From: a bacterium
GTDB taxonomy: Bacteria; Hinthialibacterota; Hinthialibacteria; Hinthialibacterales; Hinthialibacteraceae
Direction of reading: 5' to 3'
Assembly: GCA_963662285.2 (NCBI GenBank)
Contig: CAXXMV010000003.1
Span: 160,001-224,000, forward strand
Length of the DNA stretch: 64,000 bases
The translations under genes were made by a program, and so were the position numbers. Shown in pieces: positions 1 through 64,000 of this stretch (positions are counted from its first letter, which is position 1; the number at the start of each line of letters is the position of its first letter). The notes below the pieces were generated by a model that saw nothing but the letters and a program-made list of their open reading frames with translations, was not told where the DNA came from and did no database searches.

Positions 1-324
1 TGTAAGTCCATCTCCCCCGTTGGAGCGCCAAATTTCCATTCCATTTACTACTACGTATACATAATTAGAATCTGTAGCCAAACCGTAGGTATCTTCGTTA
101 AAGATTGATAATGTCCAGTTAAGGCCTTCATTGTCAGTGTAATAGAGCGCATTGGCGCCCATGACATCTGCATAGATGCGGTTGGGCGTTCCGGGAAGGT
201 CGAAGGCGGACATGTGTTCAATCATACCGCCGAACAATCCCAGGTTTTTTCGAGCCGCTAATGAAGCGAAAGCAGTTTGAACCGATAATGCAATGACGAG
301 GCATAGAGCGATGCGTTTAATCAT
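1..324 (-). CDS. Partial secreted protein with BNR/Asp-box-like repeats (probable beta-propeller); runs off the window start
   Basis: Not in the ORF track; translated by hand from ATG at 324: MIKRIALCLVIALSVQTAFA (signal peptide)...ALYYTDNEGLNWT...IWRSNGGDGLT. Open to position 1; GGGAGA upstream. Confidence 0.7.
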   Translation of the reverse strand, partial: MIKRIALCLVIALSVQTAFASLAARKNLGLFGGMIEHMSAFDLPGTPNRIYADVMGANALYYTDNEGLNWTLSIFNEDTYGLATDSNYVYVVVNGMEIWRSNGGDGLT

Positions 325-476
325 AAGGTTTCTCCCGAATTTAATTTATTTAATAAATAATTTATATATAAATAATATATAAAACAAGATAAATGCATAT
401 CTTATTAAAATAATAACTGAATAAATAAGAATCGGAATAAAAAAAACGGAACATATTTAAAATTATTGTATACATT

Positions 477-1211
477 CTAAAACCATGGCGACCCATTAGC
501 GCGGCGGATGTGGATATCGTCCAGCATAGCGTTATTGCGATGAGTTAGTAGAAAATGTACGATTTCCGCAATCTCTTCAGGTTGGATTAGACCTGATGGA
601 TCAAGATCGGGACGCATTGATTTGACCATATCGGTATACACTCCACCCGGATTAATTGAGTGAACTCGAATGCCGAATGATTTTACTTCTTCAGCTAATA
701 CCTTTGTGAAACCTAACAAAGCATGCTTTGAGGCAGAGTATAAGGATTGTCCCTCATATCCTTTATGAGCAACCACTGAACCAATTTGGATAATCGATGC
801 GGCTGGTGATTTTTTTAATGCAGGAAGACATTCACGGCACAGAATGAATGGCGCCATGGCATTGACTGCGAAAAGGCGGTTCCATTCTTCATCGGTTGAT
901 TGATCAAATGTTTTTTTGATGGAGGCGCCGGCATTATTGATCAGGATATCGATTTGACCATACGCTTGCAGCGCCTCTTGGGCTAAATGTTTAACTTGAT
1001 CAGCTTGCGCTAGGTCGCACGACAAGGATTCAACGGCGCCATTTTTGCTTTTAATCTCTGATACGGTTTGTTCCAGATTTTGCTTTGAACTTGCGCATGC
1101 GATGATTCTCACTCCCGCACTGGCTAATTTTAAGGCAATGGCTTTCCCTATTCCTCTGCTGGCGCCGGTTATCAGGGCTGTTTTGTTGGATAATGGATGA
1201 GTGTTCGTCAT
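477..1211 (-). CDS. Short-chain dehydrogenase/reductase (SDR) family oxidoreductase
   Basis: TGASRGIG Rossmann motif, NNAG, catalytic YSASK, NPGGVYT. Confidence 0.93.
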   Translation of the reverse strand: MTNTHPLSNKTALITGASRGIGKAIALKLASAGVRIIACASSKQNLEQTVSEIKSKNGAVESLSCDLAQADQVKHLAQEALQAYGQIDILINNAGASIKKTFDQSTDEEWNRLFAVNAMAPFILCRECLPALKKSPAASIIQIGSVVAHKGYEGQSLYSASKHALLGFTKVLAEEVKSFGIRVHSINPGGVYTDMVKSMRPDLDPSGLIQPEEIAEIVHFLLTHRNNAMLDDIHIRRANGSPWF

Positions 1212-1597
1212 TATTTATAACTCCAATTAAATAAATATGTAATGCGTACTATAGATTGTAAAGGTAAAGCAATGAATATAATATTTAAGTTGTATTATTA
1301 AAATAAAGTCTCATTATATTATTCAGTTCTAATTAATCAGATAAAATACTCATTAATTATAATAAATAAACTGTTTTATAAATTTGTCTTTCTAGTACAA
1401 TTATATTTGATGAAACTTTGTTAAATATAGAATATCTTAATTCTATAGATCATATTTGAATGATATGCATTGTCGAAGTGAAATTGTAACTCGCTGTTAT
1501 GGAATATAAATTTATTTTGATTCTGGAAATTAAGTAAAAATCAAGTATTGAATATAATAAGTAGAATAATAATCGTGAATTATTATGGTGTTTTAAT

Positions 1598-2509
1598 ATG
1601 AAAGTAATTATTGCTGATGATGATGCCACAACCAGGTGTTTACTCGAAAACACGATGAAAAAGTGGAATTATGATGTTGTTTCCACTACTAATGGTTTGG
1701 AGGCATTGGATGCATTGTTGCAACAGAATGAATCATGTATGGCTCTTCTTGACTGGGTGATGCCTGAAATTGATGGAATAGACGTATGCCGGTTAATTCG
1801 TGAAAAGCCGAAAGAACATGCCTATCTTTACATAATTATGTTGACTGGGAAACAAAGAAAAGAGGATGTTGTTGCGGGATTGGAAGCTGGCGCCGATGAT
1901 TTTTTAATTAAGCCGTTCGATTATGAAGAACTGCGTATGCGTATGCGCGTGGGTTTGCGCATCCTTGAATTACAGGATCAACTGACGGAAAAAGCCTATT
2001 ACGATCAACTGACCGGTATATATAATCGTATGGCGATTATGCAAATCCTCAAGCGGGAATTGGCGCGGTCAAAACGTTCTAATCAACCTCTCAGCATCAT
2101 CATGATTGACCTTGATCATTTTAAGCAAGTGAACGATACATATGGGCACTTAGGTGGTGATGCGATTCTTAAAGGAGCCGCGTCTTGTATGAGTGATGCG
2201 ATACGAACTTATGATTCTCTAGGCCGTTATGGTGGAGAAGAATTTTTGATTGTTGTTCCGGGTTGTAGACAAAATGAAACAAGAAGCCTGGCCAAGCGAA
2301 TCCAGGATAATCTTGCAGATACTGTCTTTGAATATAATGGTCAGGAGATAAGCATTACCGTCAGCATGGGCATCGCCGACAATCGTTGCATTGGAATCTC
2401 TGATATAGATTCTCTAATTCGTTTCGCCGACGAAGCGCTTTATCAAGCAAAAGATAATGGAAGAGACTGTTTTGTACTTGCTCCTGCAATATCTGTTCAT
2501 GAGATTTAA
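1598..2509 (+). CDS. Response-regulator diguanylate cyclase (REC + GGDEF, PleD/WspR-like)
   Basis: REC domain (IIADDD, LLDWVMP, KPF), DLDHFKQVNDTYGH, I-site RTYD, intact GGEEF. Confidence 0.93.
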   Translation: MKVIIADDDATTRCLLENTMKKWNYDVVSTTNGLEALDALLQQNESCMALLDWVMPEIDGIDVCRLIREKPKEHAYLYIIMLTGKQRKEDVVAGLEAGADDFLIKPFDYEELRMRMRVGLRILELQDQLTEKAYYDQLTGIYNRMAIMQILKRELARSKRSNQPLSIIMIDLDHFKQVNDTYGHLGGDAILKGAASCMSDAIRTYDSLGRYGGEEFLIVVPGCRQNETRSLAKRIQDNLADTVFEYNGQEISITVSMGIADNRCIGISDIDSLIRFADEALYQAKDNGRDCFVLAPAISVHEI

Positions 2510-2535
2510 TAACTCATTGTTTTTTTAATAATCTT

Positions 2536-4170
2536 TTAACGAAACGTCACGAATAAAGCCGTTGATACGCTCATCATAACTATCCACCAGAACATTAAAT
2601 TCCGTACGCCCCCATTCAACGAACGCTCAGATTGAGGCAGTCTAGCCCAACGCGAATTCCATATCGCATCAGGATCATACTGTTCTTGTGGATTGCGTGG
2701 GATAAGATAGGTCGAAAGAACCAGCGCAATAAAACAAAAGGCCCAACATATCGCCGCCCGGTTTAATAATGGGCTGATAGCGGCTATCCATTGTACTTTT
2801 TCGCCGAGGTTTACAGTTAGGATGATTAATAGAATTCCTATGACAATGCCGAAAACCAGAGTGAAAACCGCAGCCCGGCCATGCGCTTTGCGCCATAAAA
2901 AGGCCGCCAGGAAAATAACCGATATCGGTGGAGCGAAAAGCGCCGCCATATCCTGGATATAGATGAAAATTCCTTCTTTCCATAACAACAGAAATGGCGC
3001 TAGAGCGGTTCCGATCAAAATGATTATGAAGGTGGTCCAACGGCCTACTTTAACCAACGCCTCTTCAGATGCGTTGGGGCGTATGTAGCGTTTGTGGACG
3101 TCCATCGCCCATATTGTTGAGGATGAATTCAATACGCTGGAGACGGTGCTCATTATGGCAGCGATTAACGCCGCCAACAGGATCCCTTTGCCTGCCGAGG
3201 GAAGTAAATCATTGACCATTTGAACGTAAACAGCGTCTCTAACCAGCCCCGGACCGTATTTTGCAAAAGCTATCATGCCGGGGAAAACGATGATCAAGGG
3301 CAAGAAGACTTTGAGGAAGGCGCAGCCGATAACGCCCATCTTGGCGTCCCATTCACTTTTGGCGCCCAGGCATCTTTGGATATAAAACTGGTTGGTTCCC
3401 ACATACCACATGGAAAGCGTCAGCCAGAAGGTAGCCACTCCCGTCCAGGGGGAAAGTTCGTGATTGGCGGGCAGGATCAAACTAAAACGGGTCGCGTCTG
3501 CTGCGATATTTGCATCGATAACAGTTTGGAAATTTCCAACGTCTTTCAGTCCGAGAAACAGTAGTATTACTCCGCCCGCAATCAGGATGGCTACCTGTAG
3601 AACGTCTGTCCAGACTACTGACAGAAGACCGCCGTATATGCAATAGGCGGCGGTCGCCGCTGAAATCAATAAAATGCTGCCTACGAATCCTGCATTGATA
3701 TTCTCCATTGGTTGTTGAAGAGCCATTTCAAATATGATGCGCCCGCCCGCGTATAAGGCGGGAGTCAATACTACCAGCACCATGTGCGAAAGAGTCAGGC
3801 AGGCGAATACCGAACGCGTCGAGGCGGAATAACGCTTCTCCAGAAATTCGGGAATAGTATAAAGTTTTTTTCTATAAAAATAGGGGAGGAAAATCCACAG
3901 CAGAACAGAGTAGGGAATAAAATTGCCCCACTCGTAGGTTGCCGGCGCCAACCCGAAGGCGTAGGCTGAACCGATCATACCGATGAAATGTTCGGTTCCG
4001 ATGTTGGAGCCGGTCATAGAGAGCGATACGGCGTACCAAGGCAGTTTGCGACCCGCCAGGAAATAATCGTCGATCCGGTTTTTCTCTTTGCGGGCCACCC
4101 AGAATCCTAATCCCAATGTAACAGCGAAATATAGTATTGCTATGGATAATATAATCTGTATTTCGTTCAT
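2536..4170 (-). CDS. Sodium:solute symporter (SSS/SLC5 family), probably a sugar transporter
   Basis: DYFLAGRKLPW, SNIGTEHFIG, YGGLLSVVWTDVLQ, NQFYIQRCL, AAIMSTVSSVLNS; many TM helices. Confidence 0.92.
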   Translation of the reverse strand: MNEIQIILSIAILYFAVTLGLGFWVARKEKNRIDDYFLAGRKLPWYAVSLSMTGSNIGTEHFIGMIGSAYAFGLAPATYEWGNFIPYSVLLWIFLPYFYRKKLYTIPEFLEKRYSASTRSVFACLTLSHMVLVVLTPALYAGGRIIFEMALQQPMENINAGFVGSILLISAATAAYCIYGGLLSVVWTDVLQVAILIAGGVILLFLGLKDVGNFQTVIDANIAADATRFSLILPANHELSPWTGVATFWLTLSMWYVGTNQFYIQRCLGAKSEWDAKMGVIGCAFLKVFLPLIIVFPGMIAFAKYGPGLVRDAVYVQMVNDLLPSAGKGILLAALIAAIMSTVSSVLNSSSTIWAMDVHKRYIRPNASEEALVKVGRWTTFIIILIGTALAPFLLLWKEGIFIYIQDMAALFAPPISVIFLAAFLWRKAHGRAAVFTLVFGIVIGILLIILTVNLGEKVQWIAAISPLLNRAAICWAFCFIALVLSTYLIPRNPQEQYDPDAIWNSRWARLPQSERSLNGGVRNLMFWWIVMMSVSTALFVTFR

Positions 4171-4173
4171 TTA

Positions 4174-5430
4174 TTATTTCCCATTGAATTCACGCACTGC
4201 ATCGATCATAGCGATAATATTATTAACAGGCGTGTTGGCCTGGATATTGTGAATCGAGTTGAAGATGAAGCCGCCCTGTTGGGAGAATATCTTACAGCGG
4301 GATAAGGTCTCTTCCCTCACTTCTTCCGGCGTTCCGAAAGGCAAGGTTCGCTGAGTATCTATACCTCCACCCCAGAAAACAATTTTATCGCCATACTTAT
4401 CTTTTAGATGCTGCGGATCCATTCCTGCTGCTGAGCATTGGACTGGATTGAGGATTTCGAAGCCTGACTGGGCGAAAACGTCGATGAAGGTTTCTACTGC
4501 TCCACATGAATGTTTGAAGCATTTCCATGATGTATTTTTATGTATCCAGTCGTTGATCTGTTTGTAGTAGGGCATATATAAATTTTTGAAAGTATTTACC
4601 GAGCAAAAGGTAGATTTTTGGGTTCCGAAATCGGTTCCACAGAGAAATACCGCCTGAACCGCTTCGCCAACTATCTGGTGAATTTTGGCAAGATTCTCAA
4701 GCGCATATTCACATTGCTTTTCGAATATCTTATGGATGTAATCCTGCCGGGCTGCGGTGGACATATACCACTCAGCCACATCACGGATTCCTTTGGGATG
4801 TTTTAGAAATGGTCCTGGAACAAGAGCGATATCTCCAAAAGCAGTTCCTCCGAAGCAGGCGATAACTGCTTTTCCGCTGTTTTCTACACGTTTCACTTCA
4901 GCGGAGAAATGATTTAAATCTTCATCAGAAAGCGGGCCGAATTCTTCCAGATTGTCTTCGGGATTCAGATTAGCGTCATCTATAGGTTCCTGGCGGATAA
5001 TCGTATCGAAAAAGTAGCCCTCTTTGGGCATTCTTCCACTAGGTGGAGCGTTTACGTCGCCCTGCGGGTATATCAATATATCGCCGTTTTTATCTTCTAT
5101 GGTATTGAAATGTTCTGAAACCAGGACTTCTAATCCTTGAGGAGTTCGCCAGTTTTTCCAGTTTTCGTTAGGAAAGCCGAACATGGTGCAACGGGGATAT
5201 ATGCCGCACACATCAATTCCCATGGCTTCTTGCAGATCGTCATCTATCCAACCGAGCATCTGATATGGCTCATGTACTTTAACCGGAATTTTTTCGAGTC
5301 CGTAATAATCTCTCAAAGCATCAACGCAGGATACATGGATTCCGGTTACTGCGGTTGATCCGAAATCCACTGGAACTTGACCGGTATTTTCGTGATTAAG
5401 CGCAGCTAGAACTTTATCTTTACTATTCAT
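4174..5430 (-). CDS. Uroporphyrinogen decarboxylase / MtaA-CmuA methyltransferase family protein
   Basis: DFGTQ, Zn-type HSCG motif, ILNPVQ, FWGGGIDTQRTLPFGTPEEV, HNIQANTP; ends 3 nt before the SSS start, so probably co-transcribed. Confidence 0.85.
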   Translation of the reverse strand: MNSKDKVLAALNHENTGQVPVDFGSTAVTGIHVSCVDALRDYYGLEKIPVKVHEPYQMLGWIDDDLQEAMGIDVCGIYPRCTMFGFPNENWKNWRTPQGLEVLVSEHFNTIEDKNGDILIYPQGDVNAPPSGRMPKEGYFFDTIIRQEPIDDANLNPEDNLEEFGPLSDEDLNHFSAEVKRVENSGKAVIACFGGTAFGDIALVPGPFLKHPKGIRDVAEWYMSTAARQDYIHKIFEKQCEYALENLAKIHQIVGEAVQAVFLCGTDFGTQKSTFCSVNTFKNLYMPYYKQINDWIHKNTSWKCFKHSCGAVETFIDVFAQSGFEILNPVQCSAAGMDPQHLKDKYGDKIVFWGGGIDTQRTLPFGTPEEVREETLSRCKIFSQQGGFIFNSIHNIQANTPVNNIIAMIDAVREFNGK

Positions 5431-5828
5431 GATTCTTTTTCCTTAAGGACTCGAACGCAATATTTCTTATGAAATTATGAAAACTATAAATATAATACGA
5501 TAAAACGTATGTATTTATATACCCCGATGAACCATGTTATTGTGATTGAGCGACTCGACTAAAGTAATCTGGATGGATAATTATACTATGCGTTATTCGC
5601 TATAATTTTATCTATTCAGTAGACAAGCATCCATGTTAATTATTGGTTTGGCATTGATCTTGTGTAATGTGGACATTTCTTTTGCCGACGTTTCAAGTAC
5701 AATTAATTTTGAAGATATTACAAGATTATTCAGTAAAAGGATCGCAGCTAACTTACGATCAATCCAAGGACCAGTTACTTATTCCAAATAAGCATGTAGC
5801 GTTACAACATGTTCTTCTTTCCTTAAGT

Positions 5829-5857
5829 TTGACGGTCTAATTCATTGACCATATATT
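5829..5857 (+). promoter_or_regulatory. Putative sigma70 promoter for hypAB
   Basis: TTGACG-N17-TATATT, 45 nt upstream of the hypA ATG. Confidence 0.5.
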
Positions 5858-5902
5858 ATGGCTTGGTCTCTTCCACGTTAGCGTTTATTTTAGGTATTTG
5901 TT

Positions 5903-6256
5903 ATGCATGAATTATCAATTGCTCAGGATATTTGTGAATCTGTTGAACGCACCGCTATAGAAAACAACGCTGTTCAGGTGAAGACGATTAGAATTTTGAT
6001 GGGAGAGCAATCTCATCTCGAAAAACGCAGTCTGGCTTTTTGCCTCGAATCAATAGCTCAAGATACAGTGCTTGAGAATGCCAAGATTGAATTTATTCCC
6101 AACCAAGCCGATATGGAGTGTCCCAAATGCGGACGCTTTCCATTATATGATAAAAAGGGCGGGGAGATTTGCCCAAAATGCGGCGGCGCAGCCAAAAGCC
6201 TGCCGCCGATGGATATTTACATACAGGAGTTAGTGCTCGATGTCGAAGACGATTAA
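5903..6256 (+). CDS. hypA: Hydrogenase maturation nickel metallochaperone HypA
   Basis: N-terminal MHE Ni motif; two CPKC Zn motifs. Confidence 0.93.
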   Translation: MHELSIAQDICESVERTAIENNAVQVKTIRILMGEQSHLEKRSLAFCLESIAQDTVLENAKIEFIPNQADMECPKCGRFPLYDKKGGEICPKCGGAAKSLPPMDIYIQELVLDVEDD

Positions 6257-6893
6257 GTTGGAAAAAAAAGTATTATCAAAAAGCGCTGAGATAGCTAAAG
6301 ACCTGCGCAAGTTCTTTAAGGAACGCGGCATATTCGTGATTAACCTGATTGGTTCTCCCGGAGCAGGGAAGACCAGTTTTCTCGAATCATTGGCATCCAG
6401 GGTTAAAGGTCAAGCAGCTGTTATCGAAGGCGATCTGCAGACCGACGAAGACAAACGACGGATTGAAAAAGCAGGACTGCCCGCCTATGAGATCAATACA
6501 ATTGGCGCCTGCCATCTGGACGCCAAGATGATTCAGGATGCCTTGGAGGAATTTCCTCTAGGTGAGATCAAATACCTGTTTATTGAGAATGTCGGCAACC
6601 TGGTTTGTCCCGCTGGTTTTGAAATTGGAGAAGATTTTAAGGTGGCCATAATTTCAGTTACCGAAGGTGACGATAAACCGGCCAAGTATCCGGTTGCCTT
6701 GAGAAATTCACGAGCTATGGTGGTTACCAAAATTGATCTGCTGCCTCATTTACGATGCGATGTGGAGCGGATGAAACGCGATGCGCTTGTTTCAAATCCA
6801 GACCTGGAGATTTTCGAATCCTCAGCCTCAACCGGCGAAGGGATAGATTCTTTCATGGAATGGCTAGCCCAACAGGCCGCATCAAGGGAATAA
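6240..6893 (+). CDS. hypB: Hydrogenase nickel incorporation GTPase HypB
   Basis: GSPGAGKT, IEGD, GACHLDA, ENVGNLVCPA, EGDDKPAKYP, TKIDL; overlaps the hypA end. Confidence 0.95.
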   Translation: MSKTIKLEKKVLSKSAEIAKDLRKFFKERGIFVINLIGSPGAGKTSFLESLASRVKGQAAVIEGDLQTDEDKRRIEKAGLPAYEINTIGACHLDAKMIQDALEEFPLGEIKYLFIENVGNLVCPAGFEIGEDFKVAIISVTEGDDKPAKYPVALRNSRAMVVTKIDLLPHLRCDVERMKRDALVSNPDLEIFESSASTGEGIDSFMEWLAQQAASRE

Positions 6894-6911
6894 TAAAGAT
6901 ACTTGAATATA

Positions 6912-6990
6912 ATTGGGTGGTTGGCAAGGGCTAACCACCCAATATTTTGACTCAACGCTTTCCCTCTTTCATTTGAAGAGGGTTTTTTAT
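6912..6990 (+). terminator. Two tandem hairpins after hypB (probable intrinsic terminator)
   Basis: ATTGGGTGGTTGGC/GCTAACCACCCAAT, then CCCTCTT/AAGAGGG followed by a T tract. Confidence 0.6.
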
Positions 6991-7141
6991 TTTAATATGT
7001 TCAAAGACTATGTATGACATGTTTCCCGGGTTGACGTAACAGTCGCCATGTTGGAAGATAGTATTCCAATAATGAAAACAAGATTGATTATTGCTCCAAT
7101 AAATGGCTGTAACGCTGAGCAAACGAAAATTAGGTGGTTCT

Positions 7142-10100
7142 ATGAATAATAACATAAGAATTATGTTTCAAGGAATGTTGTTATTGTTGTTGTTTACGGT
7201 GGGTTTTGCGCCGGGCGCAATTGCTGGAGATTTAGATTTTAGCGACCCTGTTAATTTTACGCCAGCGCCGTCCAATGCGATTGGATATCCTAGCCGGGAC
7301 GCTAATCTGGATGCGCTGCCCGGTTTTAAGAATCCGCCTCCAGGATATGGCGAAATACCGTTTTGGTGGTGGACTGGTGATCCACTTGATGTGGATAGAT
7401 TGATCTGGGAACTAGACCTGTTGCAACAGAAGGGCATCAGCGGGGTGCAGGTTAACTATTCCCATGATGATACGCCGGGTATGCCTACTTCTGCGATGGA
7501 GCCTCCTATTTTCAGCGAGGATTGGTGGGCCATCTGGGGCCGGATCGCCGATGAATGCCGTAAGAGGGGTATGGGGATTGGCTTAAGCACTTATACGCTC
7601 GATTGGCCATACGCGGATGATCTGTTTAGGCGAATATTCTATTCAAATAAGAAACTGAATGCATTTAAGCTAAATCCTCTACCGCGTAAACGTCTTAAAA
7701 CTGGAGAATCTGTTTCTGTTGATGCTCCTGCTGATTTAATTGCCGCGCGCGCATATCGAATTGAAAATGACATTCTATGTCAAGGCGGTATTAACTTGAT
7801 TCAGCATATCAGCGATGGCCGCCTTTCCTGGACTGCTCCAGAGGGAGAATGGGAACTGTGGCTGGTTCAAGCTGAACGGCAAGACAACACGATAAATCCC
7901 TTGATGGAAGGAGTAGGCGAGATAGTTATTAATGACTTTTATCAGAAATTCCAGGATGCTACGCCTAACAAGTCGCCTGAAGGATTGAATTATTTCTTCA
8001 ACGACGAACTGCATATTGGCGCTGGAACTCATGTATGGAATGCTGATCTAGCTGAAGAATTCAAGAAACGCAAAGGTTACGACCTGTTAGATGTATTGCC
8101 CGCCTTATGGAGCGACATAGGCGCCATGACGCCCAAGGTGCGTATGGACTACGCCGACGTTCGGATGACGTTGATGGAAGAGCGTTATTTTAAGCCAATC
8201 TACCGTTGGCATGCCTCGCGAGGCCTGATTTTCGCTTGCGACTCTGGTGGTCGCGGCTTGCGCCCCAATGAGTTTGGCGACTATTTCAGAGCCACGCGTT
8301 GGTATAGCGCACCCGGTCACGATACTCCAGGAGGTAATGCCGATCTGATCAAGGGCAAAGTCTCCTCTTCTGTCGCAAGTCTCTACCGCCGCCCACGGGT
8401 ATGGTTGGAGGGCTATCATAGCCTGGGCTGGGGAGCAACGCCGGAACGGTTGATGTTCGCCACCCGCGAGAATTTTTTGTATGGTTGCACGCTGCTCAAT
8501 CTGCATGGATTATATTACAGTACTCATGGCTCATTCTGGGAATGGGCGCCGCCTAGCTACCATTTCCGTATGCCCTATTGGGAACACATGGGCGTGTTCT
8601 TAAAATATTTTGACCGCCTTTCGTATTTGCTGAGCCAAGGCGCATTTGTATGCGACGTTGCGGTGCTATATCCTGTCGCCCCGTTTGAGGCTGGGCTTGA
8701 TGGAGCAAAAGCAACTCAAACGGCCTTTGATACAGCCCGCGCTCTTATGGCCGCTGGTATAAATTTTGAGTTTGTGGATGCCGATTCGTTATCCCGCGCC
8801 CGGATTCGTAATGACCGCTTGGAAATTACTGATTCGTCATATCGCGTACTCATCTTCCCGTCTATGGAAGCTGTGCGTTGGTCATCACTGCAAAAAGCAG
8901 GTCAATTCGCTAAGTCGTGCGGCATGGTGTTGAATATTGGCGGGCTTCCATTAGCCAGCGATCATAATGGCCGTGATGACAAAGAATTGGACGACCTGGT
9001 GAATGTCTTGTTTCCATCCCAGAATCGCCTGGCCAAACCGGACGATGCGCCTGCAATGATACTGAGCGCATTTACTCCCGATACACAAGCAGATAAAACA
9101 GTTCGTACGCTGCACCGTAAAATCGGGCAGCGTGACGTATATATGGTAATGGATGCAGCCAAGAATTCTGTAGTCGAATTCCGCGCCAAGGGAAAGGTTG
9201 AATTATGGGATCCCTGGACTGGCGTATCTCGACCGCTGCGTGTTCTTGGCGAGACGGATACTGGAACGAAAGTGGAGTTGCCGTTGGAAGAATATGAGGC
9301 TCAGATAGTCGTGTTTACTCCTGGTCAGATGCATGTCAATCCACCAAAGTTTACTGAACGGTCGGTGCAGAAAATCACCTTGGATGGAGATTGGGAGTTT
9401 GAATTGAAACCGACGATGGATAACCGCTATGGTGATTTCCGGCTGCCGGTGGTTGATAAGATCATCGGGGCGGAAGCGCGTATTTTCCGTCACGCCGTTG
9501 AGAGTGGTGATGTTTCAACATGGAAAACGCCTGATTTTGATGATAGCAATTGGGAGCGCGACGCTTATGATTTCGGCCCGCAATTCTGGTTGCTCGGACC
9601 GGTTCCAGCCGATTTGGCGGATGAAGAACTTGATGTCCGGCTGGCCAAACTTACGAAGATAAATCCACAAGAAGCGGTTACAGTTGGCGGCAAGTCGTTC
9701 TCATGGCGTTTATATGATTTCTCCTGGCGTCAGGGGTTCGAAGGCGATCCCGGCCACCAGGGTTGGCATGGTTTGAAAGAAAAAATTTCTGATCATTTTC
9801 TATGTATTGGGAAAATTGAAAAAGCATATCACGAAAATAAATATGCACCTGAAATAGAGGGTGGTCGTTATTATCTCTGGACCAGCGCTACGGTTGACCA
9901 ACAGACTATGGCCCGTATAGTTGCCAGCGCCCAGCATGATGGAGAGAAGCCGCATGCATCTGAGGTATTGACTCCGGCATCTGTTTTTCTGAATGGAGCA
10001 CGGGTCGATAACATGCAACAGGCAGTGTCTCTGCATTCCGGCGTGAATCCTATCCTGGTTCGATACGATCATGCAGGCCGGGGATATTTCGTATTGCAAC

Positions 10101-10807
10101 GCGACCAGAATGACGCGGAGGCGTTGAAGCGCACTCCATTGGCCATGAGATGGTTTGATGATTCTTCGGTGATTCCATTCGATGTGTATGCTGGCGTCAA
10201 GCCCGCAGAATGGTTCCGTTTTACTGCTCCACCGGGATTACGTTCTATGATGGTTCAAGCAAAAGGTAAAGTAGAGGCTTGGGTGGATGGTAAAACTATG
10301 CATGATGGCGGGCAAGGACGTTTTGAGGCGGTTGCGCCTGTGCGGCGTGAATCTGTGGTTGCTCTGCGCGTAATGCCTGATACCGGCGTCAGCGGCGCGG
10401 CGGTTTTTCCCGAACCGATACAATTGGACTGCGGTTCTGGCATCACCTCAGTCGGCGACTGGTCGAAGAGAGGCGCGTTGGAGTGCTACTCCGGCGGCGC
10501 ATGGTATCGCAAGAGTGTGACGCTGAAACCGGAGCAGATGGGCGATAGTATAACGCTTGATCTCGGAAAAGTAGTCGCCACAGCTGAAGTTCGCGTTAAT
10601 GGTAAAGCGGCGGGTATTCGCGTAGCCCCTCCCTGGCGCGTAGATATATCGAAATTAGTGAAGCCTGGCGAGAATCTGATAGAGGTGCTGGTATTCAATA
10701 CGCTCGCCAATCACTATTTGACCATTCCAACCCGCTACCGGGGTGAATCGACTTCTGGTCTACTCGGACTGGTTACTCTGGAAATTGCGACAAGTAATGA
10801 TCGTTAA
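7142..10807 (+). CDS. Secreted GH106 (alpha-L-rhamnosidase)-like glycoside hydrolase with C-terminal GH2-type sugar-binding domain
   Basis: Signal peptide; FKNPP..PFWWW; YFFNDEL; HSLGWG; ELWDPWTG; C-terminal LDLGKV..AEVRVNG..PPWRVDI..GENLIEVLVFNT..SGLLG. Start moved to ATG 7142 (AGGTGG upstream); the track start is 7103. Confidence 0.75.
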   Translation: MNNNIRIMFQGMLLLLLFTVGFAPGAIAGDLDFSDPVNFTPAPSNAIGYPSRDANLDALPGFKNPPPGYGEIPFWWWTGDPLDVDRLIWELDLLQQKGISGVQVNYSHDDTPGMPTSAMEPPIFSEDWWAIWGRIADECRKRGMGIGLSTYTLDWPYADDLFRRIFYSNKKLNAFKLNPLPRKRLKTGESVSVDAPADLIAARAYRIENDILCQGGINLIQHISDGRLSWTAPEGEWELWLVQAERQDNTINPLMEGVGEIVINDFYQKFQDATPNKSPEGLNYFFNDELHIGAGTHVWNADLAEEFKKRKGYDLLDVLPALWSDIGAMTPKVRMDYADVRMTLMEERYFKPIYRWHASRGLIFACDSGGRGLRPNEFGDYFRATRWYSAPGHDTPGGNADLIKGKVSSSVASLYRRPRVWLEGYHSLGWGATPERLMFATRENFLYGCTLLNLHGLYYSTHGSFWEWAPPSYHFRMPYWEHMGVFLKYFDRLSYLLSQGAFVCDVAVLYPVAPFEAGLDGAKATQTAFDTARALMAAGINFEFVDADSLSRARIRNDRLEITDSSYRVLIFPSMEAVRWSSLQKAGQFAKSCGMVLNIGGLPLASDHNGRDDKELDDLVNVLFPSQNRLAKPDDAPAMILSAFTPDTQADKTVRTLHRKIGQRDVYMVMDAAKNSVVEFRAKGKVELWDPWTGVSRPLRVLGETDTGTKVELPLEEYEAQIVVFTPGQMHVNPPKFTERSVQKITLDGDWEFELKPTMDNRYGDFRLPVVDKIIGAEARIFRHAVESGDVSTWKTPDFDDSNWERDAYDFGPQFWLLGPVPADLADEELDVRLAKLTKINPQEAVTVGGKSFSWRLYDFSWRQGFEGDPGHQGWHGLKEKISDHFLCIGKIEKAYHENKYAPEIEGGRYYLWTSATVDQQTMARIVASAQHDGEKPHASEVLTPASVFLNGARVDNMQQAVSLHSGVNPILVRYDHAGRGYFVLQRDQNDAEALKRTPLAMRWFDDSSVIPFDVYAGVKPAEWFRFTAPPGLRSMMVQAKGKVEAWVDGKTMHDGGQGRFEAVAPVRRESVVALRVMPDTGVSGAAVFPEPIQLDCGSGITSVGDWSKRGALECYSGGAWYRKSVTLKPEQMGDSITLDLGKVVATAEVRVNGKAAGIRVAPPWRVDISKLVKPGENLIEVLVFNTLANHYLTIPTRYRGESTSGLLGLVTLEIATSNDR

Positions 10808-10840
10808 TGTATGAGATTTATTTTATTGCGTGAGTGGTTT

Positions 10841-10865
10841 GGGCGCCCACAAGGAGCGCCCCTAC
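10841..10865 (-). repeat. GTAG-type REP-like palindrome
   Basis: Minus strand GTAG-GGGCGC-TCCTTGTG-GGCGCCC, between convergent genes. Confidence 0.55.
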
Positions 10866-10900
10866 GAGGGGATTGGGGGATTTGTAAGTATTACGATTTT

Positions 10901-10933
10901 CCCCTCACTTTTCCCTCTCCCGGTGGGAGAGGG
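10901..10933. repeat. CCCTCAC..CCCTCTCCC-N3-GGGAGAGGG palindromic intergenic repeat
   Basis: 9-bp inverted repeat CCCTCTCCC/GGGAGAGGG; degenerate relatives at ~60323-60448 and ~51954. Confidence 0.55.
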
Positions 10934-11005
10934 ATTTTGGTGTATGGGGTGGATCTTTGATGAGTCGATGAGGCGTGATCCATCCAATGCTATGGTGGTT
11001 GAAGA

Positions 11006-13191
11006 TTATTGTTTTGCAATTACAAATACTGATTGCAATGGTTTTAATTCCAGTTTGACTTTAGTTATATTAATTCCATCAATTTTTGAATATTCAGTTT
11101 TAGTTGAACTTATTTCTCCCGTATGAGGATTCCACATTTCGGGCATTAGGCGTCCACGGATTTCCGCTTGAGTCGAGACTGATTTTTTACCTAGATTAGC
11201 GAAGAAATAGATGTCGCGTCCCTGATACACTTTATGGATATAGCGCAGTTCTGCATGTGGTTTGAAAGTGACGTCATATACATTAGCCATACTATCCAAT
11301 GTTTTCCGCATGGTTTCAGCGGTTGGATTGTCCAGGAAAACCGCTTGGCCGCCCTGGCTATTGTTTGATATTTTTGCATCGCCGGGGAATATCTCTTGGA
11401 TTGTTTTTATTACCTGCTGGTCGCATCCGAATTCTGCTGATTTTGATGGTAATACGCCAGTGGCAATAATCTTGCCTCCCTGGTCGTAGAATTGTTTGAT
11501 CTTTTTAAGATTGCTCCAGAATATGGTTTTGTGCGCTGGTACAATCATTACCATGTAGGATTCATGATTAATTGGATTATCGAGAACAAGCGTATCATCT
11601 TCCATGCGGCATTTTTCATTCAAGACCTCTGGATGGATAAAGGTGAAGTCGCGGCAGACCTGGGTTGATAGCAGCTCGCTTATATCAACATAATCGGCTT
11701 CGGGGACTTCGACGCCTCCCTTGTAGTGCCCCAGTGAACCATCCAGGTAATGTCCCGCCTGTAGGGTGGCGATGGGATACAGCACGGCGATATCAGCGAT
11801 ATGTCGGCCATGATTTTGCAGCATGACATTGAGGCGGCTGACGTAGCGGTTGTATTGCGTCAGTCCATCTGCGTACTTTGGATGCCTCCAGGATAGTTCC
11901 GGCTTAAAGGTAACCTTGGCGTCATCGTACCACACAGCGTGGGGTATGATCTGGTTGATGCCTTTGGTGTATTGCTCCATGGCTATGGTATATATCTCAT
12001 CCCAACTTATATCGCCCATGGCGCCGTAGGTTTCGGACATCACCAGGGCTTTATCCCAGTTGTAGGCTGCGGAACTTATGATCTTGTAAAAACGCTCCGC
12101 CGGGCGGTCGCCGCCTATCTTATCCACTCCGGGAATATCCTGATACTTGAAGCATTTCATTAAATCTCCGGAAACGCTGACTGGATTAATAACCTCTTCC
12201 TGATCCTGATGACCAGTGACCGTAATCCCATGTTCATTGCACACTCCTGAACTACTTTGGGGAATCCTGCGGCGAATAATTCTGTGCGGAAACCTAAGAG
12301 ATAGTTACGCGCCGCCTGGGTTTGCTCTCCGATATCGTACCATAGGGCGGGGTAGTATGGCGCCGGATCGAAGCCATGAGCGTCTTGAAATTTTTGATTG
12401 AATTCGCCCGTCCAAATACGTCCTTTAGCCCGGTACATGGTTGTTTCATCGAAGAAGGTTCCGTCAATTGTCGTTCCGAAATATTCCTTAAAATGGTCAT
12501 AATAGGCTTGATGGGTCATTTGCACGAATTGAGAGACGGCTTTTGGATCAAGGTAGTCGACATTGGGATCGCCGTCTTTTACGCATAGAAAAAGCATCAC
12601 TTTCCAGGCGCCTGATGGGGCAGTCCATTCGATTTTACCTTTTTTGACCAGTTTTGTGATATCTATGCGTTGTTTGGTCTTCATATCCATCGCCACGACG
12701 CTCATTAATTTTCCCTGAGGAATATCAGTGGAAAACGGGCCAGGGCCGCTGATATCCCATTCGTGTTTATCCAACCGTTTGATGGTTGAATCCGGGTGAA
12801 GATTGGCGAATCGGGGGATGCCGTCGCCGTTGATGGCGCCGGCGCTGCCGCTGGGGAAGCCGTATTCATCATAGATGCACATGGTCATTCCCAGTTCTTT
12901 GGCCTGTTGCAGCGCTGTGCGGTAAATATCGAAATAGGCTTCGGTGAGGTATTCAGGCTTAAAATCCTTTCCAAAGGGCAGGATGCCGAAACCGCCATAG
13001 CCGCATTTGTCACGGCTGAAGCGCATTTGTTCAATAATACCCTCAGTGGTAACGGTAGTGTTATTCCAGAACCACAACGGACGTGTGGCGTATTCCAGCG
13101 GAGGATCGATAAAATCCTGTTTTATGTCTGCGGCTTGTGCGATGTTTATGGTTAATAGTAATAAGATTATAAGACGTGGTATGATACGCAT
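11006..13191 (-). pseudogene. GH106-like secreted glycoside hydrolase split by a 1-nt frameshift (pseudogene or sequencing error)
   Basis: ORF 12160..13191 (signal peptide, FIDPP..RPLWFWN, YDEYGFPSGSAG, FFDE) joins ORF 11006..12244 (GH, DIPGVD, SETYGA, KGINQIIPH, EMWNPHTG) if one G is restored at ~12242, giving VVQE-W-CNEHGI. Confidence 0.8.
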
Positions 13192-13312
13192 GAAATCACC
13201 TTTATTTTAAGCATGTTAGAGTAGTTGGCATTATAACGGTTTATTTTCTCATATTTGCATGATATAAGTCAACTTGTAGGCGGGCGCCAATGATAAAAGG
13301 ATTATTTTCGAC

Positions 13313-14578
13313 ATGACTGATAAAAATACATTATTTTCCATTGTGCTTTTCATTGTTGTCTTCGCTGTTTGTTCACCGAGTTATTCCAAAACCATCGTAA
13401 TTCCCGGCGATGCCGCTTCTGTTCAGGAAGCGGTGGATTTGGCGGCGGATGGCGATTTGGTTCTCATCCAATCCGAGGCGGTGGATTTGTGCGTGGAGAA
13501 TTTCGTGGGCGGGCTGCGGATCGTCGGCAAGGAAATTACCATTTCCGGGAGGTCGGCGGAGAATAAAACCTTGATCAACGCGCAGGGGATCGCGCAGATG
13601 TTTGGGGAGGAGTATCCCTATCCCCGTTCTTCCCGCACGTCATCGATCTGGATCGAGGACGCAAGCGTTACGATGCGTGGGCTGCGAATGTCCGGCCCCT
13701 TGAAAATCGTGGGGGGAACTGCGGCGACGGCCTGTTATTACGGCGCTCCCATCTACGTGGAATCGGGCTCCCTCTGTCTGGTTGACTGCGATCTGACCTG
13801 CAACATCGAAAGCCGTTCCAACCTTCGCATCGAACGCTCGTCGATTCAGGGCTATTCATATCAAGACGCTCAATATGACGCGCAGAATACGGACGAACCC
13901 TGTTTGAGCGTACTCGGCGGCGAGAGGATCATCATCGATATCGTCGACTCGACCGTTGATTGTAATAACGACCGAGGATACAACGGCGTTCTTTTAGAAG
14001 GATCGTCCGGCGCTGAATTTTACCTATTGCGCAGCGTGATACGAGGCGGGAGTTTTGACGACTCAACCGCGAACCGAGTTGCGATTCCGTCCAAAAAGGG
14101 TGGTTACGGATTCACCGTTCGAGATTGCGAGAACATTCGACTCGCCTTTGACGACGGAAAAGTTTACGGGGGAGAAGGAACACCGATGAACGGCCAATGG
14201 ATGTCGCAACATCAAGACGAATCCGAACTGTACGCCGGAAATGGCGGCGAGGGGCTGATGCTGGAAAGGTCGACTGGTTTTCTGGAAGGAGGAACCTTCA
14301 TCGGTGGTAATGGAGGAAACAGCACGCCGATGTTGGAGAACCATGGGTTTAGGATGTATATGATACCGGGCGGCGACGGTGGTTATGGGATATCGCTGCG
14401 GCAATCTCGCTTGTCCTATGGTAACGTTATGGCTCAAGGCGGCAGCGGCGGTTTGAGCGTTGTTTATGAAGGGATTCAGTTGCCAGCGGGGAATGATGGG
14501 GAGAGGTGGCTTGTTGATGATAGTTCGGAAGCGATTCCGCTTAGCGGCATTGTGGATTGGACGTTATTATTTAAATAA
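13313..14578 (+). CDS. Secreted Gly-rich hypothetical protein, probable right-handed beta-helix, with C-terminal DW tail
   Basis: Signal peptide; IVIPGDAASVQEAVDLAADGDLVLI (typical start of pectin-lyase-like beta-helix proteins); repeated GG(N/D)GG turns; ends SGIVDWTLLFK. Confidence 0.7.
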   Translation: MTDKNTLFSIVLFIVVFAVCSPSYSKTIVIPGDAASVQEAVDLAADGDLVLIQSEAVDLCVENFVGGLRIVGKEITISGRSAENKTLINAQGIAQMFGEEYPYPRSSRTSSIWIEDASVTMRGLRMSGPLKIVGGTAATACYYGAPIYVESGSLCLVDCDLTCNIESRSNLRIERSSIQGYSYQDAQYDAQNTDEPCLSVLGGERIIIDIVDSTVDCNNDRGYNGVLLEGSSGAEFYLLRSVIRGGSFDDSTANRVAIPSKKGGYGFTVRDCENIRLAFDDGKVYGGEGTPMNGQWMSQHQDESELYAGNGGEGLMLERSTGFLEGGTFIGGNGGNSTPMLENHGFRMYMIPGGDGGYGISLRQSRLSYGNVMAQGGSGGLSVVYEGIQLPAGNDGERWLVDDSSEAIPLSGIVDWTLLFK

Positions 14579-14650
14579 AAGAATTTAGTAAATGTTCAGC
14601 GTAAACAGATTATGTTCGGATGAATTCCGAAAATCGGTCTTCAAATAGAA

Positions 14651-14685
14651 GCGTTAGAGCCTCGGTTAGCCTGACGCCTTTTTTT
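14651..14685 (+). terminator. Probable intrinsic terminator
   Basis: GCGTTAG/CTGACGC stem followed by a T7 tract, downstream of the 13313 gene. Confidence 0.5.
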
Positions 14686-14809
14686 GCTCTGGATAAACGG
14701 AAAAATCTATGCGGATGTTTTTTAGTTTGGGATGGGTGGAGTTTATGAAGATTTGGTGTTCACGTTTTGCTGTAAATCACTGAACCCCTTACGTTGAGTA
14801 AATAAAACA

Positions 14810-14837
14810 CAAAGGGGATTAATTTCCATCCCCTTTG
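14810..14837 (-). terminator. Intrinsic terminator of the DUF1080 gene
   Basis: CAAAGGGGAT/ATCCCCTTTG perfect 10-bp inverted repeat with a T-rich tail on the minus strand. Confidence 0.65.
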
Positions 14838-14866
14838 CTGGTAATAGTCTTATTAGATATGTGCGA

Positions 14867-15565
14867 TTAATCGGTGATCGGTTTGTAGAAGATGTTGCGG
14901 TACATAACTTGGCCGTGGTTGCCTTGGAGATAGGTGGGCCCTTCTTCGATGACTTGGCCGCTTAATGCAGATCCTGTCACGCCTTCGATTTCGACATTGT
15001 CAAGAATCCTGGTTCCGTTATGGAAGACGGTGATTCGGGGTTTCTTGATCGCTTTGCCATCTTTGGCTATGGCTTTGTGGAAAATTGCATGGAAGCACTG
15101 CCATTGGCCCGCTGGTTTCGAGGCGTTAACGCTAGCTGCTACTTTGTTGTAGATTCCGCCGCAATCGGTTATAGCCGGTTTTTCTTTTCCATAACTGTCC
15201 AGTACCTGAATCTCATACTGACCGATCAGATAGACGCCGCTGTTGCTGCCCTTGGGAACGAAAAACTCAATATATAGTTCATGGCTCCCTAGTATTTTGT
15301 CGCTTACCAAGTCGATGCCGTGTTTGCCTTCTTCCATTGGTGGGATATTGATCAGCACACCGTTGATCGAGGTCCAACTCATGATGTGGCTGTCGTTGGG
15401 TTTCACACGGGTATGCCATCCTTCAAGTCCCTTACCTTCATACAAGGATTTCCATTCGCCGCCTTTGGGAGGAGACGTTAATCCTTGATTTTCCGACGCC
15501 ATTACAGCGGGGAGAACCAATGCCGTAATTAATACTGCCGCGAATAACAAATATACTTTTTTCAT
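14867..15565 (-). CDS. Secreted DUF1080 (3-keto-disaccharide hydrolase family) protein
   Basis: WKSLYEGKGLEGW, GSNSGVYL, YEIQVLDS, GGIY, GQWQ, LQGNHG..YRNI. Start moved to MKKVYLL at 15565 (GAGGA SD, signal peptide). Confidence 0.85.
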   Translation of the reverse strand: MKKVYLLFAAVLITALVLPAVMASENQGLTSPPKGGEWKSLYEGKGLEGWHTRVKPNDSHIMSWTSINGVLINIPPMEEGKHGIDLVSDKILGSHELYIEFFVPKGSNSGVYLIGQYEIQVLDSYGKEKPAITDCGGIYNKVAASVNASKPAGQWQCFHAIFHKAIAKDGKAIKKPRITVFHNGTRILDNVEIEGVTGSALSGQVIEEGPTYLQGNHGQVMYRNIFYKPITD

Positions 15566-15738
15566 AATCCTCACCATTCTGATTTTTAGTAGAATCAAAC
15601 GTATTGTGAAATCATTACTTTGTACATAAAGGATAAACTGTCCCTCACTAATATTCAATCCATCCTGATATAATAAGACTTACAACTAAGTGCAATCTCG
15701 AACTGACTAACCTGCATGAATCTCTTTTGCCATGTGAA

Positions 15739-15959
15739 TCAATGTTGATGATTATTTTTTATTTGATCAACCAGGTCGAGAGTTAATTTGTATTCTTCCC
15801 TGATGCGCAATGTCTTGCGGATGGCGGAATAACTGCGCTTGATATTTTCTGAGCGTAATTGTTCTCGTATATCATCGGCGGAAGTGCTTTGGTTCACCCA
15901 AATGATATGAATCAGTTTGGTTTCCAGTCAGTTAATATGGATTTTGAAGGCCTTGGCAT
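15739..15959 (-). pseudogene. BlaI/MecI/CopY-family transcriptional repressor remnant (frameshift plus internal deletion)
   Basis: Translated by hand: MPRPSKSILTD, frameshift, then ETKLIHIIWVNQSTSADDIREQLRSENIKRSYSAIRKTLRIREEYKLTLDLVDQIK; AAGGA SD; wing and dimerisation segment missing. Confidence 0.65.
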
Positions 15960-16157
15960 TGGTTATCCTTTTATATGTTACTTAAGTAACGTTATATAAT
16001 ATGATTGTGGTTTTGTTAAGTTAAATTAAATATTTATTTTTTTAAAACTATAATTTACAAAATAACGTCGATGATTGTATGATAGACTTACTCAGGTTAG
16101 GTTTATTAATCTAATTATTGTTGATTATACGTTTTCAAAATTTATGGAGGAATTGCT

Positions 16158-17039
16158 ATGCCTCAGGAAACGGCTGGGATTAAGGATTTCTATCAATCGG
16201 TGTTGACTCATTTGGATGAGGGAGTGTATTACGTAGATAAATCCCGCCAGATTCTGTATTGGAATAAGGGAGCGGAACGGCTTTCTGGGTATTCACAAGA
16301 TGAAGTGGTAGGGATGTATTGCCATGATAACCTGTTAGAACATGTTGATGAGAACGGGGTGTGTCTCTGTTTGAATTCCTGTCCGTTAGCGGCGACTATT
16401 GAAGATGGCAAAAAACGTAAAGCCAATGTGTTTCTTCATCATAAAAAAGGGCACCGCGTACCCATAACCGTGCAAACGCTTCCAGTGCGTAATGCTGAGA
16501 GTGAAATCTTTGGAGCGTTAGAGGTCTTCTTGGAGAATCCCGAGAAGGTCAGTAATGACGACAAGATGAAGGAACTTGCCAAACTGGCTTTTTGGGATAA
16601 CTGTACGGGATTGCCCAATCAGAATTACCTAATGGTGAAACTCAAAGCCGTATTGGAAGATATGAAGCGATGCAAAACCCCATATGGCGTTATTATGGAG
16701 AGGATCGATAATTATACGCAACTGGGTGATTCATTTTCTAAGACTATTGTGGATCGCGTGCTCAATACCGCTGGTAATACCTTGCAGAGCAATATTACAT
16801 CATCCAGCGTTGTCGGACGTTGGGATCATCAGACTTTTCTAATCATTACGCCATCCATTAACTTGGAGATGATGGAAATGTTAAGTCGACGGTTGGCGCG
16901 TTTAGTGGAGCAATCTACCTTTACGGTAGATAAGAAAACAGCCAAGGGCCAATTGGCGTTCCGTTTCGCTTCGCTTGGAGAGGCCAGTAACGAAAAGGAA
17001 ATGCTGGAGCCTTTATTGCGTTTGCCTTATCAGAAATAA
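16158..17039 (+). CDS. PAS + degenerate GGDEF domain protein
   Basis: PAS (EGVYYVD..YWNKGAERLSGYS..Cys-rich); DNCTGLPN linker; active site reads GRWDHQTF instead of GG(D/E)EF. Confidence 0.8.
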   Translation: MPQETAGIKDFYQSVLTHLDEGVYYVDKSRQILYWNKGAERLSGYSQDEVVGMYCHDNLLEHVDENGVCLCLNSCPLAATIEDGKKRKANVFLHHKKGHRVPITVQTLPVRNAESEIFGALEVFLENPEKVSNDDKMKELAKLAFWDNCTGLPNQNYLMVKLKAVLEDMKRCKTPYGVIMERIDNYTQLGDSFSKTIVDRVLNTAGNTLQSNITSSSVVGRWDHQTFLIITPSINLEMMEMLSRRLARLVEQSTFTVDKKTAKGQLAFRFASLGEASNEKEMLEPLLRLPYQK

Positions 17040-17151
17040 TACATAAATCATATCTATAACTAAAATGAATCAGATAAATGGAGATGATAAAATGTTTTTT
17101 TATAATGATTAGGTTTCACTGAAGGGTGGAGTAAAGCTAAGCAAAATATTA

Positions 17152-17224
17152 TGAGGGATGTGGGGCTCGAACCCACGACCCTCTGCTTAAAAGGCAGATG
17201 CTCTACCGACTGAGCTAATCCCTC
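17152..17224 (-). tRNA. tRNA-Lys (UUU)
   Basis: GAGGGATTAGCTCAGTCGGTAGAGCATCTGCCTTTTAAGCAGAGGGTCGTGGGTTCGAGCCCCACATCCCTCA: full cloverleaf, TTT anticodon, CCA not encoded. Confidence 0.97.
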
Positions 17225-17312
17225 AATTATGCTTACAAATTAGTTACTACAAGGCGACATTATAATCTCTGATTGAGTTTAAGCCAGCCCCAAGAACAAC
17301 ATTTTGTGTATT

Positions 17313-17828
17313 TTATCTTCTGACAAAGCGGGCATCGCCCCAAATTGCATGATCGGAGTTTGATCCATCTCCCGCATCGAATGCTTCCAGCCTTAATTCG
17401 CCAATCCACTTTACGTTTACATCTACCCGGTAGGCAGGGGAATCAGCCTTGATAACAGGGCTTTTATATAGAATTACGCCATCACCCCAAACCAGAAAAA
17501 CAACCGAGGATGGTCCAACATCATCTATTTCATCACTAATACCAATATCGGCGACAAAATTAGTGTATCCCGGAGGCGTATAGAGTTTAATAATGCTGTT
17601 GGCATGCATGGCCAGACCTTTGGGGTAGGTCTTTTCGTTAATAATTAAACTCTTGTTTCCAATAGAGACATCTCGCAACGGTTCAGCCCAACTCCATGTG
17701 ACGACTTCCCAATCTTGTATATCGCTTAGATAGAGCTCTTTGAAGGGGAAACTCTGCCATACCACAACCAGTAACACGATGCAAAGCCCTAACAAAAGTC
17801 CGGTGCATATTTGTAAGATATTTTTCAT
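17313..17828 (-). CDS. Membrane-anchored NPCBM/NEW2 carbohydrate-binding domain protein
   Basis: N-terminal TM; YLSD..W, YPKGLAMHANS, F.ADIGI, SVVF.V.GDG, DGSNSDHAIWGDARF. Confidence 0.85.
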   Translation of the reverse strand: MKNILQICTGLLLGLCIVLLVVVWQSFPFKELYLSDIQDWEVVTWSWAEPLRDVSIGNKSLIINEKTYPKGLAMHANSIIKLYTPPGYTNFVADIGISDEIDDVGPSSVVFLVWGDGVILYKSPVIKADSPAYRVDVNVKWIGELRLEAFDAGDGSNSDHAIWGDARFVRR

Positions 17829-17938
17829 AGTTATTCTTCAGATAATATATAAATTTTTTTCTATTTCCATCATCTATTTAAGCCCTTTATTCGTCAAGCC
17901 GTAATCTCAAAATTTATTTTTTTATGATTAATAGTATT

Positions 17939-18742
17939 TTACTCATCAGACAGTGAGAGTTCTTTATCAATCATTTCCCGGTAATCAATTGATAGTTTCA
18001 GTCCAGCGAATCGTCCATATACGCGTATCAATTGATCTGTCTTAGTATCAAAATACAGTTTGGTTATCGACAAGCGGCGTTCTTCCAATTTTTGCGGCAA
18101 AGGTTCTGATTCCAAGAGGTAATGATAAGTAATGAGAAGGTACTCGTTCACTATCTCTTCTGAGAAGGGCGCCCCTAAATGCTTGATTATCTCATTGCGT
18201 TTAGGCAGTTGGCGTTTGAGTTTAGCCAGATTATCAATATTACCGTGTACCTGACGATTTTTCTTGTCTACTTTAGCGCCGCCCAGAGAACGTAAAGACA
18301 TTTCCAGAAATTCCGCTGGAGCGATTTGCATAAGAATGGGTGAAAGCGTTAACGAATGCATCATTTTTTGATTATTGAATTGCATCATGAATGAAATATC
18401 AGTATCTGATTGAGCGACTGGTAGATTGTTTGAGTCTAATTTCTTGAAAAGATATGTCCAACTCTCTTCATATCCCATTTTTTCTATTATTGATGGCGGC
18501 AACTTTGATAATGTTATAATATCTTCGTTATATATGACTGGTTTGTTAAAATGAGCGGTGAATGAATCTGTCACTTCAACTCTGACGAAGCGGTCGAAAT
18601 CGGCAAATTGTTTTTTTAATGACAGCAGACGAAGATAGACGCAGCCAGACAGGCTTAAGATTGATAAACCAAGTATGATTACAACTATACTTCGAACAAA
18701 ACGGCTCGATGGATATTGTGAAAGACGAGATGGAGACAGCAT
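17939..18742 (-). CDS. Hypothetical lipoprotein
   Basis: Hydrophobic stretch followed by an LSGC lipobox; GGAGA SD. Confidence 0.6.
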   Translation of the reverse strand: MLSPSRLSQYPSSRFVRSIVVIILGLSILSLSGCVYLRLLSLKKQFADFDRFVRVEVTDSFTAHFNKPVIYNEDIITLSKLPPSIIEKMGYEESWTYLFKKLDSNNLPVAQSDTDISFMMQFNNQKMMHSLTLSPILMQIAPAEFLEMSLRSLGGAKVDKKNRQVHGNIDNLAKLKRQLPKRNEIIKHLGAPFSEEIVNEYLLITYHYLLESEPLPQKLEERRLSITKLYFDTKTDQLIRVYGRFAGLKLSIDYREMIDKELSLSDE

Positions 18743-18869
18743 TAATACTCTCCTATTGTGCTTGCTTAAAATAACTTGATATTGCTAGTTTGCTTCAATC
18801 AATAAAAAGTTATACGATATATATAACGATTATATTCGGACTTTTGTAATAAAAAAAATGGAGACCATA

Positions 18870-19226
18870 ATGGTGGATGCAAAAACTCAAACCGGTTATA
18901 TAGTCAAACATAAAGATAACGTCGAACCTATCCCGTGTCCATGCGGTTCAAGTACGCGAATCATAACCAAAGATGATACTCCCATAGCTGGATTACATGT
19001 TACTCATATCCAGGATTCGAAGAAACATTACCACAAAAAGACTACTGAGATTTATTATATTTTAGAAGGCTCAGGTCATCTCGAAATTGGTGATGATAAA
19101 GTGGAATTAACTCCCGGTACTACCATCTTAATCCATGCCGGTACTCCACACCGGGGTTATGGTGATTTCAAGACTATTGTGGTTCCCATTCCGGCTTTCG
19201 ATCCATCGGATGAATATTTTGATTGA
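18870..19226 (+). CDS. Cupin domain protein
   Basis: HYHKKTTEIYYILEGSG and PGT..I.AGTPH cupin motifs; N-terminal CPCG. Start at 18870 (GGAG SD) or 18858. Confidence 0.85.
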   Translation: MVDAKTQTGYIVKHKDNVEPIPCPCGSSTRIITKDDTPIAGLHVTHIQDSKKHYHKKTTEIYYILEGSGHLEIGDDKVELTPGTTILIHAGTPHRGYGDFKTIVVPIPAFDPSDEYFD

Positions 19227-19283
19227 TATTGTTTAATGTAATCTTGGTAATGGCTCTAATCATATAGTTCACTGGAGGGCAAT

Positions 19284-20978
19284 ATGTTTTTAATTAACCG
19301 TTTTTGGTTTAGTCTTTGTTGTTTAATTATCTTAATAATCAGCAGTTTCCAAAATCCCGCCTTCGGAAGCGATTCAAAATCTCTGAAATCGGAAAATATC
19401 AAGCAATTACGGCAAGAACTGGAACAGGATATTATTAATGCGCAGCCCGATATTATTCAGAAAATGCGCATTGGAGAGCAATGGCTGCAAGCCTTTGAAA
19501 ATGTTCTGGCCAACATTAAACATAGTAAATCAGAAGGTTTATCGGAATTGATTTTAACCTGGAATCAAATTGAACGTAACAATGGACCGAGTTCCTTGAT
19601 TACTCAGCCTGCCATAGTATTAAGAAGCGAAATATCCCTCAACGCTATTAATCTCAAAAAACTACGTGAGTTGATGCCTGCAGTTGAAAAACTAGCTCGC
19701 GAGCTGGTTTATGAACTTGAAGCATTAGACCGTATTGAACGTTATCGAAAGCGCGAACTGGAAATATCAGTTATTGATTCAAGCGGTAAACCTGTTGTTG
19801 ACGCCAAAATCTCCATCAATCAAACCAGGCACGCTTTCCTGTTCGGATGCAATATCTTTACGTGGGAAGATAAGAATACATCGCATCAGAAATTGTACCG
19901 CAAACAATTCGCTGAGCTGATGAACTATGCTACCTTGGGATTTTATTGGAGTGGTTACGAACGTAAGCCGGGGCAGACGCAGATAGAACGCTGGATGAAG
20001 GTCGCCCAATGGTGTCAGGAGCAAGATATTCAAACCAAAGGGCATCCTCTAGTGTGGAATTATAGCGACCCTGCATGGTTGCCGGATGATTTTAAGAAAG
20101 TGCATCAATTGCAACTAGATCGCATCAATCGCGAGATGACTGATTTCAAAGGCTTGGTTGATTGGTGGGATGTGGTTAATGAAGTTACTAAATTCGATAG
20201 AGAATCATTTAAAGAGAACTCTCCCAAATTAACTAAAATGTGGGGCGAATATGGGCAATTAGAATTTGCCCGGCAGTGTTTTATTCTTGCGCGGAAAATT
20301 AATCCTTCATCTTTTTTGTTGATCAATGATTATGAATTGCGTACGCGTGAGCAGGCTGCTAACGATTCAGGTGACCAGATATCGAAAAACAAAATTTACG
20401 AGGATGTGATTGATTCATTAGTTGATGATGCAGGTAAGCCGCTTTACGATGCTATCGGCATCCAATCGCACATGCATGACGGCGCCTGGTCAACCGGGAA
20501 AATATTGAAAACCATCCAGCGTTTCTCTGAATATAATGTTCCACTGCATTTCACTGAAACCACCATCGTATCGGGTCCGGGGAAATGGGAAAAATGGCAG
20601 GAAACAACTCCACAGGGAGAGCAGCAACAGGCTGATGAAATTGAACGGGTGTATCGCACCATCTTTTCTATGCCTGCGGTTGAAGCGCTGACTTGGTGGG
20701 ATTTCTCTGATTATAAAGCTTGGCAGAGAGCTCCAGTCGGTTTGCTGCGCAAAGATAATTCTGCTAAACCGGCATATCATTGTTTGATGAGATTGATTAA
20801 AAAAGATTGGTGGACGCAAGAATCGAAGAGAACTGCTGATAATGGACAAGTTGGAATTCGAGGTTATCTTGGAGATTATATGGTTCAAGTTAAGACTAAG
20901 GACGGTAAGCAAATAGAAAAGAAAATTCAACTTTTGAAAGCTCAAAAACCCAAGCGAATCACAATATCGATTGAGTAA
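19284..20978 (+). CDS. GH10 endo-1,4-beta-xylanase family protein
   Basis: Signal peptide; FLFGCN, KGHPLVW, WDVVNE (acid/base), INDY, IGIQSHMH, HFTE (nucleophile), WWDF. Confidence 0.88.
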   Translation: MFLINRFWFSLCCLIILIISSFQNPAFGSDSKSLKSENIKQLRQELEQDIINAQPDIIQKMRIGEQWLQAFENVLANIKHSKSEGLSELILTWNQIERNNGPSSLITQPAIVLRSEISLNAINLKKLRELMPAVEKLARELVYELEALDRIERYRKRELEISVIDSSGKPVVDAKISINQTRHAFLFGCNIFTWEDKNTSHQKLYRKQFAELMNYATLGFYWSGYERKPGQTQIERWMKVAQWCQEQDIQTKGHPLVWNYSDPAWLPDDFKKVHQLQLDRINREMTDFKGLVDWWDVVNEVTKFDRESFKENSPKLTKMWGEYGQLEFARQCFILARKINPSSFLLINDYELRTREQAANDSGDQISKNKIYEDVIDSLVDDAGKPLYDAIGIQSHMHDGAWSTGKILKTIQRFSEYNVPLHFTETTIVSGPGKWEKWQETTPQGEQQQADEIERVYRTIFSMPAVEALTWWDFSDYKAWQRAPVGLLRKDNSAKPAYHCLMRLIKKDWWTQESKRTADNGQVGIRGYLGDYMVQVKTKDGKQIEKKIQLLKAQKPKRITISIE

Positions 20979-21121
20979 TTTTTTATGGTTGATGCTTTCT
21001 GGAAATACGAATAACAACGTTCTACGGAACCCTCTATAAGGGTAGATTTATTCACCCCAATAAGAGTATTGTATTATGAGAATGTGATACTACTAATTCT
21101 TGAAGTAGGAGTCAAATAAAG

Positions 21122-22405
21122 ATGAGCAAAGGCAAAAATTTAACAAGGCGGGATTTTCTAAAGAAATCCACGTTATTTGGGGCAGCTTCTTTTTCATTCT
21201 TAACTGTTCCACGCCATGTATTAGCCCAGAGTGGATTCATCGCTCCCAGCGATGAATTAACCAAAGCGGTTATCGGCGTTGGCGGTATGGGACAAGGGCA
21301 CTTACGCTATGGCGGTTCAAGGTTAGTGGCCGTGTGCGATGTGGATGAGAACCACTTAAAAAGCACATTGGCGAAACTCGATGATAGCGAAGTGAAGGGA
21401 TATAAGGATTTTCGCGAAGTATTGGAACGACCGGATATTGATATCATCCACATTCCCACGCCTCCACATTGGCATGGATTAATTTCCATCGCGGCTTCTG
21501 AAGCCGGTAAAGATATCTGGTGCGAAAAACCAATGACGCGCACTATCGGCGAAGGACTAAAAGTGGTTGAAGCAGTCCAACGCAATGGCAGCATTTTCCG
21601 CTTGAATACCTGGTTCCGTTTTAAGGATACTTTTTATGGATTCGGTACGCCCGTCCGTCCTATCAAGAAATTGGTTGACAGCGGTATGTTGGGATGGCCT
21701 TTAAAAGCAACCGTCAGCGGCGAGACTGGCTTTGATTGGAAATTCAACTGGAGCGGTCAAACAAACCTGATCGCCCAGGATATTCCAAAAGAACTAGATT
21801 ACAACTTCTGGTTAGGCCCAGCGCCTTACAAACCATATCACCCGCACCGCGTCCATGGCACTTTCCGTGGTTATTGGGATTATGACGGCGGCGGCCTGGG
21901 CGATATGGGGCAGCATTACCTTGACCCGGTGCAATACCTGTTGGGTAAAGATGACACCAGTCCAATCGAGATTGAAGTCGACGCTCCACAGCAGCATCCA
22001 GACGCGGTAAGTTCATGGCGCCGCATCACCATGAAATATGCTGATGGATGTCAGATTATTCTGGATGGCGACAACAAGAACAAAAATGTTCCTTTCCTCG
22101 AAGGTCCAGAAGGAAAACTCTACAAAGGATTCCGTTCTAACATCCCCAATATTGAAAAGAAACTGGCGGCTTTCCCTGATCCTGAACCGCAGATTACCGA
22201 TTTTAGCAACGCTGTCCGGTCACGCAAGAAATTTGCTTTGAATGAATCGAACGGTCATCGTTCATGCACCTTGATCAATCTGGGTAAAATCGCTGTCCGG
22301 TTGGGACGTGGATTAAAGTTTGATCCCGTAAAGATGGAATTTATTGATGATGACGCTGCCAATCGTTTGATTTATCAGCCTATGCGCGCTCCATGGCATC
22401 TCTAG
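21122..22405 (+). CDS. Tat-exported Gfo/Idh/MocA family oxidoreductase
   Basis: TRRDFLK Tat motif; IGVGGMG; TPPHWH; CEKP; WLGPAP; GGGLGDMGQH. Confidence 0.9.
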   Translation: MSKGKNLTRRDFLKKSTLFGAASFSFLTVPRHVLAQSGFIAPSDELTKAVIGVGGMGQGHLRYGGSRLVAVCDVDENHLKSTLAKLDDSEVKGYKDFREVLERPDIDIIHIPTPPHWHGLISIAASEAGKDIWCEKPMTRTIGEGLKVVEAVQRNGSIFRLNTWFRFKDTFYGFGTPVRPIKKLVDSGMLGWPLKATVSGETGFDWKFNWSGQTNLIAQDIPKELDYNFWLGPAPYKPYHPHRVHGTFRGYWDYDGGGLGDMGQHYLDPVQYLLGKDDTSPIEIEVDAPQQHPDAVSSWRRITMKYADGCQIILDGDNKNKNVPFLEGPEGKLYKGFRSNIPNIEKKLAAFPDPEPQITDFSNAVRSRKKFALNESNGHRSCTLINLGKIAVRLGRGLKFDPVKMEFIDDDAANRLIYQPMRAPWHL

Positions 22406-22440
22406 AACATGGTATTGAACATTAAAGGAGAGAATATTTC

Positions 22441-25400
22441 ATGATTCGATATAGGAAATTTAAAAATATAATAGCGTTAAGCGTTGTTGCCTTACTCTTG
22501 GCGATATCAGTTAACGCTGCTGAAAAACCGTTGGATAATATACTTAAAAATTATCCCGCCAAAGACGCGGCTCAATTCAAAAGCGCTAATGCTCAATTGG
22601 TGCAATTAGGCCAGGATGGATTGGTTGACCTGTGCAGCCGTTTAACTCCAAAACAGCAGAGCGGCGACGAGCAGGTGCGTTTTGCGATTAACGGATTGAC
22701 CAAGTATGTCAAATTGCAGAATGATGAATCAAACCGCAAGGTTGTTGTGCAAGCGTTTCTTACCTCATTGAATAAAACCGATGACTATGAAACCAAAGCA
22801 TTCTTGATTCGTCAGATTCAGTTTATCGGCAAAGAAGAAGTCATCGCGCCGCTGAGCCGCTATTTGACTGATGAGGTTTTATGTGAACCGGCGGCCAATG
22901 CGCTGTTTGCGATCAGCAGCCCTGAAGCATCAGCCGCATTGCTTTTTGCTTTACCTCAAGTGAATGACTCATTGAAACCAACCATCATAAAGACGTTGGG
23001 CGACTTACAGAGCCGGGCCGCCTCATTGGCCATTACGCCATATACTGAAAGCGACGATCTGAATATCCGATTAATGGCTTATTATGCTATTGCTAATATT
23101 GGCGATCCTTCCGCCTCCAACCCATTAAAGCGCGCTCTAACCAAGACATCGGGATACGAGCAGACTCAAGCCATTTCCGCTTATCTGTTATTCGCCAATC
23201 GACTGGCGGAAGCGCAGGCTGAAGATAAAGCGCTCACTATTTACCGTAGTCTATTAGATACTTATTCTTCTGCTGAAGATATCAGAATACAAAATGCGGC
23301 GTTGTCGGGCATCGCAGCGATTGAAGGCGACAATGCCTTGCCTATGTTATTGGATGCTATGGATAGTCCATATAAATCCTATCGAAATGTTGCGCTTAAA
23401 ATTGCGCAGACAATTCAAGGCAACAAAGCAACCTGGGCGTGGATAGAAAAATCCAAATCAGTTTCTCCTGAAGTCCGGGCTGAAATATTGACTTTGCTAG
23501 GTAAGAGAGGCGACAAGATTGCTTTGCCGGTTTTATTGGAAGCGCTAAATGATGCAGATATCAACGTCAAATTAGAAGCGCTTGCAGCTTCATTTACTTT
23601 GGGTGGTTTGGAAAGCGTTCCCTATTATTCAGGTCTGTTGCAAACCGATAATGTAGATTTAATCAACGCTGTCAAAAATACCCTGCTGCAGGTACCGGGC
23701 GACTATCTATTAACCACTATCAGTTATGTGTTGCCCAATGTTCCGGTTCCCGCCAAGGTTGCCTTGCTGGATATTATCGCCCAGCGTAAATCTGAAGCAT
23801 CGTTCTATGATGTTATGACCTATTTGGAAGATGAAAATGCTTCAGTCCGTTTGGCTGCCGCTAAAGCGCTGAAGGATATTGGTACAATAGACCAACTGCA
23901 AGACTTGGTCGCCCTGTTTGATATTGCTTCGATTGACGAAGCCAAAGAGATCGAGAATGCAATTTTCGTCATCGTCGATGCTCAAGGTTCTAATCTGGAG
24001 AAAGTTGATGCATTGAAAAATGCTTTTAGCGCTGTCGCAAGAATGGATCAGGGGCATCTTATCAATGTTTTAGCCCGCATTCGCGGTGAATATGCATTGA
24101 AAGCCGTTGTTCCATTTTTGACCTCTCCCAACCTTAAGCAACAAGCAGCTGAAGCGGTTGTTCAGATTGTCTGTCCTCAGGAAGGCGATGGATTTGGACT
24201 GTGTACTAACCAGGCCTATGACGCCTTGACTGGAGTTTTGCCCTTGCTTAGCGATGAGTTGGCCGAAAGAGCCAAAAAACATCTTCCAGCGTCATTGCCT
24301 GAAGCTGATGACGAAGGATTCGTTTCTATCTTTAACGGCGAAGATATGAATGGTTGGATTTGGGATAATAGTTGGAAAGGTGGAGACAACGGTTATAAGG
24401 TTGTTGATGGAATATTGCAATGCGACCCGAAAAAAACAGGCGCCGGCAATATTTATACCGACCGCGAGTACAGCGATTTCATCTTCCGTTTTGAATTTCA
24501 ACTACCTGCTGAAGCCAACAATGGAGTGGGCGTACGCGCTCCAGTTAGTGGAGATTCTGCATATAACGGCATGGAAATCCAAATTCTGGATCACGATCAT
24601 CCAACCTATAACGGGATCAAACCTTATCAAGCTCATGGCTCTGTTTATGGCATCATTCCAGCAGAACGCGGTTATTTGAAACCTACCGGAGAATGGAATC
24701 AGGAAGAGATCAAGATTGATGGACGTTGGGTTACAGTTACTCTAAATGGTCATGTGATTACTGATGGTCATTTGGATAGAGCGCGTATGCCGAAAACTTT
24801 GGATGGCAGAAATCATCCCGGCGCCGCACGACCCATAGGACATCTTGGCTTCCTGGGGCATGGTCATCCGGTTGCGTTCCGTAACCTGAAAGTTAAAGAA
24901 CTCAACAAGGAACCTAAACGTGACAATGTTCCTCCCGCAGGTTTCACTGCGCTTTTCAATGGTAAAGATTTAACCAATTGGAAAGGCCTGGTTGCTAATC
25001 CTCCTAAGCGCGCCGCAATGTCCAAAGAAGAATTGGCTGCTGCTCAAGAGCAAGCCGACCAGAGAATGCGCGACCATTGGCATCCATTTGACGGTATGCT
25101 GGTATTTGACGGCAAGGGAGATAGTCTTTGTACAATCAAAGATTATGGCGATTTCGAACTGTTGGTTGATTGGAAGATTAAGGAAAAAGGCGACAGCGGC
25201 ATCTATCTACGAGGATCGCCCCAAGTACAAATCTGGGATACTCAAAACTTTAACCTGGGTTCCGGCGGCTTGTACAACAACCAGAAGAATCCTTCCAAAC
25301 CAATATGTGAAGCGGATAACCCCATAGGTGAATGGAACTCATTCCGCATCATCATGGTAGGTGAGCGGGTTACAATTTATCTCAACGACGTATTGGTAGT

Positions 25401-25524
25401 TGATAACGTGATCCTGGAAAATTACTGGGAACGCGACAAACCGATTTATCCGACCGGACAAATTGAATTGCAGAATCACGGTAATACTCTTTACTTCAAA
25501 AACATCTATATCAGGGAATTGTAA
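22441..25524 (+). CDS. Secreted HEAT-repeat protein with two C-terminal DUF1080 domains
   Basis: Signal peptide; ~600 aa of HEAT-like helical repeats; DUF1080 motifs twice (FNGEDMNGW..NNGVG..EIQILD; FNGKDLTNW..DSGIYLRG..IELQNHG). Confidence 0.88.
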   Translation: MIRYRKFKNIIALSVVALLLAISVNAAEKPLDNILKNYPAKDAAQFKSANAQLVQLGQDGLVDLCSRLTPKQQSGDEQVRFAINGLTKYVKLQNDESNRKVVVQAFLTSLNKTDDYETKAFLIRQIQFIGKEEVIAPLSRYLTDEVLCEPAANALFAISSPEASAALLFALPQVNDSLKPTIIKTLGDLQSRAASLAITPYTESDDLNIRLMAYYAIANIGDPSASNPLKRALTKTSGYEQTQAISAYLLFANRLAEAQAEDKALTIYRSLLDTYSSAEDIRIQNAALSGIAAIEGDNALPMLLDAMDSPYKSYRNVALKIAQTIQGNKATWAWIEKSKSVSPEVRAEILTLLGKRGDKIALPVLLEALNDADINVKLEALAASFTLGGLESVPYYSGLLQTDNVDLINAVKNTLLQVPGDYLLTTISYVLPNVPVPAKVALLDIIAQRKSEASFYDVMTYLEDENASVRLAAAKALKDIGTIDQLQDLVALFDIASIDEAKEIENAIFVIVDAQGSNLEKVDALKNAFSAVARMDQGHLINVLARIRGEYALKAVVPFLTSPNLKQQAAEAVVQIVCPQEGDGFGLCTNQAYDALTGVLPLLSDELAERAKKHLPASLPEADDEGFVSIFNGEDMNGWIWDNSWKGGDNGYKVVDGILQCDPKKTGAGNIYTDREYSDFIFRFEFQLPAEANNGVGVRAPVSGDSAYNGMEIQILDHDHPTYNGIKPYQAHGSVYGIIPAERGYLKPTGEWNQEEIKIDGRWVTVTLNGHVITDGHLDRARMPKTLDGRNHPGAARPIGHLGFLGHGHPVAFRNLKVKELNKEPKRDNVPPAGFTALFNGKDLTNWKGLVANPPKRAAMSKEELAAAQEQADQRMRDHWHPFDGMLVFDGKGDSLCTIKDYGDFELLVDWKIKEKGDSGIYLRGSPQVQIWDTQNFNLGSGGLYNNQKNPSKPICEADNPIGEWNSFRIIMVGERVTIYLNDVLVVDNVILENYWERDKPIYPTGQIELQNHGNTLYFKNIYIREL

Positions 25525-25545
25525 CCATTGATTAGGTTGTTTTTT

Positions 25546-25579
25546 GGTGGGCTACGCTATCGCTTTTAGCCCACCCTAC
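25546..25579 (-). repeat. GTAG-type REP-like palindrome
   Basis: Minus strand GTAG-GGTGGGCTA-N12-TAGCCCACC. Confidence 0.6.
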
Positions 25580-25599
25580 GATTAGGTTTAGAATGAAAA

Positions 25600-25633
25600 A
25601 ACGGACGCTTTCTTTATCAAGAAGGCGTCCGTT
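25600..25633. terminator. Probable bidirectional terminator between convergent genes
   Basis: AACGGACGCTTTCTT/AAGAAGGCGTCCGTT inverted repeat flanked by A/T tracts. Confidence 0.65.
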
Positions 25634-25678
25634 CTGTTTATACTATTGATAATATGCAAATCTAATCGACATAAGACA

Positions 25679-25725
25679 GGCGCCAAAGGAAAGACCGCAT
25701 TGCGGTCAGCCCTTGATCAAGCCAC
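25679..25725. repeat. 47-bp palindromic dispersed repeat, copy 1
   Basis: GGCGCCAAAGGAAAGACCGCATTGCGGTCAGCCCTTGATCAAGCCAC; 44/47 identical to 60346..60392. Confidence 0.8.
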
Positions 25726-25745
25726 TTAAAATAAAGAAGTTATTA

Positions 25746-27599
25746 CTATTTAACCGGAACGCACCGGATCACGAAACCGCCAGTACCGGGAACATCAAAC
25801 GAGAATGTTGATCCCTGTTTGACCGCACTGCGTTCAATTTTAACTTTGGTGCGAGAATCGCTCTTCAAGTCGTCCGCATAAACGCTGGCTTTATAGTCGT
25901 TGTCGGCGTCAAGAAAATCCAATGTGACATCCATCTTACGTTGATTTACATTAGTTAGACCAGCGACGAACCATTCATCGCCGCTGCGACGGGCCATGAT
26001 GATGTATTCGCCAATTTCTCCAGCGATTACGCGGCTTTCATCCCATACGACTGGTAGGTTATCAAGCAATTCTATCTCCGGTTCACCCTGGTAATATGAG
26101 GGATGATCGTACCAGAACAGGAATTGCATTGGGCTGTACATTACGACTGAAGCCGCCAGCTGATGGGCGTGGGTATTCTTGATGCGGTCGTTGTAGTAGC
26201 AGATAGTATAGTCGCCGGCGCCAGCGGGGTAGCGGGTGAAGGGCAGGGTAGTGTTATGAGTGGCGGTAGGCATGTTTTCGTTGCCCTTTATGCCTTCCTG
26301 GGTCAATAAGTTGGGATAAGTGCGGCTTAATCCGGTTGGCCGGTATGAATCATGAATATCGACTATCAAATGATGCTCGGCTGCTTTGGCTACAGCATCC
26401 TTGAGCCATTTCATCTTTGACTGAGGCCCGACTGCCACAAAACCGAACTTTACGCCTTTTAATCCCCATTTCTCATACAAAGGGAATATTTCGTCTGAAT
26501 ATTTATCCAGTGCAATACGGTTTACATAGACCGTAATGCCAACGCCGCGTTCTTTGGCGTATTGTATCAGATAAGGTAAATCGATAGCGTCAATAGGCAC
26601 GCGGGGATCCGATGAGGGATCGCGTTCCTTGCCATACCAGCCCGCGTCGAGATGGATGTAATCGATATTGTGCTTCTGGGCGAAATCGATATAGGCTTTA
26701 CCGTCTTCGGTATTCAAGCGGATGCAGCGCATCACGGTTCCCGGTTTGATCCATGATGCATCATCAATAGCGCAGGGGGCGTTCAGGTTCATCAGTAAAT
26801 AATTCTGCTCTACCAATGCTCCGGCATGGCTCGCCAGCATAACTACCCGCCAGGGAGTTTCAAACGGCGTTAATCCTGTCGCTTCGCTGCCCAAACTGGC
26901 AATTAGGGAATTGGGCGCGCTTGTGTCTGGAGAGAGCCACATGCGCGGGTAATCGTAAACATCGGCTTCCATAACGCAGGCGTAAGGTCCTCCGGATTTC
27001 AGTTCGACGGTCAAGGGAGTTTCGCATTTAGGCTTTATCGATTGAATAGGAGTTATCAGGTAATCGCCTTCGGTTCCATGTTCTTCCCAAGCTTTGAAAT
27101 TATCGCTGAAACGAAACTGGGTCTTTTCTTTTATAATATTAATAGATTTCAAGTGGTCTTGTTTTGGAAACACATAACGGAAGGCTAAGCCTTCGTTGTA
27201 GGCGCGAACAATTAATTGGCATAGGCGGTGCGGCGCAGCAGCTTCTACCAGATCGATACTTAATTCATGGTAGGAATCTGGAATAGCATCTCTCTCGCCA
27301 TAGAGCAGATCGATAGTCGAATTTTTTTGACTTCGTGATGTTGATTTGATGGAGACTTTATCCAGCCAATCATCCTGCTCAAAATCAAATCCCAGTTGTG
27401 AATTCTGGATTACTGATTGTTTTTGAAATGTTAGATCATAAAGTGGGACGCCTTGCTTATCTAACTTCAGTAGGAATTCGATTGCCTTGTCTGGAGAATT
27501 AAGCATTACCGAATCAGCGGCTTGTGAATAGGTCGCAGCGTTTATAAAAATTAGTATGCCCGCCAGCAAAGTGGTTCTCTTGTGAATATAATGCTTCAT
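25746..27599 (-). CDS. GH97 glycoside hydrolase (alpha-glucosidase/galactosidase family)
   Basis: VRAYNEGLAFRY, TPWRV, SWIKPG, YIDFA, LDAGWY, GVKFGF, DIHD..RPTGLSRTYPN..EG, PFTR..AG..DYT. Confidence 0.92.
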   Translation of the reverse strand: MKHYIHKRTTLLAGILIFINAATYSQAADSVMLNSPDKAIEFLLKLDKQGVPLYDLTFQKQSVIQNSQLGFDFEQDDWLDKVSIKSTSRSQKNSTIDLLYGERDAIPDSYHELSIDLVEAAAPHRLCQLIVRAYNEGLAFRYVFPKQDHLKSINIIKEKTQFRFSDNFKAWEEHGTEGDYLITPIQSIKPKCETPLTVELKSGGPYACVMEADVYDYPRMWLSPDTSAPNSLIASLGSEATGLTPFETPWRVVMLASHAGALVEQNYLLMNLNAPCAIDDASWIKPGTVMRCIRLNTEDGKAYIDFAQKHNIDYIHLDAGWYGKERDPSSDPRVPIDAIDLPYLIQYAKERGVGITVYVNRIALDKYSDEIFPLYEKWGLKGVKFGFVAVGPQSKMKWLKDAVAKAAEHHLIVDIHDSYRPTGLSRTYPNLLTQEGIKGNENMPTATHNTTLPFTRYPAGAGDYTICYYNDRIKNTHAHQLAASVVMYSPMQFLFWYDHPSYYQGEPEIELLDNLPVVWDESRVIAGEIGEYIIMARRSGDEWFVAGLTNVNQRKMDVTLDFLDADNDYKASVYADDLKSDSRTKVKIERSAVKQGSTFSFDVPGTGGFVIRCVPVK

Positions 27600-27775
27600 A
27601 ATGATTTGTTCTCCCTATAAGTATTGGAACAGATTTATGTTTTCTAACTATATTTATAGCATTCGGTTAGTTGATATTAATAGGCGTGTGGATTGAATAT
27701 TCATCATTTGATGATTGGGCGGGATTGTTAAATTGGTTGTTGAAAGGAATTTATATACGAATGGATGAACTTAAA

Positions 27776-28612
27776 TTAAAAAACGCCTTGAGAATCATCA
27801 ATATCATCATCCCAGTTAAAATCACTGATTTTAACTGATTCTACAGCCTTCATCACTTTCAATTGGCTGTAAGCGGCGTGTGATACGCAAAGATATGCCA
27901 GTCCCCAGCCTGGATTAATCAACATATAGGGATGGTAGGTTCCAATCACTTCAAAATAGGCGTAGGCGCTATCCGTCACGAGGAATATCATGAAAGCAAT
28001 CACTAATATCAACCATGGTTTGGCCACCGGAGACTGCCCTAGGGAAAGAAATGAGAATGCCAGATGCAGGCAGAAATAAGCCAGTAAGGTGTCAAATACT
28101 GGATAGTAAAGATAAAAAATACGCATCCAAAATGTCTCATCTGGATCGGCTAAGGTTGGTTGAATAATAAAAACAATATTCAAAATAACCAATATGGCGA
28201 ATACTCCATTGGCGATCCAGAAATTTTTACCGAAGTGAAACAGTTCATTTTTATTGATCAATCGTTTAAAATTCCAAAAACTAATTACATAACAAACCGC
28301 GCCCGCCATAATGAAATAATCGGCTGTATTGGGAAAGCTAACGACTTCACCGGATATGAACTCCTGAGTGCTATACCAAACATGGCCGATGCCTTCTCCC
28401 AGCAGACCTATAGCAAATAAAAGCCAACTAATGCGAACTGCATCACCGGATTGGAAACGTTTGACGATGCGGAATAGACAACATGAACCGATAAGGCAAA
28501 CCAGCGCTATCACCCCGTCGTTGAATGCTTCAACAGAATTTTCCGGCATGAGCCGAAAGGTAAAGATCGATCCCATGACCACAATATATAATATGATAAC
28601 CAAAAAAGGCAT
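27776..28612 (-). CDS. Multi-pass (7-8 TM) membrane protein resembling a stand-alone membrane sensor domain
   Basis: SWLLFAIG..GHVWY, FPNTADYF, YYPVFD, PWLIL..TDSAYAY; acidic tail; no cytoplasmic catalytic domain; AGGAGA SD. Confidence 0.65.
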   Translation of the reverse strand: MPFLVIILYIVVMGSIFTFRLMPENSVEAFNDGVIALVCLIGSCCLFRIVKRFQSGDAVRISWLLFAIGLLGEGIGHVWYSTQEFISGEVVSFPNTADYFIMAGAVCYVISFWNFKRLINKNELFHFGKNFWIANGVFAILVILNIVFIIQPTLADPDETFWMRIFYLYYPVFDTLLAYFCLHLAFSFLSLGQSPVAKPWLILVIAFMIFLVTDSAYAYFEVIGTYHPYMLINPGWGLAYLCVSHAAYSQLKVMKAVESVKISDFNWDDDIDDSQGVF

Positions 28613-28626
28613 TACCGGATTATCTC

Positions 28627-28866
28627 CTATTTAGCGGCTGGTTTATTCGCGATCCCTTTTAATAAAAGGCCAACTTGCTGCGCGTGATCCGAGCCAACGA
28701 ATATATGGATATTATTTGCCAGATATTGGCCTATATCAGGCAAATCTTCTTGCGTAAGTTGTTGTGGAGGACGATTGACCCTAGCCGAGTAATTCAAAAT
28801 CAGTCTGCGCGCTGGAGCGTGGCCGATAATGGGTTCTAAAAACAAGTGTAATTTATTAGCAAACAT
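28627..28866 (-). CDS. Small hypothetical helical protein (79 aa)
   Basis: AAGGA SD; ends 14 nt before the membrane-protein start; L..IIG..A..L......PQQLT.EDL..I..L..I..FVG..A pattern. Confidence 0.6.
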   Translation of the reverse strand: MFANKLHLFLEPIIGHAPARRLILNYSARVNRPPQQLTQEDLPDIGQYLANNIHIFVGSDHAQQVGLLLKGIANKPAAK

Positions 28867-28961
28867 TATTTTCCTTATCCAGATTTGAATTAACTATGGT
28901 GATGAAAATAAATTGCTTATGATTTACTTAATATCTGTTATGAAAATATGAAATTTTTATT

Positions 28962-28999
28962 ATGGCCCATTCCTCATTTTATTGAAAGGAATGGGCCAT
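28962..28999 (-). terminator. Intrinsic terminator of the phosphofructokinase gene
   Basis: ATGGCCCATTCCT/AGGAATGGGCCAT 13-bp inverted repeat. Confidence 0.6.
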
Positions 29000-29040
29000 G
29001 ACTTTAAAACACGATTTTGCTTTATTGCACAATAGACTAA

Positions 29041-30264
29041 TTAAACTTTATCCACTGATGGTGCAAAAAGTTTGGTTGCCATTGGCGCTGGTCCCATGAT
29101 TGGCAGGACGTAATGGCGGAAGGCTTCAGTTACATTGTTGCCTTCAGCGTTGATGTATTCATCGGCCATAGTCTTTGTTTTGGCTGCGATATCAGTTAGT
29201 GGAACCAAGTCATATTCAACTGCGTAATCGCCAACCCGTTTGATTACTACGGAACCGTCAATGTTGTGCCATACGGCGAACTGAACCGCTTTTTCGCCAA
29301 CTTCACGGGCTTCATGCTGATCAACGGTTGAAACGCAACCCAGGAAGCTGCGGGCTGGATAACCAAGCGTATCTGCGCGAACCCGCTTGATAGGAAGATT
29401 TTCTTTAACCATATTAGAAAGCACGTCGCCCAGAGCGCCTGTACCGGATAGTTGAACGTTGCCGTGAGCGTCTTTTTCGGCATTACCGACAATGCTTACA
29501 ACCAAGGGAACTTCTTTGCCGTTTTCGTCTTTGTCGCTCCAGATGCCTTCCGAAGCGGCCACGATGCAGCGTCCATACTTTTTGTAGGTCGCATCGACGT
29601 CTTTGATGAATTGGTCTTTATCAAATCTACGTTCCGGGACATAAACCAGATGCGGGCCATCGTCCGGGAAATTGCGGTAGGCTGCGGCGGCCGCAGTCAG
29701 GAATCCGGCGTGACGACCCATGACGATAGCGATGTAAACGCCGGGAAGGGCGCGGTTGTCCAGGTTCACTCCGGCGAAGGCTTGAGCTACGTATTTAGCC
29801 GCAGAACCGAATCCCGGGCAGTGATCCGTTACAACCAGGTCATTATCGACGGTTTTGGGGATATGTACGCAACGAACTTCATAATTTTCTTCGATAGCGA
29901 ATTCATTGACCAGACGGCATGTGTCTGATGAATCGTTTCCACCGATGTAGAAGAAATAACGTACGTCATACTTTTTGAATACTTCAAATATCTTTTTGCA
30001 ATATTCCTTGTCCGGTTTGTCGCGGGTTGTGCCTAAAGCGGAAGATGGAGTCTCTCCAACCATTTCCAGATTATGTGAAGTGGCTTGGCTGAGGTCGACG
30101 AATTCCTCATTGATGATTCCACTTACGCCATGACGGGCGCCGTAAACATGAGTTATCTGGGGAAACTTGCGGCATTCCAATGCTGCTCCAACCATGCTTT
30201 GGTTAATAACGGCGGTAGGTCCGCCGCCTTGGGCGATTACTGCTTTTCCGATTAACTGGGACAT
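29041..30264 (-). CDS. pfp: Phosphofructokinase, probably pyrophosphate-dependent
   Basis: GGGPTAVIN, GGNDS (Asp typical of PPi-dependent enzymes), PKTVDND, MGRHAG. Confidence 0.85.
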   Translation of the reverse strand: MSQLIGKAVIAQGGGPTAVINQSMVGAALECRKFPQITHVYGARHGVSGIINEEFVDLSQATSHNLEMVGETPSSALGTTRDKPDKEYCKKIFEVFKKYDVRYFFYIGGNDSSDTCRLVNEFAIEENYEVRCVHIPKTVDNDLVVTDHCPGFGSAAKYVAQAFAGVNLDNRALPGVYIAIVMGRHAGFLTAAAAAYRNFPDDGPHLVYVPERRFDKDQFIKDVDATYKKYGRCIVAASEGIWSDKDENGKEVPLVVSIVGNAEKDAHGNVQLSGTGALGDVLSNMVKENLPIKRVRADTLGYPARSFLGCVSTVDQHEAREVGEKAVQFAVWHNIDGSVVIKRVGDYAVEYDLVPLTDIAAKTKTMADEYINAEGNNVTEAFRHYVLPIMGPAPMATKLFAPSVDKV

Positions 30265-30613
30265 TATCTACTCCTGTGTTTTATTAATGTTATATTTAAA
30301 TTATAAACAGTTTTCTCTGTTTTTATTGTTTAATCATTAAGAGTTGAGTTATGCTTTGAATCAAAGAAATATCTATTCAGCCTTATTATTAAGAAATATA
30401 TTTCTAATTTTTAACGAGCTACCTTAGCTTTATCATGCAAAGCAATCAAGTTCCGTGATTTTTATAATTATATTTTTAATTATTTTAGTCGATCATTCTA
30501 ATAATAATGATGCCTACAGCATAATTTATCCTCGATATTCCGTAAGAATCCACTATATTTACAGGAAATACTTATATAAGATAGATTCAATTATTTTGGG
30601 GAGGTACTATTTT

Positions 30614-31219
30614 ATGAAAAAGGGATTTACTTTAATCGAACTTCTGATTGTGGTTGCCATCATTGGTATTCTTGCCGCAATTGCTGTTCCCAACTTTTTA
30701 AATGCTCAAACCAGGGCTAAATTAGCCCGGATTGAGTCTGACCTGAAGTCATTATCCACAGCTTTAGCAATGTATAAAATGGATAATGGCCATGCGCCCA
30801 GGGATAACTTCCCAAACCATGGCTGGTTTTATTCCTATGCTCTGCTCACATCACCAGTAGCTTACATGAGTTCGGTGCTGCCGGATGTATTTCAAGCCAA
30901 GGATGTTTTGGCAGGCTCGGTGGATCATCGTATTGGAGGGCCAAACGGTCCTTTGACTTATGATTATGGCACTGATGTTTATCATGAATATACTGGCTCC
31001 GCCAAAAATAATAATCACCCCTGGTATAAAGCATGGAAAAATTCTGAATGGAAAATCGGCAGTTGCGGGCCGGATTGCGCATATACCAATGTGAATTTCA
31101 TTTTCGCTGGAGGTGGATGGTTAACCGGGAATTATTACAATGTCAGCAACGGCCTTATTTCGCCTGGCGATATCTTCCGGTGTGAAGAATTCTTTGAACG
31201 GGATCGACAAGGTGAATGA
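30614..31219 (+). CDS. Prepilin-type N-terminal cleavage/methylation protein (type IV pilin / T2SS pseudopilin-like)
   Basis: MKKG^FTLIELLIVVAIIGILAAIAVPNF class III signal; GGAGG SD before ATG 30614, so the longer track start is rejected. Confidence 0.88.
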   Translation: MKKGFTLIELLIVVAIIGILAAIAVPNFLNAQTRAKLARIESDLKSLSTALAMYKMDNGHAPRDNFPNHGWFYSYALLTSPVAYMSSVLPDVFQAKDVLAGSVDHRIGGPNGPLTYDYGTDVYHEYTGSAKNNNHPWYKAWKNSEWKIGSCGPDCAYTNVNFIFAGGGWLTGNYYNVSNGLISPGDIFRCEEFFERDRQGE

Positions 31220-31250
31220 TGCTTCCTGCGTATTTATCTAAGTAAACCAA

Positions 31251-31290
31251 ACAAAAGGCTTGTCAAACACATATTTGGCAAGCCTTTTGT
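31251..31290 (+). terminator. Intrinsic terminator after the pilin-like gene
   Basis: ACAAAAGGCTTGTCAAA/TTTGGCAAGCCTTTTGT inverted repeat. Confidence 0.65.
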
Positions 31291-31389
31291 AATTTCTTCT
31301 TGTCTCCTCCCCCTCACAAAAATATTCTTTAGGATAAAATAATTCTCCAACCGCTATCGCCAAATACTCTAACAGGAGATTGAATAAAT

Positions 31390-31854
31390 ATGAGCACCCC
31401 CGAAATATTCGCTGAAAGAACAGGGAAAGATCAGATCGAGGAAGGAAAGCAATTCGCTCCCAAATTTGATGACAAAGGATTAATCACAGTTGTCACGCAG
31501 GATCATAAAACTGATGAAATTTTGATGGTTGCATTTATGAATGATGAAGCGCTGAAGAAAACCATCGAAATTGGAGAAGCGGTCTATTTCAGCCGCAGCC
31601 GTCAAAAACTATGGCACAAAGGCGAAAGCAGCGGCATGATTCAGAAAGTCAAAGAAATCCGCACCGATTGCGATCAGGACGCCATTATTCTTAAGGTTGA
31701 AATGGTCGGCGGCGCATGTTGCCATGTTGGATACCGTTCATGCTTCTACCGTTCCGTGCCTTTTGGTAAAGATCAATCAACCAACGCGCCATTGGAATTG
31801 TCTTTCACTGAAAAAGAAAAAGTATTTGATCCCAAAGAAGTTTATGGGAAATAA
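31390..31854 (+). CDS. hisI: Phosphoribosyl-AMP cyclohydrolase
   Basis: [38 protein letters not shown]. Confidence 0.95.
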
Positions 31855-31885
31855 TATATTTCCATTTACCCTTTAGTAATAAATC

Positions 31886-31919
31886 GACGCCAAGGGCTGA
31901 TAATACTACTCTTGGCGTC
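31886..31919. repeat. Short inverted-repeat element with GACGCCAAG/CTTGGCGTC ends (possible terminator or reduced MITE)
   Basis: Ends match those of the 60346..60435 element. Confidence 0.5.
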
Positions 31920-31943
31920 CACATCTTCTCTTCTTCTTCAAAA

Positions 31944-34877
31944 CTATTCCAATTTTTCACCAAAAGATTCCGTCATGATGATATTAAGTGTTTGTGAATC
32001 CAGATATTCTTCATCCAAAGAGCCATAGTTAACGTCAAAAAGAATGGGAGCATCGGGCGCCGCTGATAGGATTTTCCGCAGTTTGTCTATTTCTTTGAAA
32101 TCAGTGAGAGGAGCATTTGCGCTCCAGAGCCGCCCGCTTATATCATAAGCAGGGGCGCCGATCAGCCAGAATCCGATTCGATTCTGTAAGATGTCCGTGA
32201 TCTTTTTAATATCGGCGTTCTTAGATAGGAGATTGGCCGTGCTTGGCGCCAGGCGTAAATTTGGCGCATCAACCCGTTTTAAGAAATTTACAGCTTCTTC
32301 AAGATTCCAGGGCGGCTTGTTGGGCGACATCCGCAAGTGCACGGTTATCGATTTGTTATCTGCTACTGCGCAAATTTCCTTCAGGGTTTTATCAAAAGAA
32401 TTCCAGGTCTGCTCTGTAGTAAAATTGTTTTCCGGAAAGCGATGCAGCGAAAGCATTAGATCGCGTGATTGAAGGATTTCCATTTTGCGTAGGATATCAT
32501 CAATTACTTTCATGCTTTTTGCGTATTCATCAGCATCGTTATCGATCAAGCGTAAATCCGGGTATAAATTAATTCCCGATGATATATCCACAACGACGCG
32601 CAAGCCTTGCCGGTTGATCCAGCCGGATTCATTGCGCAAGGCGTCTTTTTCCCGCTTTAGAAGATAATTCCAGTCAATCACGACGCCATCGTAATGCTCA
32701 AAAAAAGTAGGCCGGGCCAAAACGGCCTCCTTGATAGAATTTATATTATTCAACGTGAGTATCCGGTCAGCCGGGCGGTTCGGGGGATTTTGGTGAGCAA
32801 TAACTTTAATATTTTCTTCCTGCACCTTTACTGTGAAAATCCGGATGTCGCCTCCAGCGATTGAGTCATCGCTGCTGACGCCGAGATTTGGATTTATCAC
32901 AGTTTCCGGTAGATACCCGATGGCCTGTTTTTCTGATTGATCGAGTTGCAATTCCTTGATTGATGCAATCGAACCGCATTTTGAATTTATCCGCAGAGGT
33001 TTTGCTTCCCAATTGTTATTGTTGATTCCCAACACATATTCGCCCGGATTCTTTCTGCAAGTAATCAGGCTTAGGTTATCTCCCACATCAAACAGTTGTT
33101 GATCGCGGAAGATATCGCCTAACAGGATGCGTACATGATTCAGGAGGGGATATGGTTTTGGTAGAGGTTGATCTTCCTGGCTTATGATCTTTTCCTTCAT
33201 TATCGGCTGATCACAAATTCCAAACGGGCTGGCGAGTACGGTTATGCGACCAGCGCCATGATTGATTTCAATGGCGGCGGGCATATCGCCGCATTGCGCT
33301 AACACGCGTGCGTTGGATGGATAAGTGAGCGGATAAAGAGCAAAAGAATTCTTTTCTACGCAGGTATCATTTTTGATATGAAATTCGCCTGGTTGGAAGA
33401 TTTGCATGGATCCATTAACTTGAATACCTGCGAGTCCATCAGGTAATTTATTAAGGTTGCCAGCTGTTATAACCAGGTGACCGCCGGATTCGATGTAACT
33501 AAGAAGTTTGTCTTGTATTTCCAATCCACCATTTAATTCACCAGCGATGACCAGCGCCGCGTATCGTTTCAACAACCATGCTGGAGCGTCGCTGAGCAGA
33601 CAATCGGCGGAGTCGCCGTATGGCGTGGATGTGATAAAACCTTGCTCGTCATGAAAATATGAGGAATCCTGGTAGCCGGGATATAGCATGTCCAAAACGC
33701 CGTCACCCAGGTAGTCGCCTGGTTCGTAGGGCAGGTTGCCCCAGACCCGGTAAACGTTTCCCGAATATAAGTGACGGGGGAACGACCAACCTGAATAAAA
33801 ATCCATCATCAAGGCGATGGGAGTAAGCATGTCGCCCGGTTGCCCTTGTTCTTGAACCCATTGGCGGGCGGAGGCCTGCATTTGGCCGATGGGTGATAAT
33901 GCGCCTTGGGCGTCGAACCAGCCGTTTTCAAAACCGGCGAATACGCAGTTATAAAGTATATGGCTGTAGATCAAGCGCTTGAACAAACTTAAACTGGTTC
34001 CTTTGGTCGGGCTATGATCATTGCCTTCGCTGCCGTATGTCTTGTATCCCCACCGGTTGTAAATCGAGGCATTGCCAAACCACGGGACGCCATATTGTTT
34101 GCCCGCGCCGCGAATAAATGAGTAGTAAACCTGGCCGTTGGGCAGCCCCTGGGCGGTTTCCGCGCCAATCAGGGCGTAGACTCCTTCCTTCAAGAAATAG
34201 TGGCCGAAATTGAGCGAGACCAAGGTCGACATCTTATTGCCCAGGTCGTCGCACATACGCTGAAAATGGCGCTGGAAATTCAGGTACTGATCAAAGCGGT
34301 CGGATGAATTGTTATTAATTTGCGACGCGTAGCCGCCGATGTATCGCCCGTCCTGCTCCCCGACATCCATACCCAGCCATCGCTCGCCTAATTTTGATTC
34401 CAATAGATCGAAGACTCCTTCTGGTGGTTTGTATTGCTGCCAATAGCCTCCAGGACCGGAGCCGGGAACGTAACCCCAGATGTCAAACAGAAAGAGATTT
34501 CGGCGCTTTATCTCATCGGCTAACTCGCCCAGGTTTTTGGCGAAAAGAATTGAGTATGACGGCCAGATCACATCGCCTAATTGATAGGTATTAGTGTATT
34601 TATCCAATTCCTGAGCATAATCAACAATAAGATCGTCCTTGACGGCGAATCCGCGCAGGCTGGTAAATCGCGTTTGGCCGCCGAAAGTATCCCAATCCGG
34701 CGGTTGTACAGAGCGCCGGGAATAATCGGGGTGTTCTTTAGGTTCCAGGCGATGGGCGTAGATACGGTGTTTAGTGACCGTATCGGCTGCGTGAATCTTA
34801 GCCGTAGGCAAAACAATAAGAATGAAAAATAAGATAACCGGGCATAATTTAATAAATAGAGAAGGGAATAAACGCAT
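31944..34877 (-). CDS. Large secreted hypothetical protein, candidate glycoside hydrolase
   Basis: Signal peptide; aromatic-rich N-terminal domain (DVGEQDGRY, IGAETAQ); segment resembling a GH42-type trimerisation domain (LLSYIESGGHLVI); TIM-barrel-like C-terminus. Confidence 0.6.
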   Translation of the reverse strand: MRLFPSLFIKLCPVILFFILIVLPTAKIHAADTVTKHRIYAHRLEPKEHPDYSRRSVQPPDWDTFGGQTRFTSLRGFAVKDDLIVDYAQELDKYTNTYQLGDVIWPSYSILFAKNLGELADEIKRRNLFLFDIWGYVPGSGPGGYWQQYKPPEGVFDLLESKLGERWLGMDVGEQDGRYIGGYASQINNNSSDRFDQYLNFQRHFQRMCDDLGNKMSTLVSLNFGHYFLKEGVYALIGAETAQGLPNGQVYYSFIRGAGKQYGVPWFGNASIYNRWGYKTYGSEGNDHSPTKGTSLSLFKRLIYSHILYNCVFAGFENGWFDAQGALSPIGQMQASARQWVQEQGQPGDMLTPIALMMDFYSGWSFPRHLYSGNVYRVWGNLPYEPGDYLGDGVLDMLYPGYQDSSYFHDEQGFITSTPYGDSADCLLSDAPAWLLKRYAALVIAGELNGGLEIQDKLLSYIESGGHLVITAGNLNKLPDGLAGIQVNGSMQIFQPGEFHIKNDTCVEKNSFALYPLTYPSNARVLAQCGDMPAAIEINHGAGRITVLASPFGICDQPIMKEKIISQEDQPLPKPYPLLNHVRILLGDIFRDQQLFDVGDNLSLITCRKNPGEYVLGINNNNWEAKPLRINSKCGSIASIKELQLDQSEKQAIGYLPETVINPNLGVSSDDSIAGGDIRIFTVKVQEENIKVIAHQNPPNRPADRILTLNNINSIKEAVLARPTFFEHYDGVVIDWNYLLKREKDALRNESGWINRQGLRVVVDISSGINLYPDLRLIDNDADEYAKSMKVIDDILRKMEILQSRDLMLSLHRFPENNFTTEQTWNSFDKTLKEICAVADNKSITVHLRMSPNKPPWNLEEAVNFLKRVDAPNLRLAPSTANLLSKNADIKKITDILQNRIGFWLIGAPAYDISGRLWSANAPLTDFKEIDKLRKILSAAPDAPILFDVNYGSLDEEYLDSQTLNIIMTESFGEKLE

Positions 34878-34947
34878 AATAAATCCTTATATGAAATTTA
34901 TCATAAATGAATTACATACCATCAGTTCGACATCGTGATTGATTGCA

Positions 34948-37900
34948 TCATGGCAATTTGGGAATAACAATTTTTTTAAGTACATTAATTTCTACCGGCC
35001 CGATCAAACCGGCGTCAATGAGAGGAACGTCTTTCCAGGGTTTGCCCCAGGCTTTGGGGCCTTTGATGATATTTGAATTAGTACGGCGTTCTTCTGGAGG
35101 CAGTTTTCCATCGCCCACCAATCGGTTATTCCAGACATTAGCGATGTCAACAACCAGATAATTTTCACCTGCTTGAATGAATTTAGTGATATCAAGGCAA
35201 AACGGCTCTTTCCAGACTACGCCCAAACTATGACCGTTTAGATAAACACGTGCAATTTCTTTTACTTTGCCTAAATCCAACAAAAATTGATATTCACCGT
35301 TTACCCAATCAGAAGGAATCTCAAATGACTTCCGGTAATTGGCGATACCTGAAAAATACTGGATGGCCTCCAACTCGCTATCGATCCATGAGATTAATTC
35401 AGGGAACTCAACCACGGTAGGTATCCCCCAGCCATGAGGAAAACGAATTTCCCAGGCACCAGATAGCGTAAGTGGAGAAGGGAGGTCTGCTACATTGATC
35501 TCCCTGACGCGCTGCTGATTGTCAGTGAACTTATATCGTCCGGCTAAAGCAACGTTCGTCACCCATTCGGTGTCTTCATTCTCTATCACCGTCAGGTATT
35601 CATTCTGAGCCTGAGCATCAGGATTCGGGTTACGAATAATAGACTCAATGCGTAGGTCCGGGGCTTTATCTTTGAAAACCACAAAGATTGATCCATTAGG
35701 CGGCAACGTAATAGGAACCCAGGTTTGTGCGCCATCTAGACGATAATGATTCTGTTTGTTGATTTCTCCAGTGTCGGGATGCCAGAATTCAGGGATTTTA
35801 CCTTCAACCCGGAACGCGCAATCAATCTTCTTCCATTGAGCGCTTTTGTTGATAACAAAATAGATATCGCTTTCTCCATGCCGCCGATGAATAAAATCTA
35901 TATCATTCTGGTCATCTTCCTGGCGCAGTTGGATATCTGGAGAGATTTGTTTATCATCCAAAATCCGGCGTAATGTTTTTCCCCAAACGATTTTACCTTT
36001 ACCATACTTATTCTCGGTGACGTTTACGCCGTCGCATTCTCCCCAAAGTTTATCGGCTAAAAGTTTTACCTGTGCATCTGTCCGGGTGGCTTGGTTCAAG
36101 CTGTATGCGCGGGATGGTTTTGAACCGACTACAGTAGCTCCATTCAAAACCAGTTGCTCGATTCTTTTTAATACATCCCAATCCATAGCGACTTCATCCG
36201 GCAGCGCCAACAATGCGTAACTCATGCCATCGGGGAGAACAATGCGACCATCTTTAACGCTCATACGTTCCAGGATTACTTCTGAATTGGTTACATCATA
36301 ATCATATCCATAACCCAGAGAGGGATCGATGTGTTTGGGATCAACGAAGTTAGGCGCCTGGTCGCCGTAGTAATAGCATACGTCCGCCACGAAAAGGCCT
36401 TGCTGTAATAGATGCGAGCAACGGGAAAGATAAGCGATAAAATCATCAGCCATAGGCCACCAAATCCGCGTGGTGTTAACATGAGTCCCCGCATGGTACG
36501 CCCATCCGGGAACGCCGGATTCAGGCGGGGTATGGGCGAAAGTATGAAAGACGAAATGATTCAGCCCCTCGCACATGGCCTTGTCAGCTAGTGGTTTTAA
36601 CTCATAAGGTCCCTCTTGCCAGTTCTCAAAACTGGTAAACGACTCTCCCTGCACCAATTTTTTCCCATAAATATGTGAAGCGCATGCGATTTCTTTTATT
36701 AACCAAAGCAGATCGATGCCTTTTTCGTTAAGAACCTGGTGCTTGTTCCAGAATTCGCCGCGTGGAATATCCAAGGCGCCTAGAGCGCGCAGGGCTTCAA
36801 CCGGGCAATTGTGCAGAGGCTGACCAGGGCCGCCTGCTTCTGAAATGAGTTCAAGACCTTGTTCATGAACCATATTACGGGCGTTGATGTAATGGCCTTC
36901 AATAATCAAATCAGACAGGGTTTTTTTATAATCAAAGAGGAATCGTTCCGTTGTCTCTGCATCCTGTATAGTTCTATCAAATAAGGCTGGAAGATAGGGC
37001 GCCATATTGTATCCCCGTCTCTTTAGAAATTCTTCCGCAAAGGCAGGCGTCCAGATTTTCCCCCGTACTTCATAACTGCATAGATATAGATATTGTAATG
37101 CGGATGAAGCAAGGTCGCCTATTTCAGACTGCAAGCGGTCAAGTATATATTCGAAATGTTGAGTAGTCGCCTGGGGATTAAAATGATCAAGAATCAAACC
37201 GTCCGAGTTAGGGCTGGGTAGTTTCAAGGTTTCGCCAGTGTTGGAGCAGACGTAGCGCATGATTTCCCATTCGCCATCCGGCAGCGACGTAGTGAGCAAA
37301 CCCTTGTCATCGAGGTTGCCTGTTAAATTGATGATTTGATTCATATCGATAGCGTCATTTTTATCAACTACGGGTATCGCCAATACTGCTATATCTTTAT
37401 AAAACAAAGGAAGACCATCCTCACCCAGAAGGTTTTTGAATTTCATTCTCTCTTTAGGAATTTTTATTTCAGGAAAAGGCAGGTTTATAGAAAGTTCTTG
37501 TGCGCCGGAAACTTTCACCGAAGATGTGAATATTCCCATCATAGCCATCTCTGGCGTGATCCAACTGCCGCCAGCATCCCAACTGTTGGAAGCGATTAGG
37601 CAGATGCCGAGTCCAAGGCGCCCCGCTTCACGCACCGCGTAACCAATAGCATCCACTGATTCAGGCCCCATAAACGCCGGTCCGGCTGGAACATCGCTTC
37701 CAGTACTATAGGCGCCGATATCGAAGATATTGAAGCCGCCCAGCCCTTTGCGCTTGATCTCTTCCAATTCATAAGTCATTTGCGCGTAGTTAAAGTTGCC
37801 GTTTACCCAGCACCAATAAGCCCAAGGGCGGGCTGACATTGGAGGCGTTCCGAATTCATCTTCCATGACTGCGGCTTCAGAAGCGCATATGTTCATTGGT

Positions 37901-37965
37901 AAAAAATAAGCGGCGACAAATAATCCTGATAAGGCTAAAATCTTTTTGACATTAAATATATTCAT
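34948..37965 (-). CDS. GH106 alpha-L-rhamnosidase-like glycoside hydrolase
   Basis: PPMSARPWAYWCWVNGN, GLGGFNIFD, WDAGGSWITPE, SYE, DIPRGEFW, ESFTS, FWHPDTG, LDLGKV, NVWNNRLVGD. Confidence 0.85.
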   Translation of the reverse strand: MNIFNVKKILALSGLFVAAYFLPMNICASEAAVMEDEFGTPPMSARPWAYWCWVNGNFNYAQMTYELEEIKRKGLGGFNIFDIGAYSTGSDVPAGPAFMGPESVDAIGYAVREAGRLGLGICLIASNSWDAGGSWITPEMAMMGIFTSSVKVSGAQELSINLPFPEIKIPKERMKFKNLLGEDGLPLFYKDIAVLAIPVVDKNDAIDMNQIINLTGNLDDKGLLTTSLPDGEWEIMRYVCSNTGETLKLPSPNSDGLILDHFNPQATTQHFEYILDRLQSEIGDLASSALQYLYLCSYEVRGKIWTPAFAEEFLKRRGYNMAPYLPALFDRTIQDAETTERFLFDYKKTLSDLIIEGHYINARNMVHEQGLELISEAGGPGQPLHNCPVEALRALGALDIPRGEFWNKHQVLNEKGIDLLWLIKEIACASHIYGKKLVQGESFTSFENWQEGPYELKPLADKAMCEGLNHFVFHTFAHTPPESGVPGWAYHAGTHVNTTRIWWPMADDFIAYLSRCSHLLQQGLFVADVCYYYGDQAPNFVDPKHIDPSLGYGYDYDVTNSEVILERMSVKDGRIVLPDGMSYALLALPDEVAMDWDVLKRIEQLVLNGATVVGSKPSRAYSLNQATRTDAQVKLLADKLWGECDGVNVTENKYGKGKIVWGKTLRRILDDKQISPDIQLRQEDDQNDIDFIHRRHGESDIYFVINKSAQWKKIDCAFRVEGKIPEFWHPDTGEINKQNHYRLDGAQTWVPITLPPNGSIFVVFKDKAPDLRIESIIRNPNPDAQAQNEYLTVIENEDTEWVTNVALAGRYKFTDNQQRVREINVADLPSPLTLSGAWEIRFPHGWGIPTVVEFPELISWIDSELEAIQYFSGIANYRKSFEIPSDWVNGEYQFLLDLGKVKEIARVYLNGHSLGVVWKEPFCLDITKFIQAGENYLVVDIANVWNNRLVGDGKLPPEERRTNSNIIKGPKAWGKPWKDVPLIDAGLIGPVEINVLKKIVIPKLP

Positions 37966-38082
37966 TGAATTTTTCCTATTTGGATTTTATTTCTATATTC
38001 TATTTTGTACCTAATTATACAAAACACTTATAGGTGTATATACAAATCTTGTGAACATAACGTAATGCTATGAATATGTGAA

Positions 38083-39624
38083 TTAATTATAGTTTTTAAC
38101 TTGCGGCCAAATTTCTTTTAATGTGATTTTCGGCTGACGGCATAGATAAACCGGCAGGTTGCTTTCATAGGGCATCGATAAAGGGTGAACTATCATCGTG
38201 GCTTGTTGAACGTTATCAAATACTTTATCCAAACTGTTCCGTGAAGAACCAACGCTAATGGCGATTTCACCATTCTTATCGCCCGGTCCCCAGAGAAAAT
38301 AACTGTTATGACTGCTTATCGCTTTAGGGAGATCGTATTTCTTCCCGAAATAATCTATGGCCCCGGCTTCACCATAATTTCCGGCGATTATGACGCACTT
38401 GGCTTGATCAACTTGAGGCAATTCCTGATAGACCTTCCCGATAGCGTCTACCATTTCCTCCCAGCCCTGACGGTCGGCGAAACTCTGAGGTAACGCGCCC
38501 TGGTCATGCTTTTCTTCTGCACTTGTCTTGATACCCAACTTATTGGAATATGCAATAAATACTTCTGGAGAAAGGATAGGCAAGGCCAGCGGAGCGATTA
38601 TGATTCCACCAATTATCACTACAATCACAACCGCTGGTTTTAACCAATTCCAGCCAAGGCGCCGTATAGCATTTTCAATACAGACTGCTCCTGCGGCGAA
38701 CAACATGCCGTAAACCGGTGTTAAATAATAGGCTTTACCTTTCATGATGATCATCAAGGGCAGGACGGTCGCATATATCCAGCCTAGCATGCGGAAGCGT
38801 TTTCCCTTGTTAGAAAAGAATAACCAGAACAAACCAGTCAGCCAGATTGGCGTCAGGCTAGGATGGGTCATAATGATTTGATCTTTGATGAACTGAAGCG
38901 GAGAGAGCGCAATGTTCTTGTAAAGCCGAGCATTGTTCATGAACTCCAGCGTAGGCCAATCGTTACTGAATTGCCAAATTATATGAGGTAGAAAGATTCC
39001 GAATGAGATAAGGCCTGTGATCCATAGCCGCTTATTCTTAAACCATTGTCTCTGTGGAGATAGAATCAGTCCGACGAACAATCCAAAGCCGAAGAACAGC
39101 ATGGAGATTTTGTTTATCAGCCCAATGCCCATTATCATTCCCAGAATAATCCATATCCGGGGTTGATCATCATTTTTAATTAGCGCAACCAATAAATAGG
39201 CGCTGAGCAGCCAGAACAGATAATCAAAAATGTTCATTGAGAAGTAGCCTGTAATCGCAAGGCAGATGGGCATAAGCAGCATAGACAACCCGGCCAGTCC
39301 CTGTGCGAATAAACCGCCGCCCAACTCGCGCGCTAACCTTCCCGTTAAATATACAATCAATGCTCCAACCAACACGGCGGGCAATCGCAAAGCAAAGAGA
39401 GAATCTCCCAACAACGCTTGGGTGATGAAGGCGACGACAGCGACAAATGGAGGATGATCCACATACCCGAAATCCAGATGCTGTCCGCATGCCATGTAAT
39501 AGAATTCATCCCGGAAAAAATTGTCGTGAAGATTTACCCAGCAATGGAGCAAAACCTTAAGAAGGACTAAAAAAATTAATAAGAGAGTGGCTTTTTGGTC
39601 AGAAGAATATGATGAATTTGGCAT
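38083..39624 (-). CDS. GT-C fold membrane glycosyltransferase (GT39/PMT_2, ArnT-like)
   Basis: RDEFYY, GYVDHPP, LFALRLP, ~11 TM helices, NYGEAGAI..SHNSYFLWGP. Confidence 0.85.
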   Translation of the reverse strand: MPNSSYSSDQKATLLLIFLVLLKVLLHCWVNLHDNFFRDEFYYMACGQHLDFGYVDHPPFVAVVAFITQALLGDSLFALRLPAVLVGALIVYLTGRLARELGGGLFAQGLAGLSMLLMPICLAITGYFSMNIFDYLFWLLSAYLLVALIKNDDQPRIWIILGMIMGIGLINKISMLFFGFGLFVGLILSPQRQWFKNKRLWITGLISFGIFLPHIIWQFSNDWPTLEFMNNARLYKNIALSPLQFIKDQIIMTHPSLTPIWLTGLFWLFFSNKGKRFRMLGWIYATVLPLMIIMKGKAYYLTPVYGMLFAAGAVCIENAIRRLGWNWLKPAVVIVVIIGGIIIAPLALPILSPEVFIAYSNKLGIKTSAEEKHDQGALPQSFADRQGWEEMVDAIGKVYQELPQVDQAKCVIIAGNYGEAGAIDYFGKKYDLPKAISSHNSYFLWGPGDKNGEIAISVGSSRNSLDKVFDNVQQATMIVHPLSMPYESNLPVYLCRQPKITLKEIWPQVKNYN

Positions 39625-40229
39625 TTTTATATTTCTCGCAAATTGAAGTCAAAAGATGTAAATTCTAAATGCAATTCTCTCATAATAGAGAACAGCGCGT
39701 CAAGCATCATTATCATAATATTATATTCTCAGAGTGAAAAGGAATAAAATGCCAAGTACGTCCAAGGAAATATGAGGTATAATTCTGCTCGTTACAGCTA
39801 CCCTAAATGAAGACCGCTTCAGCCTGACTCTCTCTTTCGATGATCTATCTGACGTTGGACAATGGAAATTAGGATTCCTGCCCAATGGCGCAACCTCCAG
39901 TGTTATGGGATTTCTTCAAGTTGTAGAGTAGAGCAATGATATAGCGGTTTGCGTGTAACGTTATGTTCCACGGAATATATTTGACTTTTTTTTAAATATG
40001 ATGTTTTATTTTATCAAAAATGGATTATGCTTTTAAAAGTAAAATTGGATTTTATTTTTTGCTTTTATTATATATTTTATATTTGGGAATAATCAGGTAG
40101 CAATCAACCATGAAATATCCTGCCAGTTGGAGCCTTCCATAATTCTTAACAACTTGTTTATAGAAAGCAAAAACATTTTAGACATTCAACTCTGAATTTC
40201 TACAAAAATCATTAACTGTGAGGGTTATT

Positions 40230-43200
40230 ATGAATCAATTACGTCAGCAATTAAAATTCAATATGCAGTCAGTCTTTGCCTGTTGTTTAGTGTTGTTCGC
40301 ATTTTTGGGTTTTACGCAACAAAGCTACGGGCAACTCAAACCAGATATGGGCGTCGAATTCAGTCAAGTTGACTTTAATTATGAAAAGGCCCCTTGGCTG
40401 AATTCCAGTTGGGGACGTATGAGCATTGATGTAATGATGTTGTATGAGATGACTCAAATCGATCAAGGTTATATTAATGTATTCACCAAATCAGGTTGGC
40501 ATGTGGTCAATCTGCCAATAAGCATAAATGATTTAGAAAAACAGTCCAATATAGTGACCTATCTAAATCTTGGGTTGGGCGACCAGGAAATTATCGCAAA
40601 ACTTGAGGGGGAGGAATTAGAAAACTATTTGTTGGAAGTTTCCACCCAATTAAAAGAATTTGAGGCTTTGGTTACTTATACCAAAGAATCTTTCCAGGAA
40701 ATCCAGCGGGGAGAATATATCCCGTTTCCCTTGAAAGAATCCGTAATCTGGGATGCTCAAGGCGCCAGCGATATTGAACTTTCCACTATCATCTTACCGC
40801 CGCTTATATATCTGGAACTGAAATTTAATCCTGATTTACTGAATACATCGCATAGCCTGGACAGTTCCGCGAATGTGGAAGCGGCCAAGAATCAATGCTT
40901 CCCTATGTCCATCGCTAATAGTCTGCAATATTTGAAAGATAATTTTGACCTGCCGGTTCCTCACGAACATAAGCCGGGCTTGAAAGGCGATAATTCACTA
41001 GTAGGTCAGTTGGATCAGTTTGCGGATCGCACGGCTAGTTCCCGCCGATCAGGTTCAGGAACCTGGTTCACTCCCATGTTGACAGGGAAATTCAATTATC
41101 TGCAAGAGAATGGATTAGCCGACAAGTTGATTCATCGATACCAGGGTCGTGGTTGGGGAACACCGCCCAATCAGGCGCTGCCCGCTGGAGATTTTTCCGC
41201 TGCTGGCAGCACTGCGCTGGATCAAGGCAGTACGGTCACATTTGAATGGATCTGCGAACAGATCCGCCAGGGAGAAGATGTTGAACTGGTTTTCAGTTAC
41301 GATAATTCCAGAGGAGAAGCTACCGGAGGACATGCGGTGCGCGTCTATGAATGCGGCGTGGATGATGGAAGACCTTATATAAGATATCTACATGACCGTA
41401 ATCAAAATAATGATAATGCAGGTTTGGAAACCGTAAAAGTTTTCCTAGAGGATTTAGATAATGATGGCATGTTAAATCTTGGATCAAGAAGCATTGAAAT
41501 CCGTTTTGCTCTTTCTGAGTCTATGAGGGATAAAGATAGTACTCCTACTCCAACCAATACATCTTATATACCCCCAACTCCGGAAAACACGCCGACAATT
41601 GATAAGCCGACTCCTACTAAAACGGCTACGCCGACGCCAAGATTAACTCCTACTCCGACACAAACCAATGGCGATGATCCGCCGGATGCGCCCAAGGATT
41701 GTCCTATCTATTTCTCTATCGAAGAGCCTTATGTTTTACCGAATGGCGCATCTCATGGTGATATCCTTGTGCATAATCCCGGCGGTGAGGCCTATGTACT
41801 GACTGGCGGCGCCAATCAAGACCTTTTGAAGGAATTTATTCCTTTACCATCTGAAGTGCTTCGAATTGACGCCGGGCTGGATGGCTTTGATATTATCCAA
41901 CTTGATCAATCAGTTTCTAGCGATGAACCTTATGCACGCCATAAAATAATCTTCACGGTCGAAAAACCGATTAAAGTAAGCAACCCGAATCATTCCGCCT
42001 ATGGGGTAATTCTAAATGATGGCGATTTGCTACTCAATAATGGAGGAGTAATTCTCGCTCAAGCCCTGTTCGCTCCTCTTCAGTTACTAAATAGAACCGG
42101 GGGAGTCATTGAATATTTGGGTATAGATGCGATTGAATTAGAAGGTTTATTGAATATCTTTGATAAATTGGAAAACCGTGTTATTGGGAACTTGAAAGAA
42201 TTGGTTGAAATCAGCAATGGTGAAGCTATAAACATTTACTTTTCTTTTGAAGAAATTAATGAAGAATACACATCTAGTTCAGGAAGTTTGCTTCCCGAAC
42301 GTACAATAGTAGGCGCAGATGATCTGATAGGGATTCATGTTTCATCCAGTCATATAAGCGCATGGGTTGAACGGTCCGGCGCTGATGGAACTCCAACAAC
42401 CGCCCAAAGTTTATTTGTGGAATTTTCATCTCTTAATAATATGGGTTTGGATGCTGCGGGAACCTGTCTGCCTGAAGATAAAGCCTATTCTCATTTAGAA
42501 ACAGTCTATTTTTCGACGGAATTGAATGATGATATATATCCCATAGAATTCAAAGAAGGCGATTTGTTGGTTGATCGTTCGGAAAAACCATATAACGAAG
42601 TTATTGCCACTAATTTTTATCTGACCGGATTTGACTCAAAGGATTGGGGATTGGATGCTGTTGATCTTCATCCTGAACGGTTTGAGGAAAAACCTCAAGA
42701 TACGCCTACAACGCAACCAAAACCAATGCCCACGCTTACTCCAACTATATCAACCGATCAAAAGAACTGCGTGAAGGCCAGTGATTACTACACCAGCATT
42801 ATCGAAAATCTGGACTCAGTTGAACTTGGTCTAGTAGCAATCAAGTCAGCTATTAGCGCCAGCGGCAGTCCTCTCGGCTTAAGCATTCGTGATTGTTCTG
42901 AAGACGGTTTGATGGACGTTTGGGTGTCATCAAGCGAATTGAGCTACAGCAATCCAGCTGCGATAATCATGTCAGCTTCTATCTGTGCAGGCAACGCGCC
43001 ATCGATGGTTGAGGTCACCCTGCGTCAATACTACCAATGCAAACTGATCGCCTATGATGATAACGGAACTGTAGTTGATTCAGTAGATGCAGCAGTAGGC
43101 AGCGCAGAGCAGACTCTTACCCTGACCAGCGCCACAGGCATTCGCGTAATCGAACTCATCGGCGCCGAAATATGCATAACCAAAATCTGTTGGGAATGCG

Positions 43201-46200
43201 AGCCGATTGTTAAACCCACGCCGACTAAGCAAATAGTTGAATCAACGCCAACCTTGCCCATTGAAGAAAAGGATTGCGTTCAGGCCAGTGATATATATAC
43301 CAGCGATATGGATAATCTTGATTCAGTCGAATTAGGTCTAGTGTCGATCAAATCCGCTATAAGCGCCAGCGGCAGTCCATTAGGCTTAAGCGTACGTGAT
43401 TGTTCAGAAGACGGTTTGATGGATGTTTGGGTGTCATCAAGCGAATTGAGTTACGGTTCGCTCGCGTCAATTATAATGTCGCCCAACATATGCAACGGCA
43501 ACGCGCCATCGATGGTTGAGGTATACTTACAGCATTTCTATCAGTGCAAACTTATTGCCTATGATGACGGTGGAACTGTAGTTGATACGGTTGACGCGGC
43601 GCCGGATTCTACTCCGCAAATCTTGACCCTGACCAGCGCCACTGGAATAAGGATGATAGAAATTATCGGAGCGGAAATATGCATAACAAAAATCTGTTGG
43701 GAATGCGAGCTGATTGTTAAACCCACGCCGACTAAGCAAATAGTTGAACCAACGCCTACCTTGCCCATTGAAGAAAAGGATTGCGTTCAGGCCAGTGATA
43801 TATATACCAGCGATATGGATAATCTTGATTCAGTCGAATTAGGTCTAGTGTCGATCAAATCCGCTATAAGCGCCAGCGGCAGTCCATTAGGCTTAAGCGT
43901 ACGTGATTGTTCAGAAGACGGTTTGATGGACGTTTGGGTGTCATCAAGCGAATTGAGTTACAGCAATCCAGCTGCGATAATCATGTCAGCCTCCATCTGT
44001 GCAGGCAACGCGCCATCGATGGTTGAGGTCACCCTGCGTCAATACTACCAATGCAAACTGATCGCCTATGATGATAACGGAACCGTAGTTGATTCAGTAG
44101 ATGCAGCAGTAGGCAGCGCAGAGCAGACTCTTACCCTGACCAGCGCCACAGGCATTCGCGTAATCGAACTCATCGGCGCCGAAATATGCATAACCAAAAT
44201 CTGTTGGGAATGCGAGCCGATTGTTAAACCCACGCCGACTAAGCAAATAGTTGAATCAACGCCAACCTTGCCCATTGAAGAAAAGGATTGCGTTCAGGCC
44301 AGTGATATATATACCAGCGATATGGATAATCTTGATTCAGTCGAATTAGGTCTAGTGTCGATCAAATCCGCTATAAGCGCCAGCGGCAGTCCATTAGGCT
44401 TAAGCATACGTGATTGTTCAGAAGACGGTTTGATGGATGTCTGGGTGTCATCAAGCGATCCAAGTTACGGTTCGCTCGCGTCAATTATAATGTCGCCCAA
44501 CATATGCAATGGCAAAGCGTCATCGATGGTTGAGGTATACCTACAGCATTTCTATCAGTGCAAACTTATTGCCTATGATGACGGTGGAACTGTAGTTGAT
44601 ACGGTTGACGCGGCGCCGGATTCTACTCCGCAAATCTTGACCCTGACCAGCGCCACTGGAATAAGGATGATAGAAATAATCGGCGCCGAAATATGCATAA
44701 CCAAAATCTGTTGGGAATGCGAGCTGATTGTTAAACCCACGCCGACTAAGCAAATAGTTGAACCAACGCCAACCTTGCCCATTGAAGAAAAGGATTGCGT
44801 AAAGGCCAGCGATTTTTACGCCAGCGCCGTTGAGAATTTAAACTCGGTCGATTTAGGCTCGGTTTCGATTAAACCAGCCATTGAAATAACCGGCGCCATT
44901 TTCGGTTTAAGCGTGCGCGATTGTTCAGAAGACGGTTTGATGGACGTATGGGTTTCATCCAGTGAAGCAAGTTACAGCAGCCCCGCTGCGATTGTCATGT
45001 CTTCTGATATCTGCGCAGGTAAAGCGCCATCGATAGTAGAGGTTACCCTGCGTCATTACTTTGAATGCAAACTGGTAGCCTATGATGACGCCGGAACTGT
45101 AGTTGATTCAGTATTTGCAGCTGCAGGCAGTGCAGAACAAACTCTTACTCTAACCAGCGCCACCGGCATTCGCGTTATAGAAATAATCGGCGCGGAAATA
45201 TGCATCACCGAAATATGCTGGGAATGCGAGCCGATTGATAAACCTACGCCGACTGCTACTCCTCCAGAAGGTGATGAAGGATTAACTCCGGATGACGGAA
45301 TAACCTTCAATCAAGTAGATTTTATGTTTGAAAAATCCCAGTGGCAAAATTCCAGCTGGGGTCGGATAAGTATTAATCCTTATATCCTTACCCGCAACAC
45401 CAAGATCAGCCGGGGTTACTTGAATGTTTATACTGATAAGGGCTGGCATGTAGTAAACCTACCTATCAATGCGGACAATCTAACTAGCGCTGATACCCAA
45501 AGAACAGATTTGGTAACTTATTTCAACCTTGGAATTGTTGATCCAGCGGAAATTAAAGATAAAAGCGATGATGAGATTAAGTCCATTCTGTTAGAAAAAT
45601 CCTATCAGCTTACATCGTTCGTCGCTCATGTTACTTTCACTCAGGAACCAATTGTCAAGAGGGTATTGGGTCAATTAGTATCTTTCCCCATAGAAGAAAA
45701 CATTATATGGGATGCTCAGGGCGTAAGCGATATAACCATATCCGCTTTCCACTTGCCGCCGTTTATTATAACAGATATTTCAGATATCATATTGGATTCT
45801 ATATTCTCTTACCATACTCAACCACAGTCGGCTAACGTTGAAACCGCAAATAACCAATGCTTCCCCATGGCTATAGCCAATAGCCTGCAATACCTGGAAA
45901 ACGAGTTCAGCCTTTCTGTTCCTCATGACCATGTGATGGGACTCAAAGGCGACAATTCGCTGGTTGGTCAATTGGATTCCTACGCTAACCGCTCCGTCTC
46001 ATCCCGTCGCAGCGGTTCCGGTACATGGTTCACGCCCATGATAGACGGTAAATTCAAATATCTATCGGACAACAATCTATCCGGCGACCTGATCCATAAA
46101 TACCAGGGACGCGGCTGGGGATCGCCGCCCAACCAGGCGCTTCCGGCAGGCGACTACACATCAAATGGCAGCACCATTAAAGATGAAGGCGCTGTAGTCA

Positions 46201-49200
46201 CCTTCGATTGGATTTGTCAGCAAATCCAGGAAGGCGAAGATGTCGAACTTGTCTTCAGTTACGATGACGCATCGGGAAACGCCACTGGCGGCCATGCAGT
46301 AAGAGTATTCGAATGCGGTAACGTTCTTGGAAAGCCATATATAAAATACCTGCACGATAGCAACCAAAGCAATGATAGCGCTGGGTTGGAAACGGTTCAG
46401 GTATTTCTCGAAGACCTGGACGGCGACGGCATATTGAACCTTGGTTCAGCAAGCCGGGAAATCCGCTTCGCTATGGCTGAATCGATGAAAGAGGATACGA
46501 TACTAATTAATCCTAATATGGGATTAATGCTGGAGCAAGTCATTTTTACTTTTGATGAAACCCAGCAAATTGTCTCCAATTGGGGTCGCCTGGTGATTGA
46601 TCCTTATGCATTGCAAAAGAACCTTGGCGTCGAAAGGGGCTTTATCAACGTTTACAACGATAATGGCTGGTTGGTCATGAATCTTCCGCTTGATACTTCC
46701 TCAGCCGACGCCGACAGCAAGTTAGTAACTTATTTTAATCTGGGTCTGCAAGATGGCGAACAAATCGAACTCGTGAAGAGTATGGCGATTCACGCTGAAT
46801 TCTCTGTTAAGCCAGTTGATAAAACACCTATGGATCAAGATGGAAAACTGATACTATCGACGTTTGAGTTGCGCAATCCGGCCATCTGGGACGCCCAGGG
46901 AATCAGCGACAATGAGAACCCATCAATCAGCCTCGCTCCACCTTATATAATAAATAAAGATATTATCTTTACCTCACTCTTTGAAAAACATACTCAGGAA
47001 CACACATCAAATGTGCAGACTGCGCATAATCAATGCTTCCCCATGGCTGTAGCCAATAGCCTGCAATACCTCGAAAACGAGTTCGGTTTGTCAGTACCGA
47101 ATGACCATGTGATGGGATTGAAAGGCGATAATTCATTAGTAGGCAAATTAGATTCCTACGCTAACCGCTCCGTATCATCCCGTCGCAGCGGTTCCGGTAC
47201 ATGGTTTACGCCCATGATAGACGGTAAATTCAAATATTTATCGGAAAACAATCTGTCTGGAGACTTAATCCACAAGTACCAGGGACGCGGCTGGGGATCG
47301 CCGCCTAACCAGGCGCTTCCAGCAGGCGACTACACCGCCCATGGCATCACCATCAAAGATGAAGGCGCCGTAGTCACCATAGATTGGATTTGTCAGCAAA
47401 TTAAAGACGGAGAAGATGTCGAACTGGTATTCAGTTACGATGATGCATCTGGTAACGCCACTGGCGGCCACGCGGTGCGCGTGTATGAATGCGGTAAAAT
47501 TCTTGGCAAACCATATATCAAATACCTGCATGACAGCAACCAAAGCGACGATAGCGCTGGTTTGGAAACAGTATTGGTATATCCCGAAGATCTGGATGGA
47601 GATGGTATATTGAATCTTGGTTCAGCGAGCCGGGAGATCCGCTTCGCTATGGCTGAATCGTTTGTAAGCGAAATTGATAATACACCTACTCCCATAGCGC
47701 CTACGCCTACTAAGATAATTACCAAACCTACTCCTACTCCAGTAATTACCAAACCTACGCCTACTCCGGTAATTACTAAACCCACTCCTACTTCAATGAT
47801 TACCAAACCTACGCCTACTCCGGTAATTACTAAACCCACTCCTACTTCAATGATTACCAAACCTACGCCTACTCCGGTAATCACCAAACCTACGCCTACG
47901 CCTACTTTCTGGTATAGCGGAAATCCGGTTTATGACGATCTGGTAATATCCCAGGGATTTGGTGGAGAGACTCTGATCAATATACGTTACTACAATGAGA
48001 TCACCGATTCATTAACATCTATCCGTCACTCATTCATCGGAGCGCCAGGTGGATTTATATCTCGAGTTGGCGGTGGAACAGGACGAATGACCTATCTATC
48101 AGTGGGTGATTTGAATGGTGATGGAACAGAAGATATCATTACTTCTTTCGGACCGATAGTAGAAGAATCAGTTTTCCCCAACATCGTTGTCGTTCGTGAT
48201 TCCAAAACCAAGCAAGTAATCGGTAATTCTTTTGTAGCATTTCCGGTTGGCGACAAGACATCAGTACAGTTAAATTCAGGTGATGTACGAACCGCGGTAG
48301 GCGACTTTATCGGTTCAGGGCTGCCTCAGTTGGCGGTAACTCAAGGACAAGGCGGTAATGGCATCATCCGGCTTTATCAATACACCAACAAACTGCCGCC
48401 TAACAGCTGGGAGGTCGTCGGTCAGTTCAACGGTTTGCCTTTAGGATTGGTGGAACAAAAGGTATTGGATGATACCACCTATATCGGATTGACCTTGGCT
48501 GCGGGAGATTTGGATCAGGACGGTTTTGATGAATTAGTGGTCGGCCAATCCAATGGTCCCGCCTCGCAAACTATCTTCCATGTTCTGGATATTAACAGCG
48601 ACGGCGGCATCGCCAAACGGAATATCTATGCCGGATTCAAACCTCAATTCCGTGCTCATGGCGGCATCGAGTTAGCGGTTGGAGACCTTAACGGTGACAA
48701 ATATCCGGAAATCATTGTCGGCAATATGGGTAATCTGCGCAACTTTGGCGACCAACGTGACACCGTACCTTTGAATTTAGTAGGTATAATTTCACCCGTC
48801 ATTACGGATAAACAGATTACCGGATTCAGAAGACCTGCTGGAAAAAGCGTATTCAATGCCTTTTCTAATGAAGACAATCCTTCAGGCGCGATCAGCATGA
48901 CAGTCGGTGAATTCGATGGCAATCCGATCAATGGCAAAGAATTAGTCATTGGAACAGGCGCTTATATGGATATTGAGGGTATGAATACCAATTATCTTCA
49001 TCCCGCCGATGTTCCAAGATATAAGATTATGAAAGTTGAGTATGAAGAAGAAACCATTAGGAATATTAAAATATTAGGACCGACCAAGGGTTATGTGGCT
49101 TTCCTTGGCAAAGCGGTTCCTAGTAGTAAATCCATTTATCTGGCCGCCATTCCAAAATTTGTGATTCCCGATCTAATCAATACGCCAACCCCGACACCTA

Positions 49201-51803
49201 CGGCAACTCCGGTAAAACCATCGGTTGGTTTTACCGTACCGGGAAAACCATTATTCGTCGGTTCGTATGCCAAAATTCCGGTTGAAATCACTCCAGCCCT
49301 ATTCACTATCGATGAATTTGATTTCTTCGTACAGGAAGGCCCTAAAGGCGGCGCCGTTTCCATCTCCAAAGATGAAGACTTTGATCCATTGAATCCTGAT
49401 ATTATGCTGTTAGCCGGATATCAACCGGGAACCTATAAACTGCAAGCAAAACATACATCAACCGGAATAATCGTCGGTGAGAAGCAGTTTGAAGTGACTG
49501 ATCTTTGGAAGGGAGAGACGGAAGGTCCTGCAGTATGGTTCACGGGACTCAATCAAAATGGTTACGCCGGTTCAGCCTGGGGAGGCGGTCCCGCCGGTCC
49601 TCAAAACATTAACATTAAACCGGCTACCGGAACCAGGCGGGTCGCCATTCTGCTGGTAGACACAAGCTCCGAACGGTATTCAAACGATAATGCCATAATC
49701 CAGGGTCATAAAGACCGCTGGTTGAACGAAGCAATTAACGGCGTCAATGATGGCGGCAAGACATACAGCGTTTCTCACTTCTATCGTGAAGTCTCCTATA
49801 ATAATTTCACCCTTACCGGACAGGTTTTTGGTCCGGTAAGTCTGACCGGAGAATTTAAGGATTACATCAATCCTGATGGATCGCCCAAAGGCAGTTATTA
49901 TCAATCCTGCTTCACGGCTGGCGATAGCCTTATCAATTACAATAATTTCGACACGCTGGTCTGCGTATCCAAATCAGTCATCGCCTCCGGTTCCAGCGCA
50001 TGGCCCTATGCTTCAATCGGTGAATGGGGGCCGTTCACGACAGCTGAAGGTAAAGTGAACTATGGTTGCATCTCCATGCCCAATGAATGGGGAACAACCT
50101 CAGCGCGTGAAATCTACGAAACCCTGTCGCACGAGATGGGGCATAACCTCGGTTTAGGCGATATGTATACTCCCAAAGTCGCCATGCCCAACTCACCTCC
50201 AACTTACCGTAATCTGGAAGACTGGGACATGATGGATGATGATAACATCTTCCCCCATTTCTCGGTTATGCACCGTATGATGCTGGGCTGGGTTCCGGCC
50301 AGTTGGCTGCAAACATTCAATTTCGCTAACGGCGGAGTTCCCATAAACCAGACTATCAGTTTGCATCCCATAGAACTGGGCGCTCCACCGGCTGGTAAAA
50401 AGACCGCAGTCGAAATCCGCATTGCTGACGGATGGAATTACTACTTCGAGTATCGATCAAAACAAGCTGCTCAAATCGCCGATCAAGGCGTTCCTGGTAA
50501 TGGTCGCATCCTGGGTTCTGATGGAGTCTCGGCGCCCTGGGTTCCTCCCATCGCCCGGCCTTACATACTATTGCTCAATAATGACGCCGACGGCGATGGC
50601 AGCGTCTTGGATAATGGAGATGATTACAAGGAGACCGATTTCTCTGATCCAGCGTATCCCACAGATTTCATGGTTGAAGCCAGCGGGATAGATGGCTCGA
50701 AGGGTGATATCACTATCAAATACGGCGTCAATGGCAAGCCTGATCCTTCAATCCGGCCTTGGCCGGCTAGTGCGGATCGTCGTTATCAAAGCCCGGACAT
50801 CGAAGTTCAGAACACCCGCAATCTGGCGGATGCTGCATGGTTCAACGTGCCCTGGATCAACCACTCCAATACCATTATCGCAAAAGTCAAAAACCGGGGA
50901 ACGCTCAACGCCCCTGGCGTGACAGTTAACTTCTATATCAAGAACTTTAATGTTGGAGGCGCTCCGGAAACCTATCTTGGAACCAGTACGAAGGATATTG
51001 CTGCTGGCGCTACGGTTGATTTCACTTATCCATCCTGGGTTCCACCCAGCGGCGGGCATTACTGCATCATTGTACGGATTCCGCTATATCAGAATCCCAA
51101 CGATCCCACTGTTGTTGAAATGACCGAACTCAACAACATGGCGCAATCAAATTACGACCGCTTCATCTCAGCCACCGCATCTCCCGCGAAACGCGTCATA
51201 TCATTTGTTGAAGTAGGCAATCCCTATGATGAAACCAGCCGCGTCTTTGTCACCGCAGGTCAAAGCAACCCGTTCTATCGGACATACCTGGAACATGCAT
51301 GGCTGGTCTTAAAACCCAATGAGACCAAGAAAGTCAGGGTAATGTTCGAATACGCTACGGATGCTTTGGACAGCGCAGGAATCGATTTCCAGGATGATTG
51401 GACCAAGCATCAACGGTTGCCCAATAACGTAGATTTCGCATCCTTCGTCGATTATCCCAGGGATTTTCCAAGACACGCCAAGCATGAATCAGGCGGCGTC
51501 CAGGTGCAGGTCGTAACCGGTCGCGCCACCAAAATTATCGGTATGGAAATTGGTAAAGAACGCGCCTATGGTTCAGTCGTAACGGTTGATAATGGAACCG
51601 GCGTCTTTGGCGGCAAGGTCATTTTGATTCTGACGGTCAAAGTGAATAACGAAGACAAGGAAGTGTACGAGGAAGCGCAAGTCGATGCCCAAGGTCATTT
51701 CAGCGCATCCATAACAACATTGAATTGGGAACGCCTACAGGTCTACTACGTCCCATCATCGGGATATGCAGATTCATACAGCGATGTAATATCAAGTCCA
51801 TAA
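40230..51803 (+). CDS. Giant secreted multidomain protease-like protein (3x papain/C39-like module, 5x Cys-rich repeat, FG-GAP repeats, M6 metalloprotease, CARDB-like domain)
   Basis: Single ~3,860-codon ORF; signal peptide; NQCFPM..ANSLQYL / GGHAVRV / YLHD three times; GDLNGDG-type repeats; HEMGHNLGLGD plus WDMMD Met-turn. Start at ATG 40230 (GAGGG SD) or GTG 40218. Confidence 0.85.
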   Translation: MNQLRQQLKFNMQSVFACCLVLFAFLGFTQQSYGQLKPDMGVEFSQVDFNYEKAPWLNSSWGRMSIDVMMLYEMTQIDQGYINVFTKSGWHVVNLPISINDLEKQSNIVTYLNLGLGDQEIIAKLEGEELENYLLEVSTQLKEFEALVTYTKESFQEIQRGEYIPFPLKESVIWDAQGASDIELSTIILPPLIYLELKFNPDLLNTSHSLDSSANVEAAKNQCFPMSIANSLQYLKDNFDLPVPHEHKPGLKGDNSLVGQLDQFADRTASSRRSGSGTWFTPMLTGKFNYLQENGLADKLIHRYQGRGWGTPPNQALPAGDFSAAGSTALDQGSTVTFEWICEQIRQGEDVELVFSYDNSRGEATGGHAVRVYECGVDDGRPYIRYLHDRNQNNDNAGLETVKVFLEDLDNDGMLNLGSRSIEIRFALSESMRDKDSTPTPTNTSYIPPTPENTPTIDKPTPTKTATPTPRLTPTPTQTNGDDPPDAPKDCPIYFSIEEPYVLPNGASHGDILVHNPGGEAYVLTGGANQDLLKEFIPLPSEVLRIDAGLDGFDIIQLDQSVSSDEPYARHKIIFTVEKPIKVSNPNHSAYGVILNDGDLLLNNGGVILAQALFAPLQLLNRTGGVIEYLGIDAIELEGLLNIFDKLENRVIGNLKELVEISNGEAINIYFSFEEINEEYTSSSGSLLPERTIVGADDLIGIHVSSSHISAWVERSGADGTPTTAQSLFVEFSSLNNMGLDAAGTCLPEDKAYSHLETVYFSTELNDDIYPIEFKEGDLLVDRSEKPYNEVIATNFYLTGFDSKDWGLDAVDLHPERFEEKPQDTPTTQPKPMPTLTPTISTDQKNCVKASDYYTSIIENLDSVELGLVAIKSAISASGSPLGLSIRDCSEDGLMDVWVSSSELSYSNPAAIIMSASICAGNAPSMVEVTLRQYYQCKLIAYDDNGTVVDSVDAAVGSAEQTLTLTSATGIRVIELIGAEICITKICWECEPIVKPTPTKQIVESTPTLPIEEKDCVQASDIYTSDMDNLDSVELGLVSIKSAISASGSPLGLSVRDCSEDGLMDVWVSSSELSYGSLASIIMSPNICNGNAPSMVEVYLQHFYQCKLIAYDDGGTVVDTVDAAPDSTPQILTLTSATGIRMIEIIGAEICITKICWECELIVKPTPTKQIVEPTPTLPIEEKDCVQASDIYTSDMDNLDSVELGLVSIKSAISASGSPLGLSVRDCSEDGLMDVWVSSSELSYSNPAAIIMSASICAGNAPSMVEVTLRQYYQCKLIAYDDNGTVVDSVDAAVGSAEQTLTLTSATGIRVIELIGAEICITKICWECEPIVKPTPTKQIVESTPTLPIEEKDCVQASDIYTSDMDNLDSVELGLVSIKSAISASGSPLGLSIRDCSEDGLMDVWVSSSDPSYGSLASIIMSPNICNGKASSMVEVYLQHFYQCKLIAYDDGGTVVDTVDAAPDSTPQILTLTSATGIRMIEIIGAEICITKICWECELIVKPTPTKQIVEPTPTLPIEEKDCVKASDFYASAVENLNSVDLGSVSIKPAIEITGAIFGLSVRDCSEDGLMDVWVSSSEASYSSPAAIVMSSDICAGKAPSIVEVTLRHYFECKLVAYDDAGTVVDSVFAAAGSAEQTLTLTSATGIRVIEIIGAEICITEICWECEPIDKPTPTATPPEGDEGLTPDDGITFNQVDFMFEKSQWQNSSWGRISINPYILTRNTKISRGYLNVYTDKGWHVVNLPINADNLTSADTQRTDLVTYFNLGIVDPAEIKDKSDDEIKSILLEKSYQLTSFVAHVTFTQEPIVKRVLGQLVSFPIEENIIWDAQGVSDITISAFHLPPFIITDISDIILDSIFSYHTQPQSANVETANNQCFPMAIANSLQYLENEFSLSVPHDHVMGLKGDNSLVGQLDSYANRSVSSRRSGSGTWFTPMIDGKFKYLSDNNLSGDLIHKYQGRGWGSPPNQALPAGDYTSNGSTIKDEGAVVTFDWICQQIQEGEDVELVFSYDDASGNATGGHAVRVFECGNVLGKPYIKYLHDSNQSNDSAGLETVQVFLEDLDGDGILNLGSASREIRFAMAESMKEDTILINPNMGLMLEQVIFTFDETQQIVSNWGRLVIDPYALQKNLGVERGFINVYNDNGWLVMNLPLDTSSADADSKLVTYFNLGLQDGEQIELVKSMAIHAEFSVKPVDKTPMDQDGKLILSTFELRNPAIWDAQGISDNENPSISLAPPYIINKDIIFTSLFEKHTQEHTSNVQTAHNQCFPMAVANSLQYLENEFGLSVPNDHVMGLKGDNSLVGKLDSYANRSVSSRRSGSGTWFTPMIDGKFKYLSENNLSGDLIHKYQGRGWGSPPNQALPAGDYTAHGITIKDEGAVVTIDWICQQIKDGEDVELVFSYDDASGNATGGHAVRVYECGKILGKPYIKYLHDSNQSDDSAGLETVLVYPEDLDGDGILNLGSASREIRFAMAESFVSEIDNTPTPIAPTPTKIITKPTPTPVITKPTPTPVITKPTPTSMITKPTPTPVITKPTPTSMITKPTPTPVITKPTPTPTFWYSGNPVYDDLVISQGFGGETLINIRYYNEITDSLTSIRHSFIGAPGGFISRVGGGTGRMTYLSVGDLNGDGTEDIITSFGPIVEESVFPNIVVVRDSKTKQVIGNSFVAFPVGDKTSVQLNSGDVRTAVGDFIGSGLPQLAVTQGQGGNGIIRLYQYTNKLPPNSWEVVGQFNGLPLGLVEQKVLDDTTYIGLTLAAGDLDQDGFDELVVGQSNGPASQTIFHVLDINSDGGIAKRNIYAGFKPQFRAHGGIELAVGDLNGDKYPEIIVGNMGNLRNFGDQRDTVPLNLVGIISPVITDKQITGFRRPAGKSVFNAFSNEDNPSGAISMTVGEFDGNPINGKELVIGTGAYMDIEGMNTNYLHPADVPRYKIMKVEYEEETIRNIKILGPTKGYVAFLGKAVPSSKSIYLAAIPKFVIPDLINTPTPTPTATPVKPSVGFTVPGKPLFVGSYAKIPVEITPALFTIDEFDFFVQEGPKGGAVSISKDEDFDPLNPDIMLLAGYQPGTYKLQAKHTSTGIIVGEKQFEVTDLWKGETEGPAVWFTGLNQNGYAGSAWGGGPAGPQNINIKPATGTRRVAILLVDTSSERYSNDNAIIQGHKDRWLNEAINGVNDGGKTYSVSHFYREVSYNNFTLTGQVFGPVSLTGEFKDYINPDGSPKGSYYQSCFTAGDSLINYNNFDTLVCVSKSVIASGSSAWPYASIGEWGPFTTAEGKVNYGCISMPNEWGTTSAREIYETLSHEMGHNLGLGDMYTPKVAMPNSPPTYRNLEDWDMMDDDNIFPHFSVMHRMMLGWVPASWLQTFNFANGGVPINQTISLHPIELGAPPAGKKTAVEIRIADGWNYYFEYRSKQAAQIADQGVPGNGRILGSDGVSAPWVPPIARPYILLLNNDADGDGSVLDNGDDYKETDFSDPAYPTDFMVEASGIDGSKGDITIKYGVNGKPDPSIRPWPASADRRYQSPDIEVQNTRNLADAAWFNVPWINHSNTIIAKVKNRGTLNAPGVTVNFYIKNFNVGGAPETYLGTSTKDIAAGATVDFTYPSWVPPSGGHYCIIVRIPLYQNPNDPTVVEMTELNNMAQSNYDRFISATASPAKRVISFVEVGNPYDETSRVFVTAGQSNPFYRTYLEHAWLVLKPNETKKVRVMFEYATDALDSAGIDFQDDWTKHQRLPNNVDFASFVDYPRDFPRHAKHESGGVQVQVVTGRATKIIGMEIGKERAYGSVVTVDNGTGVFGGKVILILTVKVNNEDKEVYEEAQVDAQGHFSASITTLNWERLQVYYVPSSGYADSYSDVISSP
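42762..45230 (+). repeat. Five tandem 507-bp (169-aa) intragenic repeats
   Basis: First Cys codon of each unit at 42768, 43275, 43782, 44289 and 44796 (exact 507-bp spacing); near-identical DNA. Confidence 0.95.
47718..47906 (+). repeat. Seven 27-bp tandem repeats encoding ITKPTPT(PV/SM)
   Basis: ATTACCAAACCTAC(G/T)CCTACTCC..-type units read directly. Confidence 0.9.
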
Positions 51804-51832
51804 CATCCAGCCCATAATTCAGACATTAATAA

Positions 51833-51863
51833 AAGAGGGGAATGAGTCAATCATTCCCCTCTT
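51833..51863 (+). terminator. Terminator hairpin after the giant gene
   Basis: AAGAGGGGAATGA/TCATTCCCCTCTT 13-bp inverted repeat. Confidence 0.7.
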
Positions 51864-52005
51864 GATTTGTTTCACATTTTGTAGGATAGGCTAAAATATT
51901 AGTAAGGTGGGTTAGCTTTACCGGCACACCGAAAATACACCGTATCAAAAAATCCCCTCACCTTCGCGTAGCCCTCCACCAAAGCAACTTCTCGCAGCCG
52001 CCGCG

Positions 52006-53103
52006 CTACTTGTTATTAGACAATTCCCCAATCAACTCTCGAGTAACCGAGGTCATCGCCTGTGCGTAGGTTTCCATATCGATTATCTGGAACCGTTTAA
52101 TCGTGCATGAATCAGGGACGTCTTTGTATGACTCTTTACCTGCGTCATCCACATGGACTTTGACTGGTGAGAAGGTGAATATCTCCCATACTTGGTCATC
52201 ACTGCGCACTTTATCTGCTGGAACAGAAATCCAATCGCCTTCGCGGATCACGTATTTCCGGTTCGCTATATATGCAAAAACAGCGGTGCACCACAAGTTT
52301 CGATTGCCCGACAATACTTTCTGTTTTTCATTATCAAGCGCATCTTTATGCAGAAATGCGATGGGGTCGCTTTCGTCTTTATGAAGCAATGCGTAAATGA
52401 AATAATTGAGTACCGGCGCGGACGCATCCTGCAGAAGCTCGGCGTGACTGGCTTTCCAGTAAGATGCTTTTCCATCATCGTTATGCCAAAGCCCGCCATC
52501 AAAACATGGAACCCAATACAAAGGTAATCCTGCGTTCATCAAGCATTTATAGGCGTTGGGATCAAGTCCGACATTATACTCCTGGAATGCTCCTTGAGCG
52601 TCGCCGATGAAATTGAAAATTCTGGAGACCTTTTTCCTGAATAATTCCGGCTTTCGGTTATAAGCAACAGCCACATCACGTAAACTTCCTACTGCTATGA
52701 TTGTTACAGGAACTTGCGATTGTTCGAGCGTTTCTAATATCAGCAATACGGCTTGCTGGTATTTATCCGCCTCGTCGAGACGTTGGTCGGCGGGATGCTC
52801 CAGTTTTTGAGATAGCCCGATAGCACAGGGAACATTGCGCCCGGTCAGGTGATTGAGTTGTCCAACTGGAATGCGTCCCGGCTGTTTATCCTGTTTCATG
52901 CCTTGATCGAGGATGATCGCCTTGATATCAATTTCAGGAATGGCGAAGATGGACGCCAGATCAAAATGATCATCGGGATCGTCATGTGGATGAAAAAGAT
53001 CCGAACAATAGATCAGTGGAATCTTAACATCATCAGCACTTGTGTTGATCATGGAGGATTGCATTAAACAAAACAACATAATAATCGTGATTAATCTATT
53101 CAT
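52006..53103 (-). CDS. Secreted nucleoside hydrolase (IU-NH)-like protein
   Basis: Signal peptide; Asp-rich SDLFHPHDDPDDHFD; IAVGSLRDVA; EYNVGLDP. Start at ATG 53103 (GGGAG SD). Confidence 0.72.
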   Translation of the reverse strand: MNRLITIIMLFCLMQSSMINTSADDVKIPLIYCSDLFHPHDDPDDHFDLASIFAIPEIDIKAIILDQGMKQDKQPGRIPVGQLNHLTGRNVPCAIGLSQKLEHPADQRLDEADKYQQAVLLILETLEQSQVPVTIIAVGSLRDVAVAYNRKPELFRKKVSRIFNFIGDAQGAFQEYNVGLDPNAYKCLMNAGLPLYWVPCFDGGLWHNDDGKASYWKASHAELLQDASAPVLNYFIYALLHKDESDPIAFLHKDALDNEKQKVLSGNRNLWCTAVFAYIANRKYVIREGDWISVPADKVRSDDQVWEIFTFSPVKVHVDDAGKESYKDVPDSCTIKRFQIIDMETYAQAMTSVTRELIGELSNNK

Positions 53104-53245
53104 GTTAACTCCCAAATCTTACCGTTACCGGAAGATTACTATTTTGGATTGAACTGTATTATAATGAATGTAACCTGCATTATTCCACTACTGTGGACTA
53201 CTATGTATAAAATATTATATGAATCATTATGGTAAGGATTGGAAA

Positions 53246-54634
53246 ATGAACATACTCTATCGCGCATATTTAATATTTATCTTTTCTCTAATCGCTGCAT
53301 TAACCTGGGCGGATGCTGCAAACGAACGTCCGAAAGTAATAGCTGGATTTGGTTCATCAGTCTGTCATGGTTCTGGCGATCATCTAGGGCAAGGCGGCTA
53401 CATTGGCCGTTTGCAGGAGTTATTGCAAGTACGCGGCTGGACAGTAGTCGATGTTTCGCGCGGCGGTGATAATACCATAACCATCAATGACCGCTGGGAA
53501 ATTACAGATAAAAAGCCATTAAGAACTGTTCAGCAAGGCTTTCATATACTGCCCCATAAACCGGGCTATGTCATTATCGGTCTCTCCCTCGCTAACGAAG
53601 GCATTCGTAAGGATGACGCCGCAGCGCGGGAAAAAATCTTCCAACAATTCCGCACTGGTATGCTTGGCATCATTGAGCGCTGCCGCAGGGAAGGGATGCA
53701 GGTGATCGTGGCCAACTGCTACCCGCATGGAGAATACTCGCCGGAACAATATAAAGCCGTAAAGCGTATGAATCTTCTCATAAACAACTGGGATGTTCCC
53801 AGCATAAACCTGCTCGGTTCAATAGACGATGGATGTGGACGTTGGGTGAATGGATTCGACAACGATCCGGGACACCCCAATGGCGGTGGACACGAAGAGA
53901 TGTTTTACGCCATCACCCCTTCGTTATTCGACGCCATTGCTATGGGAAAACCGCAACCATCTTATGTCGATGGAAACGGCTGCGTGCGAGTTGTTGATTC
54001 ATCCAACGTCGCGTTATCATTCACGCCTGATGATCCAATTCATTCATTTACAACAACATTCGAAGTGCGGACTGATGGAGATTGTATATTGTCTTCAATC
54101 TCAGGATCGGCAGGTGTTCTTGAAAATACAAAATACCTATCATCTGGTAAAGAACAAACAAGTCTCCAGGTCAAAAAAGGAATCAGCCCCTTTAGCGCAT
54201 CCCTATCAACTGAAAATGGAAAATTGGTTTACACTTCTTCAACGGGGAAGAAAATTTTCAGCAAAATTGAACTACCCAAAAATAAATGGCGCCGCATTAC
54301 TATATCGCACCGCTGCGCTAAAGGTGAAACGCTGGTTTATGTTGATGATCAAATAATTGGCGTACTACAAGAGCGCATTATTCCCGAATCATTCAACCTG
54401 GGAATCTCCGGAACCGCCGATTTCAAAAACTGGATGGTCTACCGTTCATCCCTTAATGAAGATGAAGTAAAAGCGCTATGCAGCGGCAAACTCATAAAAT
54501 CCAGTTTGGAAATCTACGCTCCGCTGAACGATGAATCGTTCATTGCTGGTCAACCAGTCAATAATAAAGCGCAGAGTCTATCTCAAGCGATTGTTAAAGG
54601 CAATAACATGATTCATCTGAAATCAGTTGAGTAG
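53246..54634 (+). CDS. Secreted SGNH/GDSL hydrolase with C-terminal LamG-like domain
   Basis: FGSSV (block I), SRGG, SLANEG, DPGHPN (block V); WRRITISH..VYVD..YRSSLNEDEV (LamG-like). Start at 53246 or 53219. Confidence 0.75.
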   Translation: MNILYRAYLIFIFSLIAALTWADAANERPKVIAGFGSSVCHGSGDHLGQGGYIGRLQELLQVRGWTVVDVSRGGDNTITINDRWEITDKKPLRTVQQGFHILPHKPGYVIIGLSLANEGIRKDDAAAREKIFQQFRTGMLGIIERCRREGMQVIVANCYPHGEYSPEQYKAVKRMNLLINNWDVPSINLLGSIDDGCGRWVNGFDNDPGHPNGGGHEEMFYAITPSLFDAIAMGKPQPSYVDGNGCVRVVDSSNVALSFTPDDPIHSFTTTFEVRTDGDCILSSISGSAGVLENTKYLSSGKEQTSLQVKKGISPFSASLSTENGKLVYTSSTGKKIFSKIELPKNKWRRITISHRCAKGETLVYVDDQIIGVLQERIIPESFNLGISGTADFKNWMVYRSSLNEDEVKALCSGKLIKSSLEIYAPLNDESFIAGQPVNNKAQSLSQAIVKGNNMIHLKSVE

Positions 54635-54635
54635 A

Positions 54636-56282
54636 TTATTTTGCATCATGATCGAGTGTGCGATAATGTATTCCAGCTGCGTCGAGTCGCTTGAGATGCG
54701 ACGCAAGGCGAGTTATGAACTGTTCATAATTTAGCGATTCTTTGGGCGACCATACCGTCTCTATCAAGGCGCAAGCTCGAGGGTAGGTCAGGTATTCGCG
54801 GTGCTGCTCGCAGGGGATGTATTCACCCCATAGTTGCGCTTGACCACCAAGGATATGCTTAATCAACCCTGTATTAAGTTCAACTGGAACCGGCTCGAAA
54901 GTGTAAACTTTATCAAGCGGGACGGGATTGGCGCCAATTGATACCGGTTCAGTTTTGCTCTGGGGATAATCGAAATAGGTATGTGAGGTGGGCGTCATTA
55001 CCACGTCATGCCCAACTTGCGCAGCCTCAAGTCCTCCCGCCATGCTGCGCCAGCTCATCACCGTAGCGCCTTCAGCCAGACCGCCTTGCAGAATTTCATC
55101 CCAGCCCACCAGTTTGCGACCACGGCTGGTGATATGCGCATCCACCTGTTTGATAAACCAACTATGCAATTCATGCACATCGGCCAGACCTAGTTCTTTC
55201 ATCTGCTTCTGCATTTCCGGTACTGTTGCCCATCGGTCTGCTTGGGCTTCATCACCTCCGATGTGTATGTGAGGACTGGGAAACATTTCGATAACTTCGT
55301 CAAGTACGTTTTTCATAAACTCAATGGTGTACGGTCTGGGTACGACCAGGTTGCCCGCTTTTTCTCGACGCTGCTCAATAGGCAGCGCCGCCAGTATCTC
55401 TGGATCGAAACCGAGTTTGGGATATGCGACGATAGCAGCGCCAGCATGAAAGGGCATCTCAATCTCTGGAACTAACGTCACATAGTGTTCCGCTCCATAG
55501 CGAACTAGCTCGCGGATGTCGTCCTGCGTGTAAAATCCGCCATAGATTCTACCCAAATCGCTTTTTTGACTCATGGAATTATGCCAGCGCGAGCCGATTT
55601 CAGTGAGCAACGGGTATCTCTTGATTTCAATGCGCCAACCCTGTCCATCGGTAAAGTGGATTTGCAAGCGGTTAAACTTATGCAAAGCCATGGCGTCAAT
55701 ATAACGCATCATGTCTTGCTTAGGGATAAAATGGCGTGCTGGATCAATCAGCAGTCCACGCCATTCAAAACGCGGGTAGTCTATAATCGACGCGCAGGGC
55801 AGGGTCCATGCTACGCCCTGAACCGGTGCATGGCGGTAGATGTCCGGTGGCAGCAACTGGCGCAATGTCTGAATGCCGTAAAACAATCCTGCTGGTTTAT
55901 ATGCTTTGAGTTCGATCCGGTTAACTTTTATATCAAGAGAATATCCTTCATCACCCAAATTATCTTGCAACTCCGAATCAATCGACAAACTGATTAGGTT
56001 GCCATCCCGTGTTGCGGCGCCGAGATGTTTGAGACGAAATCCAGTGGCTGGCGCCAGCGCGTCTATCAGTTTAACCGCTTCAGCCGCCGCATCGTCACTT
56101 GCGACGATTTGCGTATCTGGTTGAATCACAAACGATCCACTTCCAATAATCATCTCAACCGGCTGCGGTATAATTGAAAGAGTTGTAATATCTGCTGCTG
56201 CATGATTTGATCCCATTATAAATAATGAAAAGTGGATTACCAGCAAAAAGATTGAGATCGAAATAAATCTTGAAAATGTCAT
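54636..56282 (-). CDS. GH20 beta-N-acetylhexosaminidase
   Basis: IIPQP, DYPRFEWRGLLIDPARHF, GWRIEIKRYP, PEIEMPFH, HIGGDEA, GWDE, YFDYPQ, LWGEY, YPR. Confidence 0.93.
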   Translation of the reverse strand: MTFSRFISISIFLLVIHFSLFIMGSNHAAADITTLSIIPQPVEMIIGSGSFVIQPDTQIVASDDAAAEAVKLIDALAPATGFRLKHLGAATRDGNLISLSIDSELQDNLGDEGYSLDIKVNRIELKAYKPAGLFYGIQTLRQLLPPDIYRHAPVQGVAWTLPCASIIDYPRFEWRGLLIDPARHFIPKQDMMRYIDAMALHKFNRLQIHFTDGQGWRIEIKRYPLLTEIGSRWHNSMSQKSDLGRIYGGFYTQDDIRELVRYGAEHYVTLVPEIEMPFHAGAAIVAYPKLGFDPEILAALPIEQRREKAGNLVVPRPYTIEFMKNVLDEVIEMFPSPHIHIGGDEAQADRWATVPEMQKQMKELGLADVHELHSWFIKQVDAHITSRGRKLVGWDEILQGGLAEGATVMSWRSMAGGLEAAQVGHDVVMTPTSHTYFDYPQSKTEPVSIGANPVPLDKVYTFEPVPVELNTGLIKHILGGQAQLWGEYIPCEQHREYLTYPRACALIETVWSPKESLNYEQFITRLASHLKRLDAAGIHYRTLDHDAK

Positions 56283-56315
56283 TACAATTCTCCTGGATTT
56301 TTAGAATCGCTTTAA

Positions 56316-57677
56316 TCAAGCCTCTATTTGCTTCTCTATCAAACAGGTAATCGTCACATCATCTTGCCCATCCAGCAGAGACTGAATGGTCGCGGAAATT
56401 TGTTCATCCGGTTTTTGATGAGTTGACAATGATCCATTCTTGATACCCAACAGTCTACTCAGAACCTCTTTTAAACTGATCTGATCTGGATTCCCGTTGG
56501 GATAATACATACCATGTAAATTATCCTGATGAACCAGTTTCGCTTTTTCCAACTCACGAAGACAGCGTTTCAATTGTAAAAAGGTCATCTCTTCCAACTC
56601 TTCCAGTTGAGATTGTGAAACGCCAAATTGTTTTTCCTTAAAGTGACGGCAGATATCCAGAAACACATAGATGGTCTGCAAAGGCGTATGAGACGCCCAG
56701 GTTCCGCGTCTGCGTAAACGGATAAGATGACGGTCATAATCCTGAATAGTGGTTGCAATAACAGGACCCAGCAGGAAACATAAATAGCCGTAATACAACC
56801 AGCAAATAAACAACGGAATGGCTGCTAAGGTGCCGAATATCGAATAATACCCTTCCGTAGTCAAGGCGTAATTAATGTAGTAGTCAAAAATCACTTTAGC
56901 CGTCTCCCACAGTATGGCGGATAGAGCGCTGCCGATCAAAGAAGGTATGAAATCAACATGTAGATTGGGCAGATAGCGGTTGGCTACCAGAAAAGCGAAG
57001 AGGGTGAGGGTGTAAGAAACGCCATGCAAAAAAATCCAGGCGCCCCATTCACTGGTCATAAAACTCGATATAGCCTTGGTTGAAGCAAATTGAGTTGTGT
57101 AATAATATGATAACGCCAACAACAAAGGCGTTATGGTAAGCAATATCCAAAAAGCCAGGAAACGGGCGAACAGATTTCTCCTCTGCCTCACCGACCATAT
57201 CTCATTAAAGGCATGTTCGATGCTGTTAAATAAACTGACGCTGGCGATGATCAGAAGAATCAGGATCACAAAACGCAACGATTTGGTATTATCAACAAAA
57301 CTCAGTAACTCACGTTTGGCGCTCAACACCTCTATGTGCTGACTGTCCGCGCCGGGGATGAAATGATCAAAAAAGAAATCAAATACTCTATTGCTGAATA
57401 CTTCCTCCTGGAGGCCTTCAGGACTGGTGACGGTCACCGATTCGCTTGAGGTGAATGCGCTTATTATGGTCAATGAAATTGCCAGTATGGGAACCAACGA
57501 TAGAATAGTTGAATATCCGCATACCGAGGCATGCGCCCATACCCCTTTATCATTGAACAAGCGCCATAAAATTCTAAGGCCATATCCGAAACTAAAAGCT
57601 GAATGTTTCAACTTCACTGGAGTCTTAACTGCTTGCTCCTGATTGGCTGAACTAGCCAGTTCCAATGAATTATCCAA
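56316..57677 (-). CDS. YihY/virulence factor BrkB family membrane protein with C-terminal winged-helix-like domain
   Basis: YSTILSLVP, FNSIEHAFNEIW, ITPLL, LWETAK, IFGTLAAIP..W.Y; TTG start with AAGGA SD. Confidence 0.85.
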   Translation of the reverse strand: MDNSLELASSANQEQAVKTPVKLKHSAFSFGYGLRILWRLFNDKGVWAHASVCGYSTILSLVPILAISLTIISAFTSSESVTVTSPEGLQEEVFSNRVFDFFFDHFIPGADSQHIEVLSAKRELLSFVDNTKSLRFVILILLIIASVSLFNSIEHAFNEIWSVRQRRNLFARFLAFWILLTITPLLLALSYYYTTQFASTKAISSFMTSEWGAWIFLHGVSYTLTLFAFLVANRYLPNLHVDFIPSLIGSALSAILWETAKVIFDYYINYALTTEGYYSIFGTLAAIPLFICWLYYGYLCFLLGPVIATTIQDYDRHLIRLRRRGTWASHTPLQTIYVFLDICRHFKEKQFGVSQSQLEELEEMTFLQLKRCLRELEKAKLVHQDNLHGMYYPNGNPDQISLKEVLSRLLGIKNGSLSTHQKPDEQISATIQSLLDGQDDVTITCLIEKQIEA

Positions 57678-57698
57678 TTTACATTCCTTCTGGTTTAA

Positions 57699-60107
57699 TT
57701 ATTGATTAATCCATGCTGTAATATCGCCAGCTGAAACCTTCTCATTGTCGATTTTCAATCGATCCAGCGCTTCGACTGTTTTATACGCAGTTTCCGCCCA
57801 ATCTGTTTCAAAAACGCCGTTGGTATTATGCATCAAAAGTCTGCTTGGCGCCAGCAGCGCCTGGGCAGTCCTGATATCACCCGCTCTGCGTAATCCCGGA
57901 ACAAATAATTTTTCCAGATACTGAGCATCATCATTGGAATCAAATTGATCCGCATCAATCACTATGCTTTGTAAATCATTAGTCATGGCCGCCGCCAATA
58001 AACACCACAAACCTGCGGCGCCGCTTCCAATCAGATTGATCTTTTTAATCTCGAAGCGTGATTTAAGAAAAGTGATTGAAGTAATAATATCTTGTACGCG
58101 CAACGCAGTTTCTGATTGGTTGTAAGTCAGAAAATGAGAAATATCAACATCACGCTTAGCTTTGCCAAATGGAGAATTAAATTCTCCCGTCATGAATGGA
58201 TCAATCAATAAAACCGCATGACCGTGATTGAGTAAAGTCTGTACTTGCTCTCCAGGTTTACCCGTTGATGCATTAAACCAGCCTTCTTTTCTATCTTGAT
58301 TGACCAGCAATGTACCATCAGATGATCCATGTAATGGAGAAATAAGGATTGCGGGAATCTCATCACCGACGCCTTTTCTACCGAGTAGCATCTTTTCAAC
58401 GAATAACTCGCCTTGTTTATCAGCTGCGATCCGTTTTATAACCAGATCATTCATATCAGGATTAATCACTCCCAGGCAGTGGCGTAATGCTAAATCTCCA
58501 TCCCGTCTCAAACGGCGAATTTTGCGGTTATCTGTAGGATGTATGTCTTGAAGTTGCTTTTGCGCCATTTCTTTCCAGTCAGTTACTAGTTCTTTTTCAC
58601 TTATAGCATTGTCTGGTAAGTCTCCAGGAAATACGCGCACTTTATTATCTGGTTCCATCGAGAATTTCTGTTCGAGAAAATCAGTTGAATTGTCATTATT
58701 CAAAAACCATTTGCCAAACCATGCATAAACCGCTTCACGGCTTAAGCGGTTATAATTATGGTTAGCATCGATTTGGATCACGCCGACATGGTCAGGCTTT
58801 TCAAATAGATCATAGATTGATTTAACCGCTGGATATTCAACGCGGAACGTCTCATTAGTCCAGTCACCAGTGCAGGACACCATCATCAAAGGGCGCGGCG
58901 CCATCATGGCGCCCAGTTCTAAATTACCAGAGTGGATGCGCATATTAGGCGCGTTCTCGCACAGACAACCCCCCTGAAAATGAGCTGACAGCATATTAAC
59001 TGGAGCAGCCACTTTGATGCGCTCATCAACCGCCATCAATCCATAAGTCTGCGTACCCCCGCCGGAAGCGCCGGTGCATCCAATGCGATCCTTGTCAACA
59101 TCTTCCAATTGCTCAAGAAAATCTATCGAACGCACTGAATTCCAGAAGTGCAGACCATGCAGCGACAATCCCCACAACCACTCCGCGCGTCCACCAAACT
59201 TATGAGACAGTTGTTTGCTGTCAACATAACCGATCATATCTATGGCCAATGCGATATATCCTTGTTTGGCGAAATTGATGCATCGCCCCGGTATCGAGTT
59301 GTTATCCGTGTCGGTCAAACGTCCTTCCGCCCAATGGCCATGAGGGCAGAGAATGGCTGGAAACGGCCCTTGCTTGCCGACCGGACGATATAGGTTGCCG
59401 GTTACGAAAAATCCCGGAAGGCTTTCAAAATATACCTTCTCTATCGAATAGTCATCACGTTTGATTTTATCAAATACTTTGGCGTTTAATTGAGTCCTGG
59501 GCGGTGTGGGAAAGCACCCCATACTAACTAGAAAATGATCTCTTAGTTCCCGTTTATGCTTTAACCATTCACGTTGAGTATTAAAATGAGGAAACGCATA
59601 GAAATGCTTATTGCTCAGCAGGATGCCCAATCGATCATCATCACTTTCATGCACAGCATCCGGGAAGACTTTGCATAAATCAAAATAATTATCCGGTCGC
59701 CATTCTGCATCATCTGCAAAAGCCAACCAACCAACGCTATTATGAGCAAGCGCTTTAGTTTCGGTATTAGAATATATTTGAATTGAGACGAATTGGTTAG
59801 CGCCTAGCTCACATCTACCGAAACGCTTCCATGAATAAACGCCATCAATAGCTTTGGGATCAGGTGATTTATCCAAGACTTTACCATCAATTTCTATGGT
59901 TAGCGATGCAGCATCCAGAGTCCACGCCCAGACGTTGTATTGTCCCTCTTGATCAATTTTTATCCCCTCAAGCGTCGATTGTTGAATCTGGTCATTATCT
60001 AATACAACTACCGAACCGCCGCAAAAAACTGTTGCTGGCATTATGATCAATAATAGAAATAATGTTGTTAGAAATACAGAAGATTTTTTTATTACATCGC
60101 TAATCAT
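57699..60107 (-). CDS. Secreted alpha/beta hydrolase (acetylxylan-esterase-like)
   Basis: EKVYFESLPGFFVTGNLYRP, CPHGH, GCTGASGGGTQT nucleophile elbow, APRP, HNY; second degenerate hydrolase domain. Confidence 0.82.
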   Translation of the reverse strand: MISDVIKKSSVFLTTLFLLLIIMPATVFCGGSVVVLDNDQIQQSTLEGIKIDQEGQYNVWAWTLDAASLTIEIDGKVLDKSPDPKAIDGVYSWKRFGRCELGANQFVSIQIYSNTETKALAHNSVGWLAFADDAEWRPDNYFDLCKVFPDAVHESDDDRLGILLSNKHFYAFPHFNTQREWLKHKRELRDHFLVSMGCFPTPPRTQLNAKVFDKIKRDDYSIEKVYFESLPGFFVTGNLYRPVGKQGPFPAILCPHGHWAEGRLTDTDNNSIPGRCINFAKQGYIALAIDMIGYVDSKQLSHKFGGRAEWLWGLSLHGLHFWNSVRSIDFLEQLEDVDKDRIGCTGASGGGTQTYGLMAVDERIKVAAPVNMLSAHFQGGCLCENAPNMRIHSGNLELGAMMAPRPLMMVSCTGDWTNETFRVEYPAVKSIYDLFEKPDHVGVIQIDANHNYNRLSREAVYAWFGKWFLNNDNSTDFLEQKFSMEPDNKVRVFPGDLPDNAISEKELVTDWKEMAQKQLQDIHPTDNRKIRRLRRDGDLALRHCLGVINPDMNDLVIKRIAADKQGELFVEKMLLGRKGVGDEIPAILISPLHGSSDGTLLVNQDRKEGWFNASTGKPGEQVQTLLNHGHAVLLIDPFMTGEFNSPFGKAKRDVDISHFLTYNQSETALRVQDIITSITFLKSRFEIKKINLIGSGAAGLWCLLAAAMTNDLQSIVIDADQFDSNDDAQYLEKLFVPGLRRAGDIRTAQALLAPSRLLMHNTNGVFETDWAETAYKTVEALDRLKIDNEKVSAGDITAWINQ

Positions 60108-60345
60108 TTCCTTCTCCCTTATTCAAATAAGTTTTGATTAAGTTTAAATATCCATAATGCATTGTCCATAATTTATTAGGAGCTGCAAGATATGATGACC
60201 ATTTATCGAATATTAAAATTGGATTTTTATGTCTTATCTACTGTGGAAAACAGCATAATAACGTAAGGATGGAATCAAATATCTAGTTATCCGTCCAACT
60301 AATATCGTAGGTCAACCAAGTTCCCTCTCCCATCGTGAGATCATG

Positions 60346-60435
60346 GGCGCCAAGGGCAAGACCGCATTGCGGTCAGCCCTTGATCAAACCACCTATTGTT
60401 GGGTGAAAATCACTTAATTTAATGATATTGGCGTC
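60346..60435. mobile_element. MITE-like element (47-bp palindromic repeat copy 2 with GGCGCCAA/TTGGCGTC ends)
   Basis: Shares the 47-bp core with 25679..25725; terminal inverted repeats; appears to interrupt a CCCTCTCCC..GGGTGAGGG repeat. Confidence 0.5.
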
Positions 60436-60494
60436 TAGGGTGAGGGGGAATATAAAAACACTAAAAGTAAAACAATAATATATCGATATAAAAC

Positions 60495-61427
60495 TTAAGG
60501 CTTATCCGAAATTACCGGCTGTTCAGAGACGACTTTGATGTCTACCTCCATCTTAACGGTTGTTTCGATTGGGTTTCCGCTGCCGAAAGCTGCAATTTTC
60601 GTTGATACATTGGACGATTGTTTAACCGCAATTACTGATCCTTTATCAAGGTTGAACTGATAATGCAGCACCTGCTCGGTTGATGACTCTTCAATTTTAA
60701 TTGGCCCCATCGCCATTGGCATTGCAGCGCCTTTGCCGCCTGCTGACGGATCAATGTCAAAATTTTTCAATATGGTGGAATTTTTGGTCGTGATAAAGGC
60801 AATCTTATCCCCTTCAATTTCAGTAACCTCATCAAGCGTCGACTCAAGGCTGGTTTGTCCGTTACTGTCCAAACCAAGCGCTTTTGAATCAAAACCATTT
60901 TTCCAACTCTCTCCAACTGCAATCTCTTTATCAGGAAGAGTAAAGAAAATCGAATGCCCCATCTGGGTGATATTCATGGCCTGCATACCCATCATGCCTG
61001 ATGACGTTTCAACACCACCTCCTATTATCTCTCCACTGGGCGTCACTTGGATCGTCTCAGAATTTTTGGGAATCATGGCCGATGGCAATTCATTTGATTG
61101 ATTGGCGAAATTCATGGTTCCCTTGAAGTCTTTGACGTCAAATTGAACCGATGCAACGCCATTATCATCCACATCAACTATATTGCTCGATAGCGCCATT
61201 TTCATCTTCATCGTGATCGGCATGGACATCGGACCCAATTGAGTCTTGGTCTCAGAAGTGACGTCAAGCACCAGGTACTGGATATCATTCTTTTTCAGTG
61301 AAAATTTCAGGGAATATTTTTCCCCCGCCTTTTCGCTTTTAGATACTGCTTCCTCCTGCGCATAAACAACACTTGAACAAATTGCAGTTACAATTATTAA
61401 GATTAAGGCCGTACGCATTTTTCTCAT
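60495..61427 (-). CDS. Secreted hypothetical beta-rich protein (DUF6263-like)
   Basis: Signal peptide; YSLKFSLKK; LPDKEIAVGESW motif; FNLDKG. Confidence 0.6.
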   Translation of the reverse strand: MRKMRTALILIIVTAICSSVVYAQEEAVSKSEKAGEKYSLKFSLKKNDIQYLVLDVTSETKTQLGPMSMPITMKMKMALSSNIVDVDDNGVASVQFDVKDFKGTMNFANQSNELPSAMIPKNSETIQVTPSGEIIGGGVETSSGMMGMQAMNITQMGHSIFFTLPDKEIAVGESWKNGFDSKALGLDSNGQTSLESTLDEVTEIEGDKIAFITTKNSTILKNFDIDPSAGGKGAAMPMAMGPIKIEESSTEQVLHYQFNLDKGSVIAVKQSSNVSTKIAAFGSGNPIETTVKMEVDIKVVSEQPVISDKP

Positions 61428-61728
61428 TGTATTATCATCTCCAAATCATGCTGATCCCTAATATAACGTTCGGCTAAACGTTTTCTATACTAATAATTTT
61501 CAAAATCCACTTCTATACCATTTTATCATCATAAATCAAATTTCAGCAAAAAATGAGGTTCTTGTAAATGGCGGAAATTTCTTAAAGGTAGCAAATGGCA
61601 ATTGGATTATGCTTGGAAGCGATTATTTCTTATTTTCAATTACTGTTGTTGCAAATATATTGACAGGCGTTGACAAGTTGTATCTATATGAGAGAATATA
61701 TTACTAATATCATCTAGGTGAAAGCAAA

Positions 61729-63369
61729 ATGAAACGTTATATAACTCTGTCCAGTATTCTTTTGATTAGTCTATTATTTATTCATGCTGCGAGAGCGCAG
61801 AATATCAATACAACAGAAAATTTCCCCGATCCCAATTTCAAATCTTATGTGGAAGAATTCATGGGAGTCGCTCCTGGCGGAGAATTCACCGCAACAGAAG
61901 CGGCGGCAAAAACAGATATATTTGATTGCAGCGGGAGAAAAATCAAGAGTGTTGAGGGATTGCATTATTTTCCAAATATCACGAGATTGGTTTGTTATAA
62001 CAACTATCTGACCATTTTAGACGTATCAAACTTCAAGGCTTTGCAAGTGATTTCTTGTGGTCAAAACCAAATCAAAAACTTGGATGTAACCCATAATACG
62101 GATTTGTATGCTCTAAGTTGCTCTGATAACCAATTAGCGGAATTAGATGTATCGTGCAACGCAGTTCTAGAACATTTAAGTTGTAGTGGTAACCAAATAA
62201 CTGATCTGAATCTATCATCAAAACCAAATATGACGGAATTAAGGTGTGGGAATAATCTATTAACAGAGCTGGATTTATCATCCAATACGTCTTTGATGAG
62301 ATTGCATTGTGAGGATAACCAATTATCAGAACTGGATTTATCATCCAACTTAGATTTATTTTTGATATTATGCGATGATAACAATTTAACTGAACTAGAC
62401 ATCGAATCCAACACTGCTTTGCGAGACTTTAGTTGTAACAACAACCAGTTAACAAAATTGAATTTAACCAATTCGAGTTTGATAATATTGTTTTGTAACT
62501 TTAACCAGTTGACAGAATTAGACATATCATCCAACAAATCTTTACGCTGTTTGGAATGCTCTAGTAATAAATTAACCAACTTAAATCTATCATCCAACAG
62601 ATTTTTGTTTCGTGTTTGTTGTGATAACAACCAGTTGGCGGAATTGGATTTTTCGGGCAACAGGTCTTTGACTTGGTTGAATTGCGGTAACAACCCTTTA
62701 TCCATCCTGAATGTATCGTCCAACAGGATATTGGAACGCTTTTACTGTGATAACAACCATTTATCGATCCTGGATGTATCTAATAAAAAGAACTTGGAAT
62801 ATTTTGATTGTAGTAATAACCAATTAAGCAATATGGATATATCGTCCAACAAGGCTTTGTATGAACTTAATTGTATTAATAATAAATTAACCGAACTCGA
62901 TGCATCGTCTAATCCTGCTTTGGTAAATTTGCGATGTAGCGGTAATCAGTTAACAGAATTGGATTTGTCTGCTAATACGTCATTGGCCTGGTTGTATTGC
63001 AGTAACAACCAGTTAACCGAATTGGATTTATCAACAAATACCGATTTAGTCTGGTTTCAATGCAATGACAATAAGTTAAAGGAACTTGATCTATTAAATA
63101 ATACAAGAATAAATGAAATGGATTGTCATAATAACCAAATTCAAGATATATCAAGTATGGTTTCGTTAAGTCATCTAGCAACTGCAAATGTAATGTATAA
63201 CAACCTCGATTATGACGATTGGCCTGATGTGAAATCTATGATTGAGCATTTGGGTAAACCTGTTTTCTCAGAAGATAAGCTGATACGCGGTTTTGCTTAT
63301 TCTCCTCAAAACAATTTTGATCCCTATAACTTTAATACAAGTATAAAAGACTGGATGTTACACTACTAA
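61729..63369 (+). CDS. Secreted leucine-rich-repeat (internalin-like) protein with C-terminal DW tail
   Basis: Signal peptide; NFPDPNF N-cap; about 19 repeats of 21 aa (LxxLxCxxNQLTELDLSxN); ends TSIKDWMLHY. Confidence 0.9.
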   Translation: MKRYITLSSILLISLLFIHAARAQNINTTENFPDPNFKSYVEEFMGVAPGGEFTATEAAAKTDIFDCSGRKIKSVEGLHYFPNITRLVCYNNYLTILDVSNFKALQVISCGQNQIKNLDVTHNTDLYALSCSDNQLAELDVSCNAVLEHLSCSGNQITDLNLSSKPNMTELRCGNNLLTELDLSSNTSLMRLHCEDNQLSELDLSSNLDLFLILCDDNNLTELDIESNTALRDFSCNNNQLTKLNLTNSSLIILFCNFNQLTELDISSNKSLRCLECSSNKLTNLNLSSNRFLFRVCCDNNQLAELDFSGNRSLTWLNCGNNPLSILNVSSNRILERFYCDNNHLSILDVSNKKNLEYFDCSNNQLSNMDISSNKALYELNCINNKLTELDASSNPALVNLRCSGNQLTELDLSANTSLAWLYCSNNQLTELDLSTNTDLVWFQCNDNKLKELDLLNNTRINEMDCHNNQIQDISSMVSLSHLATANVMYNNLDYDDWPDVKSMIEHLGKPVFSEDKLIRGFAYSPQNNFDPYNFNTSIKDWMLHY

Positions 63370-63527
63370 AATGGTTTATAATAATCTCGATATCCCTTAA
63401 CGGAACATTTGTACAACTCTGTAACTCAATTTCAACGATAATATGAATAATCATGATATAGGATTTTGCATTTAGATGGATTAGTAAGACTGTTTCATCA
63501 TCTAAAACTGGTTAGAAAGTTAAGCGC

Positions 63528-64000
63528 ATGTCATTGCCTACGTCATTCTTCAATTGGTTAAGAAGAGATGCGAAATTCATAGGCTTAAATGCCATCGGAA
63601 TTATTCTGTATGGTTTTCTGTTAATTCATTTTGATCGATCAATAGATCTTCCTTTCCTTAATATGGAGGACTTTCTAATCTTTATATGCATCCCAGTTAT
63701 ATATTCCATCTTTTTCTACTCTCGCATAACTTTTCTTTTTATGTTGCTAATCACATTCCTTTCATTGTCTTGGATTATCTTTTTCATCGATTATAAAAAT
63801 TATTATCAATCGTTCCAAACAATTGTGATTTTTGCAGGAATGATTCTCTGCGTTAGAGAGATTATACATCACATATTAATCAAGCGTGAACATACCGAAG
63901 AAGCATTACGGGAGAGTGAGGGACGCTATCGGACGGTTGTGGATCATACTGATGATTTTGTTTGGCAGATTGACATTAATGGATCTATTAAATTCGCTAG
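63528..64000 (+). CDS. Partial membrane-bound PAS sensor protein (kinase or cyclase); runs off the window end
   Basis: Not in the track; translated by hand: MSLPTSFFNW, about 4 TM helices, then EEALRESEGRYRTVVDHTDDFVWQIDINGSIKFA (coiled coil and PAS start). Confidence 0.8.
   Translation, partial: MSLPTSFFNWLRRDAKFIGLNAIGIILYGFLLIHFDRSIDLPFLNMEDFLIFICIPVIYSIFFYSRITFLFMLLITFLSLSWIIFFIDYKNYYQSFQTIVIFAGMILCVREIIHHILIKREHTEEALRESEGRYRTVVDHTDDFVWQIDINGSIKFA

Follow-up and report, generated by a model that had tools for sequence, protein, structure and literature searches.

What does a single open reading frame of 11.6 kb, with several enzyme-like units strung along one chain, encode in a bacterium of the Hinthialibacterota? 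We addressed this question in a stretch of 64,000 nucleotides (the window) from contig CAXXMV010000003.1 of assembly GCA_963662285.2. Both multi-domain secreted hydrolases and zymogens with a papain fold are familiar, and the giant protein overturns nothing established; its multi-enzyme layout, with three latent-looking, putative cysteine protease units and a predicted zinc metalloprotease in one chain, has not previously been described. Most likely, to judge from structural models, it would function as a latent extracellular multi-protease. That the gene encodes a mosaic pro-enzyme of 3857 aa, secreted via Sec and combining latent cysteine modules with an M6-like protease, we hold with moderate confidence.

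One reading frame and its integrity

The frame runs uninterrupted on the + strand from 40218 to 51803, giving 3861 aa when counted from GTG 40218 and 3857 aa from ATG 40230, which has a GAGG-like Shine-Dalgarno sequence 7 to 8 nt upstream. An identical database protein (P0002) also begins at ATG 40230, the likely start codon. An earlier note on this DNA, made from its letters, had read a single chain of 3,860 aa; the single chain stands, and the length is corrected to one of these two values. The signal peptide is probably cleaved after ...SYG and before Q, and the protein would be exported via Sec. The features are collected in Table 1; the five Cys-rich repeats and domain X1 were not listed in the earlier note.

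Table 1 Features of the giant gene and its surroundings, in positions of the window
Feature	Position	Strand	Remarks
Gene for 3857-aa protein	40230..51803	+	ORF already open from GTG 40218
Sec-type signal peptide	40230..40334	+	Hydrophobic core VFACCLVLFAFLGF, read off translation
Module A N-half, beta-sandwich, putative pro-domain	40338..40832	+	HMM envelopes; putative plug WDAQG 40749-40763
Module A papain-fold catalytic half	40860..41522	+	Cys227 at 40896, His372 at 41331, Asp391 in YLHD; DLDNDG at 41451-41468
Pro/Thr-rich linker 1	41523..41699	+	
X1, 331-aa domain, fold unassigned	41700..42692	+	No Pfam match
Five tandem 169-aa (507-nt) Cys-rich repeats	42759..45242	+	7 Cys each
Module B N-half	45285..45761	+	Putative plug WDAQG 45708-45722
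Module B papain-fold catalytic half	45813..46484	+	Cys1881 at 45858, His2026 at 46293, Asp2047; DLDGDG at 46413-46430
Module C N-half	46509..46946	+	HMM envelopes; putative plug WDAQG 46887-46901
Module C papain-fold catalytic half	46989..47660	+	Cys2273 at 47034, His2418 at 47469, Asp2439; DLDGDG at 47589-47606
Pro/Thr linker 3	47670..47933	+	27/54-nt tandem array 47700-47899, ITKPTPTPV units
FG-GAP repeat region	47910..49172	+	DxDxDG loop at 48507-48524
Pro/Thr linker 4, fusion joint to C-terminal cassette	49149..49253	+	
C-terminal cassette, residues 3003-3861	49224..51800	+	Co-linear with stand-alone ~850-900-aa proteins
M6-like zinc metallopeptidase core	49728..50309	+	HEMGHNLGLGD 50130-50162, begins at residue 3305
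WDMMD with conserved Met3339	50223-50237	+	Begins at residue 3336
CARDB domain	50793..51143	+	Pfam PF07705, E 5.2e-08, 33.5 bits vs 22.7 cut-off
Terminator-like hairpin, 13-bp stem	51833..51863	+	30 nt past stop codon

A chain of this kind could be an assembly artefact, in which the ORF, or at least the M6 fusion and the five-fold array, would be chimeric or miscounted through joining at linkers or repeats. Short-read contigs break in the Cys-rich array, which is split into small pieces with depth climbing to 24.6 against about 8 to 9, and the count of five is therefore the count as assembled. A 242-nt stretch recurs 100% identical at a spacing of 1014 nt, one contig of run X1 diverges at 49213 with a 255-nt unlike end in the linker just before the cassette, another contig diverges at 44899, and GC3 is uneven among parts (0.32 in domain X1 vs 0.51 in the cassette). 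Against this, the frame is open throughout and, except within repeat arrays, contigs bridge every junction (spans 39800-42929, 44771-46028, 46001-47204, and 47177-47774); the stretch from 47852 to 52200 and beyond, which covers the linker 4 fusion joint, is crossed with 0 mismatches by contigs of both runs, which may be the source sample itself. A related genome (G005) independently carries the co-linear order module A, X1, two Cys-rich repeats, module B, module C, and two further proteins (P0003 and P0013) have a module followed by FG-GAP repeats. We regard an artefact as highly improbable.

The cysteine modules belong to a widespread unnamed family

Three homologous modules of ~395 aa (A, B, and C) lie at 40335-41522, 45285-46484, and 46509-47660, where the earlier note had seen three modules of ~390 aa; they share 60% (A-B), 54% (A-C), and 70% (B-C) identity. 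The codon positions read earlier for the catalytic Cys and His residues and for HEMGH (50130) are exact. YLHD occurs at residues 390, 2044, and 2436 and DLDxDG at residues 412, 2066, and 2458 of modules A, B, and C, respectively.

The module reading of the earlier note can now be extended from this chain to a family. Because the module matches at least 544 representative proteins (clusters at 50% identity) at E ≤ 1e-3, and 183 at E ≤ 1e-30, it is not a product of chance. These proteins come from bacteria and archaea, including planctomycetes, acidobacteria, Chloroflexota, methanogens, and other archaea, and the closest relatives are labelled by their submitters as Ca. Omnitrophota and Ca. Hinthialibacter. 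Most are single secreted proteins of ~400 to 450 aa, and by a crude hydrophobic-run rule 151 of the 171 members with an early N-domain have a hydrophobic leader. Among the matches listed, every named homologue is a "hypothetical protein," apart from one JGI entry called "uncharacterized protein." An N-domain is present in 231 of 242 family proteins and precedes the catalytic domain in 222 of 243 (P0001 and P0002 being one protein). Judged by these alignments, the module is a fixed two-part unit of N-half and catalytic half. Across 241 near-full catalytic domains, the Cys is conserved in 238, the His and the Asp in all 241, and a Gln preceding the Cys in 235.

No Pfam or NCBIfam model matched the cysteine module in scans of the whole protein and of half-modules against Pfam (E ≤ 1), and searches of the PDB with the module, by sequence and by profile, gave no match. 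Three known groups were considered and rejected. For IdeS/Mac-1 (C66), PF09028 did not match the modules and had 0 matches at E ≤ 10 genome-wide; for C39/C39_2, no Pfam model matched the modules, and PF13529 matched within this genome only on another contig (C6). Clan CE has the catalytic order His-Asp-Cys, and the modules have Cys...His...Asp; the RickCE_cat model reached 20.2 bits against a cut-off of 27. If the modules are active, they would make up a cysteine peptidase family wholly missed by current annotation.

A papain fold in the catalytic half

In an AF2 model of module B (pLDDT 93.3, pTM 0.92), helix 192-208 begins with Cys192, His337 falls within strand 333-347, and Asp358 closes strand 350-358. 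Foldseek searches of the PDB with this model, a check that the earlier note had proposed, returned 13 matches at E ≤ 1e-3, every one of them a peptidase with a papain fold, including Mac-1/IdeS, staphopains, a C39-like peptidase, and dionain, with 2au1 (E 1.7e-5) among the best. VIA-align found 48 chains at Z ≥ 8, nearly all of clan CA, led by a chain titled "P210 CD lyase" (Z 13.2, rmsd 3.2, 164 aligned), xylellain (Z 12.8, rmsd 3.9, 176 aligned), and staphopain C (Z 12.7, rmsd 3.7, 166 aligned), with IdeS at 11.5 and the C39-like 3erv at 11.4. By AF2, VIA-align, and Foldseek, module B has the two-lobe fold of clan CA, and these models support the assignment of the catalytic half to the papain fold. 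The papain-fold reading of the earlier note thus gains Z scores of 10 to 13 to known peptidases, a conserved Cys/His/Asp set, and a layout in which the Cys heads a helix and the His and Asp sit on successive strands. Its "C39-like" holds for likeness of fold and fails as a sequence family, the C39_2 and Mac-1 models having no match.

The papain fold also houses isopeptidases, acyltransferases, and transglutaminases. Because the cysteine module fails every curated sequence model tried, the label "peptidase" is drawn solely from fold and triad. Instead of proteases, the modules might be enzymes that use Cys, His, and Asp on polymers of the cell wall or matrix, such as a lyase, an acyltransferase, a deamidase or cross-linker of the transglutaminase type, or an amidase or isopeptidase. 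The top VIA-align rows are tied within about 1 Z and include the P210 CD lyase, PeiR (12.2), and Alr0975 (11.3), no peptidase family model matches the modules by sequence, and one relative bears polysaccharide-lyase-like beta-helix domains at its C terminus. Endopeptidases, however, make up most of the 50 VIA-align rows listed and all 13 significant Foldseek matches, the module here shares its chain with a metallopeptidase, and the predicted plugging by an upstream segment, together with the alignment to pro-forms from residue ~140 described below, is typical of secreted papain-like endopeptidases. We consider a non-protease role to be distinctly unlikely. PeiR is a pseudomurein endoisopeptidase and Alr0975 is phytochelatin-synthase-like.

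The N-half as a candidate plug

In the model, the N-half is a beta-sandwich for which structure searches gave no specific match, known pro-domains included (best Z 4.3 in VIA-align, with no chain at Z ≥ 5; best Foldseek E 0.083). The earlier note had guessed that this part might be an inhibitory pro-domain, and the guess draws computational support from a predicted interface: offered as two chains, the N-half and catalytic half scored 0.89, against 0.19 for the best control. Among solved complexes 58 of 80 attain that mark, as do 2 of 110 pairs that were mismatched; this calibration is only rough here, since the prediction splits a single chain in two and uses an author-made alignment. The runs had at least 88% of contacts in common, with a partner pLDDT of at least 82.

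The predicted contacts centre on a conserved aromatic-N-A-x-G loop (WDAQG here) at the end of the N-half, which would touch the catalytic His as well as the immediate neighbour of the Cys. In module B numbering, His337 meets residues 144-147, residue 193 meets 147, and residue 359 meets 142; residue 147 thus contacts both 193 and 337, a model-based point that also favours the papain-fold reading and hints, indirectly, that Cys, His, and Asp may come together in one site. Of 234 domains, 227 keep Gly146 and 187 keep Ala144. The loop is followed by a tether of ~35 residues (32 to 44) that is poorly conserved in sequence and fairly constant in length. In VIA-align, solved pro-forms (pro-Der p 1, procaricain, procathepsins X and H, pro-rhodesain, and xylellain) align from model residues 140-144 on, and mature forms from about 172-181. 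In silico, the aromatic-N-A-x-G loop would be a zymogen-like plug. The family appears to own a distinct type of pro-domain, possibly a new latency mechanism, and the ~400-aa module offers a defined, expressible unit for probing it.

The same arrangement bears on another reading, in which the cysteine modules act mainly in cis and cut the chain that they are part of, within or close to the A-x-G plug or the tether. Outside the cell the 3857-aa precursor would come apart into independent enzymes, namely CatA-X1-repeats, CatB, and CatC-FG-GAP-M6 cassette, and the modules would serve release or processing and not bulk degradation. In the model, A-x-G sits on the catalytic His and beside the Cys, the variable tether keeps a fairly constant length after the plug, and three units per chain would define the cut points; moreover, self-cleavage by C39 and S8 domains has been proposed for giant proteins of Omnitrophota (10.1101/2023.11.21.568195, accessible text), and T-Mac of Treponema denticola is cleaved into two units (PMC11833123, accessible text). 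Because the majority of the family are single proteins that have no further part to set free, cis-processing alone cannot be the function of the family. We see self-cutting as the main role as an unlikely but serious contender; the self-cutting and zymogen readings are mutually compatible. Equally doubtful in our estimate is a bolder combination, in which the N-half and papain-fold unit would represent a new, widespread class of secreted cysteine-peptidase zymogens whose beta-sandwich inserts the aromatic-N-A-x-G loop into the active site as a built-in pseudo-substrate, here as part of an extracellular polyprotein that cuts itself at the loops or tethers and releases four enzymes of two catalytic classes. 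If true, it would parallel in a bacterium the processing of viral polyproteins, and would serve feeding.

A fused metallopeptidase-like cassette on a shared domain kit

The cassette has 366 homologues at E ≤ 1e-3 and is co-linear over residues 3003-3856, at 50 to 59% identity, with stand-alone relatives named "M6 family metalloprotease-like / CARDB" by JGI and NCBI. The last ~855 aa, as aligned, are an entire, otherwise stand-alone M6-like/CARDB protein fused in frame. The fusion of a whole protein had escaped the earlier note. The stand-alone homologues have short basic N termini with no evident signal peptide, and the fusion was found in none of five related module-bearing genomes, its support coming only from the contigs of what may be the source sample.

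The M6 zinc-site signature is HExxHxxGxxD with a conserved Met downstream. Both parts of it are intact, as the earlier M6 reading had it, and in an alignment of 121 sequences the columns that hold H3305, E3306, H3309, D3315, and M3339 show at least 97% identity. Membership in a curated family did not hold: TIGR03296 matched with E 2.7e-13 over profile positions 21-233 of 286, yet at 50.4 bits against a cut-off of 110.8, and PF05547 reached 13.1 bits against 22. By these scores, the zinc core is M6-like rather than a curated M6 member. PDB sequence searches with the core gave only HExxH-local matches (MMP-12, E 0.069; 4j4m, E 0.46). The CARDB-like domain seen earlier scored above its Pfam cut-off. 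So did the FG-GAP repeats (PF01839, E 8.6e-15, 54.7 bits against 22.1, in three stretches; FG-GAP_3, E 1.9e-10), which likely form a beta-propeller.

Parts of this chain recur in relatives. Domain X1, present once in the genome and in only 6 homologous proteins found, accompanies the cysteine module, with module A and X1 co-linear in two proteins (P0015 and P0023) and at four further loci (L014, L016, L017, and L018). The Cys-rich repeats, of which copies 1/3 and 2/4 are 95 to 97% identical, have no Pfam family and no named Atlas family. Another relative (G007) has the order Cys-rich repeat, module, three Cys-rich repeats, FG-GAP, and then beta-helix domains. Relatives, as their domain orders read, recombine one domain kit with different C-terminal cassettes.

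Such exchange could also suggest a contact or predation weapon, or something polymorphic-toxin-like, in which a secreted stalk carries an exchangeable C-terminal effector, the cysteine modules perform its release, and other cells are the target. In polymorphic toxin systems, a stalk of known trafficking or repeat type (such as RHS or filamentous haemagglutinin) goes together with an adjacent immunity gene. Membership in such a system was rejected: Pfam and NCBIfam scans showed no RHS, filamentous-haemagglutinin, or known trafficking domain, and no immunity-like small gene lies downstream, where the next gene is convergent and nucleoside-hydrolase-like. The cassette, moreover, is a widespread 855-aa protein and not a short toxin tip, and the neighbouring genes code for glycoside hydrolases, a setting of polysaccharide catabolism. 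On the other side stand the differing cassettes on a common N-terminal kit (M6-like here, beta-helix elsewhere), the polymorphic-toxin concept itself (PMC3482391, accessible text), and the link between giant multi-enzyme proteins of PVC-group bacteria and predation (10.1101/2023.11.21.568195, accessible text). We judge a weapon very unlikely.

Proposed mode of action and closest known systems

What we infer for the latent multi-protease, namely its secretion, latency, activation, peptidase activity, and substrate, can be put as follows. Three two-part units would be held on Pro/Thr tethers and joined by X1, the five Cys-rich repeats, and the FG-GAP region, each unit being kept latent by the aromatic-N-A-x-G loop that covers its Cys/His pair. 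Outside the cell the plug would be removed or displaced, one route being cleavage in the ~35-residue tether, and the conserved DxDxDG loop at the interface of the two halves may contribute to its displacement. This would yield as many as four active sites, with two different chemistries, kept near one substrate by non-catalytic domains, and the role would be extracellular degradation of protein or glycoprotein polymers by a polymer-degrading, PVC-like bacterium.

The modules' A-x-G segment at the active site recalls, by inference, the Gly-Gly recognition of C39 peptidases. C39/C39_2 peptidases (PF03412, PF13529) have the compact papain fold in common with the modules (3erv as above; PCAT1 and ComA peptidase domains, Z 10.6 to 11.1), but the modules have no Pfam match, no ABC transporter fusion, a larger catalytic half (~225 aa), and a Gln directly before the Cys. 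Staphopains (C47) likewise share the fold, prostaphopain B aligning to module B with Z 11.5 and 212 residues over model positions 49-400, and in clan CA pro-forms (prointerpain, procathepsins, pro-Der p 1, and xylellain) an upstream segment covers the cleft, as predicted for the modules. In contrast to these, the modules have no sequence-model match, an N-half that alone reaches Z ≤ 4.3, and up to three copies per chain.

IdeS/Mac-1 (MEROPS C66, PF09028) and T-Mac/TDE0362 also have a papain fold with Cys...His...Asp and ~21 residues between His and Asp. IdeS/Mac-1 gave the best Foldseek matches (2au1), and VIA-align scored 10.8 for C0362; Mac-1 clusters also came up in an Atlas feature search (0.89 to 0.90), which is a lead only. 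Unlike IdeS/Mac-1, the modules do not match PF09028, are 8 to 10% identical to it in structural alignments, and have their own N-terminal beta-sandwich, A-x-G plug, and DxDxDG loop, in an environmental host rather than a pathogen. T-Mac, a Mac-1-like protease, resembles the giant protein in being a multi-unit pre-protein that is cleaved; the hypothesis that its N-terminal unit is a pro-domain was refuted by experiment, unlike what we propose for the modules (PMC11833123, accessible text).

The M6 (immune inhibitor A-type) likeness of the cassette is that of its HExxHxxGxxD, downstream Met, and TIGR03296 match, but whereas stand-alone M6-like/CARDB proteins have ~860 aa, the cassette here is the C terminus of a 3857-aa secreted chain. 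Giant proteins of Omnitrophota and other PVC bacteria ("Archaeovorins," Dockerin-type) are likewise very long secreted mosaics of peptidase and glycan-active parts, from related lineages, but they span 10,000 to 40,000+ aa and include transmembrane and SecA-like segments as well as C39 or S8 peptidases; Hinthialibacterota are among the phyla named there for very large genes, and the words cysteine, papain, and metalloprotease have 0 occurrences in the accessible text of that report (10.1101/2023.11.21.568195). The giant protein described here is built from a lineage-specific kit (module, X1, Cys-rich repeat, and FG-GAP) strung on Pro/Thr tethers, in which the catalytic cassette at the C terminus is exchangeable, and it bears on how uncultured degraders assemble their enzymes.

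Gene and chain layout

The giant gene is a single plus-strand ORF from a GTG at 40218 to 51803 (3,861 codons). Its start is likely the ATG at 40230, because a GAGG-like ribosome-binding site precedes that ATG and an identical database protein (P0002) has the same start. Thus the 3,860-aa chain of the earlier note holds as one ORF, but with a length of 3,857 aa (ATG) or 3,861 aa (GTG). A divergent gene lies beyond a ~590-nt spacer upstream, and a 13-bp hairpin is found 30 nt 3' of the stop codon. In the translation, a hydrophobic leader ends in ...SYG, with putative cleavage before the following Q, ahead of module A. The three homologous cysteine (Cys) modules, A, B, and C, lie where the earlier note had placed them and all align over ~395 residues (identities: A-B, 60%; A-C, 54%; B-C, 70%). 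Every motif codon it had listed was exact, and the position of WDMMD was also checked.

Features of the giant protein (residues counted from the GTG at 40218)
Feature	Residues	Window positions	Remark
Signal peptide (predicted)	5-39		
Module A	40-435	40335-41522	
Pro/Thr linker	436-494		
X1 domain	495-825	41700-42692	No family
Pro/Thr linker	826-847		
Five Cys-rich repeats	848-1675	42759-45242	169 aa, 7 Cys each
Module B	1690-2089	45285-46484	
Module C	2098-2481	46509-47660	
Pro/Thr linker	2485-2572		Coded by 27/54-nt tandem array
FG-GAP region	~2565-2985		Pfam, above cut-off
Pro/Thr linker	2978-3012		
C-terminal cassette	3003-3861		
M6-like core in cassette	3171-3364		
CARDB in cassette	3526-3642		Above cut-off
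Big_6-like end of cassette			Weak

Assembly support and repeats

We compared the gene with contigs of two public runs from one sample, possibly the source of the assembly, so that they are not independent. The contigs tile the gene without a mismatch and span 47852-52200, including the joint between the FG-GAP region and the cassette, as well as 39800-42929, 44771-46028, 46001-47204, and 47177-47774. Listed contig cover is missing inside 42929-44771 and 47775-47851, a gap that carries no message on the assembly. That the architecture is an assembly artefact or chimera is very improbable. In sequencing run X1 (distinct from the X1 domain), one contig agrees with the window rightward of 49213, a point just ahead of the cassette, with 255 unlike letters on its left, and another runs on unlike past 44899; run X2 shows neither break. 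A branching of the graph where linker words recur, or a variant context, could account for these breaks.

The Cys-rich array was fragmented in the run contigs, with raised depth. Copies 1 and 3 share 95% identity in protein and copies 2 and 4 share 97%; in addition, 43119-43360 and 44133-44374 form an exact 242-nt duplication with a spacing of 1,014 nt. By sequence, the five repeats seem to derive from recent doubling of a two-repeat (1,014-nt) unit. Given the fragmented array, raised depth, near-identical copies, and unlike contig ends, the repeat count is the least certain feature of the gene. The orthologue in the related genome G005 has two Cys-rich copies only.

Neither X1 nor the Cys-rich repeat matched Pfam, and an Atlas search with the latter returned no named family. 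In translation, the motifs ...GD(I/L)L... and ...GLDA... come back three to four times within X1, a rhythm that suggests an internally repeated fold. The domain is tandemly triplicated in relatives (L016, P0015, and P0364), and its GC3 is 0.32 versus 0.42 to 0.51 elsewhere in the gene.

Catalytic half of the Cys modules

An AlphaFold2 model of module B, built with a 42-sequence alignment, was confident (pLDDT, 93.3; pTM, 0.92). A helix (192-208) opens with Cys192, and His337 and Asp358 lie on consecutive strands (module numbering; Cys1881 and His2026 of the chain). Foldseek returned 13 PDB matches at E ≤ 1e-3: Mac-1/IdeS, staphopains, prostaphopain B, a C39-like peptidase, and dionain. A VIA search, independent of Foldseek, placed 48 chains at Z ≥ 8, led by 22oc, "P210 CD lyase" (Z 13.2; rmsd, 3.2; 164 residues aligned); no paper naming "P210" was among the matches listed in our literature search. 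Xylellain (Z 12.8), staphopain C (Z 12.7), PeiR (Z 12.2), Der f 1 (Z 11.9), IdeS (Z 11.5), and 3erv (Z 11.4) were also recovered. On this model, the catalytic half has a papain fold, as had been read from the sequence, and the structural neighbors all fall in "cluster I" of a papain-like classification, according to the available part of its description (PMC10318531). The accompanying label "C39-like" survives as a fold-level likeness, to 3erv, but the C39_2 model missed the modules.

Because the VIA rows are tied within about 1 to 2 Z, the fold fixes the clan and not the family. A non-proteolytic Cys/His/Asp chemistry for the modules is improbable; the leading VIA chain is named a lyase, and the Foldseek matches include staphopains and a C39-like peptidase. 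Across 241 near-full catalytic domains, His and Asp were conserved in all and Cys in 238; Gln preceded the Cys in 235, Asn was found eight residues upstream in 226, and 202 to 208 retained the DxDxDG loop. Modules A, B, and C keep all six features.

A predicted plug on the active site

Modelled alone, the N-half forms a helix-decorated beta-sandwich (pLDDT, 87.3). Foldseek gave no match at E ≤ 1e-3 (best E, 0.083), and VIA gave no chain at Z ≥ 5 (best Z, 4.3; rows were generic FN3/Ig-like sandwiches); we do not take weak or absent structural matches as evidence for a new fold.

We split module B at 175/176 and ran a complex predictor on the two chains with controls. The halves scored 0.89 in 3/3 runs, versus 0.19 for the best control; in calibration, 58 of the 80 solved complexes reached the 0.89 mark, as did 2 of the 110 mismatched pairs. 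These counts apply only roughly, as the prediction used an alignment of our own. The runs agreed in at least 88% of contacts, with partner pLDDT of at least 82. The confident interface joined 190-193, 333-338, and 356-363 of the catalytic half to 140-160 of the N-part, with predicted contacts of His337 to 144-147, residue 193 to 147, and residue 359 to 142. The contacting N-part segment is the WDAQG motif, here called the plug. Over 234 N-domains, its Gly is conserved in 227, its Ala in 187, and W, Y, or F at its first position in 189. The ~24 residues past the plug show the lowest conservation in the module (mean column conservation, 0.23), and Gly146 and Asn184 are separated by a nearly constant 32 to 44 residues. 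Solved papain-like pro-forms align to the model from ~140-144, and mature forms from ~172-181.

The prediction is thus of a zymogen-like arrangement in which the N-half plugs the active site, and the plug-His contacts lend in silico support to the suggestion that the N-part is an inhibitory pro-domain. For the Mac-1-like protease T-Mac, experiments led to rejection of a comparable pro-domain hypothesis, as stated in the available portion of PMC11833123.

A widespread family of unnamed proteins

Pfam searches of the modules gave a subthreshold RickCE_cat row only, and NCBIfam gave subthreshold chance rows only. We rejected RickCE_cat as the identity of the modules (score under the cut-off and wrong catalytic order). 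The Mac-1 model, like C39_2, did not match them. A PDB sequence search with module B returned nothing better than E 0.46, and the family profile retrieved insignificant cathepsin B rows only (E 0.8), aligned at GGHAVR. An exhaustive HMMER search of 1.84 billion representatives found 544 related proteins at E ≤ 1e-3, 396 at E ≤ 1e-10, and 183 at E ≤ 1e-30. In a second search, at least 151 module proteins of 220 to 700 aa were among the matches listed. Where sources name the listed homologues, they are "hypothetical protein," with one JGI exception, "uncharacterized protein (TIGR03437 family)." Labels among them include archaea (Methanolobus, Woesearchaeota, Syntrophoarchaeum, and Thermoplasmata) as well as Brocadiaceae, Fontivita, Planctomycetota, Acidobacteria, Chloroflexota, and "Ca. 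Hinthialibacter."

With local HMMs of both halves, 222 of 243 proteins showed the N-C order (P0001 and P0002 being one protein), and 231 of 242 had the N-half. Judged from these profiles, N-half and catalytic half are a fixed unit. A few other proteins carry two units per chain. A distant member, P0114 (3,926 aa), lacks a recognizable N-half; its five catalytic halves recur regularly every ~546 aa and share ~28% identity with the modules of the window.

An M6-like cassette joined to an inherited kit

Residues 3110-3500 matched 366 proteins of 686 to 2,000 aa at E ≤ 1e-3. The 120 cassette homologues listed are 53 to 65% identical, mostly ~860 aa with CARDB, and named at source "M6 family metalloprotease-like protein" or "CARDB domain-containing protein"; their named hosts include Hyalangium, Corallococcus, Bacillus cereus, Okibacterium, and Mucilaginibacter. 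BLAST alignments are co-linear end to end (e.g., P0246 11-847 with window residues 3010-3852, 58.6%), which indicates that the giant gene ends in a whole protein joined via a Pro/Thr linker. Such stand-alone proteins (~860 aa) are widespread in myxobacteria, Bacillus cereus, actinobacteria, and Bacteroidota, and P0244 to P0363, homologues of window positions 49224-51800, have short basic N termini with no evident signal peptide.

The M6 metalloprotease of the earlier note was partly borne out: its zinc motif and Met-turn residues are intact (H3305, E3306, H3309, D3315, W3336, and M3339 are in columns at least 97% identical across 121 sequences), but scores fall below M6 cut-offs (TIGR03296, 50.4 versus 110.8 bits, E 2.7e-13; PF05547, 13.1 versus 22 bits). 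By curated thresholds, the core is classed as M6-like only. PDB searches of the cassette by sequence and profile gave nonsignificant, HExxH-local rows only, and tblastn against plasmids gave 4 partial matches, none informative.

In the window's genome (7.29 Mb, 8 contigs), the module, X1, and the TIGR03296-like domain each occur only in the giant gene, and the Cys-rich repeat has one distant further copy. Among 40 related genomes, the module was present in 7/19 of the same GTDB family and 0/21 outside it. G005 encodes a co-linear ORF (module A, X1, two Cys-rich repeats, modules B and C) cut by a contig end; G011 has module-X1-FG-GAP plus 1,100 aa without an assigned domain; G004 has a module and three X1 domains; and the partial P0003 ("Ca. 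Hinthialibacter") has Cys-rich repeat-module-FG-GAP. A 3,087-aa relative in G007 (L013, C7 9088-18348, plus strand) has one Cys-rich repeat, a module, three further repeats, and FG-GAP, followed by right-handed beta-helix domains. Its end thus carries right-handed beta-helix/DUF1565/NosD-like domains where the window has the metalloprotease. With this query, the M6-like cassette was not found in five module-bearing relatives (G004, G005, G007, G011, and G017; 85 to 96% complete). These layouts indicate that the N-terminal two-thirds is an inherited lineage "kit," followed by a catalytic cassette that differs between relatives. A variable end would also be expected of a weapon for contact or predation whose tip can be exchanged, a role we consider quite unlikely.

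Proposed role and neighborhood

We propose that the giant protein would be a secreted multi-protease, latent at first, whose Cys modules may lose the plug outside the cell, while X1, the Cys-rich repeats, FG-GAP, and CARDB could bind the enzymes to, or space them along, a protein or glycoprotein substrate. A self-cutting polyprotein is compatible with this reading and, while unlikely, carries the most weight among the alternatives, followed by non-proteolytic chemistry, the weapon, and artefact.

Precedents are known for papain-fold zymogens, for M6-like peptidases, for FG-GAP, and for multi-enzymes on Pro/Thr tethers. What looks new is a large clan-CA family without a name in any curated model, its modelled beta-sandwich N-half, in which an A-x-G loop at the active site is conserved, the presence of three of these units in a single chain, and their fusion to a complete metallopeptidase. 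Our literature searches found no description of the module or architecture, although supplementary tables or MEROPS may already list them. The available text of a giant-gene preprint (10.1101/2023.11.21.568195) names C39 and S8 domains, with 0 occurrences of cysteine, papain, or metalloprotease.

Neighboring genes encode GH106, GH20, a GDSL esterase, a carbohydrate-esterase-like hydrolase, a pseudopilin-like protein, and a PMT_2 glycosyltransferase, which fits a polymer-degrading PVC-group bacterium; "Ca. Hinthialibacter" is characterized as polymer-degrading in the available part of PMC9324843. Divergent from the giant gene, 38083-39624 (minus strand) encodes a PMT_2/dolichyl-phosphate-mannose-type protein mannosyltransferase homologue (E 4.4e-23). 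Long Pro/Thr linkers are the usual targets of protein O-mannosylation, and given those of the giant protein, the two may be functionally linked. At 30455-31219 (plus strand), a protein bearing a pseudopilin-type N-terminal methylation motif adjoins large GH106 and xylose-isomerase-like-barrel proteins (31944-37965, minus strand), a neighborhood typical of PVC-group polysaccharide degraders.
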